Assembly (NCBI GenBank): GCA_049599475.1
Contig: JBMYOQ010000017.1
Coordinates: forward strand, 1 to 64,000
DNA length: 64,000 nucleotides
Reading direction: 5' to 3'
Source of the DNA: Opitutales bacterium
GTDB lineage: Bacteria > Verrucomicrobiota > Verrucomicrobiia > Opitutales > JABSRG01
Shown: positions 1-64,000 of the stretch, in pieces
Position numbering within the stretch: the first letter of the stretch is position 1
How the letters are laid out: every line of letters starts with the position of its first letter
Notes under the pieces: generated by a model
What the model was told of the DNA's origin: nothing
The model's input: only the letters and a program-made list of their open reading frames with translations
Databases searched by the model: none
Made by a program: the position numbers and the translations under genes

Positions 1-6
1 GTCCAT

Positions 7-1617
7 TTGCAGAATACGCAGAGAGTAAACGAAAAGACTTTTGAGAAACGGTCTATACGCGACACGCTTCTCCCCCAGGCATCCGACCCCTTGAATAAAG
101 AAACCGCAGAGCTCACCGTTGAACGCATCCAAACCGCATTGGCGAAGGACGAAGCGGCTACCGTGAGCGGAGTCATTCGGCTTATTCATGAACTCGCCGA
201 GAAAGCCTTTGATATTTCGACTCAGGAATTGGCGGATTTGATTAGCCGCGATGTCGCAGTCACCAAGAAGGTGATCCAGACCGCAAACAAACTCGCCTAC
301 AATCAATCAGGCGCGAAAATCACAACCGTCACCCAAGCCATCAACCACATTGGCTTCACCACTGTTCGGAATCTCGCAATCTCGCTTTTGTTGATCGAGA
401 GTTCTGAGAGCCAGATGAATGTCACCGAGCAACGGGAGGTTTCCGCCTTTGCGCTGTGTTCTGGATTCATGTCGCAGATTGTCATCGAAGAACAGGCTCC
501 CGAACTCGCCGAGCAGTCCTTCATATGCACAACGCTGCGGAATTACGGGAAACTGTTGATGTCGACCTTCTTGATCGAAGACTTTCGGGATGCTCAAAAG
601 AAGGCGCTGAGCGATGGCGAGGATAGCGCATTTACTAAGATTTTTGGCCTCACGCCTCTAGAGCTGAGCTACATTCTCCTCGAAAACGCGCAAATGCCGG
701 ATGTCATCACGGCTTGCTTGAAAAATGTGCCGACCCACATCATCCGCAGAGCAGCCAAATCGGAGATCGAAAAGATCAGCGTAATCGCCGATTTCTCGAG
801 CCGGTTGTGTGATCTTGCGATGTTTAGCGATCTTCCTACGGAGGAATTCACGGATGCACTGAAAGACCTTTTGAAAGAATATAGCCACCACGTAGTGCTG
901 AGCGTGAAGGAGGTCTACCAATTGCTCGAAAATGTTGCCGGGACTACCGATCAGTTCTGCAAAGACTACAGCTTCGATTTGATCCCTAAGTCGTTGACTT
1001 CCAGAATCATAGCGCGCCTGAACAAACAGCGCCCGCCCAAGCGAAACAAGACTCCAGTTATCCTTCCGGCTAAAACAGTCCCCGAGCGCAGCCCCATCCA
1101 GTGCGCGATTGAGAAACTTAAGACCGTCTTGGCCGACCCACCCTTTGTGGCATCGCGCGCCTACATGATTGCCCTAGAAGCCATGGTCGAGGAGCAAACG
1201 CTCGATGATTGCATCCTATTCCTGCGCCAGGGAGCAAAGGACGTTTTCATACCTGCTTATGGTTGTGGAAAACTGTTTTTCCGAATCACGCGCAAGGTCA
1301 CGGTAAATAAGGCAGAGCCCAATGTCTTTGGCCTCACGATCTCGAAGGAGAAAGATGTGGTCTTTGCATCCGCAGAGGGAGAGAAAGTCCAAGAGTTTCT
1401 ACCTGATTGGCTCACTTCCTTTAAGAAGACTCGGGCTCTTTACGCACTTCCAATCTCGATCAGTGGGAAGAGTGAGGCCTTGATTCTCGGCGTCTCCTGG
1501 ACAGGTCTTTTCACCGACCTAGAGGGCGAGCGGCTTCAAGATTTGCGCAGCTTAAGAGACTGCCTGAAGGATATCATCGAATCCGCGGCCAGTTGCCGTT
1601 CAGATGTCGAGTTTTAG
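7..1617 (+). CDS. HDOD domain signal transduction protein with C-terminal GAF-like region
   Basis: HDOD-type motifs (LADLISRDVAVTKKVIQTAN, ITTVTQAINHIGFTTVRNLAI, LRNYGKL). The frame is open to the window edge, so the true start may lie upstream. Confidence 0.8.
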   Translation: MQNTQRVNEKTFEKRSIRDTLLPQASDPLNKETAELTVERIQTALAKDEAATVSGVIRLIHELAEKAFDISTQELADLISRDVAVTKKVIQTANKLAYNQSGAKITTVTQAINHIGFTTVRNLAISLLLIESSESQMNVTEQREVSAFALCSGFMSQIVIEEQAPELAEQSFICTTLRNYGKLLMSTFLIEDFRDAQKKALSDGEDSAFTKIFGLTPLELSYILLENAQMPDVITACLKNVPTHIIRRAAKSEIEKISVIADFSSRLCDLAMFSDLPTEEFTDALKDLLKEYSHHVVLSVKEVYQLLENVAGTTDQFCKDYSFDLIPKSLTSRIIARLNKQRPPKRNKTPVILPAKTVPERSPIQCAIEKLKTVLADPPFVASRAYMIALEAMVEEQTLDDCILFLRQGAKDVFIPAYGCGKLFFRITRKVTVNKAEPNVFGLTISKEKDVVFASAEGEKVQEFLPDWLTSFKKTRALYALPISISGKSEALILGVSWTGLFTDLEGERLQDLRSLRDCLKDIIESAASCRSDVEF

Positions 1618-2150
1618 AGAGCGCCTTCTAGCTTCGCTCGATGGGCCTTCGAGACCTCAATATACTTTTCCGCCCAATAGCGAATTCCGGCCTGTTCCTC
1701 TTCTGTAAGTTTGCGGACACACTTTGCAGGACTGCCCAGGATCATGGAGCCTGGCTCAAAGGCTTTTCCCTTCGTCACCAGAGCCCCTGCCCCGACAATG
1801 GAGTTTTTTCCAATGACTGCTCCGTCCAAGACCGTAGCATGCATCCCGATCAGGCACTCATCCTCAATCGTGCAGGCATGGATCATCGCCATGTGGCCGA
1901 TCGTGACATAATTTCCAATCTGCACCCCGTAGTCATCTGAAAGATGGAGCACTGAGCCATCCTGCACATTACTCCCCTCTCCGATGTGAATGGGATTAAT
2001 ATCCGCGCGCACCACCACACCAGGCCAGACCGAAGACTTGGCTTCCATAGTCACTGCCCCGATCAAAGTAGCATTCGGGTGAGCAAAGGCGGTCGGATCG
2101 ATTTGGGGATCCTGCGAGAGATACTTAGCGAGGCGCTCTTGGACATCCAT
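1614..2150 (-). CDS. gamma-class carbonic anhydrase family protein
   Basis: Hexapeptide repeats; VRADINPIHIGEGSNVQDGSVLH and IGHMAMIHAC metal-ligand motifs; ATG at 2150 chosen over TTG at 2159. Confidence 0.92.
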   Translation of the reverse strand: MDVQERLAKYLSQDPQIDPTAFAHPNATLIGAVTMEAKSSVWPGVVVRADINPIHIGEGSNVQDGSVLHLSDDYGVQIGNYVTIGHMAMIHACTIEDECLIGMHATVLDGAVIGKNSIVGAGALVTKGKAFEPGSMILGSPAKCVRKLTEEEQAGIRYWAEKYIEVSKAHRAKLEGAL

Positions 2151-2190
2151 AGGGACCAATAAAACACAAGAGCACTCGGGAGAGAATCAA

Positions 2191-2236
2191 TAAAAACAAA
2201 AAGCACGAAACCAGAGTAAACCAGTTTCGTGCTTTT
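2191..2236 (-). terminator. intrinsic terminator after ahcY (arms belong to the CACGAAA inverted-repeat family)
   Basis: AAAAGCACGAAAC (2199-2211) / GTTTCGTGCTTTT (2224-2236) stem, followed on the minus strand by T-runs. Confidence 0.7.
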
Positions 2237-2261
2237 CGTTTATTCAGTGGATAAATAAAGA

Positions 2262-3689
2262 CTAGTAGCGGTAGTGCTCTTGCTTGAATGGGCCTTCGGC
2301 CTTTACACCGATGTAGCTAGCCTGATCATCACGGAGCTTTGTAAGCTTCGCGCCGATACGTTCCAAGTGAAGGCGTGCCACTTCTTCGTCGAGATACTTT
2401 GGCAAAATGTAAACGCCAGGTGTGTATTTCTCGACCTGCTTCCAAAGATCCATCTGCGCGAGCGCTTGGTTTGTGAAAGAGTTCGACATTACGAAGGATG
2501 GGTGACCTGTCGCACAACCCAGATTTACCAGACGCCCCTCAGCGAGCATGTAAATTGAGTGCCCTTCTGGGAATACGTATTGGTCGACCTGCGGCTTGAT
2601 ATTGATCTTCTGAACACCGGGCTCCTTATCAAGCTTTGCAACCTGGATCTCGTTATCGAAGTGACCAATGTTACACACGATGGCTTGGTCGCGCATATTG
2701 CTCATGTGCTCAAATGTAATGATATCTTTGTTACCTGTCGTGGTGACATAAATATCAGCAATCGGGAGCGCCTCTTCGATGGTTGTGACCTTGTGGCCTT
2801 CCATTGCCGCTTGAAGCGCGCAAATCGGGTCAACCTCAGTAACGATGATCTGAGCGCCCATGCCCTTAAGTGCTTGAGCACAGCCTTTACCGACATCGCC
2901 GTATCCACAGACAACTGCCACCTTACCCGCGATCATTACATCAGTCGCGCGCTTGATACCGTCGATCAAAGACTCACGGCAACCGTAGAGGTTATCGAAT
3001 TTGGACTTGGTAACCGAGTCGTTCACGTTGATCGCAGGAACGAGGAGCTTGCCTTCTTCCTGCATCTTGTAGAGGCGGTGAACACCGGTGGTGGTTTCTT
3101 CAGAAACACCCTTCCATTCCTTAACGACCTTTGACCAGTGAAGGGGGTCTTCAGAGTTTACGCTCTTGAGGAGTTCCTTAATGACCTGCTCCTCGTCACT
3201 CTCCGACTCAGAATTTACCCAATCAGAATCTTCAGTTTCGAGCTCGTAGCCCTTGTGGATAAGAAGCGTCGCATCGCCACCGTCGTCGACGATGAGCTGT
3301 GGACCCTTGCCGTCCGGCCATGTAAGAGCCTTGTATGTGCAATCCCAATACTCTTCAAGTGTTTCGCCCTTCCAAGCGAAGACTGGCACACCGCTCACAG
3401 CAATAGCCGCCGCCGCATGGTCTTGTGTTGAGAAAATATTACAAGAACACCAGCGCACATCAGCTCCGAGGGCAGTCAATGTCTCAATCAAGACTGCAGT
3501 TTGAATCGTCATGTGCAGAGAGCCCATGATACGCACACCGGAGAGTGGCTTCTCAGGACCATACTTTTCACGCGTGGCCATGAGGCCGGGCATCTCTTTT
3601 TCAGCGATGCCGATTTCTTTGCGACCCCAATCAGCAAGTGACAGGTCGGCGACTTTGAAGTCTTGGGTTGTAAGGGTTTCGGTGCTCAT
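2262..3689 (-). CDS. ahcY: adenosylhomocysteinase
   Basis: [65 protein letters not shown] motifs. Confidence 0.99.
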
Positions 3690-3698
3690 TTTTTTAAA

Positions 3699-3726
3699 GG
3701 ATGAAGGTTGAGGGATGAAGGATGAA
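3699..3726. repeat. heptamer tandem repeat (GGATGAA)x4 in the ahcY leader
   Basis: GGATGAA GGTTGAG GGATGAA GGATGAA. Confidence 0.75.
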
Positions 3727-3756
3727 ACTTCTGCTCTGTAATACTTTATGTAGATT

Positions 3757-3827
3757 GTAGGGCTCGAGCTTGCTCGATGCCGTGGCGGCTTGGGTTTCCA
3801 GCGGAGCCAAGCGTGCTGAGGCCCTAC
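3757..3827. repeat. GTAG-type REP-like inverted doublet between metK and ahcY
   Basis: GTAGGGCTCGAGCTTGCTCGATGCCG ... GGCCCTAC; left unit is internally palindromic (TCGAGC TT GCTCGA), right unit is degenerate. Confidence 0.65.
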
Positions 3828-3839
3828 TATTTTCTGGTT

Positions 3840-5012
3840 CTAGGCCTTGACCGCTTTTTTGAGGGCTGCCGCTTTGTTCGTCTGCTCCCAGGGAAGGTCT
3901 GCTTTCCCGAAGTGACCATAATTGGTGGTCTCGCGATAAATCGGACGCAGCAGGTTTAGCTGCTTTACGATGTCCGCTGGTTTAAAGCTGAAGACCTTCG
4001 GCAGTGCATCAGCGATGGCAACATCGGCAACTTTGCCCGTGCCAAAGGTATTTACGAAAATACTGGTCGGGTGTGGGTAGCCGATCGCGTAGGCGACCTG
4101 CACTTCTACCGTCTCAGCAAGTCCCGCCGCTACGATATTCTTCGCTACCCAGCGGCACATGTAAGCCGCAGAACGGTCGACCTTCGATGGATCTTTACCG
4201 GAGAAAGCACCTCCGCCATGACGGCCCATTCCACCGTAGGTATCCACGATGATCTTACGCCCGGTCAATCCAGCGTCGCCCTGCGGTCCGCCGATCACGA
4301 ATTTACCCGTCGGGTTGATCAGGTATTCGGTGTCCTTGGTGAGAAGCTTCTTCGGCAGAACCTTCTTAATGATCTTCTTAATGATAAACTCTTCAATCGC
4401 TGCGTGCTCGATATCCGCAGTGTGCTGGGTAGACACCACTACGTTTTTAATTTCAACAGCCTTGCCGTCTTCATAAGCAACGGCGACTTGCGCCTTCGCA
4501 TCGGGACGGAGCCACTTTGCCTGACGACCTGCTTTGCGCACGCGGGAAAGTTCACGCATGATGAGGTGCGAGAACATCACTGGCGCAGGCATGAGCTCTT
4601 CGGTCTCAGTGGATGCATAGCCAAACATGATACCTTGGTCACCTGCACCCTGTTCCGCAGTCTTCTTACCTTTCGCTTTCTTAGCATCTACACCCTGAGC
4701 GATGTCAGGTGACTGCTGTGTGAGCGCGTTGGTAATAAATACTTTGTCGGCCTGAAAGACATCGTCGTCATTCGTGTAGCCAATCTCAGTGATAGCATCG
4801 CGCACAACCTGCTCAAAATCGATCTTGGCCTTCGTGGTCAGCTCGCCCGCGAGAAAAACGCAATTGCTCTTTACGAGGGTCTCGCAAGCCACGCGGCTCT
4901 TTGGATCCTGCTCGAATACTGCGTCCAAGATGCTGTCGGAGATAAAATCAGCAACTTTGTCGGGGTGGCCTTCACCCACGGATTCTGAAGAAAAAATGTA
5001 TTGGGAAGACAT
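3840..5012 (-). CDS. metK: methionine adenosyltransferase
   Basis: [33 protein letters not shown] signatures. Confidence 0.99.
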
Positions 5013-5043
5013 GATTCGGGAAAAACTGAAGCCTATCCACTAA

Positions 5044-5078
5044 TATTCAAGAATAAACGAATCAGGATTGATTGATAT
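5044..5078. promoter_or_regulatory. candidate tandem operator upstream of metK (SahR-like ATCAA-N6-TTGAT)
   Basis: ATCAGGATTGATTGAT (5061-5076) plus a weaker abutting site TTCAAGAATAAACGAA (5046-5061). Confidence 0.45.
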
Positions 5079-5136
5079 ATTATTAATTTTGGAGTGAATA
5101 TCGACAATCGGCGCTAATCTTGTTTATCCAACCGCT

Positions 5137-5562
5137 ATGATCCGGACGCTTTTGCTCTCTACCGCGCTCATCGCGACAACTTTTCTCAACACCGCCTGTA
5201 ATTCCATCGATCAGGTGGGACAGACAGTCAGCCCCAACAACCGAATTTGCGTCGAATTGGATGCACCCAATCCGGGCTGGATCCTGGGCATCCAAGAAGT
5301 CCGAGTCGATGCATCGAACCACCTGCATGTCTACGCGGAAGCGAAGATTCTCAAGGAGAAGGAAAACCGCTTCACTGCTTCAGTCATCTCACAAACCGGA
5401 GACTGTGTAAGAGTACCGAGAAACGGTCGCGGCATGACAATTTATCTCGCGGGAGCCACATGGAACTGGGTGCCCGAGGAGATCGTCAGTGTGTCTGGCG
5501 TGAAGGAATACCGCTCGCAATTAGAGGGCGAAAAGACCAAACGGCTCTTCCCCTTTAATTGA
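5137..5562 (+). CDS. hypothetical lipoprotein
   Basis: Hydrophobic N-terminus ending in lipobox-like NTAC; 141 aa; overlaps the thiN ORF start. Confidence 0.7.
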   Translation: MIRTLLLSTALIATTFLNTACNSIDQVGQTVSPNNRICVELDAPNPGWILGIQEVRVDASNHLHVYAEAKILKEKENRFTASVISQTGDCVRVPRNGRGMTIYLAGATWNWVPEEIVSVSGVKEYRSQLEGEKTKRLFPFN

Positions 5563-6245
5563 TCGATTCGATGCGATCGGAAGTTTCGCCATCAGTGACG
5601 CAAAGCCCGAGTAAAATTCTCATTGTCCTAGGCGGAAGCCCTCCCGACTCAGCCCTCCTCCGTGAACATTTTGAGTGGTCTGAGAGATCTATCGCGGCGG
5701 ACTCTGGATTGGATAGCTTTAAAAATGCAGGCCTGTCCCCCGATGTCGCCATTGGTGATTTCGACTCATTTCATGGTGATCCCCATCAATTCGCAAAACA
5801 GGTTATCTCAGCACCGGAGCAAAATGCGACCGATTTCCAGAAGGCTCTGCGGATGATAGACGGCTCTACCCCGGAACTAGAGATCACAATCCTCGGAGGC
5901 ACCGGAAGGCGGGCCGATCACTTTTTAACCAACCTCCTCATCGTTGCCGAGAAATGGCCCGAGGCAGCTTTCACATTTCACGATCTCGACCAAAGCATTT
6001 ACCGGGTAAGCCCGCAAAAGGCACTCGAGATGAGCAACTGTTCCATTGGATCAACGGTCAGCCTAATCCCCATGAGCCGCGCAGCCGGGGTCACCACCCA
6101 GGGCCTTCACTGGGAATTGACCGACGCTAGCATGGAACCCAACGGTCAATTAGGGCAAAGCAACGTGCAGGAATCAGAGATACTCAGCATCAGTATTCGC
6201 ACAGGGGCCCTCTTCGTAATTATAAATAGAAATTTGAGGGACTGA
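5559..6245 (+). CDS. thiN: thiamine diphosphokinase
   Basis: IAADSG, GDFDS, TDFQKAL, GGTGRRADH, GLHWEL and SN motifs; exact start uncertain. Confidence 0.93.
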   Translation: MIDSMRSEVSPSVTQSPSKILIVLGGSPPDSALLREHFEWSERSIAADSGLDSFKNAGLSPDVAIGDFDSFHGDPHQFAKQVISAPEQNATDFQKALRMIDGSTPELEITILGGTGRRADHFLTNLLIVAEKWPEAAFTFHDLDQSIYRVSPQKALEMSNCSIGSTVSLIPMSRAAGVTTQGLHWELTDASMEPNGQLGQSNVQESEILSISIRTGALFVIINRNLRD

Positions 6246-6665
6246 TCAAAATCACTGGAGCTAATTAAGCCCAAAACTTGTGCTTAGCCAGCCCTTGATC
6301 TCATTTCTTAATACCAAGACATTCATATATTAGTTCAACTAATTAAATATGTCGAAAAACTTACAGTTCGCAAGCGCCTCACCATCTGCTGCAAATCAGG
6401 TATAATCAAAGATAATTCCAAACATTCACAGATCACTACATGTCTTTGAATATTAAATACTTACAACAGATTTGGCCCAAACAGTATGCTTAACAAAGTT
6501 AGAATCATACCCGTAATCCACACGTTCCCCCTGAAACCGGAATGCGTCGATTGGGAAACAATTGAGTCAGTGCGTCGTAACGAATTTTCATAGGCGTTTT
6601 ACGTCTTGCATTCATTAGATCAACTTGTTCACTGGCGGGCTGCGGTTAATCGACCGCATAATTGA

Positions 6666-7724
<1,059 letters not shown>

Positions 7725-7752
7725 GCTTCTGAGCTAAGAGTGCTTTTTGACT

Positions 7753-7795
7753 AAGCCGGGAGAGAAGAATTTTAGGCCTTCCTCCCGGCTTTTTT
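7753..7795 (+). terminator. intrinsic terminator between gap and pgk
   Basis: AAGCCGGGAG / CTCCCGGCTT stem followed by a T-run. Confidence 0.75.
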
Positions 7796-7845
7796 AATTT
7801 TTATAGCTGCACAGCAGATTCCTTTTTCCAGTTTCTCTTTTTCCA

Positions 7846-9042
7846 ATGTCTAAAATTCCTTCAGTTTCTGATCTCGAGTGCGCAGGTAAACGCGTATTCG
7901 TCCGTGTTGATTTCAACGTGCCTCTCACCGAAGACGGCAAAGTCTCCGACGACACACGTATCCGCGGAGCCCTGCCAACCATCGAGCTCCTGCTCAGCAA
8001 AGGCGCACGAGTAATCTTGGCTTCCCACCTCGGTCGCCCCAAAGGTGAAGTAAACCCGAAATACTCTCTGCGCCCGGTAGCAGCAGACCTTTCAGAAAAA
8101 CTGAAACGCCCAGTCATGTTCGTCGAAGATGCGATCGGCTCAGATACGCCCGCAATCATCGACAGCACAGAGCCCGGCTCCGTCGTTCTATTGGAAAATA
8201 TGCGCTTCTACCCAGGCGAAACCAAGAACGACCCTGAACTTTCCAAGAAACTCGCCTCACTCGCAGACATCTTTGTAAACGATGCATTTGGCACAGCACA
8301 CCGTGCACACGCATCCACTGCAGGTATCGCCGAGTTCGTAGAAGAAAAAGCCTGCGGACTACTGATTGAGCGCGAACTTGCATATCTCGGCGACAAGGTA
8401 TCCAACCCTGAACGCCCCTTCACCGTAATCCTCGGAGGCGCTAAGGTATCCGACAAGATCATGGTTATCGATACCCTTCTCGAGAAAGCTGACACCATCA
8501 TCATTGGTGGCGCCATGGCCTACACATTCAAACTCGCAATCGGCGAAACGGTCGGTGATTCCCTCTGCGAACCTGACAAGGTAGAAATCGCGAAGGAAGC
8601 CATGAAGAAGGCAGAAGAAAAGGGTGTAAAGTTCCTCCTGCCTTCCGACACAATGATCGTCAAGGGCCTCGATTTCGGAGCTGGAACCTTTGCCGAATCC
8701 GAAGTCATCGAAGGCGACATCCCAGAAGGTTGGGAAGGCGTCGACATTGGCCCCAAGTCCGCAGCAGTTTTCGCTGAAGCCGTAAAGTCCGCAAAGACTG
8801 TCCTCTGGAACGGCCCAATGGGAATTTTTGAAATTCCTGCATGCGCGAAGGGCACTTTCGCAGTCGCTGAAGCCATCGCGGAAAGCGAAAGCACATCCAT
8901 TATCGGTGGCGGAGATTCCGTAACCGCAATCAACAAAAGCGGCTTCGCGGACAAGGTCACATTCATGAGCACCGGAGGCGGCGCATCCTTAGAATTCCTA
9001 GAAGGTAAAGAACTTCCTGGCGTTACCGCGCTCGCTCAGTAA
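7846..9042 (+). CDS. pgk: phosphoglycerate kinase
   Basis: RVDFNVP, SHLGRP, NDAFGTAHRAHAS, STGGGASLEFLEG. Confidence 0.99.
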   Translation: MSKIPSVSDLECAGKRVFVRVDFNVPLTEDGKVSDDTRIRGALPTIELLLSKGARVILASHLGRPKGEVNPKYSLRPVAADLSEKLKRPVMFVEDAIGSDTPAIIDSTEPGSVVLLENMRFYPGETKNDPELSKKLASLADIFVNDAFGTAHRAHASTAGIAEFVEEKACGLLIERELAYLGDKVSNPERPFTVILGGAKVSDKIMVIDTLLEKADTIIIGGAMAYTFKLAIGETVGDSLCEPDKVEIAKEAMKKAEEKGVKFLLPSDTMIVKGLDFGAGTFAESEVIEGDIPEGWEGVDIGPKSAAVFAEAVKSAKTVLWNGPMGIFEIPACAKGTFAVAEAIAESESTSIIGGGDSVTAINKSGFADKVTFMSTGGGASLEFLEGKELPGVTALAQ

Positions 9043-9069
9043 TTTCCAACGTTTCAACAAATTCGAACT

Positions 9070-9849
9070 ATGAGCCAATCATCTCGTAAATATCTCATCG
9101 CAGGCAACTGGAAGATGAACAAGACCTCGGAAGAGGCCAAAGAACTCGCTTCTGAAGTCGTAGCAGAAGTCGGCACACAGACATCTGTCTCAGTCGTCGT
9201 TTGCCCTCCGTTCACTGCACTTGAAACAGTCGCGGGACAGATCGCGAATTCAAACGTCCACCTCGGCGCTCAAAACCTTTACCCAGCACCGTCGGGCGCA
9301 TACACCGGTGAAGTCAGCCCAGAGATGCTCCGCAGCCTCTTCGCAGGCTACGTCATCCTCGGCCACAGTGAACGCCGCGAATACTTTGGTGAGACCGATG
9401 CCTTCGTAAACAAGAAGGTCATCGCATCTCTCGAAGCAAACCTGCGCCCAATCCTCTGCGTAGGTGAATCCCTGGAGCAACGCGAATCCGGCGAAACAAC
9501 AGCCGTCGTTTCCGAGCAGATCAAGGGCGGCCTCGTCGACGTAGCTCCTGAAACTGCAGACCAAGTCGTCATCGCCTACGAACCGATTTGGGCAATTGGT
9601 ACCGGAAAAACAGCTACACCTGAAATGGCTCAAGAGACCCACGCGGCCATCCGCGCAGTCCTCGTCGAACTCTTTGGTGAAACCGTTGCTGAAAAGATCC
9701 GCATCCTTTACGGCGGCTCCATGAAGCCAGGCAATGCGCCTGAGCTCCTCGCTCAGCCCGACATCGACGGCGGCCTCATCGGTGGCGCGTCTCTGAAGGC
9801 TCGCGACTTCGCAGGCATCGTCGAAGCCGCAGCAGCGCAGACTGCGTAA
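9070..9849 (+). CDS. tpiA: triose-phosphate isomerase
   Basis: AGNWKM, GHSERR, AYEPIWAIGTG, YGGS, GGASL. Confidence 0.99.
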   Translation: MSQSSRKYLIAGNWKMNKTSEEAKELASEVVAEVGTQTSVSVVVCPPFTALETVAGQIANSNVHLGAQNLYPAPSGAYTGEVSPEMLRSLFAGYVILGHSERREYFGETDAFVNKKVIASLEANLRPILCVGESLEQRESGETTAVVSEQIKGGLVDVAPETADQVVIAYEPIWAIGTGKTATPEMAQETHAAIRAVLVELFGETVAEKIRILYGGSMKPGNAPELLAQPDIDGGLIGGASLKARDFAGIVEAAAAQTA

Positions 9850-9872
9850 TCTTCTCTACGATACGTAAATTT

Positions 9873-9905
9873 AAAAGCCGCACTCCAATCGGGTGCGGCT
9901 TTTTT
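9873..9905 (+). terminator. intrinsic (likely bidirectional) terminator after tpiA
   Basis: AAAAGCCGCAC / GTGCGGCTTTTT. Confidence 0.85.
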
Positions 9906-10044
9906 GCGTCCAGAATTCTGACCGGATGATGAATTAAACCACTTCTCAAAAATGCTTTCGCTTATTCTCACCTATGCTTGTTGTAGCCGCCCCACTCTGC
10001 TGAGGCGCCTGCACTAAAGCAAACTCGATTGCGCTGCGTTTCGC

Positions 10045-10146
10045 GATGATGTCATCGGTAGCGGCCGATCTCCGAGCGGTCGAATGCTGCGTATCAGCTG
10101 GGCGAAATTGCTGTCTTCAACCGCTCGGAGATCGGTTGCTACCCCT
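10045..10146. repeat. REP doublet / REPIN-like element, copy 1
   Basis: 24-bp inverted arms GGTAGCGGCCGATCTCCGAGCGGT / ACCGCTCGGAGATCGGTTGCTACC; arms, spacer and flank recur inverted at 36585-36686. Confidence 0.9.
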
Positions 10147-10183
10147 TTTCTTCTCTAAAGGCAGCGACAATAGGCAAACACAC

Positions 10184-12238
10184 CTACTCCATTTCGAAGC
10201 GAGCAACTAGATGATAAGGAACACTCGCTCCAGAACCATCGTCTGTAACGAGGTTATCAAACGAAAAGGCTCCACCGCGCACTTCCGTGCCACGTATCGT
10301 GATGTCCTTACTATTTACTAGGTTGAAAGCCGTTTTCGAAGGCTCCCATACGCCGGTTGTTCGGTGACTCACGTAATTGGCAAAAAATAGATTCTCTGAA
10401 TTTATCACGTGAACCGCGGTTGCATTTTCGCAGCCAATATTCGACTCCGTCTGTAGCCCATAAAAATTCCAATTTGCACTATTCTCCACAGTCAACTCCC
10501 AGTCGTAATGGTGCTCTATGGACACTTGATAGAAAGTACCCGGAATCTTCGTATCTTTGATGTGAAAAGGCTTCCTAGAACGACCAATGTGTATCCAGAA
10601 GTTCTTTACAACAGCAGTGCCCTCATCATAGATCCATACAGACCCCTTGCGATTATTACCTCCAGGCGTGTCCTTTCCGTGCCCGCCGAAACGCACATCG
10701 TCGAAATAGGAACCAGGCCCCGCATTCCACATAAAGCCGATAATGCCAGGATTCACCCCAGGGCTCATCCCAAAACCGCTAATCCCGACTCGGCTTCCCT
10801 TTTGGGTCTGAAAGACTGGTTGGGGATTATCAAAATCACTAAAGAATGGCTCCCCGGTATTGATATGAATGCGCGTATCATCTGGATGCAGGCTAATGAG
10901 CGTTGTATTCTCCCCTAATTCAATTGTGCTCGAGACGCGATACACGCCCAACGGGAAGTAAAGGGTATCATGCTGTTTGATAGCATCCTGTATGATCTGC
11001 GTACAGTCCGTCTTTCCGTCACCCACAGCACCGAGAGTCGTGATATCTATCCAGGTCGAAGAAGGAGGTAAATAGGGCACATCCATTTCGGGAAACACAC
11101 CAAGGCGATCAATGGGCGATTGCTCCATCCGCGTATTGAAGGTGATCTCCGGATCATCCTCCAACCGCATGTTTATGTGGATACCGTGAGAGAAGTCTTC
11201 GATCTCGAAAATGTCTGATGGCGCCTGATAACTCAAAACGACATCTTCTCCAGCTAGCTCTCTCTGATCTATTTCAAACTTCAAAGAATAGGGTACATTC
11301 GAGAATTTTGCGTTCTGAATATTTATCTGATGCTGAGGCGCGGCATACCGGTGCATCAGGAATGCGCTTTTGCTCATATCCTCGAACCAGCAATCTTTCA
11401 CAAACAGTTTATCCGTAGATGGAATCGTGACTCCAACAGGAGAGCCCTTAAATTTCCCGCGGATCAAAATAATACGTCCATTATTCGTAATGACTGAGCT
11501 GTTACGTTGATTCTCAAACGTACAATCGAGAATCGAGTTTTGCCATCCCGGAGGAGACCCGCGCGTAAAGATTGCCCACTCACCTCCCGAGAAGGTGCAG
11601 CGCTCGATCAGGTGGCTCATGTTCTCGACTGCACCCAGGCCACTCCCAATTCTGAAATGCATGTCCTGCAGCATGGTATTCTGAGCAGCCCTGAAACGAA
11701 TTGCGATAGCTGCCGGATTCCGTGCCCCAATTTCAAAGTCGATATTTTTAATACCTCCATAAAATGTACCCATATCACCATCACGGACATCGGCATAAGT
11801 ATAGAGTCCATTCTCTCGTGGCCCGCGCCCCTTCTCACGGGGCTGCTTCGCAAATTGAAGCATGTATTTCATCTCACCTTCCTGAAATCCAGGGGTATTA
11901 TCCGTGAGTTTGAACACGGGTCGATTCTTTCCATAACCGATCAGGCGCACGCCTTTCCACAGGCGGAGCGTCCCTCCAAGGCGATAGGTACCTTCGGGGA
12001 CAAAGATAATTCTGCGGCCCTCGCTTAATCCAGCCTTGTCAATGGCTGCCTGAATCGCGGGAGCGTCATCTTGTATTCCATCTGCCGCTACGCCAAAATT
12101 CTCTGGAGTCAGGTAGTAAGCTTTCGAATCTTCAATTTTATCTGGATAGATGGATTTACCGCCATTGTCATTCGCATGAAGATGTCCGGCAAAAAGAACA
12201 AATAGAATACTGAGGGAGTGTATTAAAGGTGATTTCAT
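10184..12238 (-). CDS. secreted double beta-helix glycan-active protein (Pectate_lyase_3 / GH55-like)
   Basis: Signal peptide; two N-cap motifs (ADGIQDDAPAIQAAID...IFVPEGTYRL and GAVGDGKTDCTQIIQDAI...YFPLGVYRV). Confidence 0.8.
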   Translation of the reverse strand: MKSPLIHSLSILFVLFAGHLHANDNGGKSIYPDKIEDSKAYYLTPENFGVAADGIQDDAPAIQAAIDKAGLSEGRRIIFVPEGTYRLGGTLRLWKGVRLIGYGKNRPVFKLTDNTPGFQEGEMKYMLQFAKQPREKGRGPRENGLYTYADVRDGDMGTFYGGIKNIDFEIGARNPAAIAIRFRAAQNTMLQDMHFRIGSGLGAVENMSHLIERCTFSGGEWAIFTRGSPPGWQNSILDCTFENQRNSSVITNNGRIILIRGKFKGSPVGVTIPSTDKLFVKDCWFEDMSKSAFLMHRYAAPQHQINIQNAKFSNVPYSLKFEIDQRELAGEDVVLSYQAPSDIFEIEDFSHGIHINMRLEDDPEITFNTRMEQSPIDRLGVFPEMDVPYLPPSSTWIDITTLGAVGDGKTDCTQIIQDAIKQHDTLYFPLGVYRVSSTIELGENTTLISLHPDDTRIHINTGEPFFSDFDNPQPVFQTQKGSRVGISGFGMSPGVNPGIIGFMWNAGPGSYFDDVRFGGHGKDTPGGNNRKGSVWIYDEGTAVVKNFWIHIGRSRKPFHIKDTKIPGTFYQVSIEHHYDWELTVENSANWNFYGLQTESNIGCENATAVHVINSENLFFANYVSHRTTGVWEPSKTAFNLVNSKDITIRGTEVRGGAFSFDNLVTDDGSGASVPYHLVARFEME

Positions 12239-12273
12239 TGTGTATTACTTAAAGGTTCACCAGTCAGACCAGA

Positions 12274-14328
12274 CTAGGGGTTCACTTTCAAATTTGAGAA
12301 GACTCTGTAGAAAACGGAGGCATCCATAGTTTCCTCTATAAACGCGTTTTCATAGGGAAACACAGCCCCCGTAAACTCTGCACCACAGATAGTCAGCTGC
12401 CTAACATCTCGAGCTTTAATAGCGTAAGGCGATGGCTCCCATAGGCCTGGTCCTCGGCGACTGCTAAGATTCGCAAACAACAGGTTCTTTGAGGTATTTA
12501 TCATAATACCGGGTCGGGCCTCACCCCCGGAAGACTCATGGATGTCCACGCCAAAGAATGACCAATTTTCCACACCATCCAACTCCATTTCGTAGCCTCC
12601 ATGGTGATCCACAGACATCTGGTACACACGCCCCGGCTTTTCCGTATTTTTCATATAGAATGGCTGCGCACTACGACTATCACTCAACCATATATTTTGA
12701 AAGTCGCCTGAAGAGTGTCCCTGTATCCACAACGAGCCTGCATGACGCGCATCCTCCGAACCGGTCATACCTCCAGAACCAAAATAGACATCGCTCACAG
12801 ATACATTTTGAGCCGCATCAAAGAGCATACCAACCGCACCAGGATTGTTTCCCAAATCAAAACCCAATCCTGATATCCGGGCAGATCCCTTTTCAGGCAC
12901 CTGAATTAACGACTTTACATCGTCTGATTTTTCGAACCCATGAGCAGCATCCTTCAGAACGATTCTAGTAGATCCGGGATGAAGCCCAATCAATCGCGAA
13001 TCTTTTTTCAAACGTAGTGGTTTCGATACGACGTATTCACCCATAGGGAAATAGACGCTCTCGGATTCATCGATTGCTTTTTGGATTGGCTTCCATGAAT
13101 CTGTTTGGCCATCCCCTTCAGCACCGAGCTCTGCTACGTTGGCCCACTGAACGATGTCCAACCTTTCTATGGATCCTTCTTCGCTCAAACTGCTGAATGT
13201 TTCGATCGGGGCTTGATCGAGATGAGTCGCGAACCGTGCGGGTTTTTCCGCTGTATTGGGTATCGTGATATGTCTTCCATGCGAGAAGGATTTGATCTCG
13301 TATTGAGAAGCCGGTGCTTCATAGACCCACTTCAATTCTTTGACGTTCCATCCCGCGGCACGGCCACTGAACCTCACAGAAAACGGGACGTCCGAAAACT
13401 TCAAGTTGTGCAAGTTTACATGTAGCTCCGGCGATACGTAGTTTCTGATACGCAGAGCTGTCTCATCAATGTTTTCAAAAGAGCTATCGCTTATATAAAT
13501 CCTCTCAAAAACGCGACCCAAGATTCCAATGGGCATATTCTTGAAAGCGGATCCCATAACAGTGAATCCTGAAAAGAAGGAATAAATAGCCTGCTCACGT
13601 TGCCCATCGAAGATACAGTTTTTCACCAAGGCAGGTAAGTCCATCGAGGAACGTTCTGAATAAATGGCCCAGGCACCTCCGTAGATATTACAATTCTCAA
13701 TAACATTTCCGATACGATCAATCGCCCCAAGTCCACCCCCGATGCTGAAATCAATATTCTTAAGCACGGAATTTCGGGCGGCCCCATAGCTTACCGCGAC
13801 CGCAGCGGGGTTACCGTCCTCAATCTGAAAGTTGATGTTGATAATCCCCGAAAAGTGCGTGCCTCCGCCCGCATCGGTCACCTCTTCATCCTTCCAGAGC
13901 CCATCTGTAGGTCGGCTCGCGCCCTTGGGTGCCTCGCAGAATTGGATGAGGTATCTTCTAAATCCGTCCTGAAATCCAGGGGTGTTTTCAGCTAATTTGA
14001 AGACAGGCCTCTCGGTGCCATATCCTACGAGGCGAATCCCTTGCCAGAGGCGTAGCGTACCGCCCAAACGGTAAGTCCCCTGTGGAACGTAGACGATACC
14101 CCCGCGCTCATCCGTCTCGAGCAGTGAATCGATGGCGGCCTGAATAGCCGGAGCATCGTCCCGAGTGCCATCTGCCGAAACATTGAATGACCCCGGCTTC
14201 AGATAGACTGCACTCGGGTCGCTCAGTTCGGTTCGGTAAATTGAGCGTATATTAAGGTCGTCGGCATGCGCAGCGTGCAGACACAACAGCAACGCAAAAC
14301 CAAGAAAGGTATTCCGGAGAAAGTTCAT
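12274..14328 (-). CDS. secreted double beta-helix glycan-active protein (Pectate_lyase_3 / GH55-like), paralog
   Basis: Signal peptide from MNFLRN; ADGTRDDAPAIQAAID and GAEGDGQTDSWKPIQKAID motifs; collinear with the neighbouring gene. Confidence 0.8.
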   Translation of the reverse strand: MNFLRNTFLGFALLLCLHAAHADDLNIRSIYRTELSDPSAVYLKPGSFNVSADGTRDDAPAIQAAIDSLLETDERGGIVYVPQGTYRLGGTLRLWQGIRLVGYGTERPVFKLAENTPGFQDGFRRYLIQFCEAPKGASRPTDGLWKDEEVTDAGGGTHFSGIININFQIEDGNPAAVAVSYGAARNSVLKNIDFSIGGGLGAIDRIGNVIENCNIYGGAWAIYSERSSMDLPALVKNCIFDGQREQAIYSFFSGFTVMGSAFKNMPIGILGRVFERIYISDSSFENIDETALRIRNYVSPELHVNLHNLKFSDVPFSVRFSGRAAGWNVKELKWVYEAPASQYEIKSFSHGRHITIPNTAEKPARFATHLDQAPIETFSSLSEEGSIERLDIVQWANVAELGAEGDGQTDSWKPIQKAIDESESVYFPMGEYVVSKPLRLKKDSRLIGLHPGSTRIVLKDAAHGFEKSDDVKSLIQVPEKGSARISGLGFDLGNNPGAVGMLFDAAQNVSVSDVYFGSGGMTGSEDARHAGSLWIQGHSSGDFQNIWLSDSRSAQPFYMKNTEKPGRVYQMSVDHHGGYEMELDGVENWSFFGVDIHESSGGEARPGIMINTSKNLLFANLSSRRGPGLWEPSPYAIKARDVRQLTICGAEFTGAVFPYENAFIEETMDASVFYRVFSNLKVNP

Positions 14329-14721
14329 GAGGGGATCGTCTACGTTAACCCGCACGGTACATTGTTTTCAATAAACCAAACACCCAGGAATCCTCCCGAA
14401 TATATGCCTAAACCTTTCTCATAATGATTTTTATGAACAAAGGGCGAACCGGAGATGTGGATTTACCATAATAAACGAAAACACTTTTGAGAGATGTTAT
14501 ATTACGATGCATAATAAGAGTTCGCTCCGATCCACTTGCTTAGCCGGAGCCCCAAAAGAGCGGTTGGTAATCCTCGACGGTCTCACACTTCCTAGGTTTA
14601 TGATTGTAATCAAAAGTCGTGGCCTTTTTCGTTCAAACATGAGTCAGGACTCACCCGGCTCATTCGTTTCTCTCACCTACTCAAAAGTTAAATCATTTGA
14701 GTTAACACTCATCTCATAAAC

Positions 14722-15396
14722 ATGTTTAGAATCAAATTAGCTCTCATCATTGGAGGCGGTGTACTCGCCTTTCTCGGATTCCAAGAGTTCACCGTTAGCC
14801 AAACTGCGAGCCTACCCGCTTACGAAGTAGAGCTTTCAGAGCTAGAGGAGTCCACCGAACTGCCAAACAATTATATCAAGGTGGGCACCCATTGGTCTGT
14901 CTACGGAGGCGCCATCTACGAGTATGAATTGGCAAAGGGAAGTTCTGACGGCCCCAATGACAGTTCCAAAGTAAATTACTGCTATTATCCGGTAGTCTCT
15001 AACACTCATCCATACGTGGTAACCACCGATCAGCTATTTGAAAAATTTGGCGGTCCTGAGAACGTTCCGGAAGCAGCCTGGCCCGAATTCAAACAATTCT
15101 CAGTTTTGGTGAAAACCAAACGCTTCGACACGATTGGAAGCATTCCCGACGATTGGCTAGAAGCTGAGACTATTGAAGGCTTGGTGATTAACCGTATAGC
15201 GAGCCTCGACGCGGAGGAAGAAGGCCTGCTCCGCCAGAGTTTTCCCTCCATCAATCTCGATCATGTCCTTATCCTTGAGGAGGGTCGCCAGCCCAGTCCG
15301 GCGTCTACTTCATTTGGCATGATGGGTGGTGGTTCAGCCCTCGCCCTCCTTGGTCTAGTTTGGATTGTGCGTCCGAAACGAAAGCAAGAGGCCTAG
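14722..15396 (+). CDS. hypothetical membrane protein (N- and C-terminal TM helices)
   Basis: 224-aa ORF with two hydrophobic segments flanking a soluble domain; followed by a terminator. Confidence 0.75.
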   Translation: MFRIKLALIIGGGVLAFLGFQEFTVSQTASLPAYEVELSELEESTELPNNYIKVGTHWSVYGGAIYEYELAKGSSDGPNDSSKVNYCYYPVVSNTHPYVVTTDQLFEKFGGPENVPEAAWPEFKQFSVLVKTKRFDTIGSIPDDWLEAETIEGLVINRIASLDAEEEGLLRQSFPSINLDHVLILEEGRQPSPASTSFGMMGGGSALALLGLVWIVRPKRKQEA

Positions 15397-15461
15397 TGCA
15401 CAAAGGCTCTGCGGGTTTTCCAATCAGTCACTCGCCCGGGAAACCGCACAAATTATTCGTC

Positions 15462-15493
15462 AAGGCTCTCGTATTCCAGCGAGGGCCTTTTTT
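15462..15493 (+). terminator. intrinsic terminator
   Basis: AAGGCTCTCG / CGAGGGCCTT then a T-run. Confidence 0.75.
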
Positions 15494-15534
15494 GGGCTGA
15501 TACGTAGGGTAGCCAGCCCTGGGGACTCAGGAGC

Positions 15535-16173
15535 CTAACTGTCTTTTTTCTCGGACTTTTCCTCGTCCAGCTCGTTATCGAATTCTATTTCATCATCCGA
15601 TAGAGCCCCGGAAGACTCTGAAGAGTAGGCAACTGACGAGCTTGACTGATACGATGAAGGCTCGCTCGCGCCGACGGGTGCTGCGGCTGCAGTTGGTGCT
15701 ACAGTCTGCTGAGGCATCACCGGTAAATTCCCTACACTGGTCACCAAAATATCGATCGGCCCGAGTTTCTCGAATCCGAGGTTCTCCATCAACTGCGTGC
15801 GCAGATGATTGCGCAGACGATCCCGTATATCTTTCATCCGCGCATCACCCTGGACCTTGAGCTTAATGCGCAAAGCAGGCACACCTTTCTTCACGTAGGT
15901 GATGACTTTTGGCTGTGTGACAGTCTCTATCTGCTGGCACGTGCTCTGAACGAGCTCATTGATCGCAGAGCGACTGACTTCGACTCGGCCATTGGCATCT
16001 TCATAGGCCAATACCGACTTACCTCTCCGTTTCGATCTGACGATGAGCAACAAAAACAACAGCAGCAGAACGACCGGGATACACCAGTAGGGAGCGTAAG
16101 GGCTCTCCATGAACGTGCCCCACCATTCCGAGGCACCTTCCGACAACGAATTTAAAAGATTCTCCCAATCCAT
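15535..16173 (-). CDS. AmaP-like alkaline shock response membrane anchor protein
   Basis: N-terminal TM helix then GRVEVSRSAINELV, an Asp23-like fold; acidic tail; directly follows the asp23 gene. Confidence 0.65.
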   Translation of the reverse strand: MDWENLLNSLSEGASEWWGTFMESPYAPYWCIPVVLLLLFLLLIVRSKRRGKSVLAYEDANGRVEVSRSAINELVQSTCQQIETVTQPKVITYVKKGVPALRIKLKVQGDARMKDIRDRLRNHLRTQLMENLGFEKLGPIDILVTSVGNLPVMPQQTVAPTAAAAPVGASEPSSYQSSSSVAYSSESSGALSDDEIEFDNELDEEKSEKKDS

Positions 16174-16175
16174 AA

Positions 16176-16202
16176 TAAAAAAGCTCGGTGAAAACCGAGC
16201 TT
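16176..16202 (-). terminator. terminator-like hairpin between asp23 and the amaP-like gene
   Basis: Minus strand reads AAGCTCGGT-TTTC-ACCGAGCTT-TTTTATT-ATG. Confidence 0.65.
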
Positions 16203-16214
16203 GCTTTAACTAAA

Positions 16215-16658
16215 TCAATCTACGCTTTGCACAGCGGCTGCCTCGGCCTCGGGGGTTTCCTTCGGCTCCATCCGAACTGACTCGATGATGACATCCACCT
16301 TCGCGACCGTCTGGCTGGTCATGCGCTCTACGTAATCGATAATGGTCTGCTGGACAATTTTACCCGTTTTAGCGAGCTCGACTCCAAATTTGAGCTGCAC
16401 CTTGATCTCAATCGTATATTCACCGACTTCATCAAGGCTGACCTTTACGCCGCCCTTGCCACCGCTGTCCTTAAACATTTCAGCGATACCTTCTTTGAAG
16501 CCACCTCCAACAGCCACTACGCCGGGCACCTCAAGAGTCGCAAGGCGGACAATATTGGCAACGACTTCGTGATTGATACGAATTTCTCCAGAGGAAGATC
16601 CTTCCTCGCTCACGGTGGGGATTGATTCAGTTTCGCTGTAATCGGTGTCTTGGCTCAT
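16215..16658 (-). CDS. Asp23/Gls24 family envelope stress response protein
   Basis: GEIRINHEVVANIVRLATLEVPGV...GVKV...VERMTSQTVAKVDVII. Confidence 0.9.
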   Translation of the reverse strand: MSQDTDYSETESIPTVSEEGSSSGEIRINHEVVANIVRLATLEVPGVVAVGGGFKEGIAEMFKDSGGKGGVKVSLDEVGEYTIEIKVQLKFGVELAKTGKIVQQTIIDYVERMTSQTVAKVDVIIESVRMEPKETPEAEAAAVQSVD

Positions 16659-16659
16659 C

Positions 16660-18042
16660 TTATTCGTCGAGAGGCGTTTTGGTTAAAATGTCTTTAGGGG
16701 TGCGGTTCATGAATTCTTCGATGAATTTCGTGGTAGCCTCACCTTGTCTAAATACGGGATCGTTTACAATTGCTTTAGTAAAGGGAATCGTCGTTTTGAT
16801 CCCTCTCACTAGATATTCACTTAAAGCGCGATTCATGCGATCCAATGCCAGGTCACGATTGCGCCCAAAAGTCATGACTTTACTGATCATGCTATCGTAG
16901 TAGGGCGGAATGGTGTAGCCGGAGTAAACATGCGAATCGATACGCACGCCATGGCCCCCAGGAGCGTAGTAGAGACCAATTTCCCCAGGGCATGGAGCAA
17001 AGTTGCGGCCCGGATCTTCAGCGTTCACACGCACCTCCACCGCATGGCGGAGGATCTTAATGTCTCTCTGCTGGTATGCGAGTTTCTCGCCGCTCGCGAT
17101 CAAGAGCTGCTCTTTCACCAGGTCGATACCGGTCACTTCTTCGGTAACACCATGCTCCACCTGGATACGGGTGTTCATCTCGATGAAGTAGAAATTGCCG
17201 TGTTTATCGACGAGATATTCGATGGTTCCGGCATTCGCATACCCACAGGCCTTCGCCGCATTAATCGAGGCATCGCCCATCTTTTTACGCAATTTCGGCG
17301 TAAGGAAGGGCGAGGGCGCTTCTTCGATCAGCTTTTGGTGGCGACGCTGAATGGAGCAATCCCGCTCACCGAGGTGGATCACGTTACCATATTCATCAGC
17401 GAGAATCTGAAACTCAATATGGCGCGGCTCTTCGATGAATTTTTCGATATAGACAGAACCATTGCCAAAAGCATTGGCAGCCTCATTGCGTGCGGCGATG
17501 AATTCCTTTTGGAAAGCCATCGCGTTATGCGCAGTCCGCATACCCTTACCGCCACCACCGGCGACCGCCTTGATGATTACAGGAAAACCGATTTCCTGAG
17601 CGACTTTGAGAGCTTCCGCTTCATCATCGATCACGCCATCTGAACCTGGGACTGTCGGAACACCGGCCTTTTTGACGATTTCACGTGCTACGGCCTTGTC
17701 ACCCATGTTGCGGATGATGTCGCCCTTGGGTCCAACGAACTTGATATTACACTGCTCACACTGGTCGGCGAAATCAGCGTTTTCAGCCAAGAATCCGTAA
17801 CCAGGGTGAATGGCATCCACATCGGCAATCTCGGCTGCGCTAATGATGCGATCCGATTTCAGATAGCTCTCAATACCCGGCGCTGGGCCAATGCAAATAG
17901 CGGCGTCTGCCAGCTGGACGTGAAGAGACTGTTCGTCAGCCTCTGAATAGACTGCGATAGTCTGGATTCCCAGCTCGCGACAGGCACGAACGATGCGCAG
18001 GGCAATTTCCCCGCGATTTGCGATCAGCAGTTTTTTAATCAT
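16660..18042 (-). CDS. accC: acetyl-CoA carboxylase biotin carboxylase subunit
   Basis: [47 protein letters not shown]. Confidence 0.98.
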
Positions 18043-18067
18043 GTGCGCTTTGGAGGGATCGAGGAGA

Positions 18068-18559
18068 TTAAGCCTTTAGCTTAAGGAGCGGCTGCCCGAA
18101 TTCGACAGGGTCTCCGTTCTCGACCAAAATTTCTGCGACAGTTCCAGTCTCTTCGGCCTGGATTTCGTTCATCACCTTCATGGCTTCAATAATGCAGACA
18201 GGTGTATCAGCGCTCACTTTAGACCCAATCTTCACGAAAGGCTCAGCATCTGGAGACGGCGCTGTGTAGAAAGTTCCGACCATGGGAGATTTTACGATTT
18301 TGAAGTCCCCGCTTTCAGCAGCAGGCGCCGCAGCTGGGGCAGGTGCAGGTGCCGCAGCAGCCTCAGTTGGAAACGGAGGCACCGTAGCAGCCGGTGCATA
18401 AGCGGGTGCGGGCGGCATATATGTAACTGCCGGCGCGGCCGCTGGTTGACTACCTTCACGCGAAATCTTTAGCTTGAGGCCATCTTCTTCGATCTCGAAA
18501 TCGGTCAGATCGGCCCGCTTCATGAGGTCGACGAGTTGCTTAATGTTTTTAAGATCCAA
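18068..18559 (-). CDS. accB: acetyl-CoA carboxylase biotin carboxyl carrier protein
   Basis: [17 protein letters not shown] biotinylation motif, Ala/Pro linker; TTG start. Confidence 0.98.
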
Positions 18560-18802
18560 GGCTTAGGTTGGTTAGAGTTAAATGGGCGACAAAAACGCTG
18601 AACTGGGTGCGTGACAATACGTAAAATCCGAATCCTTCTTCGTAATTTCTCGAAGAACTGAGCTAAATTTGCGCCCAAACTTCCTATATTAAACCGAAAA
18701 AGCATTGAAACGGCAGCCTTTCTCCGTTCGCTTCCATCACTTTTCAGCACCGATTTAGGTACCCATTAGTCTACATTTTACCCGATTCCCGACCCAAACT
18801 TT

Positions 18803-20809
18803 GTGAGCGATCGTTCTTCCCATCTTCCAGAAGTCACCGAAATGCTCGGCGAATATTACGCCGACTACGCATCCTACGTCATCCTTGACCGCGCTGTTCC
18901 GTATATTCAGGACGGCCTGAAGCCGGTCCAGCGACGCATCCTGCATGCACTTTGGGAAAAGGACGACGGACGCTTCAACAAGGTAGCGAACGTGATCGGG
19001 CACACCATGTCCTATCACCCCCACGGAGATGCATCCATCGGGGACGCTCTGGTGCAGCTCGGCCAAAAGAATCTCCTGGTCGAAACTCAAGGAAACTGGG
19101 GAAATATCTATACTGGGGACTCCGCAGCGGCCGCCCGTTACATCGAAGCGCGCCTCAGCAAATTCGCCAAGGAAGTCGTCTTTAACAAAAAGACCACACA
19201 CTGGGACAAGTCATACGATGGCCGCAATGACGAGCCGATTCACCTCCCAGTAAAATTCCCACTCGTCCTAGCAATGGGCGTCGAGGGTATCGCCGTAGGC
19301 ATGGCCTGTAAGATCATGCCGCACAATTTCAATGAGTTGTGCGACGCCTCCATCGCGTCTCTCAAAGGAGAAACATTCGAGCTTGTCCCAGATTTTCAGA
19401 CAGGCGGCATCGCAGATTTCTCAGATTACCGCGACGGCCTCCAAGGAGGCAGAATCAAAGTCCGTGCACGGATCGAAAAAGGTGAAAAGAAATCGATCCT
19501 GAACATCAGCGAGATCCCCTTCGGCACAAATACACAAACGCTCATCCAGAGCATCGTGAACGCCTCGGAGAAGGGAAAGATCAAGATCGCGAAGGTGGAA
19601 GACCTGACCTCCGACGTCGTCCGCATCCGAATCACACTCCCTGGCGGCATCGATCCTCAGACTGCCATGGATGCACTTTATGCCTTCACCGACTGTGAGA
19701 TCTCCATCGCGCCGAACACCGCAGTCATTCACAAGGGCAAACCCAACTTTCTTGGCGTCTCCGAGATCCTCGCCCTTTCGGCAAAGCACACTAAGGCTCT
19801 CCTGAAATGGGAACTCGAGATCAAGCGCGATGAACTCGAGGAGGAATGGCATTTCAAATCACTCGAGCGCCTCTACATCGAGCACGAGCTCTATGATCTG
19901 CTCAAAAAAGTGCAGACCAACCCGGAAGCACATAAAGTCTTACTCAAGGCCCTCAAGCCGCTTCTGCCTCAGGTGAACCTGAAGCGCGATATCACTCACG
20001 ACGACATCGAAAAGCTGCTCGATGTACAAACCCGTCGGATCATCCGCCACAACGCCGAGGCCGCAGACAAAAAGCTCAAGGATATCGAGGATGCCCTCAA
20101 ACAAGTCCGCGCCTACCTTCGCAAACTCAACGAATACACCATCGCGTGGTTCACCGATCTCAAAAAGCGCTACGGTAAGGAGCGCGAGCGTCGCACCGAG
20201 ATTTCGAGTTTCGACAAAATCGTCGCAGCCGAGGTCGCGATTGCCAACGAGACCCTAAATCTCGACCGCAAAGAAGGCTTCGCGGGCTATGCCTTAAAGC
20301 GAGGTGGCAAATACGAGCTCATTGGCAAGTGTTCGCGCATGGACGACACCATCACTTTCCGCAAGAACGGGACAATGGTCGTGCAGAAAGTGGGCGAAAA
20401 AGTCTTTGTCGGTGTCGACCCGATCCACTGCGCACTTTTCCCGAAGGACGATACCACCGTATACTGCATGCTCTACTTCGACAAGAAATCAGGCAGGACC
20501 TACGGTAAGAAATTCCAGATCGGCGGCGTCACCCGTGAACGCGAGTATGCCCTCGTAAAAGACACCGCGAAAAGCCGCATTCTCTTTCTGCAGGCCCTCG
20601 AAAGTCCCGAAACACCGGCACCGACGCTCTGGGTCCGCCTGAAACCTCAACCCCGCCTCCGCAAGGATCTCATTCCTTTCGACTTTGGCAGCATTGAAAT
20701 CAAAGGCCGCGGTGCCATCGGCAACATAGTCGCCGACAAGCCCATCAAGGCGATCACCAAAAACCGGCCAGCCGACGCCCCAGCACCTCAGCAAGGCGAC
20801 CTGTTTTAG
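18803..20809 (+). CDS. parC: DNA topoisomerase IV / gyrase subunit A (short form, probably ParC)
   Basis: DGLKPVQRRIL, YHPHGDASI, AAARYIEARL catalytic Tyr; 668 aa with a shortened C-terminus and no recognisable GyrA box. Confidence 0.8.
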   Translation: MSDRSSHLPEVTEMLGEYYADYASYVILDRAVPYIQDGLKPVQRRILHALWEKDDGRFNKVANVIGHTMSYHPHGDASIGDALVQLGQKNLLVETQGNWGNIYTGDSAAAARYIEARLSKFAKEVVFNKKTTHWDKSYDGRNDEPIHLPVKFPLVLAMGVEGIAVGMACKIMPHNFNELCDASIASLKGETFELVPDFQTGGIADFSDYRDGLQGGRIKVRARIEKGEKKSILNISEIPFGTNTQTLIQSIVNASEKGKIKIAKVEDLTSDVVRIRITLPGGIDPQTAMDALYAFTDCEISIAPNTAVIHKGKPNFLGVSEILALSAKHTKALLKWELEIKRDELEEEWHFKSLERLYIEHELYDLLKKVQTNPEAHKVLLKALKPLLPQVNLKRDITHDDIEKLLDVQTRRIIRHNAEAADKKLKDIEDALKQVRAYLRKLNEYTIAWFTDLKKRYGKERERRTEISSFDKIVAAEVAIANETLNLDRKEGFAGYALKRGGKYELIGKCSRMDDTITFRKNGTMVVQKVGEKVFVGVDPIHCALFPKDDTTVYCMLYFDKKSGRTYGKKFQIGGVTREREYALVKDTAKSRILFLQALESPETPAPTLWVRLKPQPRLRKDLIPFDFGSIEIKGRGAIGNIVADKPIKAITKNRPADAPAPQQGDLF

Positions 20810-20837
20810 GTCCAGAGGTTTTTTTAGAAGCCTTCGC

Positions 20838-21218
20838 TCACTTCACGCTCGAACACGCTATGTTCGGGCTCTCGGGGTTGATATCAAGTCTGCGATCCTT
20901 TGGAGTCACAACGAGATCCATATCTTCCATGGGGATGGCTCCAATGAGCACTTCGTTACCGAACACCAGTGCCCCGAAGAGGCCCGTTCGATTTTTAAAA
21001 GTCATCTTAATGGGGCCCATGTAAGGAACGATCCGCTTACTGCCATCCGCGATGGTCACCTCTTTCTCGTCATACTTTTCGAGTTTTAATTGAATAGCAA
21101 CATGCTCAGGAACACATAGATGAACCGAACTCGTATCAGCCAGTGCCTGAGTCCGAACCGGCATGAGTTCGGGAAATCGAGGATTTTGAAAAGTAACCTC
21201 TGTGTAAACGAGTCCCAT
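20838..21218 (-). CDS. clan AA (retropepsin-like) aspartic protease family protein
   Basis: MGLVYTEV...ALADTSSVHL...IADGS...VLIGAIPMEDMDLVV. Confidence 0.8.
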   Translation of the reverse strand: MGLVYTEVTFQNPRFPELMPVRTQALADTSSVHLCVPEHVAIQLKLEKYDEKEVTIADGSKRIVPYMGPIKMTFKNRTGLFGALVFGNEVLIGAIPMEDMDLVVTPKDRRLDINPESPNIACSSVK

Positions 21219-21527
21219 TTTTTTCAGAATTTATCTATCAAAGTGCTCCATAAACCAGCCCAAAACCTGCGTCCATCTGCGAATTCAACAGAGCCCTTGA
21301 AAATAGCCAAAAAACATTCGCGGCTTGCCAAAGGCCTGAATCTCTGATCTCTTCCGCCCCTTCGTTTGGCCGAAAGTACTTTGGTGCAGTCTCTTGATGA
21401 GTTGCAGGTGGGGTGTTTTTGTCCCCCACTGACCGACCTACAGATGAGAATCGGTTCTTGGATCCATCCATCATCTCATCAATTTGTTCCGCAGGCTTTT
21501 CAAACAGTCTGGGGAGCGTCGTATATT

Positions 21528-23036
21528 ATGACTCAGACATCATTCGCCGATCTCGGGCTATCCGATCGGATCGTTAAAGCATTGACTAAAAGCGGCTACG
21601 CCGAGCCTTCGCCTATCCAGGCACAGGCCATTCCCCACCTCGTAGAGGGCAAAGACCTCTTTGGCTGTGCTCAAACAGGTACCGGTAAAACAGCAGGATT
21701 CGCCCTGCCTGTTATTCAGCGCCTCCTCGAGGAGGGCTCCCACCGTGTCCGCAAATCGCCTCGGGCTCTCGTACTAGCGCCCACCCGCGAACTCGCGGCT
21801 CAAGTCGCTGACAGTTTCAGAAAATACGCAGCCAGCACACCGCTCAAAGTAGGGCTTGTCCATGGCGGCGTATCTTTTGGTCCACAGAAAAAGACTTTGA
21901 ACTACGGCGTAGATATCCTCGTCGCGACACCTGGCCGCCTTATGGATCTCACCGACCAAGGGTATTTTGAGGGCGAGCGCGTCATGGCCTTTGTATTGGA
22001 CGAAGCTGACCGCATGCTTGATATGGGCTTCTCTAAGGACGTCGAACATATTGCCGAAGGCCTCAGTCCCGATCGCCAGACTATTCTTTTCTCTGCGACT
22101 ATCTCCAAAGATATCGAGAAATTTGCCCGCACCCTCCTTCACGATCCCGTCGAAGTACGCGTATCTCCAGAAGTCACTACAGCGGAGAAAATCGACCAGC
22201 AAATCTGCTTTGTAAAAGCTGCCGATAAGCGCGACTTGCTTGTAGGTATTTTGGAAGGACAGGACGATCAAGGTGTTCTTCAGGACAAAGTGATCGTCTT
22301 CACAAAAACAAAATATGGCGCCGACAAACTCTGCAAATTCTTGATACGTTCTGACTTTTCAGCAGACGCAATTCACGGCGACAAATCTCAAGCTGCGCGT
22401 AAGAAGGCTCTATCTAAATTCACCGACGGGCGCTGCGATATCTTAGTGGCGACCGACGTCGCTGCTCGCGGTATCGACATTAAGTCTCTCGGACTTGTAG
22501 TGAATTACGAACTACCGATGGAAGCCGAAGCATATGTGCACCGTATTGGTCGCACCGCGCGCGCCGGAGCTACCGGCATGGCTGTCTCTTTCTGCGGCGA
22601 AGATGAATTCGGCCTGCTCAAAGACATCACTAAGCTGATTGAGCAAGAGATTCCAGTTTTCGACGAACACGAGTTTCACTCTGAAGAGCTCCAAGAAGGG
22701 TTTTCCGAATTCCTCATCCGTCGCAGACCTGGCGGTAAGCGCGGAGGCCCTCGTGGACGCAATCCACGCCAACGCAGAAGCGGACCCCGCAATGGCGAAA
22801 AGCGCGACTTCAAACCACGCGGCGAAGGTTCTCGCGATGGTGGACCGCGTGGACCACGCTCACGTGACGAAGGCCCTCGCGAAGAAGGCGCACGCCGCGG
22901 ACCTCCGCGCAAACGCAGCTTCCAAAAAGGCCCCGCGGACAGGAGTGATCGCCCATTCAAACGCGCCGGAAAACCCGCAGGCAAACAACGCCGCAACTTC
23001 TCAGGCCCACGCAGCCGGAAACCCGCCTCCCACTAG
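21528..23036 (+). CDS. DEAD-box RNA helicase with Arg/Gly-rich C-terminal tail
   Basis: Q motif, AQTGTGKT, PTRELA, DEADRMLDMGF, SAT, HRIGRTAR; ATG at 21528. Confidence 0.97.
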   Translation: MTQTSFADLGLSDRIVKALTKSGYAEPSPIQAQAIPHLVEGKDLFGCAQTGTGKTAGFALPVIQRLLEEGSHRVRKSPRALVLAPTRELAAQVADSFRKYAASTPLKVGLVHGGVSFGPQKKTLNYGVDILVATPGRLMDLTDQGYFEGERVMAFVLDEADRMLDMGFSKDVEHIAEGLSPDRQTILFSATISKDIEKFARTLLHDPVEVRVSPEVTTAEKIDQQICFVKAADKRDLLVGILEGQDDQGVLQDKVIVFTKTKYGADKLCKFLIRSDFSADAIHGDKSQAARKKALSKFTDGRCDILVATDVAARGIDIKSLGLVVNYELPMEAEAYVHRIGRTARAGATGMAVSFCGEDEFGLLKDITKLIEQEIPVFDEHEFHSEELQEGFSEFLIRRRPGGKRGGPRGRNPRQRRSGPRNGEKRDFKPRGEGSRDGGPRGPRSRDEGPREEGARRGPPRKRSFQKGPADRSDRPFKRAGKPAGKQRRNFSGPRSRKPASH

Positions 23037-23047
23037 GGGAAATCAAA

Positions 23048-23525
23048 AGTCCACGAAATACACCAAAAGCACGAAAGCTATTGATCAAAGGATGATCCTT
23101 TTGATCTGAGCTTTCGGGTAGTGGCCAAAGTTGACAAGGAGTCCGACACGATGGCCCGTGGACTTGAGGTAGTTTAATACCTGGGCATCGTGCTCAGATG
23201 AGAGCATCTTTAACGCTTTGAGTTCGACTATAATTGAGTCATAGCAAACAAAGTCTGGCTTGTAGGTTTGCCTGAGCCGTTGGCCTTTGTAATCTAGCTG
23301 AAGCTCCGGCTGAGGCAGGTACGAGATATTTTGATTTATAAATTCAATCTCTAAACACTCCTGATATACCGCCTCAAGAAACCCGCATCCCTTATTTCGA
23401 TACACTTCGAAAACAGCACCCTGTATCTTGTAACACTCATCTTTATACAAAAGATTTTGATCCATCTTCCTTAGACCAAATCACTTATATACATTTTCGT
23501 GCTTTTTGTGTATTTAGTGGACTCC
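23048..23525. mobile_element. putative element: GxxExxY gene bounded by ~30-bp inverted repeats
   Basis: AGTCCACGAAATACACCAAAAGCACGAAA (23048-23076) versus the reverse complement of 23495-23523: 27/29 identical; lies between two stop codons. Mobility is inferred. Confidence 0.7.
23085..23465 (-). CDS. GxxExxY protein (PD-(D/E)XK nuclease superfamily)
   Basis: GFLEAVY motif, PDFV...IIVELKA, QVLNYLK, GLLVNFG; 126 aa. Confidence 0.95.
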   Translation of the reverse strand: MDQNLLYKDECYKIQGAVFEVYRNKGCGFLEAVYQECLEIEFINQNISYLPQPELQLDYKGQRLRQTYKPDFVCYDSIIVELKALKMLSSEHDAQVLNYLKSTGHRVGLLVNFGHYPKAQIKRIIL

Positions 23526-23526
23526 T

Positions 23527-25437
23527 CTACCACACCACCGGATGTGTTTCTCCATTGGTGACATTTACGAAGCCTTGCGGGCAGCCTTCGAAGGGAGCTA
23601 CGAGTACCCATTTCCACGGGGTGCAGGTAAGCCAGGCAAAAATCATTCTGCGCGGTAGCCCTGGAGCACCGATCCAATCCATGGTGTCTGCGGCAGCGAA
23701 GAGGTTCTCGAGTTCGTCGGCCACTTCCTGAGGTGTGCGCGCTGACATGATCCCGCCAATCTCAAAGGTTACCTTAGCGATCACTTCTCCCTCTTTCACC
23801 AGCACCCATCCTCCATTCATCTCAGCGAGTGTGTTGAGCGCGAGTGCCATAGCTTCATCGTCATTACCCAGAGCCCATGCATTGTGCAGGTCATGAGCCA
23901 CCGTGCAGGCGACGGCGGATTTAGGGTTCAATGGCCCTACATCACGCCAAAACATTTTGGCAACCTGTCCGGTGCTGTGAAAACGATCTGCCAGAGCCAC
24001 CTTTGAAATGCCCTTCTCAGGATCTGCATACACTTGCCCATTCTTCACAGACATCTTCTCCTCCATGAAATCTTCTTCGAAATAGAAAGGTCGTAACAGG
24101 GCCGCCGTCACCTCTGTTTGCGCTGGATCAGGAGGCCGAATTGCCAAGTCTTCAGGAGTGATGGTTTTCCCAAAATTTATTGTATTCTTGGCCCACTCAG
24201 GCCAATCGATTTTCGGGACTTCCAATAAATACTTCCCCTTCTCGGCAGCGTGCTTCCCATTCACATAAACGGTATCTATTGCAACCTTTTTGGGATCCGA
24301 CAAGAGGACAAGATCAGCATAACGCCCTGGTGCGATCGAGCCCACCTTATCATCAACTTGTGCATGCTTTGCTGGATACAAAGTAGCCATAGCATAGGCC
24401 TTTTCCACAGGAGCCCCGGCCTCGATTGCCAAACGTAAATTGTAATTCTGCGTTCCCAACTCCAAGGACTCCGCAGCATTTCGATCATCGGTAGTAAAAC
24501 AAATATGCGACCAATCTTGTATTCCCTTTTCCATTAAATAGGGGATCACCACGGGGATCGCGTGGTATCTGAGCTGAAGGAAAACGCCTCGCGAGAGTTT
24601 GTCCCACGCTTCCTCGGCCATGCGCACTTCGTGATCGCTCTCGAGACCAGAAGCCGAAAATGCGTTAATCGAAGGTAAATCGCGCAGGCCAGAGCCGTGC
24701 CCCTCAATTACCCCATCTTCATCCATAGCCGCCTGTATCACTTCCCATATACGCTGAGATCCCGGCAAGTCCGTATTCCACAGTCGAGGCCAATCCATCA
24801 CCTCGCCCAGACCGATCACCCACTCTTCTTCCTGCATGTATTTGCGAACTTCTTCATAGCCATAATAGCCACCCCCGCGCTCATAGGGCGTCGGCGGTGT
24901 AGCCGACCCTAGTTCAACAAATATTTTGAGCGGACTGCCTCTTCGCATCGGCGTGAGCCAGAAGTCTACATTATGCTCGCCTGCGATATTGGAAAACTCG
25001 TGGGAGCCTTCAATGGTCCAAGTATTTCCGAAGGGGATCACTAGGGCCGCCTCGTATTCCGGAGTCAGGTGAGAGCTCTCAATATGCTTGTGTGACTCTC
25101 CGAAACCAGGAACGGCATATAAATCTGGATACGCTACTTTAGAGTCCGCCTCACCTGCCCATTCGCCAGAGGGTCCAGTCCAGGCTATCCGTTCGCCCGA
25201 TATTACGATATCCCAATTTTCCTTCCATGTCCCCGAGAAGACGTCCAGCATCTTGCCTACCGTCACAATTTTATCAGCGGGCTGATGGCCCATCGCTACG
25301 CGCATCAGCTTCTGCCGTGTCAGAATTTCTTCACTGAATTCGAACTTCTCATCTCCATGGGCATAGAGACTTTGAATGAGCCCCAACAAACTGAGACACA
25401 GGGCGGCAACTGAGGTGTATTTCATAAATTTTGTCAT
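23527..25437 (-). CDS. adenine deaminase family amidohydrolase with N-terminal signal peptide
   Basis: PGFGESHKHIESSH, GLGEVMDW, SDHE, TTDD, GSIAPGRYAD, TVAHDLHN; start 25437 overlaps the upstream stop (ATGA). Confidence 0.85.
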   Translation of the reverse strand: MTKFMKYTSVAALCLSLLGLIQSLYAHGDEKFEFSEEILTRQKLMRVAMGHQPADKIVTVGKMLDVFSGTWKENWDIVISGERIAWTGPSGEWAGEADSKVAYPDLYAVPGFGESHKHIESSHLTPEYEAALVIPFGNTWTIEGSHEFSNIAGEHNVDFWLTPMRRGSPLKIFVELGSATPPTPYERGGGYYGYEEVRKYMQEEEWVIGLGEVMDWPRLWNTDLPGSQRIWEVIQAAMDEDGVIEGHGSGLRDLPSINAFSASGLESDHEVRMAEEAWDKLSRGVFLQLRYHAIPVVIPYLMEKGIQDWSHICFTTDDRNAAESLELGTQNYNLRLAIEAGAPVEKAYAMATLYPAKHAQVDDKVGSIAPGRYADLVLLSDPKKVAIDTVYVNGKHAAEKGKYLLEVPKIDWPEWAKNTINFGKTITPEDLAIRPPDPAQTEVTAALLRPFYFEEDFMEEKMSVKNGQVYADPEKGISKVALADRFHSTGQVAKMFWRDVGPLNPKSAVACTVAHDLHNAWALGNDDEAMALALNTLAEMNGGWVLVKEGEVIAKVTFEIGGIMSARTPQEVADELENLFAAADTMDWIGAPGLPRRMIFAWLTCTPWKWVLVAPFEGCPQGFVNVTNGETHPVVW

Positions 25438-26633
25438 AAAATGTGGATACGTTGAAGGGTCCAAAATGCAGCAACCAGGGCGATCAAGAGATTTATCGGA
25501 ATACACACAAAGGGCGTGTATCCTTTCCATGAGAACAAGGGCTTCAGTAAAACATATGCGATTAGGAGGACGCAGAGCTGCCCGAGCTCCACCCCGAAGT
25601 TGAACGCCGCAAGCGCCAACAGAGGTGCATCAGACGGGATGGGGTAGGTGCTCAAGACTCCGGCAAAACCCATTCCATGCAACAAGCCCACGGCGAAAAT
25701 AATAGCAGCATGCCACTTATGCGTGAGGCGCATCTGAGGACGCAAGTTACTTAAGCCGACGTAGACGATCGAAGCCGCGATCAAGGGCTCCACAATATCT
25801 GGTAGGCTGGGAACGTAGCCAAACATGGTCAGCCCGAGGGAAACCGTGTGCGCTAAGGTAAATAGCGAGATATGAAGGATTTTCTCCCGCAAGCCTTGTC
25901 CCAGGAAAAAGAGCCCAAGGATAAAAAGTATGTGATCCCAACCCCGTGGAATAATGTGAATGAAACCCAGTCCAATGAAGGTGCCCAGCCATGACCAAGG
26001 GGTCGTCGTCTGTTCCACAGATTTCGATTCGGACACCGGAGCGTCCCTTACCATCGCAGGACTCGGCTCGATCAACGCAGGCCGGTGCTCGAAGCCTGGA
26101 CTCGTCTGGCCCGCAGCAAGCCAACGTGTCTGGCGACGTTCGGAGTCGAGTGAATCTCGAAAAGTGACGACAAAGGGATGTTCGACGGGCACCCGTGGGT
26201 CGGTTTGGATCTGTATATTTTCAGCCAGTTCCGGTAGCTCGAATTCAAAATCGACGGTGCTCATCGGAGCCGCCCAGGGCTCAGTAAATTTCTCCAGGGG
26301 CAAATCTGGGTAGGCATATCCGGTAATGTCCCAGGGAGTCGACTCTCCGTTAATAAGCACACCCACCCCACGCAGCAGATCTGCCTGCCACTTCTTTGCA
26401 ATCTCCGCATCTCGGCTCTGGCTCACCGCGAAATAGGCCTCAGGCGATCCTATCAATCGAACCAAATCGATCTCCATCTTCCCAATGGCCTTTCCAGTGC
26501 GGCCATCGAGATGAATTTCACAACGCGTCATATTCAACAGATGCCCATGGGCAGACAGCCCGATGAACACCCAAAGACCAAGCAAGACAGACCTCAGAAA
26601 CAGCAACACAACGCGATAAGCCGCACAAAACAT
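25434..26633 (-). CDS. HupE/UreJ family membrane protein with N-terminal periplasmic domain
   Basis: GFIHIIPRGWDHILF, FTLAHTVSL, GLLHGMGFA, FNFGVELGQ; signal peptide ending SAH; start uncertain. Confidence 0.88.
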   Translation of the reverse strand: MFCAAYRVVLLFLRSVLLGLWVFIGLSAHGHLLNMTRCEIHLDGRTGKAIGKMEIDLVRLIGSPEAYFAVSQSRDAEIAKKWQADLLRGVGVLINGESTPWDITGYAYPDLPLEKFTEPWAAPMSTVDFEFELPELAENIQIQTDPRVPVEHPFVVTFRDSLDSERRQTRWLAAGQTSPGFEHRPALIEPSPAMVRDAPVSESKSVEQTTTPWSWLGTFIGLGFIHIIPRGWDHILFILGLFFLGQGLREKILHISLFTLAHTVSLGLTMFGYVPSLPDIVEPLIAASIVYVGLSNLRPQMRLTHKWHAAIIFAVGLLHGMGFAGVLSTYPIPSDAPLLALAAFNFGVELGQLCVLLIAYVLLKPLFSWKGYTPFVCIPINLLIALVAAFWTLQRIHIL

Positions 26634-26749
26634 ACCAGCCAGGGGACTAAGCTTAAAAACCTGAGAGCGCCATAGGAGCCCCAATAGCACTTCGCCTTAT
26701 CCACCTATGTTCTAGCCCATTCGCGTAAATGTATATTCACTCGTAGCAT

Positions 26750-26766
26750 CAGGAACGACTCGTGCG
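26750..26766 (+). promoter_or_regulatory. candidate sigma54 -24/-12 promoter of adenosine deaminase
   Basis: CAGGAACGACTCGTGCG: GG-N10-GC. Confidence 0.4.
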
Positions 26767-26789
26767 TTCTCCTCAAAAGACACAGCATT

Positions 26790-27758
26790 ATGCAAACGCT
26801 CACCGCAGACGTAAAAGAATGGATCCGTGCGCTTCCAAAGACCGAAACTCACCTTCATATGGAAGGCGCAGTCCCCTTGGAAATGGTGCAGGCTGCTTTA
26901 CCGGAACGCTTTCCGGGTGAACCTATCTTCTGGAAACCCGACTACCGTTTCGAAAACTTCGACGCGTTTTCCACCCTTTTCGGAGAAATCGCGGGGGCCG
27001 TATTCACGTCCCCAGAGGCCTACCATCAATGCGCTCAACACGTTTTTGCGAATCTGGCGTCACAAAACTGCCAATACGTCGAGACGAGTATTGCGCTCGG
27101 GGCTCTCGTGCGCTCCGAACTCGATGGCCCGACAGTCATCGACGCGATCCTCTCTGCCGCCCCCGTAAACATGCGCGTCCGTGTGTTTATGGGAATGCGC
27201 CACAATGAATATGAGGGCCTGGGTCAGGAGCTAATCGAAGAAAGCTTAAACTGGGAAAACCTCACGGGTCTCGACCTCCATGGACCAGAATACCTCCCAC
27301 TGGAACCATGGACTGCCGATGTATGGAAACGGGCCCGCGAAGCCGGGAAATTCAACAAAGCCCACGCCGGTGAGTTCATGCCTGCCGCTTTCGTAAAACG
27401 CTGCGTCGAAGAGCTCGGCGTGACACGTATCCAACACGGCGTACGTTCTGTTGAAGACCCTGAAGTTGTTGAACTCCTCCGAGATCAAACGGTAACCCTA
27501 GACGTCTGCCCAATCAGTAATGTTAAACTGTGCGTTGATGGGATTTCTGAAATCAAAGACCATCCAATTCGTCAGCTAATCCAATCGGGCGTCCAATGCA
27601 CAATAAATACTGACGATCCGTTTTTCTTCGGCAACACCCTCTGCGCAGAATACGAGTGCCTTTATCAGCATCTGGACTTCGGCATGGACGAACTCGAAGG
27701 CATCGCAAAGACCGGCCTTGCGAGGGCTCAGGAAATTGACCGGTCGATTCAGCGATAA
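26790..27758 (+). CDS. adenosine deaminase family protein
   Basis: LPKTETHLHMEG, DLHGPE, HAGE, RIQHG, CPISN, INTDDP. Confidence 0.92.
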   Translation: MQTLTADVKEWIRALPKTETHLHMEGAVPLEMVQAALPERFPGEPIFWKPDYRFENFDAFSTLFGEIAGAVFTSPEAYHQCAQHVFANLASQNCQYVETSIALGALVRSELDGPTVIDAILSAAPVNMRVRVFMGMRHNEYEGLGQELIEESLNWENLTGLDLHGPEYLPLEPWTADVWKRAREAGKFNKAHAGEFMPAAFVKRCVEELGVTRIQHGVRSVEDPEVVELLRDQTVTLDVCPISNVKLCVDGISEIKDHPIRQLIQSGVQCTINTDDPFFFGNTLCAEYECLYQHLDFGMDELEGIAKTGLARAQEIDRSIQR

Positions 27759-27760
27759 CC

Positions 27761-28807
27761 CTAAGCCGTAAAGTCTCGACCCAAGCCTAGCTTTGTCAGC
27801 CAGCGCCGAAAGGCTACGGAGGACTTATCCGCCATCACGGATACTTCGGCAGCAGCATCGAGGGGGATTTCCTCGGGTTTCTGATTTTCGATCATCACGC
27901 GGTCCTCTCCCAAGATTTTTTCCTCCCACGCGAGGAGATCTTCCACCGGAACGTCGTGATCAAAATTGCGCGTGAAGACGACGATGAGCTGACTCTTTCG
28001 CGCAGACACCGGAGCGATATTTATATGGATAATGTGATCCCGTCCGCCCGGATAATGGATCGCTGTTCGGGTCGCAAAGGGGAAAAAGAGCGTGCGATGC
28101 ATGTATCGGTGTAGCTCACTAGCGTTGGCAATCGGAGAATCTTTGGGATTCGTCGCCTGATATTCGAAGGCCATGATCATCTTTTGATCATCCACTTCAA
28201 AATCGTAGGTCGAGCCCTGCTCCGCGTGCTCCTCGACGCCGAATGTGTTGCGATGCACAAATGAGAAGTGGGCATTATCAATAAAATTCTCAATCGCGCG
28301 GCCCGCCGAACAATTCCAAATCTCGGGCCCCATCGTGAATCGGAAAAAATTCGGATCACTCGCTTCCGGCTCCCATTCAGGCAACATATTCGTTGGCTCA
28401 CCACGCAGACACACCCAGACCAGGCCATATTTGACCGCGCTGCGGAAGACCAAAAGCTTCAGCTTATTGTTGATCTTCGCCTTCGGATCACTGGGAACGA
28501 GCGTGCATTGCCCATCCGCCCCGTAGCGATAGCCATGATAAGGGCAGACAATGCAGCCATCTCGGGTCCACCCCATAGACATCGGAGCCCCGCGATGTAT
28601 GCACAGATCGCGTGCCACCAAAATCTCGTCGCCCAGCCGGGCCAGGACTAGATCTACATCGAGCAAGGTCACCTTGCGCGGCTTATCGGTGACCTCCTCT
28701 TCTAGGGCAATCGGATACCACAGATTCGACAGCGCCATCCAATCCGACTCGGAAAAGGTACACTCTGTTGGGTAAGTCGCATCACTCCACTGCTTTAGGG
28801 ATTCCAT
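27761..28807 (-). CDS. Rieske non-heme iron oxygenase alpha subunit (VanA/Ndm demethylase-like)
   Basis: CIHRG...CPYHG Rieske ligands, ENFIDNAHFSFVH mononuclear iron motif, GEDR; ATG at 28807. Confidence 0.92.
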   Translation of the reverse strand: MESLKQWSDATYPTECTFSESDWMALSNLWYPIALEEEVTDKPRKVTLLDVDLVLARLGDEILVARDLCIHRGAPMSMGWTRDGCIVCPYHGYRYGADGQCTLVPSDPKAKINNKLKLLVFRSAVKYGLVWVCLRGEPTNMLPEWEPEASDPNFFRFTMGPEIWNCSAGRAIENFIDNAHFSFVHRNTFGVEEHAEQGSTYDFEVDDQKMIMAFEYQATNPKDSPIANASELHRYMHRTLFFPFATRTAIHYPGGRDHIIHINIAPVSARKSQLIVVFTRNFDHDVPVEDLLAWEEKILGEDRVMIENQKPEEIPLDAAAEVSVMADKSSVAFRRWLTKLGLGRDFTA

Positions 28808-28819
28808 GGAGCAGAAGAC

Positions 28820-28836
28820 AGCACGGGTTATTCCAA
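28820..28836 (-). promoter_or_regulatory. candidate sigma54 promoter of the Rieske gene
   Basis: Minus strand TTGGAATAACCCGTGCT (GG-N10-GC), 13 nt before the ATG. Confidence 0.5.
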
Positions 28837-28842
28837 GAAATG

Positions 28843-29132
28843 GGAGTCCACGAAACACACAAAAAACACGAAAATCTCCCGCTCGAAAGGAACGCGAATT
28901 ACGATGTGATTATTATACGTTTTCTTAAAATTCTTTTCGTTTATAAGGGCGTCGCCTCGGAACTCTGTTCCGGGGTGATAGTTGCGGTCTCGAGTTCCTA
29001 GACGCCCCAGTTCTGAGAATTGAGGCTACACTATGAAAATAATTTTGAGAATCGTTCCACAACAAATGCTATGAATCTATCCAGAAACACAGAACCTTAG
29101 CTTTCGTGCTTTTTGTGTGTTTCGTGGACTCC
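28843..29132. mobile_element. gene-less (MITE-like) copy of the GxxExxY inverted-repeat element
   Basis: GGAGTCCACGAAACACACAAAAAACACGAAA (28843-28873) versus the reverse complement of 29102-29132: 30/31 identical; same family as 23048/23495. Confidence 0.75.
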
Positions 29133-29140
29133 ATCAATCT

Positions 29141-29157
29141 TTGGCATAGGCATCGCT
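29141..29157 (+). promoter_or_regulatory. candidate sigma54 promoter of the SSS transporter
   Basis: TTGGCATAGGCATCGCT (GG-N10-GC), 12 nt before the ATG at 29169. Confidence 0.55.
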
Positions 29158-29168
29158 GATTGGCGGCT

Positions 29169-30599
29169 ATGAGTGCTTATGCTATCTGGGCCCTGGTCTT
29201 CCTCTCAGCCTACGGAATGTGGCTGTTGTTTCTCACTGTGCGTAGCTGGAAGAATCCATCGGGCAATCCAGAGAGCTTCTTTTTGGCCAGCAAACAGGTC
29301 GGACTGATCCCAACGATTCTTACTTTCTGGGCCACCTACATCAGCGCAGCAGCAATTATTGGTGGCGCGGGCTACTACTACATTCATGGCATCGGGAATC
29401 TGTATTTTGCGGTGTTTTCCTACACAATACTTGCGATTATTTCAGGGACCTTAGGTCGAAGGCTGTGGCGACTTTCCCGTGAATACCCAGAGGTTCGCTC
29501 GCCCATACAGCTCTACTTGCGCTCGTACAAATCCGGCGCGCTCGAAGTCCTGTTCGTCATCGTAGCGCTGTATTGTATGATCCCTTACATTGCCACGCAG
29601 ATTACCGGCATTGCCAGACTCTTGGAAGGAGCACTTGGTCTTCCCTACGCGCCCACCGCCGCGGGCGCACTCGCAGTAATCTATTTGTATTCGGAATCTG
29701 GAGGCGTAAAGAACATCATCAAGACCGATGTCGTACAGTCCCTTATGACCATCTTCGGCTGCTTAGGCGTTGTCATCGCGTTTCTCTGGGCCAATTGGTC
29801 TCTCGATTTTTCGGCGTTTTTAGCGGATGTCGATGCCGTGCACGAAGAGTCGCTTCTCGGAATACCCGGCCCGAATGGTCTCTACACTGCACCCGTTCTC
29901 ATTGGCATTGCCATTATGCTTTCGTTTGGGGGCATTTCGATGGCCCACAATGCGCAGCGCTACATGATGGCCAAGGATGAGAAGTTTCTGAAAATACTCA
30001 TGTTTGTCTTCCCCTTCATGGGTATCATCACGACCGTCATGGCTGGAATCCTCGGCCTCGGGGGCGCCGTAGTGTTTCCCGGCTTGGAGAGCGGAGACCA
30101 GGTCATTGGTAAAGTGACAGCGAGTGTCCCCGCGATCATCGGAGCGATGGCAACGATTGGTATCATTGCCGCCACGATGTCTACTGCAGACTCGATTTTG
30201 CTCAGTGTCGGATTCATCGTAAGCGAACAGCGCTATCGCGGCAAAAAGGACGTAGAGCCCAAGAAAATTCTTAATATTCACCGCTGGTTCACGCTCGGCA
30301 TCTCTCTATTTGCCTTCATCGCAAGTATTAAGCCGGAGCTAGTTACCGAGCTTGTATTTGGTGCCTTTGGAGGAATGCTCCAACTGACCCCAGCCATGAT
30401 TTTGGGCATCTATCACAAGTCTCCATCCAAATGGATCGGCGCTGCCAGTGTCATCGTGGGTCTGATCGTGATGACCGCGAGCACCACGGAGTGGTATCAA
30501 GGCTCGATTCTCAGCAGCTTGCCCGGCTATCTTTCCGGATTTTTAGCCGCAGCCATCATCACGCTGATCAACATCGCTGCGCCCCAAAAGCAATCCTAG
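29169..30599 (+). CDS. sodium:solute symporter family protein
   Basis: Many TM helices; FFLASKQVG, ATYISAAAIIGG, GGVKNIIKTDVVQS, AATMSTADS. Confidence 0.92.
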   Translation: MSAYAIWALVFLSAYGMWLLFLTVRSWKNPSGNPESFFLASKQVGLIPTILTFWATYISAAAIIGGAGYYYIHGIGNLYFAVFSYTILAIISGTLGRRLWRLSREYPEVRSPIQLYLRSYKSGALEVLFVIVALYCMIPYIATQITGIARLLEGALGLPYAPTAAGALAVIYLYSESGGVKNIIKTDVVQSLMTIFGCLGVVIAFLWANWSLDFSAFLADVDAVHEESLLGIPGPNGLYTAPVLIGIAIMLSFGGISMAHNAQRYMMAKDEKFLKILMFVFPFMGIITTVMAGILGLGGAVVFPGLESGDQVIGKVTASVPAIIGAMATIGIIAATMSTADSILLSVGFIVSEQRYRGKKDVEPKKILNIHRWFTLGISLFAFIASIKPELVTELVFGAFGGMLQLTPAMILGIYHKSPSKWIGAASVIVGLIVMTASTTEWYQGSILSSLPGYLSGFLAAAIITLINIAAPQKQS

Positions 30600-30601
30600 C
30601 C

Positions 30602-32104
30602 TCAGCGCCAACGCTCCATCGCATTGTGCTTCGGTAATTCCCAAATTCTACGACCCGTTTTTTCCTCGGTTTCGTAGCTTTCGAAGAACATGTCTCTGGC
30701 GCTTCGTAGACTATCTTGCTGCGCAGATGAGGGCGCCGGGCTTTCGAAGCGCTCCTTGAGTGGATGCGCCAAGTCGAACCAAGCTTCGGTATAGGTACCG
30801 TCGGGTTCATAACGGGTAACTAGTTTCCATCGGCCGTCATGGACCATGCGCGCATTCCCGTATTCAGCGTATTGATACTTTCGCCAATCCAAAGGGCGCT
30901 TACCTTGAAGTAGCGGCTTGAGGCTCACGCCAGGGCCCTCGGATGTTCGAGGGTCATCAAATGCGACATCGAGGAGGGTCGCGTGTAAGTCACACAGGGT
31001 GATGAATTCACTGCGAACCTGTCCACTCAGCACCCACGCATCGGGCCCCGAAACGATGAAGGGAACGTTTATAGATTCCTGATACAAATTCTGAGGAATG
31101 CTCCCATTTCCCTTTCCGTATAATCCATATTGCCCAGTCATATGCCCATGATCCGAGGTATATACGATAAGGGTCTCCTCAGTAATCTCGCGACCTTGTA
31201 ATGCATCCAAAATACGCCCGACTTGCTCATCCAACAGAGAGACCGCCGCGAGGTATTGAGCCATCTGCTCTGTATGATTGGTAATCACCTCGCCGGCCAT
31301 CGCGGGCCTTCCGAGTGTGGAATTACCGCCCGGAGCCACCAAGTCGTTTGCAATGGGTCTATACTTTGCGACAAGCCGTTCAGGAAGATCCTCGAACGGA
31401 AAATGCGGTTCGACATAATTGAGGAAAATGGCGAAAGGCGCGTCGGCTGGTTCGTCGATGAAGCTTATCGCATTTTCCGTAAGAAAGTGGGCTTGAACGC
31501 CCGTGAATTTTTCCGCCTCACCATCTCTTGAGAAATGAACAGTGCCCGCGTGTAGGTATTGATTAATCCAAGGCGCATCCCGCTCGTCATAACTCAGCCA
31601 GCGATCAAAGCCACGCGCCGGGCGCCAGCTTTCATTGTCCGCATGCCATTTGCCAAACAGCCCGACACGGTAGCCGGCCTCCTGGAGGTCCTCGGAGAGC
31701 AACCTTTCGCCTTTCAGCCACCCGTCTTTCTGAGCGAAGTCTTCCGATAGGAAATCATGCACGCCATGCTGCGATGGCATTTTCCCAGTAAAGAAACTTG
31801 CACGCGCCGCCGAGCACACAGGCACCGGCGATATGGCCTGGTCAAAGCGCACCCCAGTTTTCGCCAGGTAATCCAAATTCGGTGTATGAATCAGCTCGTC
31901 GTAGGCTCCCAAAGCCCAACGCCCCTGGTCATCAGACATAATGACAATCAGGTTCGGTTTCGATGTCTGCTCTTCCGCTTGCAGGTTCCCAAAGAAACAA
32001 CCGCTCAGAACCGCGAGCGCCAAGACGCGAGAATAATTTAAAATTCCCCCTCTCTCAAACCAAGCTCTCATACAACCGCCACTTACCAGTTTGCTATCAA
32101 CCAA
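30602..32104 (-). CDS. sulfatase (S1, Cys-type), secreted
   Basis: KPNLIVIMSDD, CSAARAS, GKWH, YTSDHG; start uncertain. Confidence 0.92.
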   Translation of the reverse strand: MVDSKLVSGGCMRAWFERGGILNYSRVLALAVLSGCFFGNLQAEEQTSKPNLIVIMSDDQGRWALGAYDELIHTPNLDYLAKTGVRFDQAISPVPVCSAARASFFTGKMPSQHGVHDFLSEDFAQKDGWLKGERLLSEDLQEAGYRVGLFGKWHADNESWRPARGFDRWLSYDERDAPWINQYLHAGTVHFSRDGEAEKFTGVQAHFLTENAISFIDEPADAPFAIFLNYVEPHFPFEDLPERLVAKYRPIANDLVAPGGNSTLGRPAMAGEVITNHTEQMAQYLAAVSLLDEQVGRILDALQGREITEETLIVYTSDHGHMTGQYGLYGKGNGSIPQNLYQESINVPFIVSGPDAWVLSGQVRSEFITLCDLHATLLDVAFDDPRTSEGPGVSLKPLLQGKRPLDWRKYQYAEYGNARMVHDGRWKLVTRYEPDGTYTEAWFDLAHPLKERFESPAPSSAQQDSLRSARDMFFESYETEEKTGRRIWELPKHNAMERWR

Positions 32105-32901
32105 GCGGTCAAGGTACCCGCGGACTTCGCGGCAATTGGGCCGTATTTTAAATAGTCATTACTTGGGAGGGCCTGAGCGCGATTGCTGCCTGAACGCACT
32201 ACGAGATGCGGCACTCCAAATTGCTCACATACGAGTGAGAACGTAGCCGACTCCATTTCCATGATATCGGTTTTAAGCGAACGCAATTGCTCGATCTGCT
32301 TCTGCGGAACTCCAAAGAAATCTCCCGACGCTACGCGACCCGGTGCGATGGTAATGGTGTAGGTCTTATCATCCACAGTGACACTGTGCGGCTCGTAGCT
32401 CTCCACGAGCTCCAGCGCCTTGGCATGCATGCTGGGGGTGATTTCAAAATTATTCTCCTTCAAGGGCGCCCGGTTCTTGACGCCCGGCGGTTGCAAGCCC
32501 CCGATGAAAATGCCGTCTTCGCCAAGACTTCCGTAATCGTGAATGAATACGTGACTCGGAATAATGATATCTCCGGTGCGGATGTTATTCGCATTAATGC
32601 GCGCGCCTGTTCCAGTCATGAAAGCCATCTCCGGCTCAAACTCATTGAGAAACATCGCGACCACCATCGCGGTGTAGCTCTTGCCCACGCCCGTCGCGGC
32701 GACGATCACATCCTTCCCCGCAAGCGTGCCTCGGACATATTCGATGCCTGATAATGATCCTTCTTCGGCGCCCACTAGCTTCTCAATAACAGGCGGGATC
32801 TCCTGCGGCACCGCCCCAAAGACAATGATCGGCTGAGCCTTCAGAGAAAGAGCCGAAGTGAGTAGAACAAGTAATGCTGAGGCAATAATATGGAGTCGCA
32901 T
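32083..32901 (-). CDS. 5'-methylthioadenosine/SAH nucleosidase family protein with signal peptide
   Basis: GAVPQEI, TGVGKS, TGTGA, VASGDFF, EMESAT, VRSGSN; signal peptide MRLHIIASALLVLLTSALSLKA. Confidence 0.85.
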   Translation of the reverse strand: MRLHIIASALLVLLTSALSLKAQPIIVFGAVPQEIPPVIEKLVGAEEGSLSGIEYVRGTLAGKDVIVAATGVGKSYTAMVVAMFLNEFEPEMAFMTGTGARINANNIRTGDIIIPSHVFIHDYGSLGEDGIFIGGLQPPGVKNRAPLKENNFEITPSMHAKALELVESYEPHSVTVDDKTYTITIAPGRVASGDFFGVPQKQIEQLRSLKTDIMEMESATFSLVCEQFGVPHLVVRSGSNRAQALPSNDYLKYGPIAAKSAGTLTAWLIANW

Positions 32902-33002
32902 ACATCGACGTCCAGCACGGGGTGTTCCAGGGACGATTCCTTGAAATCGGATCTCACGCCTGCTGCGCTCAAGCAGGAAAGACGCGAAGACTCAATGAAG
33001 AT

Positions 33003-33069
33003 AATCTGCGTCCATCTGTCCAATCTGCGGATCGTCCTAATCCAGCTTTGCGTCTTGGCAGCTTTAGCA
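33003..33069. repeat. orphan short-period repeat tracts
   Basis: AATCTGCGTCCATCTGTCCAATCTGCGGAT (33003-33032; CTGCGTCCATCTG also at 21267-21279) and CTTTGCGTCTTGGCAGCTTTAGC (33046-33068). Confidence 0.55.
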
Positions 33070-33084
33070 CAGCGAGCGTGCGGA

Positions 33085-33648
33085 TCAATTTCCTTCAGAA
33101 ACAATCAACCGCTCGGCCAGTTTCTTAGCCACCTGGATTCCTTCGGGCTTACCTGCTTGAGCGAGGACAATTGAGCCTTCCAGCAAAAGCTGTAGCTCCA
33201 TCGCCAAACACTCGGGCTCATTAAATTTTCCTTCTTCCGCTATCTGTATAATAAAGCCGCGCATCGTGTTTTTCGCGTTCTGCGCGATGCGCCCGAGCTC
33301 TGTCGAACACCCGCCGAGCTCGTTCAAGGTCTTAATGAAAATGCATCCGCTGAAACGCGGTGAACGAAACCAATCATAATAGTATTCGAAACACGCCATG
33401 AGCTTCTCATGGGCGCTCCCATCGAGGCTCAAAATACGACGCTGCACATCCGCGAACATCTTATTGTGGTGGTCCATCAAGACTTCCTGGATGAGGCCTT
33501 CCTTTGACCCAAAATGCTTATAGAGGGTCCGCTTGGTGACTCCCGATTCCTTCGAAATTTGATCCACCCCAGTCCCGTTAAACCCCTGCAATTCGAACAA
33601 GCGATTAGCCGCCTCGAGGATCTGTTCTCGTTTCTCTGAAGTATTCAT
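33085..33648 (-). CDS. TetR/AcrR family transcriptional regulator
   Basis: KREQILEAANRLFELQGFNGTGVDQISKESGVTKRTLYKHFGSKE HTH; C-terminal GCIF; ATG at 33648. Confidence 0.95.
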   Translation of the reverse strand: MNTSEKREQILEAANRLFELQGFNGTGVDQISKESGVTKRTLYKHFGSKEGLIQEVLMDHHNKMFADVQRRILSLDGSAHEKLMACFEYYYDWFRSPRFSGCIFIKTLNELGGCSTELGRIAQNAKNTMRGFIIQIAEEGKFNEPECLAMELQLLLEGSIVLAQAGKPEGIQVAKKLAERLIVSEGN

Positions 33649-33750
33649 TTTCTGTAAGTTACTGTCTGTTAGCAGCTTATTCCCCAATCGAGGCAAGCCT
33701 GCACAATTTTTTTAAAAGTCTTGGAAATAAAACTGAGCTTATTGAATCTT

Positions 33751-33772
33751 AAGTATACAGATCAGTATACTT
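33751..33772. promoter_or_regulatory. palindromic operator, probably for the divergent TetR
   Basis: AAGTATAC-AGATCA-GTATACTT overlapping a TATACT -10 hexamer; TTGAAT at 33742. Confidence 0.75.
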
Positions 33773-33820
33773 TGACTCGCTGATCACAACATTAAACTTA
33801 AAATTAAACACGCATATCAC

Positions 33821-34258
33821 ATGAACACATTCAAAAATATCATTCTCGTAGCAGTTGCTACTATCGTCACATCCGTAAACGCATTGGCAGCCAAGGCTGG
33901 CGATTACGACCTTCCCGCCGCTGGGGGTTACGACCTGGTGAGCTATCATCAAGACAGTGGACCTGTGAGAGGCTCAGGGTTTCACGTTTCGGAATACAAG
34001 GGGGTGAATTACATCTTCGCCAACGAAGAAAACAAGGCGACCTTCGACGCCAATCCAGAAGCCTATTTGCCAGCTTACAACGGCTACTGCGCATTCGGTG
34101 TCGCTCTCGGTAAGAAGTTTCACACGGACCCGCTCGTTTACGAAATTGTCGACGGCGTACTCTACCTGAACCTCGACAAAGACATTCAGGGAAAGTGGTC
34201 AGAAGACATCCGAGGACACATAACTAAGGCCAACCAGAACTGGGCCAAGATTCAGTAA
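33821..34258 (+). CDS. secreted YHS domain-containing protein (Cys form)
   Basis: Signal peptide; GGYDLVSY, YIFANEENKATF, YLPAYNGYCAFG, DGVLYLN. Confidence 0.88.
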   Translation: MNTFKNIILVAVATIVTSVNALAAKAGDYDLPAAGGYDLVSYHQDSGPVRGSGFHVSEYKGVNYIFANEENKATFDANPEAYLPAYNGYCAFGVALGKKFHTDPLVYEIVDGVLYLNLDKDIQGKWSEDIRGHITKANQNWAKIQ

Positions 34259-34287
34259 ACCAAAGATTTAACTAGAAAGGAAAACAC

Positions 34288-34626
34288 ATGAGCACATATG
34301 TAAGAGAGATCCAATCAGTCGCCGAGTTTGAGGCACTGATCCAGCAAAATGACCAGCCCGTCGTAGTCGACTTTTGGGCACCGTGGTGCGGACCTTGCCA
34401 AGCCTTCGGAGCCATTCTAGATAAGGCCGCAAATCAGCTAGGCGACGACGCAACAGTCGCGAAAGTAAACGTGGACGACCTGCGTGAAATCGCACTCCAA
34501 TACCGAATCACATCCATACCGACAGTTCTCTATTTTTCAGATGGGCAACTGCAGCACCGGGAGAGCGGTATTGTTCAAGAAGGCGCGATTGTTGATCGAG
34601 TAAATAGTCTAACGGCCGGCGTTTAG
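34288..34626 (+). CDS. thioredoxin
   Basis: VVVDFWAPWCGPC, SIPT. Confidence 0.97.
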   Translation: MSTYVREIQSVAEFEALIQQNDQPVVVDFWAPWCGPCQAFGAILDKAANQLGDDATVAKVNVDDLREIALQYRITSIPTVLYFSDGQLQHRESGIVQEGAIVDRVNSLTAGV

Positions 34627-34654
34627 TCTTCATAGTAGCAGTAAATAGTCAGTA

Positions 34655-34690
34655 GGGGAGCTCACTGTTTTGGCAGTGAGCTCTCTTTTT
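34655..34690 (+). terminator. intrinsic terminator
   Basis: GAGCTCACTG / CAGTGAGCTC then TCTTTTT. Confidence 0.85.
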
Positions 34691-34790
34691 GTTTTCGCAT
34701 TTCGGTCGATCACGAAAGTAGCCGAAACCCATGTGTTCACCCAGTCGCAGAAACTTAGGGACCGCAGGATTGTTAACAATTTCACTTCCC

Positions 34791-36359
34791 ATGAAATATT
34801 TCTCTCCTTCTTCTATTATCCTGTTCCTATGTGTTCTGGGAATCTGCACTTCCCTGTTTTCACAACAAAAACCCAATCTGTTGTTCATCATGACAGATCA
34901 GCATCGCTTCGATGCATTGAGTATCGCGGGGAATGAAACGGTCAAAACACCCAACTTAGATCGCATCGCAAAGGAAGGTGTCTTCTTTGAAAACGCTTAC
35001 ACCGCCAATCCAGTCTGCGTTCCAGCACGTGCATCCTTCCTGACGGGACTGTCACCCGTAGCCTCCAAAGTAGAGGGAAACGGAGATTACGAAAACCCCG
35101 ACATACCCCGAGTCCCCACCTTCGACAGCGTTCTTGCTGAGAATGGCTACGCGGCAGAATACTATGGCAAATGGCATACGCCTTACCAGTTTGCAGAATG
35201 TTATGATAACAAAGTCAAAGCCGTCGGCCCTATCGGCAATCGAATCGGAGCCGCCCAAATTCGCGAGTATCAACGCTGGCTCTACAATAAAGGTGTAAAA
35301 CCTAAGGAACCAGGTGAAGGCCAACTCTTCTCAAACCGAAACCAGCGCCCATATACCCCGATACCCTTAGATGTTAATTACGAAAACGCTCAGCAATCGA
35401 CAGATGAGAAAATGAAGATCAGAGCGAAGCAGCATTATCAATATGGACGCATCGACCTCCCGGCTAATGTATCTTACGCAGCCTACACCGCCGAGGAGAC
35501 CCTCGAGGCCCTTGATCGCTTAGCGGGAAAACCCTTCACCCTCACGGCATCTTTCGATCCGCCACACCCTCCAATGATTCTGCAAGAGCCATATTACAGC
35601 ATGTATGACCCCGCAGACATACCGGTCCCTGAGTGTATCACAGACCTCATGACGGACTCTCCCTACAAAAAGAAGGCTGCGGAACCCCTACAGAAGCGCT
35701 ATCGCAATGCAGAACATATCCAACACATGCGATCCATCTACTACGGTATGATCACCGAAGTCGACGACTGGGTAGGCAAAATTCTTGATAAACTCGACAC
35801 CCTGGGCATCGCCGAAAACACCCTGATCATATTCACGGCGGACCACGGGGAAATGCTTGGTGACCATGGCATGAATTCAAAAGTAATGTTCTACGAAGGG
35901 GCAGTTCATATTCCGCTCCTTATGCGCTTTCCACAAGAGGTCTCCGCCGGCACGGTCGTATCTGATCCGGTATCAGCTCTCGACGTATTCTCTACGATTC
36001 TCGACTACATGGATATGCCTATCCCGCCAAGCAATGGCATTAGCCTCCGGCCTTTCATTGAAGGCAATGCCCCAGAGCATGACGTAATCTCCTACTCCCT
36101 CGGTCGCGACGTACCAAACTATATGATACGCCATCAGAACCTCAAACTCCTGCTCGGCCAAGATGCAAATTACAGAGGAGTCGACGCTCTCTACGACCTC
36201 GAGGCCGACCCGCTGGAAATGCGCAATCCCATTCTTTCGCCTATCGCTCCGGAGAAAAACCGAGCTCAAGCTATGATGATGCAAGAGCGCCTAGTCAACT
36301 GGCTCAAGAAGCACGAGCCTCATAAGGCAGAAGGCATTGAGCAGCGAAAACTATTCTAG
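34791..36359 (+). CDS. sulfatase (S1, Cys-type), secreted
   Basis: Signal peptide; KPNLLFIMTDQHR, CVPARAS, GKWH, PPHPP, ADHGEMLG. Confidence 0.93.
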   Translation: MKYFSPSSIILFLCVLGICTSLFSQQKPNLLFIMTDQHRFDALSIAGNETVKTPNLDRIAKEGVFFENAYTANPVCVPARASFLTGLSPVASKVEGNGDYENPDIPRVPTFDSVLAENGYAAEYYGKWHTPYQFAECYDNKVKAVGPIGNRIGAAQIREYQRWLYNKGVKPKEPGEGQLFSNRNQRPYTPIPLDVNYENAQQSTDEKMKIRAKQHYQYGRIDLPANVSYAAYTAEETLEALDRLAGKPFTLTASFDPPHPPMILQEPYYSMYDPADIPVPECITDLMTDSPYKKKAAEPLQKRYRNAEHIQHMRSIYYGMITEVDDWVGKILDKLDTLGIAENTLIIFTADHGEMLGDHGMNSKVMFYEGAVHIPLLMRFPQEVSAGTVVSDPVSALDVFSTILDYMDMPIPPSNGISLRPFIEGNAPEHDVISYSLGRDVPNYMIRHQNLKLLLGQDANYRGVDALYDLEADPLEMRNPILSPIAPEKNRAQAMMMQERLVNWLKKHEPHKAEGIEQRKLF

Positions 36360-36411
36360 GTTTTTAGGTACACCCCAGGGGAATGCCGACTCTCAATCAT
36401 TTTAAATGATA

Positions 36412-36498
36412 TGGTAGGGCGAAACCGTTTCGGTGAGCCGATCGGGGGTCTAACAAAGGCTTAAATGTTGCGGCTCACCGGGACGGTTCGCCCTACCA
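36412..36498. repeat. GTAG-type REP inverted doublet (second family)
   Basis: TGGTAGGGCGAAACCGTTTCGGTGAGCCG / CGGCTCACCGGGACGGTTCGCCCTACCA. Confidence 0.85.
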
Positions 36499-36584
36499 CT
36501 CCTGCACTTCGATAGTGGGGGTTTGCCAGAATAAACAAATACACGTTTCAGGTTACCGTCCAACTGCTACTTTCAGAGAGATAT

Positions 36585-36686
36585 AGGGGTAGCCACCGAT
36601 TTCCGAGCGGTGGTATACAGAAATTTCGCCCAGCTGGTACGCTGCATTCAGCCGCTCGGAGATCGGCCGCTACCGATGACATCATC
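36585..36686. repeat. REP doublet / REPIN-like element, copy 2 (inverted relative to 10045-10146)
   Basis: Reverse complement aligns with copy 1 across both arms, the spacer (CAGCTGGGCGAAATT) and the flank GATGATGTCATC. Confidence 0.9.
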
Positions 36687-36787
36687 CTAACAGCGACATT
36701 CAACCGTCGCGGCTCGCCGCCCCGTTTGCGCCCAACCTGCATCGCGAGACGATTCGCGATACCGGTGAGGTAAGTTATCCACGCTCC

Positions 36788-37249
36788 CTAATCAATAAAT
36801 GCCCAAAGCTTTTTCTGCGAGGTCTTATCAAGAGCGCTTCGATCTTTGATCTCATAAATATCACCAGCCAAATCTGTGATGAGTATATTGCCATTATCCA
36901 GGATCTGCGGAAACTCATCGAGCATGGTCTGGAGCTTACGTGGACCTCGATTCGTATCCACTTTCCACACACGCAGTTCGAAATCGCGTTCAATCTCGTG
37001 AATCTGCGTTATTTGAAAAGTAAATTGCCCTGCCCCGAGTGCTTCCTGAATTTTCAGCTGATCATCGGGGCTCAAAGTCGACACATCTTCGATCAGAGCA
37101 TGCTCTTTTCCTTTATCATCGCGCAAGGAAATATACGCGCCCTTCTCTGACCAAGGAAAGCACGGGCACGGGTTTACAGGCACCCACTCACCGCTTTCAT
37201 TTTGTACTGTGATGCGGCCTGACGCGCAGTTTTGTAATAAAATACTCAT
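36788..37249 (-). CDS. DUF1854 domain protein
   Basis: CFPWS...YISLRD...WKVDTNRGPR...ILITDLAGDIYEI...LDKTSQK; follows the ABC exporter. Confidence 0.85.
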   Translation of the reverse strand: MSILLQNCASGRITVQNESGEWVPVNPCPCFPWSEKGAYISLRDDKGKEHALIEDVSTLSPDDQLKIQEALGAGQFTFQITQIHEIERDFELRVWKVDTNRGPRKLQTMLDEFPQILDNGNILITDLAGDIYEIKDRSALDKTSQKKLWAFID

Positions 37250-37253
37250 GATT

Positions 37254-39560
37254 TTAAATAGCGTAGCTTTTGTGCATTTCACGTTGGAGTGAATAGAGAT
37301 TTTTATAAACCCCTTCTTTCATTTCGAGGAGGGCGTCATGCGTTCCCTGTTCTACCAAGCGTCCATCCTTCATTACCAATAGCCGATCAGCACGCCGCAA
37401 GGTCGACAATCGGTGGGCGATTGCGATGACTGTGCGGTTCTCAGTTAGGCGATCAATAGCATCTTGGATTTTCTGCTCAGTCTCGGTATCGACCGCCGAG
37501 GTAGCTTCGTCGAGAAGCAAGACGCGCGGATTGTGCAAAACAGCACGAGCAATCGAAACGCGCTGACGTTCGCCGCCTGAGAGCGTATGCCCACGCTCAC
37601 CGACAATCGTGTCATAAGCATTCGGGAGTTTGCAGATAAAATCATGTGCATTCGCCGATTTCGCAGCAGCGATTACATCCCCCGGACTCGCATCCGAAAG
37701 CCCATAGCGAATGTTCTCCAATATGGTTCCGTGAAACAAAAACGGATCCTGCATCACCATACCAATTTGTGTGCGCATATTTCCCAACTCCAGCTCACGG
37801 ACATCGATACCATCGATTTTCACCGACCCTGATGTCACGTCGTAGAAACGACTCAAGAGATTGAATATAGTACTTTTCCCCGCTCCAGATGGTCCAACGA
37901 GTCCGATAAATTCACCTTGATGAATCTCAAAAGAGACCCCTTTCAAAATCAATCTGACCGGATCGTATCCAAAGGTAACCTGGCTGAAGGAAATATTACC
38001 CATCATCGGACTAAGCGCCACCGGCTCTGGTGGATCCACGATTTCGGGTTCGGTATCCAACACTTCGAAGATTCGATGCGCCGAACTCAAGGCTCGGTTC
38101 ACCATACGCGAAAGCTGAGCAAATATCTCAATAGGATAGAAAAAGAGACCCAAGTAGACAAGGAATGATACAAAGACGCCCACCGTTAGGGACGGTTGAG
38201 ACCCTGGGCCACTTCCAATCAATCTCGGCAGCGCGAACATCCAAACCAGGACGCCCATGAGCTGTATCAAAAATATCAAGACTGGCCAGAATATCGTCCA
38301 GACCTTATTCAACCGCTCAGCCTCTACGAACACTGCTTCATTTTCCTTATCAAAGCGCGAACGTTCTCGGTTTGACTGGTCAAAAGCTTGAACAACCCGC
38401 ATACCTGGAATCGTATCGGAGAGGACCGCGGTCATATCCGACCATTTGCGCCAGATTCTTAAAAACCGGGAGTGCATGACTTTTCCGTTAAAATAAATCA
38501 GCAAGAAAATGGCTGGGAGCGGAGCCACCATCAGTAGGCCGAGTTTCCAATCGAGAATAATCAGCATCGATGAGAGTCCAACTAACAGCAAGGCACTGAC
38601 CGAGGCCTCTACGACTCCAAATGCCACGAAATCCCAAATACGGTCTGTGTCTGAGCTGACCCGGCTAATGAGCGAGCCCGTTCGCTTAGATGAGAAATAT
38701 CCCAGGCTCAGTCGGTGCAGGTGCCCGTATACATCTCGCCGCAAATCGCGAGCCACCAAATCCCCGATTACGGCCATGAATTTAAGCCGTATCCAGAGAA
38801 AAAATTCACGCAGCACGACCACAATCGCGATGTTCGCGATCAAAATCCAGCCAAGCGTTTTCGCTTCGCTCCAATCTAATTTCCCGTCGGCAAAGGGGTT
38901 GATCACGTCGTCAATAATGCGCCCTGTCAGATAAGGGGGAAATAACTGACAGACCGTCATGATGATCGCCGCTACAATACCCACCACCAACTGTTTTTTG
39001 TAAGGCTTAAGATAGGACAGTAATCGAATAAATACAGATGAGCCCGAAGTCGACACACTGGCCTGTGCCTTACGCACGGGAGTCCCTACAGATTCGGCAT
39101 AATGCTCATCGGGATCCGTTTCCGGCTGAATCGTCCCGCCTTCCAATGCCTGCCGCAGCAAAAAGACAATACCGCTGACACTCTGCTTCTGCCGGTGGCT
39201 ATAATGAACGTGCAACAGGGGCGGAGAGTCAGGATCGGCTTCAAGTATAAGCTGGGTACAGCTCAGCCCTGGAATTTCCCTAACGTATTGAATCTCTGAA
39301 CGCGGAAAGGACCGCACGACTAATTCGCCAGCATCCTTAAGCTTCACGAAGGCCACATAGTCCGGCCCTAAACACAGCCACGACTCTCCGAGCCGCATCC
39401 CAGCATCCAGATCGATCAAGGCATAGAGTTGAATAACGGACCCAGGACCTGCACCGTGTTGAGATTCAACAAGATCTCGAACTGCCTTAGGTAAGTTTAT
39501 CGGTTGATCTGTGTACCGGTCGACAATGTCGCGGTACATCTCGTTCGTTTTCGAAGACAT
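37254..39560 (-). CDS. ABC exporter (fused TMD-NBD) with N-terminal extension, DUF1854-associated type
   Basis: GPSGAGKST, LSGGERQR, LLDEATS, IAHRLST; TM domain; extra N-terminal region of about 170 aa. Confidence 0.93.
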   Translation of the reverse strand: MSSKTNEMYRDIVDRYTDQPINLPKAVRDLVESQHGAGPGSVIQLYALIDLDAGMRLGESWLCLGPDYVAFVKLKDAGELVVRSFPRSEIQYVREIPGLSCTQLILEADPDSPPLLHVHYSHRQKQSVSGIVFLLRQALEGGTIQPETDPDEHYAESVGTPVRKAQASVSTSGSSVFIRLLSYLKPYKKQLVVGIVAAIIMTVCQLFPPYLTGRIIDDVINPFADGKLDWSEAKTLGWILIANIAIVVVLREFFLWIRLKFMAVIGDLVARDLRRDVYGHLHRLSLGYFSSKRTGSLISRVSSDTDRIWDFVAFGVVEASVSALLLVGLSSMLIILDWKLGLLMVAPLPAIFLLIYFNGKVMHSRFLRIWRKWSDMTAVLSDTIPGMRVVQAFDQSNRERSRFDKENEAVFVEAERLNKVWTIFWPVLIFLIQLMGVLVWMFALPRLIGSGPGSQPSLTVGVFVSFLVYLGLFFYPIEIFAQLSRMVNRALSSAHRIFEVLDTEPEIVDPPEPVALSPMMGNISFSQVTFGYDPVRLILKGVSFEIHQGEFIGLVGPSGAGKSTIFNLLSRFYDVTSGSVKIDGIDVRELELGNMRTQIGMVMQDPFLFHGTILENIRYGLSDASPGDVIAAAKSANAHDFICKLPNAYDTIVGERGHTLSGGERQRVSIARAVLHNPRVLLLDEATSAVDTETEQKIQDAIDRLTENRTVIAIAHRLSTLRRADRLLVMKDGRLVEQGTHDALLEMKEGVYKNLYSLQREMHKSYAI

Positions 39561-39863
39561 GATATACGCAAGTTTTCAAACCGCTTTGGACGATTTGTGA
39601 GTGAAGTGTAAGGCACTTGCGATAAGGTCTTATAAAGACAGAAACCGAACATGTCGGAGGTGGGTAGCGGCCTCATTTTGCTACGCCAGCCAACAGAATG
39701 TGTATCAAGTAACCTGCGCCAGAGATCGCAGCTGTCAACGCGAATGTGTGAGAGGGACGTTACATCTTCATGAACAAAACCAGCTACAGGTCAATTTCTT
39801 CCTAAGTTAATCATATCCTGCGAGCTCCTTGATCGATAGCCCAGACACAGGCTAATCCGATCT

Positions 39864-40250
39864 TCATTTCGAGATCAATTCAGTGACTCGATCAAAGTCA
39901 GATATCAGATCAGAGTTGCTAGTATAGTGTAGCCTGTATGTCTTCTTCGCGACTATCGGTTCATCTTGGCCCGGGAAAGCTACGAGAATATCTTCGGTGG
40001 TATTAATCAGAATTTCGGAACGATTAATTCCAATCGAAGATATATCCGATATCCTTATAAATAACTTCTGATGAGCGATACTTCCTGCCCGGTGAGTAGT
40101 GTCGGACTTAAAATTGTAGACATAGCCTGATGAGGCTGCCCCTCGATCAATAAGCAAAAACTCGCCCTTTCTCTCGATAGTTTCAGCTAGAGAATAGTGG
40201 GTTAATAAACACAGCAGCAGTGGAAAAAAGTAGTAGTTTTTAAACTTCAT
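39864..40250 (-). CDS. small hypothetical secreted protein
   Basis: 128 aa, signal peptide ending SLA, AT-rich DNA. Confidence 0.6.
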   Translation of the reverse strand: MKFKNYYFFPLLLCLLTHYSLAETIERKGEFLLIDRGAASSGYVYNFKSDTTHRAGSIAHQKLFIRISDISSIGINRSEILINTTEDILVAFPGQDEPIVAKKTYRLHYTSNSDLISDFDRVTELISK

Positions 40251-40402
40251 TCCAAAAGTAAGATAACTCGCAAATCAGAAGTCACGCATTACTTGGAAAT
40301 GATTACTATGGAAACTAATAGTTGGACTCTCAGAAGATCTAACTCCACCTGGAAAACCTATAGAAGGGAGAGAATCTTTCCAAAAAATCAATCACCTTGA
40401 AA

Positions 40403-41632
40403 TTACTCATGCCGCAACGCTTCCATGGGAGATAAATTCGCGGCCTTCCAGGCAGGAAACGAGCCGAAGACGACTCCCGTGAGCACAGATATGGATAGGG
40501 AAAGGATAAAGGACTCGATCGTGACTTGGGTAGGCATATCGGCATAGACAGCCACCAAGACAGCCAGGAGAACTCCCAGAATAGCACCCAATACGCCTCC
40601 AGACGCCGTCAGCACAATTGATTCAACAAGGAACTGTATCAGAATATCGCGGCGTGTGGCTCCCAGTGCGCGGCGCGTACCTATTTCTTTCATACGCTCA
40701 TAGATGTTCGCCAACATGATATTCATAATACCTATGCCCCCGACAAGGAGGGAGATGGACGCTATAGAAGCCATAACGATCGTAAAAATTCGCTGAGTCG
40801 CTTCCTGTTGCTTCATGAGCTCAAAGGGTAAAATGATTTTGTAGTCAGGGTCCTTATGAGCTCTTTGCATATAGGCCTGCATGCGCCGCGCAGTATCTTC
40901 AATCTTATCGACGTCTCGGACTACGACATAGATTAATGCAAATTTCGTAATTCTCTGCCGGGTAAGCGGCGCTGCCCAGACGTTGAATCCGGTCTCCGCA
41001 GGGACATACACCATCTGATTTATTCCTCCGAGCCCCGAGATCTCACGATCCGATGAATGGTGTAACACACCCACTACCGTGTGGTATACCCCCTTGAGCA
41101 TAAGGCGCTCACCAACAGGATTTCGAAATTCAAATAACTCTTTGGCGATTCGGCTCCCTAACACACACACCGGCGCGAAAGTAAGTTCGTCTTTGCGATT
41201 TATAAACCGACTTTGACTGTCGACCAAGCTGGCCTTCGTAATCTCTGGAAACGAAACAGGAACCCCCAAGATATGAACCCCTGGCTTCTGCACCCACTGG
41301 CTGATGACCGTTCCGCGCCACCCTGTGATCGGCAACACATCTGTCACATTATCGAACTCTGATTCGATGTGGCGGATGTCGTCCTCCGTGACACCGCTCG
41401 TCGCTTGAGCCCCTTCTTGTCCACCTTCGGGAGCGACCGATTGTATCAGAATCTTGTCTACACCCATTTCCTGAATCTGGCGGATAGACTCCAAGCGAGC
41501 ACCTTCGCCAATAGCCAACATTCCCACAACAGCACCGACGCCAAAGACAACGCCCAAGCCCGCTAGAAATGAGCGAAAGGGATGGGCCGTCAAACTCGCG
41601 ATCGAGAGGCGTAATGTATTGGAAAGACGCAT
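40403..41632 (-). CDS. MacB/FtsX-type ABC transporter permease
   Basis: RSFLAGLGVVFGVGAVV, SLLVGGIGIMNIML, ERMKEIGTRRALGA, PAWKAANLSPMEALRHE. Confidence 0.95.
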   Translation of the reverse strand: MRLSNTLRLSIASLTAHPFRSFLAGLGVVFGVGAVVGMLAIGEGARLESIRQIQEMGVDKILIQSVAPEGGQEGAQATSGVTEDDIRHIESEFDNVTDVLPITGWRGTVISQWVQKPGVHILGVPVSFPEITKASLVDSQSRFINRKDELTFAPVCVLGSRIAKELFEFRNPVGERLMLKGVYHTVVGVLHHSSDREISGLGGINQMVYVPAETGFNVWAAPLTRQRITKFALIYVVVRDVDKIEDTARRMQAYMQRAHKDPDYKIILPFELMKQQEATQRIFTIVMASIASISLLVGGIGIMNIMLANIYERMKEIGTRRALGATRRDILIQFLVESIVLTASGGVLGAILGVLLAVLVAVYADMPTQVTIESFILSLSISVLTGVVFGSFPAWKAANLSPMEALRHE

Positions 41633-41634
41633 AC

Positions 41635-42336
41635 TTAGCTTCGAATTATCCTTCCATCGCGAATCTCTATCACACGATCCACCTCGTGCTCATATTCCGG
41701 GTTGTGCGTGACCATGATGATTGAACGCCCTTCAGACCGTAGCTCACGAAAGATTTCCATGACCTCTTCACCGGTCTTTTCATCCAAATTTCCGGTCGGT
41801 TCATCCGCCAAGAGCACCGGAGGATCATTGGCCAGGGAGCGAGCTATGGCCACCCGCTGCCGTTGCCCTCCGGACAGCTCGGTTGGCTTGTGATCCAGTC
41901 GTTCGGCCAATCCCAGACGGCTCAATACTTTAACTGCACGGTCATGCATTTCAGCCCGCGGCAACTCTGCATAGAGCATCGGCACGCAGACATTATCCAG
42001 CACCGACATTTGTGGAAACAGGTTAAAGGATTGGAAAATAAACCCAATCTTGCGGCACCGGATTTGAGAGATCTGGTGATCAGGGAGGTCTGCGACATTC
42101 TGCTTATCCAACCAATATTCGCCTCCGCTAGGCTGGTCGAGCAATCCCAGGAGATTCAATAATGTAGACTTCCCTGAGCCAGAAGGTCCGACGATCGCCA
42201 CGAACTGACCGCGCGAAAATTGAAGCTCTAACGGGTGCAGGGCGTGCACAACTTGTTCGCCCATTTTGTAGCGCTTTGTAATGGCCTGCAGCCGTATCAA
42301 CTCATCGCCTGAGCTACCGATGGCTTCGCTAACCAT
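41635..42336 (-). CDS. MacB/LolD-type ABC transporter ATP-binding protein
   Basis: [42 protein letters not shown]. Confidence 0.97.
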
Positions 42337-42342
42337 GCCGGA

Positions 42343-44055
42343 TCAGCTTGCGCCCTCGTTCGCTTCCTCAACCTGAAGGAAGACGGAATCCCCGGGCTCA
42401 AGCCCTTTGATTATCTCTACAAAGCTATTCGAAGCACGCCCCGTTTCTACTTCCACCTCTGTGGAGTTGAAACCACTCCCGACTTTGCAGTAGCTGTTAC
42501 CTTCACGCGTGTAAATGGCTTCGATTGGAACGAAGATCGCATCCTCCACGGTCTCCACGAGGATTTCGATTTCCACCGTCATACCCGGGACTAGGCGCGG
42601 ATCCGTGCTATCCGTGCTAATTGTAGTTGTATAGACTCGAGGGCTTCGCGGATCCCATCGCATCACACGCTTAGACATCGACGCTATTTCCTCCACACGC
42701 CCATCCATCTCCAAATCTGGGAGAGCTGCGTTTTTCAATCGCGCGACTTGGCCTTTCTCAATACGCGACCTGTAAATCTCTGGAATATCGCAACGAACCA
42801 GGAACTGGGATAAATCTGGGATCCGAGCGACGACCTCCTTAGGAGATACTGAGGTGCCGATATTCAGTTCTTTTGGGGTTCGATTATTATTTTGGTTCGG
42901 GTTCCCAAGGGTCACCAGCCCATCGACAGGAGCCGTCAACACAAGACCTTCCAAATCACTCCGTGTCTCCTCCAACCGTTCAGTAAGGCGCTCTTTTTGG
43001 GTAATATATTCTGTCTCTAGCTTTTCTAGATCTTCAGGATATTTTTCTTTGAGTTCCGCGATACGCTCCTCGATTTTTTCCTGATCTCTCAGGAGCTTAC
43101 GGTAACGCCGATTCGCCTGAACGCTATCACTCTGGGCTTTGACAAGGGCCCGCTTCAGATTTAACTCGGTTTTACGGTCTGCTATCGTCAAGCGGCGTAA
43201 TGACTGCGGATGTTCATAGCGCCTGAACTGGCGATATGCCTTTCTAGACGTCTCCCAGGCAGCCAGGCTATCCTGCGCCTTCTTCTCCGCGATAGCGACA
43301 TTGCGCTCCGCCTTTTCTCGCGTGGCATCATCTTTAAGACGCGCTTCGGATAAATTTTGGTTGGCAAGCTCAAGCTGCTCAGAAGCCTCCAAGTAAGTCT
43401 CCTCCTGGTTCGTAATAGCCGCCTGCTTGTTTTTGGTCATCGCCCTGTAGTCGAGATTCTCATACTTATTGAGCGCATCTCGGGCGGATTCATACGCACT
43501 GCTCGCTTCTGCAAGCTTGCTCAGCGCCTCATCGCGTGCGACAGCCTGTGTATCGAGAAAAATATCAATGTTGAGCCGAGCATCTTCCCAGGACTCTTGA
43601 AGGGTGCGCATCTGCAACTCGAAGAGCTCGATTCGGTCCTCGACGTCCTCTTCGTAATCGACCGTCAAGTCATGCAGGCTCTCTTCGTACTCCGTAATTT
43701 TCTCGATATAAGCCTCCGACGAGAATCCGACGACCGGATCGCCCGATTTGAGCTCTGTCTTATCTTCGACGATATAGTCGATCCGCAGCCCAAGTTTTCC
43801 GACACCTTCAAACCTCAAATTATGATTTTTAATCGCATCGAGTTCACCGCGTGCAAGCACCGTAATCGGGAAGTCCCCGGCAGAGACTTCGTAATAGCGA
43901 TCCAGGGGGCCGTCCGCGCCTCCAGATGCTCCATCACCACCTTTCCCGCAACCTGCAAAGAACAGTCCTCCCCCTGCAAACAACACAAGAGTCACAACCC
44001 TCAATAAGTGCGTCGCACCGGGCTTAATTTTACTAACTGCTTGTCTAGGCATCAT
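42343..44055 (-). CDS. periplasmic adaptor (membrane fusion protein) with very long helical hairpin, probable lipoprotein
   Basis: Lipobox-like FAGC; lipoyl half-motifs ([15 protein letters not shown]); [21 protein letters not shown]...GLEPGDSV. Confidence 0.9.
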
Positions 44056-45289
44056 TATCACCGCCAAAGAAATTTTTAATATCTCCAGTCACAGAAGGCT
44101 CGGGGACACTTTCTTTATTGGCCTTTTCGATACGATCGATCTCTTCAGAGATTTTCGGATCGAGCGCATCGGGCTGGATGATAGTCTCGTCGCCAAACTC
44201 AAGTATCTTAATATTTAAGAAAATGATCAGCTGAGTCTGCGAGCTCTGACGACGATCCGAGGAAAACAAAGCTCCGACCAAGGGGACTTTGGACAACACG
44301 GGGGTCCGCCGAGTTGTATCGCGATCAGTGCTTTGCAATAGACCCGCCATAGAAATCAGTTGCCCGTCTTTTACTTCGAGCTCAGTGCGCGCTTGGCGCA
44401 CCGCAATAATCGGATTGCTCACATCGCCCGCCACACTGAAGCCGGTGACAGTCGATACTTCTGGATTCACCTCCAGCCGGACTCGATCTCCAGAAATCAT
44501 AGTCGGTTTTACGCTGAGCTTGATACCGACACTTTTGAATTCGGTAGACGTCGTCACGCCCCCGCTTGAAGTCGTTTGCGAGAGAATCGGGACTTCTTCA
44601 CCCGTTACGATACTCCCTTCTTTTCCGCGTTGAATAATAAGATTGGGAGCCGAGAGAATTCGGGCTTTTCCATTCGTTTCCAAGTAACGGATAAAGAGAT
44701 TTAACGATTCGGTGCCTTTGTCCCAAATCTGAGCACTGCCAATCCCTCCTTGGCTCGTGTTCGGAGCCGCGCCCGCCACATTAAGCTGACTCCCGATAGA
44801 TTGCACAAAGGGCTCCAGTTGACCGGCTGGCGACAGGGATTCAGCCAGGGACTCGTAAAATAGATCAACCTCCTTCTCGAGATCTGAATCGATATTGAGC
44901 TCCACAATTCGTGCCTCAATGAGCACTTGGGGCACTGGTTTATCAAGACGGTCGATAATCGATTGAAGCAGCCCGATATTGCTTGAACGGTCTGATACCA
45001 CGAGCTGATCCGACTCGCTACTCTCAGCAACCATTCCATCGATTGTGATAAATTCTTCTACGACTCGACGCAGCGTCGAAGCCTGGATGTATTTACAGTC
45101 ATAGATAAGCAATTCTTTTTCCGAAGATTCGACATTGCCGCTCAACTGAAATTCAAACTCCTTCAGCTGTAGGGCGTAGTCGTCTCCAAGAGCGTCATCA
45201 AGAACGTTTGCTGTATCCGTATCTTGCGCCCAAATTGGGGCACCAAACACAGTAAGTATAAGTAGAAAAAATAACGAAAGTGGGCGCAT
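44045..45289 (-). CDS. secretin family outer-membrane protein (minimal: one N domain plus secretin core)
   Basis: [67 protein letters not shown]; signal peptide; alternative start 45310. Confidence 0.92.
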
Positions 45290-45590
45290 GCAGTGGTGGA
45301 TCGAAGTCATTGCCGACCGCTCCGGACAAGGATCGAGAGTCTCGATCTGGATGAGGGGGTTCCCAGAGTCATGGCAGGCGTAGCTATGTTTGATTGAATG
45401 TTATAAAAATAACCGAAGAGGTCTCAAAGTTTCAGTCAGTGTTTTGAGACCGAAGCTCAGAGCTCGGCAGTCAGTCCTATTATTACGACTGACCCAGCTA
45501 ACGATCAGACACTTCACGCAAAATATCTTACAAATTTGGCCAATATTCACAGAAAATCGACGGAATCCCCTCAAACTATCCGAATAGACC

Positions 45591-45621
45591 AAAAAAAAGA
45601 GCCTCAAATTCCTTGAGGCTC
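45591..45621 (-). terminator. intrinsic terminator of the Hsp20 operon
   Basis: GAGCCTCAA / TTGAGGCTC stem with T8 on the minus strand. Confidence 0.85.
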
Positions 45622-45666
45622 CCTTGGGTTTTTTACGCACACTACCGGTGCAAATTATCTTCTTGG

Positions 45667-46047
45667 TTAAGCTACACTAATTCGACGAGCCTGTGCTTCC
45701 GCGGCTTTCTCTAGGCGGAGCGTGAGTACCCCATTCTCTAAGGATGCGCTGATTTTCTGCGCGTCCACTTGGGGGCCGAGTTTTAGATTGAGCTGATAAC
45801 CATAATCTCTTGATTCGCGGCGAATCACCTTCGCTCCCGCAGGAACCAGATCCTTTCGATTCGCTTTGACGCTCAAGGTTCCCTGTTCGGTCGAAATATC
45901 TACGGCGTCTTTTGCAACGCCGGGGATCTCGACGCTGACAGCATAGGCATCATCCAATTCTTCAATTCGATAAGCCGGACGGCGGTAAGTGTTGGTGTCG
46001 GCAGACGCATTGTCCGCGCTATTCTGGCAAGTGATTTGTGTACTCAT
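45667..46047 (-). CDS. Hsp20/alpha-crystallin family protein
   Basis: VEIPGV, ISASLENGVLTLRLEK. Confidence 0.93.
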   Translation of the reverse strand: MSTQITCQNSADNASADTNTYRRPAYRIEELDDAYAVSVEIPGVAKDAVDISTEQGTLSVKANRKDLVPAGAKVIRRESRDYGYQLNLKLGPQVDAQKISASLENGVLTLRLEKAAEAQARRISVA

Positions 46048-46095
46048 AATGAAATGTAGGTTTTTAGTTATTAATGGATCTCGAAGTGATTGAGC

Positions 46096-46488
46096 TTAGT
46101 TAATGGCAATTTTCTGAGCGGTCGCTTTGGCCTGCTTGGGTAGGTCCAGGCTGAGCACACCGTCTTCATATTTCGCGGAGACTGCAGAGGCATCTACGGT
46201 CTCTGGTAAGCGAAAGGCACGGGAGACCGAGCGTGCCGCCCCTGGGTCATTATCTTCTGAACGGCTCTCCGCCTGAACACGCACCTGGCCACGCTCGATT
46301 TCGATATCGAACGCATCCTTCGCAAATCCAGGTGCGTCCATGGAGACAACATACCGGTCGTCTAATTCGTAAACATTTGCGGTGGCGTAGGCCGGTTGAG
46401 CATCGAACTCGAACGCATTTTCAAAGATGCGATCGAGTTGCTTGATGAACGGGCTGAAGCTATTGCGATAGTAAGGTGTGATATACAT
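46096..46488 (-). CDS. Hsp20/alpha-crystallin family protein
   Basis: MDAPGF, RAFRLPETVD, AKYEDGVLSLDLPK; ATG at 46488. Confidence 0.93.
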   Translation of the reverse strand: MYITPYYRNSFSPFIKQLDRIFENAFEFDAQPAYATANVYELDDRYVVSMDAPGFAKDAFDIEIERGQVRVQAESRSEDNDPGAARSVSRAFRLPETVDASAVSAKYEDGVLSLDLPKQAKATAQKIAIN

Positions 46489-46544
46489 GTGATTTAGTTT
46501 TTGATATTTGAATTTCGGGTTTAGATCGAATGTGCCTCCCATAA

Positions 46545-46590
46545 TTGCAGGACCTCTGCCAAGCGTCCAATAATACCTAAGTCGTTGATT
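46545..46590 (-). promoter_or_regulatory. sigma54 promoter with adjacent IHF site for the Hsp20 operon
   Basis: Minus strand TTGGCAGAGGTCCTGCAA (46562-46545, GG-N10-GC) and AATCAACGACTTA (46590-46578), which matches WATCAANNNNTTR. Confidence 0.7.
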
Positions 46591-46749
46591 GTTAGGATTT
46601 TAATAGATATACAGCTTTTCACTCCGTGATACACAATGGCACACATTCGGGCAAAATTGTCTCACATTTATTGCGCGCCATAATGTCTCTTTCTCAAAAG
46701 AAAGGCTTTGCAAGCAGGCATCTCCGCCTCAAGCTTCACTCTTTGCTAT

Positions 46750-47910
46750 ATGTCTGAGCCGTTCCGCGACATTCACATTTTCACCCATGAATTCTTCCCG
46801 AATCATGGAGGCGCAGGAATCGTAGCGGAGCAGATGGCAGCAGCGGCGCAACTGAATGGCCACAGGGTGCGCCTATGGGCTCCGCGCAAAAGTGCGGAAG
46901 CGAGTAAGGGATCTCGCAAACCCTTCAATATCCTTCCCCTCGCGCTCAAAGGCAGTATGGACTGGAGCTGCCGCGTCCAGCACGTCTCGCAAGTGGTCCG
47001 CTACATAAAACGCTACGGCTTTCGCGAGAACAGCATCCTACACATCGCGGAACCCGGTGCGATGCTCTCGTGGCTCTACTTCCAAATGAGGCGTTCATTT
47101 CCCAGGAATCTGCCCATTGTGATTACGCTGCATGGCTCGGAAATTTTACGATTTTCGGGATCCTTTCATCGCAAGGCCCTATTCTGGCGATTCTTAAAAC
47201 GGGTGCACCGCATCCAGGTATTATCTGATTCCAATCGCCGCCTCCTTTTCGACAACTTTCCACGCCTGCGGAAGGATAAGGTGGTCGTGACCCCTGGGGC
47301 TCCAAGACTCCTCCCCCCGAGCGATGCACCGACAATCAGCGTCCCAAAAAAAGCGGGACGCTTAGCCATCCTGAGCGTGGGGCGCATCCACCCCAGGAAA
47401 GGACACCGCTTCCTCCTTTCGAGCCTGAAACAACTCAGCGCCGAGGAGCAAAAGCAGATTTGTCTCTGGTTTGCGGGGCGCGTCGTCGACGAGCGCTATC
47501 AACAGGAGCTGGAAATCAGCGCAGACCAATCGCAGATTCCCATTCGGTTCTTCGGCTCCGTCTCAGACGCAGATTTGGAAAAACTCTATCAAGCCGCCGA
47601 TATCTTCGCCATGACCAGTCGGCAGACCGGCAAGAGCATCGAGGGATTCGGATTGGTGTATCTTGAAGCCTCTCAAGCGGGCCTGCCGATTATTGCGAAT
47701 CGAACCGGAGGGGTAGCTGAAGCCGTGATCGACGGCGAAACGGGCATTCTATCGGACCCCAACGACGGTGAGAGCCTGATTCGAGCCATCCGTGAATTGA
47801 TCGCAAACCCAGACACCCGCCAAAGACTCGGCAACAATGGCAAAATTTTCGCATCCGGTGTCAGCTGGAAGACAGCCGCCCACGACCTCTACGACGGCCT
47901 AACCCTCTAG
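46750..47910 (+). CDS. glycosyltransferase family 4 protein
   Basis: HEFFPNHGG, VGRIHPRKGH, EGFGLVYLEA. Confidence 0.93.
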   Translation: MSEPFRDIHIFTHEFFPNHGGAGIVAEQMAAAAQLNGHRVRLWAPRKSAEASKGSRKPFNILPLALKGSMDWSCRVQHVSQVVRYIKRYGFRENSILHIAEPGAMLSWLYFQMRRSFPRNLPIVITLHGSEILRFSGSFHRKALFWRFLKRVHRIQVLSDSNRRLLFDNFPRLRKDKVVVTPGAPRLLPPSDAPTISVPKKAGRLAILSVGRIHPRKGHRFLLSSLKQLSAEEQKQICLWFAGRVVDERYQQELEISADQSQIPIRFFGSVSDADLEKLYQAADIFAMTSRQTGKSIEGFGLVYLEASQAGLPIIANRTGGVAEAVIDGETGILSDPNDGESLIRAIRELIANPDTRQRLGNNGKIFASGVSWKTAAHDLYDGLTL

Positions 47911-47982
47911 AACATAAAGCCACGATCCGCCAGCTCCTTGGCAAGGTAAACACCCCACTACCCGAAACCGTGCTTCGCTGGT

Positions 47983-49314
47983 ATGATCCTCGATATGCAT
48001 ACCCCCGCTGCTATCCCTGAGCGCTCCCACTGGATGCGCGCCTCACTGTCCTACTTACTCCTCGCCAGTATCTCGCTTTCAAAGCTACAGGGATCTTTTG
48101 ATTCCTACGAAGGCCTCATCATGACGGGCTACCAAGGCTGGTTTAATACACCCGATGATGGGGCCAACAAGAAGTGGGCGCATTATTCCAGAAAGGGGAA
48201 ATTTCAACCCGGCCAATGCTCCATCGACTTCTGGCCAGATGTCTCGGAATACACGGTGACTTACGCAACCGACTTTCGATTCGAAGACGGCTCTGCAGCG
48301 CACGTCTTCAGCTCCTACGATCCGTCCACCGTAGATCTTCACTTCAAATGGATGCGCGACTATGGCATCGACGGCGCCTTTACCCAACGATTCATCCACA
48401 GCCTCGACCAACCGAAAATCGAGAACCACTACGATGCCGTCTTCGATTCAGCGATCACCGCAGCCGAAAAATACGGGCGTGCCATCAGCATACGCTATGA
48501 TCTGACAAGTATGCAGCCCGGGTTCTCGAAAGTACTGCTCAACGACCTGGACGAGCTCAATGCCAAGCACAACTTTTTCGACCGCGTGGAAAGCCCGACT
48601 TTCCTCTACCACGCGGGCAAACCCATAATCGCATTCGGAGGAATCGGATTCGCGGAAGACTCTGCGGGCGACGACGTCGGTTATCTAAACGAAGCGAGCA
48701 TCATTATATCCGAACTCCGAAAACGGGGCTACAGCCTAATGATGCGCGTACCCGCCCAATGGCACACTCAACGCGGCGGCCAGGCTCTGGAGACGCCCGA
48801 ACTCCGTGATCAATTCCTCAATATTTGCAAGTCCGTGGACATCATCATGCCCTGGCACGTGGGAGCTTATCGCGAGGATAGCTACGTGAGTGGCCGCTGG
48901 GAAAAAAGAATACGCGAAGAGATTGCTTGGTGTGAGGCACGCGGCATCGACTACGTCCCGGTGGTCTATCCCGGATTCTCCCGCGCCAATCTCAAGGGGG
49001 GTGAAGACGGCTCCTATCGTCCGCGCAACGGAGGTTCATTTTTCTGGCTTCAGGCAGCCTCAGCGATCGATGCCAATGCTAAGATGATCTTCTTGGCACA
49101 ATTCGACGAGATGGACGAGGGAACGCAGATTTTCAAAGCGTCGAAACGCGTCCCTGTCGGCGACAGCCCATTTATAAGATACGATGATTCTCTAGAGACA
49201 GACCACTATCTCTGGCTCAGTGGAAAAATAGGAGAAATGCTTAGAAATGACCTCCCGTTCTCGCGCAAATTGCCGGCTCGGATTCTCGATACTTCAAAAG
49301 ACTCAGAAATGTAA
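47983..49314 (+). CDS. glycoside hydrolase family 71/99-like protein
   Basis: GYQGWF, HFKWMRDYGIDG, PVVYPGFS, FDEMDEGT; start uncertain. Confidence 0.8.
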   Translation: MILDMHTPAAIPERSHWMRASLSYLLLASISLSKLQGSFDSYEGLIMTGYQGWFNTPDDGANKKWAHYSRKGKFQPGQCSIDFWPDVSEYTVTYATDFRFEDGSAAHVFSSYDPSTVDLHFKWMRDYGIDGAFTQRFIHSLDQPKIENHYDAVFDSAITAAEKYGRAISIRYDLTSMQPGFSKVLLNDLDELNAKHNFFDRVESPTFLYHAGKPIIAFGGIGFAEDSAGDDVGYLNEASIIISELRKRGYSLMMRVPAQWHTQRGGQALETPELRDQFLNICKSVDIIMPWHVGAYREDSYVSGRWEKRIREEIAWCEARGIDYVPVVYPGFSRANLKGGEDGSYRPRNGGSFFWLQAASAIDANAKMIFLAQFDEMDEGTQIFKASKRVPVGDSPFIRYDDSLETDHYLWLSGKIGEMLRNDLPFSRKLPARILDTSKDSEM

Positions 49315-49371
49315 CGAAGAATAGGCAAAGGTCGGTTTGACAATTGCTACATGGCGTTCAGACCTACCGAC

Positions 49372-50607
49372 ATGCGCAAGTTTCTCGTTTCAATCTTCTC
49401 CGCCGCACTCTGTTCACTCGGATCCAGTCCACTGTATTCTGCAGAGCCCAATCAATATCTCACCGCTCCCGGTTACGACTTCTCTAATCTAGATAGCGAG
49501 CTGCGACGCGGCATTGATCAGGACATCGTTCCCGGAGTTTCTCTGCTGCTCCTCCATGAGGGGAAACCTGTTTTCGCAGCGGCCTATGGATACAGCAATA
49601 TCGCAGAGGAGACGCCCTTTCTCCTCTCGACCGTGGCCAATATTTTTTCATCGAGCAAATGGGTGAATGGCGTAGCTCTCGCCGCGGGTGCTGAAGATGG
49701 GCTATATGATCTGAGTGACACAGCTGGCCAGTTCATCCCGACCTACGCAAACATGAGCGTAACAGGGAGCACCGAACTCACCTCTCCCACGCTCTCACAA
49801 CTGTTCTCACACAGTTCAGGGATGGTGCCCGATTCTCCGCCCACATACGACGAGAGCATCACCCTCCAACAGGCAGTGAACCAGCTTGCTCCCATTGTGA
49901 ACCCCCTTCAGGTCGCACCGGGGGTGCGCGCAAATTACGGATCGAATTCGATGGCCGTAGCCGGAGCTGTGATCGAACGTCAAACACGCAAACCCTACGA
50001 AACCTTCCTGGGAGAGCGCCTCTTGATCCCGTTGGAGATGTATAATACGTCCTTCAATCCCAACGCCGAAGAAGTGGCTCGGATGGGCCCCGTTTACATC
50101 AAACTCCTCGGCCGCTGGACACCTTTCATCGCACCTCCAGACCCGACTACACAAAACCTCAATCCCGTCCTCGCAGCCGGCCTCTACTCCACGCTCGAAG
50201 ATTACGCACGGTTCCTCCTGATGTTCCGCAATCAGGGAAGTTACTTTGGCGAACAAATCCTCAGCCCCGAGTCTATCGAAACAGTCCGCACGAATCAAAT
50301 TGGCGACATTCCCTTCGTCGGAATCGTTCAACCGGGTGCAGGCACGCGCTACGGCCTGGGCTGCTTCCTCGAACAAGTAGATGAAGCTGGGGTAGCTTCC
50401 TTCGTATCCAGCGCAGGTTTTGCGGGGACTTACCCCTGGTACGATGAAGTGAACGATCTGGCCGGAGTATTCTTTATCCAAGTTGCCCTCTCGGCGGGAA
50501 CAGACAGCTTCACCGAAGACATCGTGGAGGCTGCCACACTCGCGGTAAACGGAGGAGATCTCAGGTCTCTACCAGAGCTCAATGTAGGCGCTCAGATCGA
50601 AAAGTGA
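49372..50607 (+). CDS. serine hydrolase (beta-lactamase class C-like family), secreted
   Basis: Signal peptide; SSSK (SxxK), LFSHSSG, YGS, GLYST. Confidence 0.88.
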   Translation: MRKFLVSIFSAALCSLGSSPLYSAEPNQYLTAPGYDFSNLDSELRRGIDQDIVPGVSLLLLHEGKPVFAAAYGYSNIAEETPFLLSTVANIFSSSKWVNGVALAAGAEDGLYDLSDTAGQFIPTYANMSVTGSTELTSPTLSQLFSHSSGMVPDSPPTYDESITLQQAVNQLAPIVNPLQVAPGVRANYGSNSMAVAGAVIERQTRKPYETFLGERLLIPLEMYNTSFNPNAEEVARMGPVYIKLLGRWTPFIAPPDPTTQNLNPVLAAGLYSTLEDYARFLLMFRNQGSYFGEQILSPESIETVRTNQIGDIPFVGIVQPGAGTRYGLGCFLEQVDEAGVASFVSSAGFAGTYPWYDEVNDLAGVFFIQVALSAGTDSFTEDIVEAATLAVNGGDLRSLPELNVGAQIEK

Positions 50608-50623
50608 TGACGCCATCCACACT

Positions 50624-51067
50624 GTGGAAATCGTAGTCGCCAATGAGACACATCGCGATGTCTGGCTGAGCTTGAGAAAAGCTCTGTGGCCCGACTGCCC
50701 GGAATCGCGCCACAAGATTGAGATTGAGCACACCCTGAAAAGCGCGGGCCTCGTAGCCCTGGCAATGAAGGGTGCACAAGCCATAGGCTTTGCCGAAGTG
50801 TCCATCCGAGTCGATCATGTGGAAGGCGCCGGAGACAGCCCGATTCCATACCTCGAAGGCTGGTATGTATCACCCGAGTACCGGGGCCAGGGCATCGGGC
50901 GGGCCCTCGTAACATTTGCCGAAAACTGGGCGAGCGACCAAGGATACACCGAGATGGCCAGCGATGCGGAGTGCGACAACACGCTAAGCATTCAAATCCA
51001 CAAAACGCTTGGATTTCGCGAAGTTGGGCGAAGCGTCCATTTTATCCGCAGCCTCCCAAAAAATTAG
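50624..51067 (+). CDS. aminoglycoside 6'-N-acetyltransferase-like GNAT
   Basis: LRKALWP, GFAEVSIRVDHVEG...YLEGWYV, RGQGIG, EMASDA, HKTLGF. Confidence 0.85.
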   Translation: MEIVVANETHRDVWLSLRKALWPDCPESRHKIEIEHTLKSAGLVALAMKGAQAIGFAEVSIRVDHVEGAGDSPIPYLEGWYVSPEYRGQGIGRALVTFAENWASDQGYTEMASDAECDNTLSIQIHKTLGFREVGRSVHFIRSLPKN

Positions 51068-51069
51068 GC

Positions 51070-51108
51070 AAAAAAGAAGCCGAAGAGACCTGCGCGATCT
51101 CCTCGGCT
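51070..51108 (-). terminator. minus-strand intrinsic terminator with no annotated minus-strand gene upstream
   Basis: Minus strand AGCCGAGGAGA-loop-TCTCTTCGGCT then TCTTTTTT; the stem is complete only on the minus strand (G-U pair). Confidence 0.55.
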
Positions 51109-51350
51109 ATTGATCAACCACGATCCGCGAATACAGAGGACCTGTACTCTAAAGCATGTGGCTTATTTCGCACTCAGACGCTGATAAGCGACGAGTCCTT
51201 GATTCGGTTCACGTGGTTGAGTGACTTGCCCTATAAGTCGTAAACGAGTCACTGATTCTGTAGAAAAATCGAGAAATTTTCTATTTCTCCCTCCTATACT
51301 TTGATCAGGTAGACTTGACGATAATGCGATTTCCTCATTGAAGCATCCCC

Positions 51351-52385
51351 ATGCGTTTGCCGTCCCTCCTTCTTTGCCTAGCCGGAATCCAACTGCTTAG
51401 TTTCGCTCGAGCAGAACAGACCCTGCCTGAACTTTTCGACAGGCTGAACCCTACAGTCGTCACCATCTACACGCAAAAGTCTGTACCCGCCCCATTTGGC
51501 CAGGGATTTGAGACAAAGGAACAGGGCCTAGGATCTGGCGTTATCATTGCGGATACGGGAAAAATTTTGACAGCTTCTCACGTCGTCTATGATGCCGACG
51601 ACATCGAAGTAGAACTCCTCAACGGCCAACGGGTGAAAGCGTATATCGTGGCAGCATCGCGACTAGCCGACGTCGCCTTGATACAACTCATGGGAAACGT
51701 GCAGGGCCTGCCCCACGCGCCCCTGGGAGATTCTGATCAAGCAAGAATCGGGGAGTCGATTTTCGTAATTGGGGCACCCTATGGCCTGGAACATAGTCTG
51801 ACCCGGGGAATCATTAGCCAGAAAACACGGCAGGAAACGAAAATATCCGGGCTCATATCCCCTGAATTCATTCAGACTGATGCCGCCATTAACAAAGGCA
51901 ATTCCGGGGGACCCATGTTTAACAATGATGGCGAAGTCATTGGAATCGTCAGCCATATCCGAAGCCAATCTGGAGGCAACGAGGGGCTCGGTTTCGCTGT
52001 CTCGATCAAGACGACCAGTGCACTCGTGATCGAGAGCCGCAATTTCTACAGCGGCATTGATTTTCAAGTCCTCAGCGGCCCGCTCGCCGATGCATTCAAC
52101 CTTGGGCAACCCATGGGGCTCTTGGTGGAGCGGGTTACTCGCGGATCGCCCGCAGCCCGCATAAAGCTCCAAGAGGGACGAATTCCCGTAAAAATTGGCA
52201 ATGAGGAATTACTGATCGGCGGCGACGTGATTGTCGAAATGCAAGGAATCGTGATCGATTCCACGGATGCGTTCTCAAAAATTCTTCAAACAATCAACGA
52301 ATTACAAACAGGCGATCGGTTCTCACTCACCGTGCTTCGGGCCGGCAAACGCATCGAGCTTGGGGCCACATTCTTCGAGAAATGA
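51351..52385 (+). CDS. HtrA/DegP-like trypsin serine protease with one PDZ domain
   Basis: GLGSGVII, LTASHVV, DVAL, QTDAAINKGNSGGP. Confidence 0.95.
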   Translation: MRLPSLLLCLAGIQLLSFARAEQTLPELFDRLNPTVVTIYTQKSVPAPFGQGFETKEQGLGSGVIIADTGKILTASHVVYDADDIEVELLNGQRVKAYIVAASRLADVALIQLMGNVQGLPHAPLGDSDQARIGESIFVIGAPYGLEHSLTRGIISQKTRQETKISGLISPEFIQTDAAINKGNSGGPMFNNDGEVIGIVSHIRSQSGGNEGLGFAVSIKTTSALVIESRNFYSGIDFQVLSGPLADAFNLGQPMGLLVERVTRGSPAARIKLQEGRIPVKIGNEELLIGGDVIVEMQGIVIDSTDAFSKILQTINELQTGDRFSLTVLRAGKRIELGATFFEK

Positions 52386-52530
52386 TTTCACGGAAATTTG
52401 GATGTATTTTCCTCGATGACTCAAACAACCGGGCCTAAGGATTCTTGCTTCCTACACTTAAGTCAGGCCATAGCGTCACTCAACTCAGGTTTCCAAGTTA
52501 AAATCGTGCGGCATCGTATTTTAAGTTGAA

Positions 52531-54927
52531 ATGCCATGGCGCATGCTGCACTCCAAAACCGTGAAGGACCTCTTATTATCCTTTTTCTCCCGCAGTCTAT
52601 CACCGCGCGCGAGCATCCTCCTCATGTTCATTGGAGTGGTCCAATCAACATGCTTCGGCTATTCCGTGGCGGTAGTTCGCGATGGACCTTCAACATATTT
52701 TGATGAACTTCACCGCATTTTTGAGATAGAGATCAAACTACTCAACAGCGGCAAAACGGAGCCCGTTCTTAAAGAGATTGAGGCCACACCCTATGATATC
52801 GAATCCATTCGAGAGGCCCTCAGCACTGCCCTCAGTTCCGATGAATACGACGCCGTTTACACTTGCGGCATCATAGCTACAGAACTTGCGCAGGAGATCG
52901 CCAGAACTGATGGCAAACTGCTTAAACCCGTAATCGCTGGCTCCTTGCAATTGAATGAAATCGAGACCGATCTAGTCTCCCAGCAAGGCACCTCGGAGAT
53001 CGAAAACTATTCCCTCATAGTAACACCTAAACGAGTGTCCACCGATCTAGAGCGTCTATCAGGTATAACCGGCCATGCGGAAATCCAAGTTGTTATCGAC
53101 GAAATCTACATTAAAGCACTTGAATCGCGCATTCAAAAAGGTGAACAACAGTTTGCAGACACAATCGGAGTCTCTGTCCAACTGGTACCAGCTAGTGCAA
53201 ATGTAGAGGAGACGCTCTCCAGAATTTCTGCTGAAAGTAGTGCCGTCTATGTATCGATTCTCGATCGATTTGATGATGATTACCTCTCCTCTCTGTATGA
53301 AGGCCTCAAGGACCGCAGACTACCGAGCATGGCCATGAGAGGTCGCCAAGATGTTGAGAAAGGAGCCCTACTCAGCCTAGCTCAATTTAATCTAAATCAA
53401 ATTGCACGCCGCGCGGCCCTCAATCTACACCTGATGATAAGCGGCACGCCTGCATCTCGTTTACCGGTCTACCTACCATCCCAAGATCGGCTCTTTTTAA
53501 ACATGGAAACAGCGAGGGCCATTAACTGGGCTCCCAACTACGATACCGTTCTCGCCGCCGAAACGATCAATGCCGGAAGGTCGACAGCCGAAGCACCGAT
53601 AACGATCGAAAAGGCCATGCAGCGAGCAAGAGCCAACAATGTAAACGTCGATATCGCCGTCCGCACAGTTGATATATCTGAGTCGAATGTAGACATAGCA
53701 CGCAGTAGTCTTCTCCCGCAAGTGAGTGGCTCTGGTTCGGCGAACGAAAATCGCTTCTATGGACAACCCAGCTCTTCGATCGATTCTTCCAGTTCGGCCT
53801 CACTGGGCATACAGCTCCGCCAAATTCTCTTCAACGAAGAGGTCTGGAGCGGAATTCGTATTCAGAAGGATCTCCTCGCGGCTTCGAAAATGGACTTGCT
53901 CTCCACCGAATTAGATACGCTGGGCCTCGCGGCATCTGCATATCTTTCATGCCTATCAGCAGAGGCCCTTTACAATATAGAACGCGAGAATCTCAACCTC
54001 ACCTACAACAACGTGCAATTAGCTCGATTGCGCGTCGAAATCGGAGCAGCACAAGCCTCCGAACTGTTTCGCTGGGAACAGCAACTTGCCCGGGGGAAAG
54101 CAGTCCTGATTCAACGCGAGTCCGCACGCCTCAATGCTATTGTTCAATTCAATCGCGTTTTAGGTATGCCCCAGACCAGCACATGGTCCTTCGTCGACAT
54201 TGAGGTGGGTGACGATGAGCTCTACTTCCTCAACAAAAGCCTGTCTCCACTCATCAACAACACTCGTGACTTTGAGAACTTCGTCTACTTCGCGGTAAGC
54301 AAAGCAATTCAAAATTCTCCAGAGCTAGGAGCCTTCGACCTTCAACTCCAAGTCCAAGGGATCCAGCTCAGAAGCCTGAAGCGCGACTTCTACCTACCTG
54401 AAGTCTCCCTAAGCGGTCAATTTGGGCGAAACTACAGCAAGAATAACGTGAGCGATTGGAGCGGACAGAACCAAGCCTCGCTGGGCATGCAGGTGACTAT
54501 TCCAATATTCGAAGGAGGTGGGCGCTTCGATCAAATACGCCAACAGCGCGACACTATAGCGCGACTCGAGTCACAGCGCTTGGCGACCGTTCAAAGCCTC
54601 GAAGAATCGACTCTATCAGCCACCAATGCCATCCGTTCCGGACATCCAAATATCCGCTTGAATCGCGAGGCCCTGAAGGCAGCTCAGTCAAATTATGACT
54701 CGGTCAACGTTCGCTATGCACAGGGCGACACATCCTATCTCGATATTCTTGATGCACAGCAGGCATTGCTTTCACAAAAACAATCCCTTGCCACCGCCAC
54801 CTACGATTATCTCGCGGCCATTTACAGGCTTCAGCGTTCTATGGCCTGGTTCGAATACGACAAATCAGAATCCGAACGATCGAACTGGATTCAAGAGTTT
54901 CAGAATTTTAAAACCACCCAACCTTGA
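52531..54927 (+). CDS. TolC family outer-membrane factor fused to an N-terminal periplasmic binding-protein-like domain
   Basis: C-terminal OEP repeats (ARSSLLPQVS, FYLPEVSL, YAQGDTSYLDILDAQ); N-terminal ~340 aa ending LFLNMETARAI resembles ABC substrate-binding proteins; start uncertain. Confidence 0.85.
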   Translation: MPWRMLHSKTVKDLLLSFFSRSLSPRASILLMFIGVVQSTCFGYSVAVVRDGPSTYFDELHRIFEIEIKLLNSGKTEPVLKEIEATPYDIESIREALSTALSSDEYDAVYTCGIIATELAQEIARTDGKLLKPVIAGSLQLNEIETDLVSQQGTSEIENYSLIVTPKRVSTDLERLSGITGHAEIQVVIDEIYIKALESRIQKGEQQFADTIGVSVQLVPASANVEETLSRISAESSAVYVSILDRFDDDYLSSLYEGLKDRRLPSMAMRGRQDVEKGALLSLAQFNLNQIARRAALNLHLMISGTPASRLPVYLPSQDRLFLNMETARAINWAPNYDTVLAAETINAGRSTAEAPITIEKAMQRARANNVNVDIAVRTVDISESNVDIARSSLLPQVSGSGSANENRFYGQPSSSIDSSSSASLGIQLRQILFNEEVWSGIRIQKDLLAASKMDLLSTELDTLGLAASAYLSCLSAEALYNIERENLNLTYNNVQLARLRVEIGAAQASELFRWEQQLARGKAVLIQRESARLNAIVQFNRVLGMPQTSTWSFVDIEVGDDELYFLNKSLSPLINNTRDFENFVYFAVSKAIQNSPELGAFDLQLQVQGIQLRSLKRDFYLPEVSLSGQFGRNYSKNNVSDWSGQNQASLGMQVTIPIFEGGGRFDQIRQQRDTIARLESQRLATVQSLEESTLSATNAIRSGHPNIRLNREALKAAQSNYDSVNVRYAQGDTSYLDILDAQQALLSQKQSLATATYDYLAAIYRLQRSMAWFEYDKSESERSNWIQEFQNFKTTQP

Positions 54928-55982
54928 GGACAATTTCTATGCGGCTCGTCACCCTAGCTCTCTCAATTCTCCTAAGCACATTCAGCGGATGTAGCAAACC
55001 TGAGATCGTCGAAAGCAAACCACGCCCGGTGGTGTCGATGACTGTCGGCGACCCGGTCGATCAGAGCCAGCGCAGCTTTTCGGGACAGGTCATCGCAGGC
55101 GACTCCGCAAACCTCGCCTTCGAAGTGTCAGGTCGCATCGAGACCATGAATGCTCAACTTGGGAAACCCGCGAAGCGGGGTGACATCTTGGCTTCAATTG
55201 ACAAATCTGATTACGAAACACGCCTCTCTGACGCCAGCGCATCGCTCGAGCAGGCTTCCCAGGAACTCCTACGAGCCCAGCAGCTTTTCGAAACAGGAAA
55301 TGCCAGCCAAAGCCAACTCGAAAGCGCCATACGCACCGAGACGTCGGCGAGAGCCTCTTTCGACCTGGCTCAAAGGCAGCTGCGCAACACTGACCTAATC
55401 ATGCCATTTGATGGTGTCATTAGCAGCGTCGAGCTCGAGTCCCAAGAACTCGCCAGCGCAGGCCAGACCGTAGTGCGCATCCAGAAGAAGGGCATTTTCG
55501 AATTTCACTTTGGTGTTCCGACAGATCTCGTAAACTCGATTCAAAGCGGCTTCGCACTAGAAGTTTCAGTCAACGACGCGGGACCGACTCCCCTGAAGGC
55601 AACTGTCCTAAGAGTCTCGCCTTCCAGTAATTCTGACACCACCTATACAGTCGAATCACGACTGGAGAATTCCCCAGAAACAATCCGTGAAGGAATGGTG
55701 GGAGAAGCCCTTGTGGATCTTACGAATGCACAAGCAGAAGCTTATTTCGAGCTGCCGCTCGCGTCGGTTTTTGGAGGAGGCACCCAGTCGAAGCCCGCCG
55801 TATGGACTTTGAATCCCGGGGCTGATGGCACAGCGACCATCGAGAAAAAGTATGTTGAAACAGGCTTCCTTTTAAGGGATGGGCTCATCGCGATAACATC
55901 CGGTGTCGAGCCCGGAGACATTGTCGTCACCCGAGGGGTCAATGAGATCAAAGAGGGCATGATCGTTCGCTATCTCCAATAA
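54924..55982 (+). CDS. RND efflux periplasmic adaptor subunit (lipoprotein)
   Basis: Lipobox FSGC; LAFEVSGRI, MPFDGVI, GVEPGDIVVTRG. Confidence 0.93.
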   Translation: MRTISMRLVTLALSILLSTFSGCSKPEIVESKPRPVVSMTVGDPVDQSQRSFSGQVIAGDSANLAFEVSGRIETMNAQLGKPAKRGDILASIDKSDYETRLSDASASLEQASQELLRAQQLFETGNASQSQLESAIRTETSARASFDLAQRQLRNTDLIMPFDGVISSVELESQELASAGQTVVRIQKKGIFEFHFGVPTDLVNSIQSGFALEVSVNDAGPTPLKATVLRVSPSSNSDTTYTVESRLENSPETIREGMVGEALVDLTNAQAEAYFELPLASVFGGGTQSKPAVWTLNPGADGTATIEKKYVETGFLLRDGLIAITSGVEPGDIVVTRGVNEIKEGMIVRYLQ

Positions 55983-56001
55983 AATCGACCCCCCTTTCGC
56001 C

Positions 56002-59000
56002 GTGAATCCAACCGCCATCGCTTTAAAGAATAATCGGACGACCCTCGTTATCTATGCGGTCGTCATGCTGGTCGGCCTTGCCACCTACTTCAGTATAGGG
56101 CGGCTAGAGTATCCAGAATTCACGATTCGAAATGCTCAAATCATTACAAGCTATCCGGGGCGCAGTGCCGCAGAAGTCGAACAAGAGATTTCGATGCCCT
56201 TGGAGCAGGCCGTTCGTCAGATTGCAGAAATCGAAGAGGTTATATCGACTTCCAAACCCGGCCTGTCCATCGTCAGCGTTTCAGCGGGAGACCAGTATTT
56301 TGATCTGGCGCCCATTTGGCAGGATGTCCGAAACCAGATAGCAAATGTCCACCTGCCCTCCGGAGCCACCACACCATCAGTCAACGACAAGGTCGGCGAC
56401 GTCTTTCCCTACGTCTACGCGCTCACAGGCGATGGATTCCCAGATCGCGAACTCACCGAATACGCTGAAGATATCAGCGACGATCTGTTAAACCTTGAAG
56501 GCGTAGCAAAGGTCGAAATCCACGGAGAACAGGCTGAGACCATATACCTCGAATTCTCAACCACAGAACTCGCTTCCTACGGATTATCTCCGACAAGCGT
56601 GATCCAGCAACTAAACTCTCAAAACGCTGTGGCAAACAGCGGAAACGTGCTAGCCGGCACGGAGCGTTTAAACCTCGTAACACTCGGCGAGTTTGAAACG
56701 ATCGAAGAACTCGCGGATTATCGCCTGAGCCTACCCGGGAATACAACACAGGTCAGAATTTCGGACCTTTTTGATGTAAAACGTGGATACAAAGACCCGA
56801 TCAGTTCCATCTCTCATTTTAATGGAGAGCGCGTGGTCTGTATCGCAGTTTCCATGACTCCGGGTTTTGCTGTTACTGACGTAGGAGAACGCCTCGGAAT
56901 ATTCTTTGAGAAGTACCTAAATAATTTACCAGTCGGCCTGAACATCGAAACGATGTTTTACCAGCCCAAATACGTGGAGGCTTCGATTCAGAGCTTCGTC
57001 GCAAATCTAGGCCAAGCATTCTTTTTTGTCGTGCTGGTGATGTTTTTATTCGCTGGCCTACGTCTAGCGTTGATCGTCGGCGTCTTGGTGCCATCAGCCA
57101 TCATGATGACATTCGCCTTCATGCCTCAGGCCGGAGTGCAGTTGGAAATGATGTCTATTGCGGCCCTGATTATTGCACTCGGACTTTTGGTCGACAATGC
57201 AGTGGTCGTTTCCGAACAAATCTTGGTTCGGCTGAACCAAGGCCAATCGCGCGCAGAGGCAGTGAAAGCCGCGGGTAAAGGGCTGTTGGTGCCCCTGCTC
57301 GCTGCCAGTGGTACAACCATTGCGGCATTTTCTCCTATTGCGATCGCAGAAGGAGCCACCAGCGAATTCACCTACAGTCTCTTCGCGGTCGTTTCCATCA
57401 CACTGCTTTCGAGTTGGATTATCTCCCTTACAATAATCCCAATCTTCTGTTACTACTTTCTAAAGCCTCAGACAAAGGACACCTTCGTTGGACAGCTCCT
57501 AGCGAAGTCCTACGATCCATACGAGAAACTCTTACGCTTTATCCTAAAACTGGGCTGGGTCTATCCTATCATAATCGTAATGCTGACTTTCGGCGCCGCC
57601 TACGCCTTCAAGTTCGTACCGAGCATCTTCTTCCCGCCAAATGAACGAGGACAATTTATAATAGACGTAGAGCTTCCACTCGGGACTGACATCCTTGAGA
57701 CCGAAAAGAGCGTTCAAGTTCTAGAGGATTGGCTCCTAGCTCAAGAAGACGTTACAGACACCATATCTACATGGATCGGTAACGGTGGTCCAAGGTGGTA
57801 CCTTTCTCTCGCGTCAGAACCAGCAAACCCCAACTACTCCCTGCTATCCATTCTCACGAAGGTTGAAGATCCTGCGACGATTTCCGCTTTCATGGACGAG
57901 ATACGCAGTTTCGCACAGGAGAATATGGTCGGCGCACGCGTAAGCCCGAAAGCTCTCGAAAATGGTCCGCCCGTTGGAGACCCGATCCAGATTCTTCTCA
58001 CCGGCAAAGAGAGCCAAACCATTTATGAACTGCGCGATAAAATCTTCGCTGAGCTAGCAGACATCTCGGGGCTATACGACATGCGAGACAATTGGGGTGC
58101 GTGGGTAAAGCAGGTAAACATCGATCCAGATCCTGTGCGCACCGCGCAACTCGGCCTCACCACCGAATCCTTAGCCCAATATATTAGCCTGGAATACACT
58201 GGACTTACCGCATCGCAGTTTCGTGAGAAGGACAAATCTATCCCCATTACGATTCGCTCTCACGAAGATTACCGCACTCGGCCAGATCGGCTCAAAGACC
58301 TTCCGATTTTCGTAAATCAAGGCACCGTTCCCCTTAGCCAAGTCGCTGACGTTTCCGTAGTGTTCCAGCCAGGATCCATCATCCGCAAAGATGGATTCAG
58401 GGAAATGACCCTCAAAGGTAAAGTAACCGGAGCCTTCGCTTCCGACATACTCGCGGAAATCCAGCCAAGACTGGCCGCATTGATGGAGACACCAGAGTGG
58501 CCAGCAGGCTATGAAATCGCCTACGGGGGCGAACAGGCTGAAAGCGCTGAATCCCAAGGAGGCATTGCTGCAGCTATGCCGATTTCGATGGCCGCCCTAT
58601 CGCTGATCTTGATTGCTCAATTCAACAGTGTCCGGCGCTTTGCCATCATCATGTGCACCATACCCCCCATGCTGATCGGTGTCACCCCGGGGCTCATTAT
58701 TACCGGGTCTTCCTTCGGCTTCATGACACTCCTCGGGCTCATTGCTCTTCTGGGAATTATCGTCAACAACGCCATTCTCTTGATCGATGAGATCAACCTG
58801 CAGCTGGAAGAACAGGAGTCACTAGTAGAAGCCATCGTTACCGCTTGTCGGTCGCGATTGAGACCTATCATCCTAACCACCTGCACGACCATTGTAGGCC
58901 TCGTTCCGCTTGCTCTGGGAGGAGGCGGCATGTGGAGTTCAATGGCCTACGCGATGATGTTCGGTCTTGGGTTTGCGACGGCTCTTACGCTCCTCCTTTG

Positions 59001-59043
59001 CCCAGTTCTCTTCTATCTATTTTTTAAAAGACAGATCGCCTAG
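56002..59043 (+). CDS. RND efflux transporter permease subunit (AcrB/AcrD/AcrF family)
   Basis: 1013 aa; ALGLLVDNAVVV, GIIVNNAILLID, RLRPIILT. Confidence 0.97.
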   Translation: MNPTAIALKNNRTTLVIYAVVMLVGLATYFSIGRLEYPEFTIRNAQIITSYPGRSAAEVEQEISMPLEQAVRQIAEIEEVISTSKPGLSIVSVSAGDQYFDLAPIWQDVRNQIANVHLPSGATTPSVNDKVGDVFPYVYALTGDGFPDRELTEYAEDISDDLLNLEGVAKVEIHGEQAETIYLEFSTTELASYGLSPTSVIQQLNSQNAVANSGNVLAGTERLNLVTLGEFETIEELADYRLSLPGNTTQVRISDLFDVKRGYKDPISSISHFNGERVVCIAVSMTPGFAVTDVGERLGIFFEKYLNNLPVGLNIETMFYQPKYVEASIQSFVANLGQAFFFVVLVMFLFAGLRLALIVGVLVPSAIMMTFAFMPQAGVQLEMMSIAALIIALGLLVDNAVVVSEQILVRLNQGQSRAEAVKAAGKGLLVPLLAASGTTIAAFSPIAIAEGATSEFTYSLFAVVSITLLSSWIISLTIIPIFCYYFLKPQTKDTFVGQLLAKSYDPYEKLLRFILKLGWVYPIIIVMLTFGAAYAFKFVPSIFFPPNERGQFIIDVELPLGTDILETEKSVQVLEDWLLAQEDVTDTISTWIGNGGPRWYLSLASEPANPNYSLLSILTKVEDPATISAFMDEIRSFAQENMVGARVSPKALENGPPVGDPIQILLTGKESQTIYELRDKIFAELADISGLYDMRDNWGAWVKQVNIDPDPVRTAQLGLTTESLAQYISLEYTGLTASQFREKDKSIPITIRSHEDYRTRPDRLKDLPIFVNQGTVPLSQVADVSVVFQPGSIIRKDGFREMTLKGKVTGAFASDILAEIQPRLAALMETPEWPAGYEIAYGGEQAESAESQGGIAAAMPISMAALSLILIAQFNSVRRFAIIMCTIPPMLIGVTPGLIITGSSFGFMTLLGLIALLGIIVNNAILLIDEINLQLEEQESLVEAIVTACRSRLRPIILTTCTTIVGLVPLALGGGGMWSSMAYAMMFGLGFATALTLLLCPVLFYLFFKRQIA

Positions 59044-59058
59044 ACGACCAAAAGCGAA

Positions 59059-59412
59059 ATGGATTTTGTCGGTGAGTTCATAACCATTCTTTCTTGGTCG
59101 ATCTATTTCGTCTCGCCCATCTTTCTGGTCTTATTGGTATCAATCGTGATACTCGGCTTGTTCGCAGGGAAGATTGAAAACTGGAACAAAACCGACGCGC
59201 TCTATTGGGCATTCATCACTGCGACTACGGTAGGCTATGGCGATCATAGACCTATAAAAAAGCGGTCCAAATTAATTTCAGTGCTCATCGCATTTCTCGG
59301 GATAATATTCACCGGCTTCATCGTAGCAGTAACGGTAAATACGGCGACCATCGTGATCGATAAACACGTAGAGCCGGAACTCAAAGAAAAGATTCTGATG
59401 GACCTTGAGTAA
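59059..59412 (+). CDS. minimal two-TM potassium channel
   Basis: DALYWAFITATTVGYGD selectivity filter flanked by two TM helices. Confidence 0.93.
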   Translation: MDFVGEFITILSWSIYFVSPIFLVLLVSIVILGLFAGKIENWNKTDALYWAFITATTVGYGDHRPIKKRSKLISVLIAFLGIIFTGFIVAVTVNTATIVIDKHVEPELKEKILMDLE

Positions 59413-59418
59413 AACGGC

Positions 59419-60099
59419 CTAGCGGGAACGTTCGCGACGATCTTCGCGGGTCTCACGTCGGTCCTCTCCGGCTTCTTTCTTATCTTCGCGAATCTCTTCT
59501 CCTGAGAGCTTAAGGTCCTCTATCATGATATTTCTAAAGGATTCTAGGGCCCTCACTTTGCTTCCATGCAGCTCCGCATCGACGACCCTCTCAGATAACC
59601 GATAGCCTTCGACACGGCCAAGAAGAGATTTTGCCTCACTAAGCAATGATTCGTAGGTCGCGGTGTCCTCACGGTCGTCACGTAGGTCACGGCGATCATC
59701 ACGCTTATCTCTGCGGTCGCCCACGTTTTTGTAAGTATCCTCATCGTTGCTACGATTCCTACGTAACTCACGTCGATCGGATCCAACTTCGCGACGACTT
59801 GAGCGTTCTTCAGCCTCGGCGCGTTTTACCTTTTCTTCGAGTTGGATGATTTCTTGGCGCATGGCACTCGCCAATTCAGGGATCAAAATATTGGCTCCGC
59901 CGATATCTTGACTTTTCACGTGTGAATAAAACGAATCCAGCTTTCTGGTAAACGCGGACAACTCCTCCTTATCACGCGCTACATCTTGCTTCGTTTTTGC
60001 AATAGAGCCTCGGTTCCGCAGTCTTTCAGCAATATTTTGCGCGTCCACAGAAATCGTGACGAAGAGAGCCATCGTTAAAAGGGAGAATAATCGAGTCAT
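59419..60099 (-). CDS. hypothetical secreted helical protein with Arg/Asp/Glu-rich repeats
   Basis: Signal peptide; DRRDKRDDRRDLRDDRED and EDRRETREDRRER tracts. Confidence 0.7.
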   Translation of the reverse strand: MTRLFSLLTMALFVTISVDAQNIAERLRNRGSIAKTKQDVARDKEELSAFTRKLDSFYSHVKSQDIGGANILIPELASAMRQEIIQLEEKVKRAEAEERSSRREVGSDRRELRRNRSNDEDTYKNVGDRRDKRDDRRDLRDDREDTATYESLLSEAKSLLGRVEGYRLSERVVDAELHGSKVRALESFRNIMIEDLKLSGEEIREDKKEAGEDRRETREDRRERSR

Positions 60100-60235
60100 G
60101 GTGTGTGGGGAGTCTAAACGTGTTTTGTTGAAATCGGTGTCTTAGAGCACCAAGGTCGCTTTGCACACATTAATTTCAGACGTCTCTGTAAATTTTGAAT
60201 ACTCGAACTGAGCAGAACTCTTTCAAAATCCAACT

Positions 60236-60853
60236 ATGAGCCCAGAATCGGACTCTTCCCATTCCGCACCGCCTTCAGACCTTCAATACGTAAAGGTCAG
60301 CCTCCTTGGAGCTCTGCTTCGTCCGCGGCAGACGCTTGAGCCGTGCCTCGCGCATCAGTATATCCCGTTTACTGCGATGTGGGCCGTATTGAGCGCAGCG
60401 GGTATGGCCTTCTACACGATGTTGCCGATCTATCCGCGGCCTGATTTCGAGTTTAATGATTTCTTGGCGACCCTCGGATTACTATCGCCGTTGATCGGAC
60501 TCATCGTCCTGCGGATGGCCGCTTGGGTGCTGGCGAAGTCCGGCAAATTTTTCGGAGGTAAGGCGAATACGCGCCTATGCCACGGGGCTCTGGCGGTAGG
60601 TCTCCTGCCGATTGGGTGCAGTCTGTTTATTTCGCTCCCGCTGTTTATTTTATACCCCAATGAACGGCTTATGGAAGTCGTCGGTTTCCTTGGGTTGGCA
60701 CAGGTCATCGGGACGATTTGGAGCTTGGTCAATGTGGTGAATGCAGTGGCCGTGGTCCATCAGATAAAAAGCTTCCATGCGGGAGTCGCCTTGATGGGTA
60801 TGATCGGGTTTATGTATGCGGTGCTGAGGCTTTTGGGCATGTTCATGGGCTAG
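60236..60853 (+). CDS. Yip1 family membrane protein
   Basis: LLRPRQTL start, about five TM helices, KFFGGKA motif. Confidence 0.7.
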   Translation: MSPESDSSHSAPPSDLQYVKVSLLGALLRPRQTLEPCLAHQYIPFTAMWAVLSAAGMAFYTMLPIYPRPDFEFNDFLATLGLLSPLIGLIVLRMAAWVLAKSGKFFGGKANTRLCHGALAVGLLPIGCSLFISLPLFILYPNERLMEVVGFLGLAQVIGTIWSLVNVVNAVAVVHQIKSFHAGVALMGMIGFMYAVLRLLGMFMG

Positions 60854-60921
60854 AGACCATTTACGGATTGAAAAGCGCAGGAGCCCTCGCATTCATAGGC
60901 GCTCCTTTAAAATCTACGACC

Positions 60922-62427
60922 ATGGCCAAAGCTGCAAAAACTGCGATCACACCGACCCGTTCCGAAGATTACCCTGAATGGTATCAGCAAGTCATCAAGG
61001 CTGCTGATCTCGCGGAGACATCCCCAGTGCGCGGATGTATGGTGATCAAGCCGTGGGGCTATGCTCTCTGGGAAAACATCCAAGCCGTGCTCGATGCCGA
61101 TTTTAAGGCAACCGGCCACAAGAATGCCTATTTTCCTCTTTTCATCCCCAAGAGCTTCATTGAGAAGGAAGCTGAGCACGTAGATGGCTTTGCGAAGGAA
61201 TGCGCAGTCGTCACACACTCGCGCTTGGAAGACGATGGCACTGGCAAGCTTGTGCCTGCTGGGGAGCTGGATGAACCCCTGATCGTTCGCCCGACTTCAG
61301 AGACCATCATCGGCGATGTGTTCTCGCGCTGGATTCAGAGCTATCGCGACTTGCCTCTCTTGATCAACCAGTGGGCAAACGTCGTCCGCTGGGAGATGCG
61401 CACGCGCCTGTTTCTCCGCACAGCGGAGTTTCTTTGGCAAGAAGGGCACACCGCCCACGCGACTCCCGAGGAAGCCGAGGAGGAGACTCTCAAGATGCTT
61501 GAGGTCTATGCGCGTTTTGCAGAGGACTATATGGCAATGCCCGTCATCAAGGGGCGCAAGACCGATGACGAAAAGTTCCCCGGCGCCGTGGATACCTACA
61601 CCATCGAGGCGATGATGCAGGATAACAAAGCCCTCCAAGCCGGCACATCCCATTTCCTCGGGCAGAATTTCTCGAAATCCAGCAATATTAAATTCCTGAG
61701 CTCGGATAACGTTGAAGAATTTGCATGGACTACCAGCTGGGGCGTATCGACCCGTCTGGTGGGTGGTCTGATTATGACGCACTCGGATGACGATGGTTTG
61801 GTATGCCCCCCTCGCATTGCTCCCGCACATATCGCCATTATACCTGTGATTCCGAAGCCTGCGATGGCTGATAAGGTAAATGAATTTTGCGACCAGCTCG
61901 CTGAAGATTTGTCGAAAATCCAATACATGGGTGCGCCCCTCAAGGTCGAGCTGGATAAGCGCGATATTCGAGGCGGTGAGAAGGCCTGGGGCTGGATCAA
62001 AAAGGGCATTCCACTTCGCCTAGAAGTGGGCCCACGTGATATCGACAACAATTCTGTTTTCGTCGGACGCCGTGACAAAGGTGCCAAAGAAAAATACGGA
62101 CAAGATCGCGATGAGTTCCTCGCAAAGGTCGTCGAGACCCTCGAGGATATCCAGAAGTCTCTCTTTGAACGCGCCCTCGCCTATCGAGAAGCCGCGACGA
62201 AAACAGTCGATTCCGAGGAGGCTCTTTACGCCTTTTTCCAAGACGATCAGCCCGGTGGCTTCGCTATCGCTCATTGCACTATGACAGATGCTATAGCCGA
62301 CAAGCTGCAGAAGGATCTCAAGGTAACAGCTCGCTGTATTCCACTCGAAAACAATGAGGATCTGGGAACATGTATTTTTAGTGGCGACGCTTCTGCTAAG
62401 AAAATCGTGTTTGCGAAAAGTTATTAA
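60922..62427 (+). CDS. proS: proline--tRNA ligase (archaeal/eukaryote-like type)
   Basis: DYPEWYQQVI, VRPTSET, QWANVVRWEMRTRLFLR, QAGTSHFLGQNF, SWGVSTR, FAKSY C-terminus; no INS editing domain. Confidence 0.98.
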   Translation: MAKAAKTAITPTRSEDYPEWYQQVIKAADLAETSPVRGCMVIKPWGYALWENIQAVLDADFKATGHKNAYFPLFIPKSFIEKEAEHVDGFAKECAVVTHSRLEDDGTGKLVPAGELDEPLIVRPTSETIIGDVFSRWIQSYRDLPLLINQWANVVRWEMRTRLFLRTAEFLWQEGHTAHATPEEAEEETLKMLEVYARFAEDYMAMPVIKGRKTDDEKFPGAVDTYTIEAMMQDNKALQAGTSHFLGQNFSKSSNIKFLSSDNVEEFAWTTSWGVSTRLVGGLIMTHSDDDGLVCPPRIAPAHIAIIPVIPKPAMADKVNEFCDQLAEDLSKIQYMGAPLKVELDKRDIRGGEKAWGWIKKGIPLRLEVGPRDIDNNSVFVGRRDKGAKEKYGQDRDEFLAKVVETLEDIQKSLFERALAYREAATKTVDSEEALYAFFQDDQPGGFAIAHCTMTDAIADKLQKDLKVTARCIPLENNEDLGTCIFSGDASAKKIVFAKSY

Positions 62428-62445
62428 CTCCTAGTCCCATAATTT

Positions 62446-63216
62446 ATGAAAAAAATTCTGATTGGTTTAGCCGTCCTGTTCGTGGTCGGCGTTACGGTGG
62501 TTGTGATCGCCGCATCAATGTTCGTAGGTTCCGTAATCAAGGAAGGGGTCAACACACTCGGACCTGAGATTACCCAAACTGAATTGAGCGTAGAAGGGGT
62601 AAGCGTATCCCCATTCACCGGCGGGGGCTCCATCAAAGGGCTCCTACTCGGCAACCCTGAAGGTTTCGACGGTGAGCAGGCTATGTCCTTGGAAAAACTG
62701 GACGTGGCGGTAGATCTCGGAACGCTGTTTAGCGGCGAAGCCATACGTATCAAAAAAATTCACCTGAAAGCTCCGAGCTTCGCCTACGAGAAATCGCTCC
62801 GCTCCAGCAATATAGCTGAAATTCAAAAGAATATTGAAGAGTTCGGCGCACAGTTCACGGCAGCAGAAGAAGGGGATCCTGCTATCGAGCAACCTGCCTC
62901 CGAAGAGACCGCATCGACCTCAGAATTTCCAATCAAAGTCATTATAGACGAAGTCATCGTTGAAGGCGGCACAGTCGGGCTGACATTGGCTGGCCAGACT
63001 ATCTCCGTCCCGATCCCTACGATCAAGCTGAGCGAAATTGGTGAAGCCCAAGGCGGTATCGGCCCGGACGAAGCCGCACTAGAAATCCTAAATGCGCTAG
63101 TTCGTGGCATCGGCCAAGCGACTGCAAATGCGGGCGCGTCTATTATCAAAGGCGGAGCGGATGGCGTAAAAGGGGTTACGGATGGTATCAAGGGTATCTT
63201 CGGCGGCGGCGAATAG
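62446..63216 (+). CDS. AsmA-like protein
   Basis: N-terminal anchor, GLLLGNPEGF, SNIAEI, IPTIKLSEIG. Confidence 0.65.
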   Translation: MKKILIGLAVLFVVGVTVVVIAASMFVGSVIKEGVNTLGPEITQTELSVEGVSVSPFTGGGSIKGLLLGNPEGFDGEQAMSLEKLDVAVDLGTLFSGEAIRIKKIHLKAPSFAYEKSLRSSNIAEIQKNIEEFGAQFTAAEEGDPAIEQPASEETASTSEFPIKVIIDEVIVEGGTVGLTLAGQTISVPIPTIKLSEIGEAQGGIGPDEAALEILNALVRGIGQATANAGASIIKGGADGVKGVTDGIKGIFGGGE

Positions 63217-63240
63217 TCCGCGCCTGCGAAAGACCGCGCT

Positions 63241-64000
63241 GTGCATTGGATCATTTTAGCAGCATGCTCAGCGCTTTTTCTGGGAGTATACGACTATCTC
63301 AAGAAGATTTCGGTCCGCGAGAACGCCGTTCTACCGGTCCTCTTTTTCGCTAATTTAACCGGCGCCCTGGTATGGTTGCCGGTAATTTTATGCCCCGTGG
63401 AGTGGCGGTCGACATGGTTGCCAGATTCTCTGAATCCTGATCAGATATCGCTCTCCCAGCACGGGTTTCTCTTCGCTAAATCAGCCCTGGTGAGCTGCGC
63501 TTGGCTGCTGTCTTACTTTGCCGTAAAATTCCTCCCGCTCTCTACTGCCGCACCTATTCGCGCGACCTCTCCCTTGTGGACTCTGCTTATCGCAATCGGG
63601 TTTCTCGGAGAGTCTCCCTCGGCACAACAATCTATCGGCATCGCCATTACCCTTGCCGCATTCTGGTATTTCAACGGAGGCAAAAAGGACAAAACCGGGG
63701 GCGCAAACAACAGGCGTTGGATCTGGGCAATGGTCGTGGCCACCCTCGTGAACGCCTGTAGCGGGATATACGATAAATACCTCCTGCAGACGGTCGGGTT
63801 TACCCCAGCCACGGTGCAGGCGTGGTTTTCCGTATACCTCGCCGTAATCATGTTTCCCTTTTATCTCGGCTGGCGCATGCAGCTGTGGAAGCGCAGGGGT
63901 GCATTCGAGTGGCGCTGGAGCATTCCGATGATCTCCATTACTTTACTGTGTGCAGACTTCGTCTATTTCTCCGCCATGCATCAACCCGATGCTATGGTCG
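63241..64000 (+). CDS. EamA/DMT family transporter (3' end beyond window)
   Basis: My translation from the GTG at 63241: MHWIILAACSALFLGVYDYLKK...YFAVKFLPLSTAAPIRATSPLW...; absent from the ORF track because it has no stop in the window. Confidence 0.88.
   Translation, partial: MHWIILAACSALFLGVYDYLKKISVRENAVLPVLFFANLTGALVWLPVILCPVEWRSTWLPDSLNPDQISLSQHGFLFAKSALVSCAWLLSYFAVKFLPLSTAAPIRATSPLWTLLIAIGFLGESPSAQQSIGIAITLAAFWYFNGGKKDKTGGANNRRWIWAMVVATLVNACSGIYDKYLLQTVGFTPATVQAWFSVYLAVIMFPFYLGWRMQLWKRRGAFEWRWSIPMISITLLCADFVYFSAMHQPDAMV

Follow-up and report, generated by a model that had tools for sequence, protein, structure and literature searches.

The window analysed here is the whole 64,000-nt stretch of contig JBMYOQ010000017.1 from an Opitutales bacterium. 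Within it, a small gene of the GxxExxY family sits between two host genes and is enclosed by a pair of inverted arms. The locus is made up as follows.

21366–23036, plus strand: RhlE-like DEAD-box helicase, a host gene convergent with the GxxExxY gene
23048–23076, plus strand: downstream arm (3′ of the gene), an inverted copy whose inner end lies 8 nt from the GxxExxY stop codon
23085–23465, minus strand: GxxExxY gene of 126 aa, predicted from profile and fold matches to encode a minimal RecB/Cas4-like PD-(D/E)XK nuclease
23495–23523, minus strand: upstream arm (5′ of the gene), with three 9-nt-spaced CAC-NN-A cores and its outer end 3 nt past the deaminase stop codon
23527–25530, minus strand: adenine-deaminase-like amidohydrolase, the upstream host gene, co-directional with the GxxExxY gene

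The arm pair at 23048–23076 and 23495–23523 is the longest of 27 inverted pairs found in the 1.7 kb scanned, with 29 nt per arm, 27/29 complementary positions (93%) and 418 nt between the arms. Together with the open reading frame at 23085–23465, this search bears out a preliminary description of the locus as a 126-aa gene boxed by arms identical at 27 of 29 positions. The left arm consists of three 9-nt units, as had been claimed, at 23052–23078, and the right arm departs from it at two core positions. Scored in the same way as the homologues described below, the flank pair reaches 48 (threshold 26). The unit was also correctly described as filling the gap between the host stop codons: that of the helicase ends at 23036 and that of the deaminase occupies 23527–23529, leaving 11 free nucleotides outside the arms on the helicase side and 3 on the deaminase side. 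These 11 and 3 nt contain no direct repeat, in agreement with the reported absence of a target-site duplication. The GC content of the element is 42%, compared with 50% for the genome.

No promoter match was found inside the cassette, and its transcription likely originates from the deaminase gene. The two arms pair with each other in the predicted RNA fold of the cassette (z −6.05), whereas neither arm forms a hairpin within itself. Rfam covariance models gave no match at E up to 1 between positions 20000 and 31000. On the far side of the helicase, between that gene and a topoisomerase subunit gene, a small open reading frame at 20838–21218 resembles clan AA aspartic proteases (TIGR03698, 51.6 bits, slightly below the cut-off of 57.35).

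An empty allele of this locus was not found among contigs of four runs aligned to positions 18000–32000, family-level relatives or metagenome deaminase loci; the family-level relatives and the 23 metagenome deaminase loci are too distant for synteny comparison. Homologues of the flanking genes (42–63% identical, none linking both genes) had no GxxExxY gene beside them at any of 24 deaminase loci or of 9 helicase loci with downstream sequence. One apparent empty joint, from 23076 to 23495 with 24 letters between, proved to be another locus, its letters matching a gene-less arm pair on contig C31.

The GxxExxY protein scores 136.6 bits on TIGR04256 (cut-off 35) and 139 bits on PF13366 (cut-off 22), with the GxxExxY motif at G28-E31-Y34. 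A RecB-like PD-(D/E)XK motif set is present. The predicted catalytic motifs are E31, D71, E81-x-K83 and Q95-xxx-Y99, and among 179 proteins D71 and K83 are conserved in 179, E81 in 178, E31 and Q95 in 177 each and Y99 in 172. In both structure searches, the best match of the structure model (pLDDT 95.8) is the Cas4 protein SSO0001 (Foldseek E 9.6e-4, TM 0.62; Z 8.0), followed in one search by lambda-type exonucleases and in the other by a tie with the type II restriction enzymes SwaI and BpuSI; these scores are middling and indicate fold rather than function. A weak profile match to T7 endonuclease I (E 0.46) was set aside. Motifs and model together predict a minimal RecB/Cas4-like nuclease with intact catalytic motifs. 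The PD-(D/E)XK nuclease fold hydrolyses DNA and does not rejoin strands; it lacks a residue for joining them, which would leave that step to host repair. In the accessible part of PMC3424549, GxxExxY (as PDDEXK_3) is listed as of unknown function, with multiple transfers.

Arms of this kind are a general property of the family. Among the 80 closest homologues in the genome collection (58–70% identity), 5 were dropped for short flanks, and 67 of the 75 scorable loci carry inverted arms scoring at least 26, compared with 1/236 shifted and 2/375 shuffled flank pairs. The preliminary description had allowed that GxxExxY homologues might mostly lack arms; this possibility fails outright. The genome under study has five GxxExxY genes, and all five are boxed by inward-facing arms, each with its own 8- or 9-periodic class as read by eye. 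The locus is a real feature, one intact member of a widespread gene-plus-arms family. Where both arms could be parsed and the flanks were long (81 loci), the neighbour on the upstream side runs in the same direction as the gene in 72/80, with a median of 11.5 nt from its stop codon to the arm, and the downstream neighbour in 56/81. The neighbours themselves are highly diverse.

GxxExxY genes were present in 23/41, 37/61 and 14/41 genomes of three samples. They are rare on plasmids (8 of 72,556 records), no match was found in 50,697 phage records, and viral contigs yielded one candidate but no locus.

The survey also brought up several individual arrangements. At four loci (L005, L010, L015 and L016), the upstream arm overlaps the start codon, and the first residues of the protein are encoded by the arm. 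One efflux operon, represented by L004 and L005, holds GxxExxY cassettes of different clades at different junctions; its cassette lies upstream of the membrane-fusion gene in the genome under study and downstream of that gene in genome G002. L006 and L013, from genomes of different families, share both neighbours and the position of the cassette between them, suggesting either long residence or a preferred site. Two genomes (G004 and G006) contain many truncated GxxExxY matches that end near profile position 42–47, a recurring stub family that perhaps represents internally deleted and amplified cassettes. Finally, three genomes of a single phylum (G223:C1, G227:C9 and G239:C22) contain GxxExxY domains within open frames of 883 aa, and G006 contains one within a 686-aa frame, possibly as fusions to a larger protein.

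The arms at 23048–23523 are not unique to the unit but are members of a dispersed repeat family. The three-core motif with 9-nt spacing has 44 strict matches in the 4.68-Mb genome, compared with 3, 2 and 1 in three base shuffles; as the motif is strict and fixed in position, these copy numbers are lower bounds. Nearly all of the matches (41/44) fall outside long open reading frames. The genome holds nine gene-less inverted pairs of this arm class, with gaps of 14–231 nt. Gene-less pairs within the window include the following.

2196–2251, no strand assigned: degenerate gene-less hairpin pair of the same arm class
28845–29132, no strand assigned: gene-less inverted pair of the same arm class, with cores at 28848 (plus) and 29103–29127 (minus) and 231 nt of unique interior, between Rieske oxygenase and sodium:solute symporter genes

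Short gene-less pairs fold into long hairpins, the longer interiors that were tested are unique in the genome, and the pairs are not identical copies of one another. Fifteen other regions were scanned for GxxExxY remnants within gene-less pairs, and none was detected (best E 0.14). The pairs mostly neighbour ordinary genes, among them gatB, a methyltransferase, hydrolases and a topoisomerase subunit (33 proteins scanned, 29 from 61 listed open reading frames), and no transposase was found among the neighbours of 12 arm regions.

Several placements of the repeats are recorded here as observations. The outer arms of the cassette and of the pair at 28845–29132 face each other (23051–29127) across ~6 kb containing adenine deaminase, HupE/UreJ, adenosine deaminase and Rieske oxygenase genes, which may reflect a composite unit or chance placement. 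On contig C2 (47122–48200; L245:1623–2700), three same-strand arms, unlike the inverted pairs, lie beside two small nucleotidyltransferase-like open reading frames, one with a PF19502 match. A group II intron reverse-transcriptase fragment (L252:2137–2655) lies ~700 nt from the gene-less pair that follows gatB. On contig C18 (13845–15059; L243:1346–2560), a pRiA4b-ORF3-like gene (PF07929) is boxed by two hairpin doublets of this arm class, possibly a cargo cassette without the nuclease.

The repeat largely accompanies the gene. Across 41 order-level genomes, which are not independent and among which the gene-negative ones are smaller on average, the repeat pattern is present in 20 of the 23 relatives that have the gene and in 1 of the 18 that lack it, and at least three copies occur in 16/23 and 0/18, respectively. 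Each gene contributes one or two repeat matches through its own arms, but several genomes hold far more than that, with counts up to 166 (for example, 103 matches for 3 genes, 166 for 6 and 27 for 2). For the strict AA pattern, the class-specific link is weak: it is found in 2 of 8 genomes with a homologue at least 50% identical (10 copies each) and in 2 of 33 others (3 and 1 copies), and gene presence thus does not guarantee amplification.

These distributions bear on whether the arms might be mobilised in trans, by a RAYT/TIRYT, an IS transposase or a host recombinase, with GxxExxY as hitch-hiking cargo. The gene-less pairs do resemble REPINs or MITEs, the genome has 12 Y1-transposase matches, and the doublets on contig C18 box a gene unrelated to GxxExxY. 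However, no intergenic arm lies within 10 kb of any of the 12 Y1 genes, and the single match, at a distance of 337 nt, falls inside an open reading frame; the preliminary description had raised the prospect that the arms are ends of an insertion sequence whose transposase lies elsewhere in the genome, and these 12 genes do not have such arms. Mobilisation in trans also sits poorly with the near absence of the repeat from gene-negative relatives, with the change of arm class from one GxxExxY clade to another and with full and empty junctions that show no target duplication (both below). Taken together, we regard it as unlikely.

The arm sequence varies with the protein. In a tree of 179 proteins, all 74 rows with 'AA' cores fall in one fork of 92 rows (SH-aLRT 94), and 44 of 45 rows with 'AG' cores fall in a fork of 72. 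As the preliminary description had anticipated, arms co-vary with protein clade: the arm labels require 41 changes on the tree, compared with 91.6 on average after shuffling; the tree is a quick one of 129 columns from a sample biased to close homologues, and the arm-core classifier is crude, leaving 33 rows unlabelled, including this locus. The 63 AA-labelled named loci are spread over 17 phyla, one of them archaeal, and single genomes hold both clades. Judged from these sequences, the arms appear to follow the protein rather than the host. Physical linkage by itself would make arms track the protein tree; the retention of 30-nt motifs through 30–40% protein divergence across phyla further implies selection. 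The residue most tied to core type (GAA/GGA cores) is at position 15 of the protein, an association that draws on only 1–4 independent pairs and is inseparable from phylogeny.

Agreement between the two arms of a cassette is concentrated in the cores. In the 44 parseable arm pairs from 163 loci, agreement between arms is 0.86–1.0 at core positions, apart from a single one in the middle unit (0.68), and 0.48 at the first spacer position of each unit (positions 8 and 17). Matching cores, next to one almost unconstrained spacer position in each unit, suggest that the protein reads the repeated core, and the pattern fits this reading better than selection for a perfect duplex.

The same data speak to an RNA-level system, in which the arms would form a long stem in the transcript, as a stabiliser, a processing site or a protein-binding repeat, the protein would bind or cut RNA, and the cassette would move by ordinary horizontal transfer and recombination. 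Such a system would account for promoterless, co-directional cassettes placed directly after stop codons and for arms that pair in predicted RNA, with gene-less pairs that fold as hairpins; moreover, RNA-cutting members of the fold are present lower in the list of structure matches. Yet spacer positions are often mismatched between arms, and the arm pairs show no sense-strand G-U bias (37 versus 29, p 0.39). Both the QxxxY motif and the highest-ranking structures in the fold searches belong to DNA nucleases. Given also the form of cassette exchange described next, which is not what recombination would usually leave behind, we consider an RNA-level system doubtful, though more probable than the other alternatives.

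No close relative covered the site at 23048–23523, and we therefore studied the junction occupied by L125, a cassette of Luteolibacter sp. The junction was sought in 151 genomes of that genus, and the best 30 loci were examined together with 5 earlier ones. Of these 35 loci, 15 hold a cassette A, 6 a cassette B, which has arms of its own and encodes a protein 47–55% identical to the query, 1 a cassette C and 1 an internal deletion of C in which the arms and a gene stub are left (L172 compared with L169). The remainder comprise 4 empty junctions (7–27 nt) and 8 with other hairpins, arm pairs or a gene. No locus among the 35 has two genes in tandem.

The preliminary description had looked to empty sites in close relatives as a sign of mobility, and vertical conservation without empty sites as a sign against it. 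Empty and alternative alleles do exist at the L125 junction, in another genus, whereas none was found for the locus itself; strict vertical conservation is thus contradicted at the level of the family only.

The alleles turn over against the history of their hosts. On trees of the two flanking genes (34 and 32 rows; L112 was omitted as a duplicate, and L119 and L155 have no downstream flank), cassette B requires 6 changes on each, three supported A/B sister pairs appear on both, and one A/empty pair appears on the upstream-gene tree. In three quartets, sites following the host tree reach to 4–42 nt of the junction, and sites following the cassette pattern stay at background (2, 11 and 3, compared with 102, 167 and 222 host-pattern sites). 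The persistence of host-pattern sites up to the junction suggests that whole cassettes changed without long co-conversion, the tract that homologous recombination, as the RNA-level system would invoke it, is usually expected to leave. Full and empty sister junctions show no target duplication, and no target motif is evident at the empty junctions.

The cassettes at this junction are not recent arrivals. Four-fold-site divergence is 0.58 for A (flanks 0.41) and 0.62 for B (flanks 0.53), and cassette divergence that equals or exceeds that of the flanks speaks against a recent sweep. Cassette A proteins nevertheless remain 88–95% identical despite this four-fold-site divergence, indicating cassettes that are old and under purifying selection. 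Three loci hold one cassette together with the right arm of the other, possibly through differential loss from an ancestral tandem of A and B. Three further candidates from the junction were not retained. Replacement of the last 30 nt of the upstream gene by the cassette was rejected, as the excess divergence there is alike in same-state (0.20 versus 0.125) and different-state (0.21 versus 0.10) pairs; polar stacking of cassettes at the stop codon is confined to three loci of one junction and is not general among 142 loci; and a faster exchange of cassette B between L147 and L151 was not significant (p 0.066).

The coexistence of full and empty alleles at an orthologous junction, together with a small stand-alone nuclease, is what would be seen if the protein were a free-standing homing endonuclease that cuts the empty allele, with double-strand-break repair copying the cassette in and the arms being self-protecting or incidental. 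That account would lead one to look for co-converted flanks and a shared target, but the cassette-pattern sites in the flanks do not rise above background, the empty junctions lack an evident common motif, and a single clade is found at many unrelated sites, as a site-specific homing enzyme would not be. We judge homing very improbable.

Purifying selection on old copies is also compatible with a defence or addiction module, a minimal restriction-like nuclease held in check by its own arms as operator or decoy sites and kept because it harms phages or cells that lose it. The fold tie with SwaI and BpuSI would suit such a module, as would several homologous loci near long unannotated open reading frames that, by eye, resemble restriction–modification genes. 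On the other hand, no methyltransferase or partner gene travels along, the neighbours being diverse and at this locus a helicase and a deaminase, and a defence role leaves both the dozens of gene-less arm pairs after housekeeping genes and the like-for-like swaps at one junction unexplained. A module of this kind seems to us improbable.

The reading we prefer is a partnership like that of REP sequences and RAYTs but built on a hydrolytic nuclease; its steps of arm recognition, cutting and repair are ones we infer, and we see the case for and against it as evenly balanced. It is grounded in the gene-plus-arms architecture, the dispersed gene-less pairs, the ties of arm class to protein clade and of repeat to gene presence, the range of alleles at the L125 junction (full, alternative, empty and internally deleted), the intact catalytic motifs under purifying selection and the position directly after the stop codon of a co-directional gene. 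The protein would recognise the tandem cores and, as a likely sequence-specific nuclease, would cut at its own arms. Host repair after cutting would then, rarely, copy, swap or internally delete a cassette or gene-less pair. Landing sites would be junctions directly after stop codons, from which the cassette would be transcribed, and pairing of the arms in the transcript would loop the insert out of the message and so keep the cost to the host operon low.

With respect to mobility, the 'minimal mobile element' of the preliminary description holds at the level of the family, where movement is supported but slow; an active transposon fits less well than a slow, semi-domesticated cassette, which we prefer because cassettes elsewhere are old residents under purifying selection and no empty allele was found here. 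A broader proposal is that these cassettes form a new class of mobile element in bacteria and archaea, in which a stand-alone 126-aa RecB/Cas4-like nuclease reads 8–10-nt periodic arms by a clade-specific code and cuts them. Aided by nothing but host repair, and lacking any transposase or recombinase fold, the nuclease would thereby bring about the precise exchange of cassettes and the seeding of gene-less hairpins after stop codons. We put this forward tentatively, with the balance tipped slightly towards doubt.

GxxExxY (PDDEXK_3) is very common and its function is listed as unknown. Its genes come with their own candidate substrate, which makes a direct assay obvious. If the protein moves its arms, it would constitute a second enzyme–repeat partnership beside REP/RAYT, with unrelated chemistry. 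The proposal, if true, would also account for an abundant class of intergenic repeats in little-studied phyla and would make available a set of very small nucleases whose specificities vary naturally. In the open literature, subscription journals being outside the scope of the search, we found no report that connects GxxExxY with repeats; some arms of this kind could be present in the repeat lists that accompany PMC3733652, and the term GxxExxY occurs in PMC12085832.

Among known systems, the closest parallel is REPIN–RAYT and the TIRtrons of Di Nocera et al. As far as the accessible parts of PMC3733652, 10.1101/2021.07.10.451892 and PMC8266576 describe them, these share with the cassette an enzyme gene flanked on both sides by repeats of its own, numerous extragenic inverted doublets without a gene (~60–100 bp) and with a variable spacer, and several repeat-specific enzyme paralogues per genome, old and conserved. 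The extragenic gene-less doublets that match the repeats of the enzyme gene, a defining trait of REPIN–RAYT, are present here (nine pairs; 41/44 matches outside long open reading frames). By the same partial accounts, the enzyme and the repeat differ: RAYT is an HUH/tyrosine (Y1) enzyme, whereas the cassette protein is a PD-(D/E)XK protein of PF13366 with no Y1_Tnp match, and a REP is a short palindrome tagged GTAG (or CGTC), whereas the arm is non-palindromic and purine-rich, with three cores at 8–10-nt spacing and no GTAG tag. RAYTs are also described, in the accessible part of 10.1101/2021.07.10.451892, as vertically inherited, in contrast to GxxExxY, which is horizontally mixed, with one clade over 17 phyla including an archaeal genome, diverse neighbours and swaps at one junction.

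Insertion sequences and MITEs resemble the cassette in their ~30-bp terminal inverted repeats around one open reading frame and in having internally deleted derivatives (L172 compared with L169); the cassette differs in its ragged outer ends and in showing no transposase family match, no target duplication and no identical copies. Free-standing homing endonucleases are small stand-alone nuclease genes between host genes, with full and empty alleles, and in this they are like the cassette. Unlike them, it shows no flank co-conversion, occupies many unrelated sites and comes with repeat arms and gene-less pairs; the phage collection contained no match. The separation of the cassette from known kinds rests on the absence of defining traits of REPIN–RAYT, IS/MITE elements and homing endonucleases, and would lapse if the mechanism were to act at the RNA level or in trans.

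The remaining parallels concern the protein or the architecture taken singly. Cas4, lambda exonuclease and RecB-like nucleases (SSO0001, PDB 4ic1) have ~200 aa, compared with 126 aa for the cassette protein, at 18% identity; the four-cysteine iron–sulphur set of Cas4 is not conserved in GxxExxY (C11 in 24, C27 in 67, C37 in 132 and C74 in 89 of 179 proteins), and the cassette, unlike Cas4, has no CRISPR context. PDDEXK_2/Rpn proteins are larger than GxxExxY, and we know of no periodic arms associated with them. The GxxExxY protein has no match to PF12784, the PDDEXK_2 Pfam family. The likeness lies in a PD-(D/E)XK family for which a role in DNA mobility has been proposed, PDDEXK_2/Rpn being listed as 'putative transposase' in the accessible part of PMC3424549. 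In intervening sequences of 23S rRNA that carry an open reading frame, according to the accessible part of PMC4990558, a long stem likewise encloses the frame and can loop it from the transcript; the cassette, however, sits between protein-coding genes, encodes another protein family and has periodic arms. Finally, an integron cassette is a promoterless open reading frame with one attC site behind it, in an array that depends on an integron integrase; the GxxExxY cassette is also promoterless and co-directional, but its arms box the gene and its neighbours are a helicase and a deaminase.

Follow-up and report, generated by a model that had tools for sequence, protein, structure and literature searches.

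Introduction

According to the reviews consulted, the exit of tripartite pumps is a channel of the TolC family, and secretins belong to pilus-type, needle or phage machines. The word "secretin" has 0 occurrences in two of these reviews, on adaptors, and in a MacB review. The N0 domain of known secretins engages inner-membrane partners (PMC10550240), the N3 ring of the phage secretin pIV has a width of 74 Å (PMC8563730), and type III systems captured secretins at least three times (PMC3459982). We found no description of a secretin arranged with an adaptor–ABC pump in the literature searched, which included few subscription papers, and a secretin-linked MacAB-type export machine seems to be undescribed so far.

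Here, we analyze such an arrangement in an Opitutales bacterium (assembly GCA_049599475.1). The window is the whole stretch of 64,000 nucleotides that was analyzed (positions 1 to 64,000 of contig JBMYOQ010000017.1). An earlier, sequence-only reading had placed the secretin in the slot of the outer-membrane factor and had proposed that it may be the exit channel of the ABC/adaptor pair, allowing the export of large or folded cargo.

Results

Organization of the operon

Four ORFs of the window sequence form a minus-strand operon that encodes, from 5' to 3', a secretin, a long MacA-like adaptor, an ATPase, and a MacB permease (Table 1). When the sequence was read directly, the stop codon of the secretin (44047-44045) was found to overlap the ATGATG of the adaptor, and the gaps that follow are 6 and 2 bp, exactly the tight coupling that the sequence-only reading had described. 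The peptides it had quoted are both located within the secretin ORF, and the start it gave for the secretin, 45289, corresponds to Met8 of the 421-residue ORF, an ATG in the same frame. Pfam matches were Secretin (E 5e-42) and one Secretin_N (E 4e-5, below the curated cut-off) for the secretin gene, HlyD_D23/HlyD_3 for the adaptor, ABC_tran for the ATPase, and MacB_PCD and FtsX for the permease. The Pfam scan of the window ORFs detected no TolC-family gene in the operon and, with the secretin itself excepted, 0 matches to T2SS, T3SS, T4P and Tad families in the 52 ORFs scanned, which confirms both absences claimed before.

As a terminator-like hairpin follows the upstream hsp20 pair, transcription of the operon probably starts from a promoter of its own. 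The sigma70-like candidate in front of it is weak, as 4 such sites were seen compared with 6.7 expected by chance.

Table 1. Coordinates of genes and features of the secretin–pump operon.
Feature	Position	Strand	Remarks
Secretin	44045-45310	(-)	421 aa; ORF call
N3-type periplasmic domain of the secretin, single	44936..45127	(-)	About residues 62-125; Pfam and model
Adaptor, MacA-like, periplasmic	42343-44067	(-)	574 aa from TTG; further ATGs at 44055 and 44052
Alpha-helical hairpin of the adaptor, single, very long	42949..43716	(-)	Helices 118-242 and 247-373
Hairpin tip of the adaptor	43300..43371	(-)	About residues 233-256; variable, acidic, without the L-x6-S/T TolC-docking motif
ATPase	41635-42336	(-)	ORF call
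Permease	40403-41632	(-)	ORF call
Sigma70-like promoter candidate	45398..45427	(-)	9/12 matches; weak
Terminator-like hairpin ending the upstream hsp20 pair	45595..45625	(-)	14-pair stem and T run; consensus match only

A short secretin with a single N domain

According to sequence and model, the secretin consists of a signal peptide, short helices, one N3-type domain, the secretin barrel, and a helical C-tail, and in the predicted structure the barrel has its amphipathic loop as well as the two gate hairpins. N0-N2 domains were detected neither by Pfam nor in the predicted structure, and the model, a single N domain with a secretin fold, agrees with the earlier claim of only one short N domain. 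The same holds for the clade, in which PF00263 was found in 84/84 secretins and PF03958 in 67/84, while an N0/STN match was found in 0/84 with a Pfam library that detects N0/STN in another secretin of the genome (contig C14). The residues ahead of N3, signal peptide included, number 64-121 in 78 of the 84 secretins and up to 201 in the remainder.

The closest named family is GspD (TIGR02517), with 187 bits compared to a cut-off of 351; TIGR02515 reached 145 compared to 284, and the secretin scores under every NCBIfam cut-off. The model aligned with 9K8V over 286 residues (VIA-align Z 15.6, rmsd 5.4 Å), and matches in the ESM Atlas were secretin clusters only. Members of the secretin superfamily form 12-16-mer rings in the outer membrane; the structure considered here is the model of a monomer.

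A MacA-like adaptor with a MacB-type motor

The adaptor has a lipobox-like Cys40 and, according to sequence and fold, membrane-proximal, beta-barrel, and lipoyl domains, with MacA as the best match in both respects. E430, Y479, and T497 correspond to the residues of the MacA hexamer, and these positions are kept among the secretin-linked adaptors (E in 99/99, Y/F in 99/99, T/S in 98/99). At 1.5 Å per residue, the hairpin would be about 185 Å long; an aromatic/proline belt (Y202, F281, Y284, P287) is conserved in it at a fixed distance to the tip. Database relatives of the adaptor contain PF25990, a YknX-like barrel family.

The ATPase is a MacB/LolD-type ABC protein in which Walker A, signature, Walker B, D-loop, and H-loop were read directly and are all intact. 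The permease is of the MacB type (type VII), with a MacB periplasmic core domain and an FtsX domain; in agreement with this MacB/FtsX type, the ABC_membrane-type (type IV fold) transporter of type I secretion (HlyBD-TolC) was not matched.

Conservation and joint inheritance

The adaptor clade is present in 76 of 401 genomes of the window's phylum, all 76 of which also have the secretin, with the two genes adjacent in 74. Identical four-gene order was found in 12 of the 13 closest loci, and the arrangement is therefore not due to chance. The order also occurs in 36/40 loci, in all nine loci that had been predicted blind to hold the secretin next to the adaptor, and in 6/8 loci of Planctomycetota, where the two split cases carry the partners elsewhere in the genome. 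Thus, the synteny that the sequence-only reading depended on extends across groups of PVC relatives. One related protein outside the window's phylum and Planctomycetota is labelled Sumerlaeota.

The secretin is unlinked from the adaptor in three genomes; in these three split genomes and in the one checked genome with the secretin–adaptor pair only, a clade-matched adaptor and/or permease was found elsewhere. Among broken operons in 80 metagenome loci, many of which are near-duplicates, the secretin–adaptor pair was intact in 21 and the secretin had no adjoining adaptor in 1, so the pair usually survives operon breakage. Apparent secretin–adaptor fusions at two loci (L101 and L114) were rejected as ORF calls in another frame. 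No fifth conserved gene or cargo gene was found, the largest neighbor cluster (11/69 loci) being other ABC ATPases.

Quick LG+G4 tree searches, run with SH-aLRT support and no bootstrap, recovered single clades for the adaptor without its hairpin (98), the permease (98), and the secretin (95). These relatives are not independent of each other, and the conservation counts reflect one evolutionary event. The mirror-distance correlation of secretin and adaptor (r = 0.94) was not counted as evidence of contact, as co-inheritance alone predicts such a value. In a covariation analysis of 84 pairs of the two proteins (MI-APC, effective number 62), columns that mark clades took the top ranks, and the lists within each protein also had no clear contact pattern.

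TolC-linked sister pumps

In the adaptor tree, the secretin-linked clade is joined by a sister family (SH-aLRT 98), whose members belong to unnamed long-hairpin MacAB-type pumps of PVC bacteria. In 31 of the 32 loci of this sister family, an OEP (TolC-family) gene holds the slot of the secretin, whereas a local OEP profile had no match in any of 149 secretin-clade loci. The L-x6-S/T tip motif is present in 28/32 TolC-linked adaptors compared to 10/99 secretin-linked ones, R-x3-L-x6-S/T was found at the tip of 0/84 secretin-linked adaptors, and the distal hairpin span is 8 residues longer in the secretin-linked proteins (83 versus 75).

The whole hairpin is of nearly the same length on both sides (198 residues in the TolC-linked sisters, 200 in the secretin-linked adaptors). 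Therefore, its length does not reflect adaptation to the secretin, and the long hairpin is older than the TolC/secretin swap. For the same reason, we rejected the idea that it stands in for a missing TolC alpha-barrel.

The loss of the tip motif points away from TolC docking, but this is suggestive only, as the RLS motif is not universal, being missing in some TolC-binding adaptors (PMC4446572), and as, of the 8 other adaptors in the genome, no more than 1-3 matched the RLS-type pattern. The tips of secretin-linked adaptors are poorly conserved, and tip and N3 showed no charge complementarity, both being net acidic, so no docking surface stands out.

Other secretins and TolC genes of the genome

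The genome has one T2SS locus and two PilM/N-type loci, each with its own long secretin. The sequence-only reading had named grouping with T2SS/T4P secretins as a possible counter-argument; in the tree, the operon secretin branches apart from them. Queries with GspE/F/G/PilM had no match in any secretin-clade locus searched; all matches fell in loci of Nitrospina and in those of the genome itself. In Planctomycetota, 22 short secretins that form a sister clade stand alone, with no adjoining adaptor.

The genome encodes 9 OEP proteins. The TolC gene at 52531-54927 is the first of a separate adaptor–AcrB operon, in which the adaptor has a canonical R-x3-L-x6-S tip. An OEP-MacAB operon on another contig (C13) has the order channel, adaptor, ATPase, permease, equal to that of the secretin operon.

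Discussion

The four genes, with their folds, are inherited jointly, the channel slot differs from that of the sister pumps, and the docking tip has been lost. We consider it likely that the secretin is the dedicated exit channel of the pump after one ancient swap with TolC, its binding to the adaptor being the inferred part. In this sense, the position in the outer-membrane-factor slot that was proposed earlier stands, on the basis of synteny, the secretin's own clade, and tip loss, and the role as exit channel is what we infer from it.

By analogy with MacAB, a permease dimer with two ATPases would drive cargo by ATP-driven motion of the periplasmic domains, and the cargo would enter the six-subunit adaptor tube from the periplasm or the inner-membrane face. 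The distal ~40 residues (~60 Å) of the tube, which are of fixed length, could insert into the N3 ring of the secretin, much as a pseudopilus, needle or phage lies inside a secretin, and the ATP stroke might open or prop the central gate. Such a sliding insertion is proposed because the adaptor has no tip-to-tip motif, and it would accommodate the symmetry mismatch of 6 versus about 15.

By analogy with the TolC-linked sister pumps, the most likely cargo is a peptide, a small protein, or a molecule of the envelope, lipid-linked or otherwise. Large or folded cargo, as proposed before, is unsupported: with the residues of the MacA hexamer kept, the bore is probably still set by the adaptor tube, and no cargo gene was found to accompany the operon. 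We regard it as rather unlikely that the long adaptor tube acts as a piston inside the secretin, with a type VII ABC motor that opens the gate to cargo exceeding the capacity of TolC, such as folded proteins or polymers. Such a machine would be a new class of secretion machine, the first among tripartite pumps to use an exit other than TolC, and one more kind of machine to have acquired a secretin.

All linkage evidence would fit equally well if the three parts form a complex in which the ABC/adaptor pair is a gating motor and not a pump, with ATP-driven motion opening the secretin for the free passage of large molecules, perhaps into the cell (e.g., oligo- or polysaccharide to the periplasm). 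Type VII ABC transporters perform mechanical work outside the cytoplasm, in many cases without pumping (PMC5985334); non-protein polymers can pass secretins (PMC12475490); and the operon neighbors include no linked cargo gene. However, we consider this improbable, as the hexamer residues of the sealed MacA tube are kept and the tube would fill the lumen, as sugar-binding or TonB-type genes do not recur in the neighborhoods, and as the TolC linkage of the sister pumps implies export.

It appears quite improbable that the secretin serves the T2SS or a pilus in trans or is a free pore, with merely co-regulated ABC/adaptor genes whose products work without an outer-membrane channel, as in the Gram-positive YknXYZ, or aid secretin assembly. 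GspD is the nearest named family (TIGR02517, 187 bits), T2SS and PilM/N-type loci (one and two, respectively) are present in the genome, and the 22 standalone secretins of Planctomycetota indicate that short secretins can exist without such a pump. Yet these T2SS and pilus loci have long secretins of their own, none of the secretin-clade loci searched contains GspE/F/G or PilM, and the operon secretin lacks N0, lies far below the GspD cut-off of 351 on a separate branch, and occupies the exact TolC position of the sister operons. That the adaptor still pairs with a TolC in trans, such as that at 52531-54927, a case the sequence-only reading had itself raised, and that the secretin gene merely hitch-hikes at the head of the operon, is highly improbable. 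Despite the 9 OEP genes and the TolC-binding adaptors that work without an RLS motif (PMC4446572), the adaptor lacks the tip motif that TolC-linked sisters keep, motif loss and distal-length change fall exactly in the secretin-slot clade, and the TolC at 52531 owns an adaptor with a canonical tip and AcrB. Hitch-hiking would also leave the 76/76 co-occurrence and the retention after operon splits unexplained.

All parts of the proposed export machine are known, and it is their putative combination that would be new. If the secretin is indeed the exit channel, the pairing breaks both the rule of TolC exit and that of secretin use, outer-membrane channels are exchangeable between unrelated folds and symmetries, and secretins have been captured once more, by a motor unrelated to type III. 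The TolC-linked sisters offer a before/after pair for structure and chimera studies, and with one ATPase and one adaptor the system is a simple one for the question of how secretin gates open. As close homologues of both secretin and adaptor occur in a named species, Coraliomargarita akajimensis, the idea looks testable. Databases label homologues of the operon secretin GspD, and T2SS counts in PVC genomes may therefore be misled.

Comparison with known systems

With MacAB-TolC of E. coli (PDB 5NIK, 9QGY, 3FPP) and MacB-family pumps, the operon shares a type VII permease with a MacB core, an ABC ATPase, a MacA-like adaptor, and the hexamer residues. It differs in the secretin in the slot of the outer-membrane factor, in separate genes for ATPase and permease, and in a hairpin of 200-258 residues, several times that of MacA, without an RLS-type tip. 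The TolC-linked PVC sisters have the gene order, a hairpin of about 198 residues, and the mid-hairpin KY...Y belt in common with it, but OEP in the first slot (31/32), the L-x6-S/T tip, and a distal span of 75 instead of 83. The secretins GspD, PilQ, SctC, RcpA, and pIV share N3, the secretin double barrel, the gates, and the amphipathic loop, whereas the operon secretin is without N0-N2, has an ABC/adaptor pair as partner, and is not accompanied by genes for pilins, a PilB/GspE ATPase or a platform. YknWXYZ of Bacillus and Spr0693-0695 of Streptococcus likewise have a split ATPase and permease, and their hexameric adaptor functions with no TolC (PMC8277102); these are monoderm systems with no outer-membrane partner, whereas in the PVC operon a secretin is co-inherited.

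Conservation of the secretin operon

Using Pfam and NCBIfam, we confirmed the four minus-strand genes of the sequence-only reading: a secretin whose only N domain is short, an adaptor of the membrane-fusion type, an ABC ATPase, and a permease of the MacB type, with a secretin/adaptor overlap of 8-11 nt and subsequent gaps of 6 and 2 bp. A scan of 52 window ORFs detected no further secretion or pilus gene. The GC contents of the operon (51.0%) and the genome (50.5%) are equal, and the nearest relatives are Coraliomargarita, Lentimonas, Puniceicoccaceae, and Opitutaceae, making a host in the Opitutales (Verrucomicrobiota) very likely. An ATPase of the kind found in the downstream ABC exporter (see table) was not present beside the operon in any of the 12 closest relatives.

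Coordinates of features in the window and of two altered loci outside it
Feature	Position	Strand	Remarks
Pectate-lyase-like proteins	10184-14355	-	two in tandem, ~690 aa each
ABC exporter and coupled DUF1854 gene	36788-39560	-	ABC_membrane + ATPase, ~190-aa N-terminal extension; just downstream of operon
128-aa ORF	39864-40250	-	no Pfam match; between operon and ABC exporter; visibly AT-rich stretch
Permease, MacB-type	40403-41632	-	
ATPase	41635-42336	-	
Adaptor	42343-44067	-	
Secretin	44045-45310	-	
Secretin Cys 72	about 45095-45097	-	
hsp20 genes	45667-46542	-	in tandem upstream of operon; terminator-like hairpin closes pair
OEP-adaptor-AcrB operon	52531-59043	+	TolC of 798 aa, ~370 N-terminal residues without Pfam match
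Locus L131	7761-9496		3' part of permease directly after secretin (deletion or misassembly)
Locus L212	7668-9581		stop interrupts secretin reading frame upstream of barrel

Scanning the genome collection with the secretin yielded 18 loci; the full four-gene order was present in 12 of the 13 with at least 46% identity, and the remaining 5 were Nitrospina GspDs (30-32% identity). Among 401 genomes of the window's phylum, 67 had a secretin match at E 1e-40 or better, and 76 lay above the score gap (381 versus 341 bits) of an adaptor profile that was built from clade members and whose cut was chosen after the scores had been seen. All 67 fell within these 76, with secretin and adaptor adjacent in 65; one of the two exceptions had both genes at contig ends, and the other was split. 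Nine genomes were detected through the adaptor only; an upstream secretin was predicted blindly for them and was present, in the full order, in 9/9. Forty of the 67 loci were fetched in full and comprised 36 four-gene loci, 2 at a contig edge, 1 with secretin and adaptor only, and 1 without adaptor. The secretin profile matched 38 of 401 genomes of Planctomycetota, 8 of them far above the rest; the full order was found in 6 of these 8 (the secretin frame of one has a stop), and the other 2 had a clade-matched adaptor and permease elsewhere in the genome. Among 80 metagenome loci, which include many near-duplicates, 22 were full, 30 were cut by contig ends, 6 had no detected ATPase, 1 had no adaptor, and 21 continued after secretin and adaptor with other genes, a few of these 21 also having an ATPase or part of one.

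Based on this breakdown of genome and metagenome loci, the secretin-adaptor link is the best survivor of operon breakage. The neighborhood search across PVC genomes, proposed in the sequence-only reading, found synteny kept in relatives from Verrucomicrobiota and Planctomycetota. The operon is real, ancient, and tightly conserved, with the counts among kin not being independent, as all descend from one evolutionary event.

Variant loci were also seen. Five (L107, L108, L110, L112, L113) have secretin, adaptor, and permease with no ATPase gene between, the ATPase presumably acting in trans. Others (L059, L120-L125, L133-L136, L147-L157) are limited to secretin and adaptor and frequently have a Zn-ribbon/PTS EIIA gene ahead of the pair; in one genome of this subgroup (G257), the ATPase-permease pair lies on a different contig.

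Secretin-linked and TolC-linked adaptors

The next-best adaptors (246-341 bits) form the sister family of the secretin-linked ones. We fetched 31 of the 74 listed sister loci, and in 30 of them (31/32 with one found earlier), a Pfam-confirmed OEP gene lies directly upstream, in the secretin's slot; a local profile detected no OEP gene in 149 secretin-clade loci. These TolC-linked MacAB-type pumps (L268-L298, L177) are widespread in PVC, with hairpins of ~198 residues and long OEPs of 469-749 aa, and seldom share a genome with the secretin type.

Modelled with a pLDDT of 89, the adaptor resembles MacA and carries a single hairpin of 256 residues. Hairpins have about 200 residues in 70/84 and 258 in 14/84 family members. 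Since hairpins of the sisters are about equally long (192-200 residues in 24 of 32 parsed by pattern), length is no secretin adaptation. The tips of the sisters carry an invariant Leu (32/32) and mostly L-x6-S/T (28/32), which is present in 10 of 99 secretin-linked adaptors; a stricter pattern, devised once the sister sequences had been seen, matched 27/32 versus 2/99. L-x6-S/T corresponds to the L and S positions of RLS, the motif by which adaptors dock on TolC according to excerpts of PMC4446572 and PMC13328181. Judged from the sequences, it is the tip, not the hairpin length, that sets secretin-linked apart from TolC-linked adaptors. A mid-hairpin tyrosine and its partner are 75 residues apart in 31/32 sisters and 81-85 in 99/99 secretin-linked adaptors (83 in 84 of them), and this distal span is kept even where the proximal part is 58 residues longer. 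Two belt residues are clade-typical, F281 (90/99; Leu in 23/32 sisters) and P287 (94/99; Pro in 7/32 sisters), and the residues closing the MacA hexamer, as taken from an excerpt of PMC8277102, are kept.

Secretin anatomy and origin

Modelled with a pLDDT of 81, the secretin shows a single N domain together with both gate hairpins and the conserved amphipathic loop; the model matches GspD, PilQ, and pIV. None of 84 family members matched N0/STN, and it is N0 through which known secretins bind their inner-membrane partners (PMC10550240, excerpt).

In quick maximum-likelihood trees, the secretin-linked adaptors (support 99 with hairpin, 98 without), their permeases (98), and the secretins (95) each formed one clade, and parts of split operons lay in matching subclades in the secretin and adaptor trees. 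As TolC-linked forms surround the adaptor and permease clades, the trees, whose roots rest on long outgroup branches, suggest that TolC preceded the secretin in this slot. A sister clade of the secretins consists of mostly short Planctomycetota proteins (22 in the tree; L216-L226, L228, L198-L208), with neither adaptor nor T2SS or pilus genes detected beside them; this clade is a possible donor pool for the swap. L222 has two of them in tandem, and others lie behind a gene of 130-150 aa that has no Pfam match. A cysteine at residue 72, in the N3 motif Y-x-C-R/K-Y, occurs in 23/29 adaptor-linked and 0/22 stand-alone secretins and is a useful marker of the adaptor-linked clade.

Discussion

We consider it quite probable that the operon encodes an ABC pump with a secretin exit. 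A point against this reading is the stand-alone occurrence of the short sister secretins in Planctomycetota. The other three of the genome's four secretins are long (696-917 aa), one lying in a complete T2SS locus (GspE, F, G, K, pseudopilins) and two in PilN- or PilM-type loci. An adaptor that has lost RLS may still use a TolC, and the pattern is rare among the ordinary adaptors that this genome encodes. The genome has 9 OEP genes, including one at the head of a canonical OEP-adaptor-ATPase-permease operon on another contig (C13), arranged like the secretin operon, and the TolC at 52531-54927 of the window adjoins its own adaptor and AcrB. A hand count, with 3 candidates scored per genome and kin not independent, gave the sister type alone as best match in 68 genomes and both types in 4, which hints at a shared function of the two pumps.

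In this operon, all inner parts are intact, and the exit gene is a different one. MacB transfers no cargo across the inner membrane; ATP hydrolysis drives periplasmic work that expels cargo via adaptor and TolC (PMC5985334, excerpt). The adaptor would form a sealed six-subunit tube, the fixed-length distal ~60 Å of which may enter the secretin N3 ring without tip-to-tip docking. Such entry would account for a distal length that stays constant while the tip varies, for the lack of N0-N2, and for the symmetry mismatch. For pIV, an N3 ring of 74 Å and a link of N3 to gate opening are described (PMC8563730, excerpt). The large or folded cargo suggested by the sequence-only reading is possible but not indicated, because the bore is probably still defined by the tube and its gating ring.

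We found no description of a secretin-exit ABC/adaptor pump in the literature searched, mostly titles and abstract beginnings, and the arrangement is absent from the passages retrieved of PMC12134334, PMC3422733, and PMC9239133. The nearest precedents, in the parts available, are the repeated capture of secretins by type III systems (PMC3459982) and their requirement for slime secretion (PMC12475490). The operon's secretin qualifies as neither a GspD nor a PilQ. By analogy, the operon would work like MacAB-TolC, but differs from it in the outer-membrane factor and the adaptor tip.
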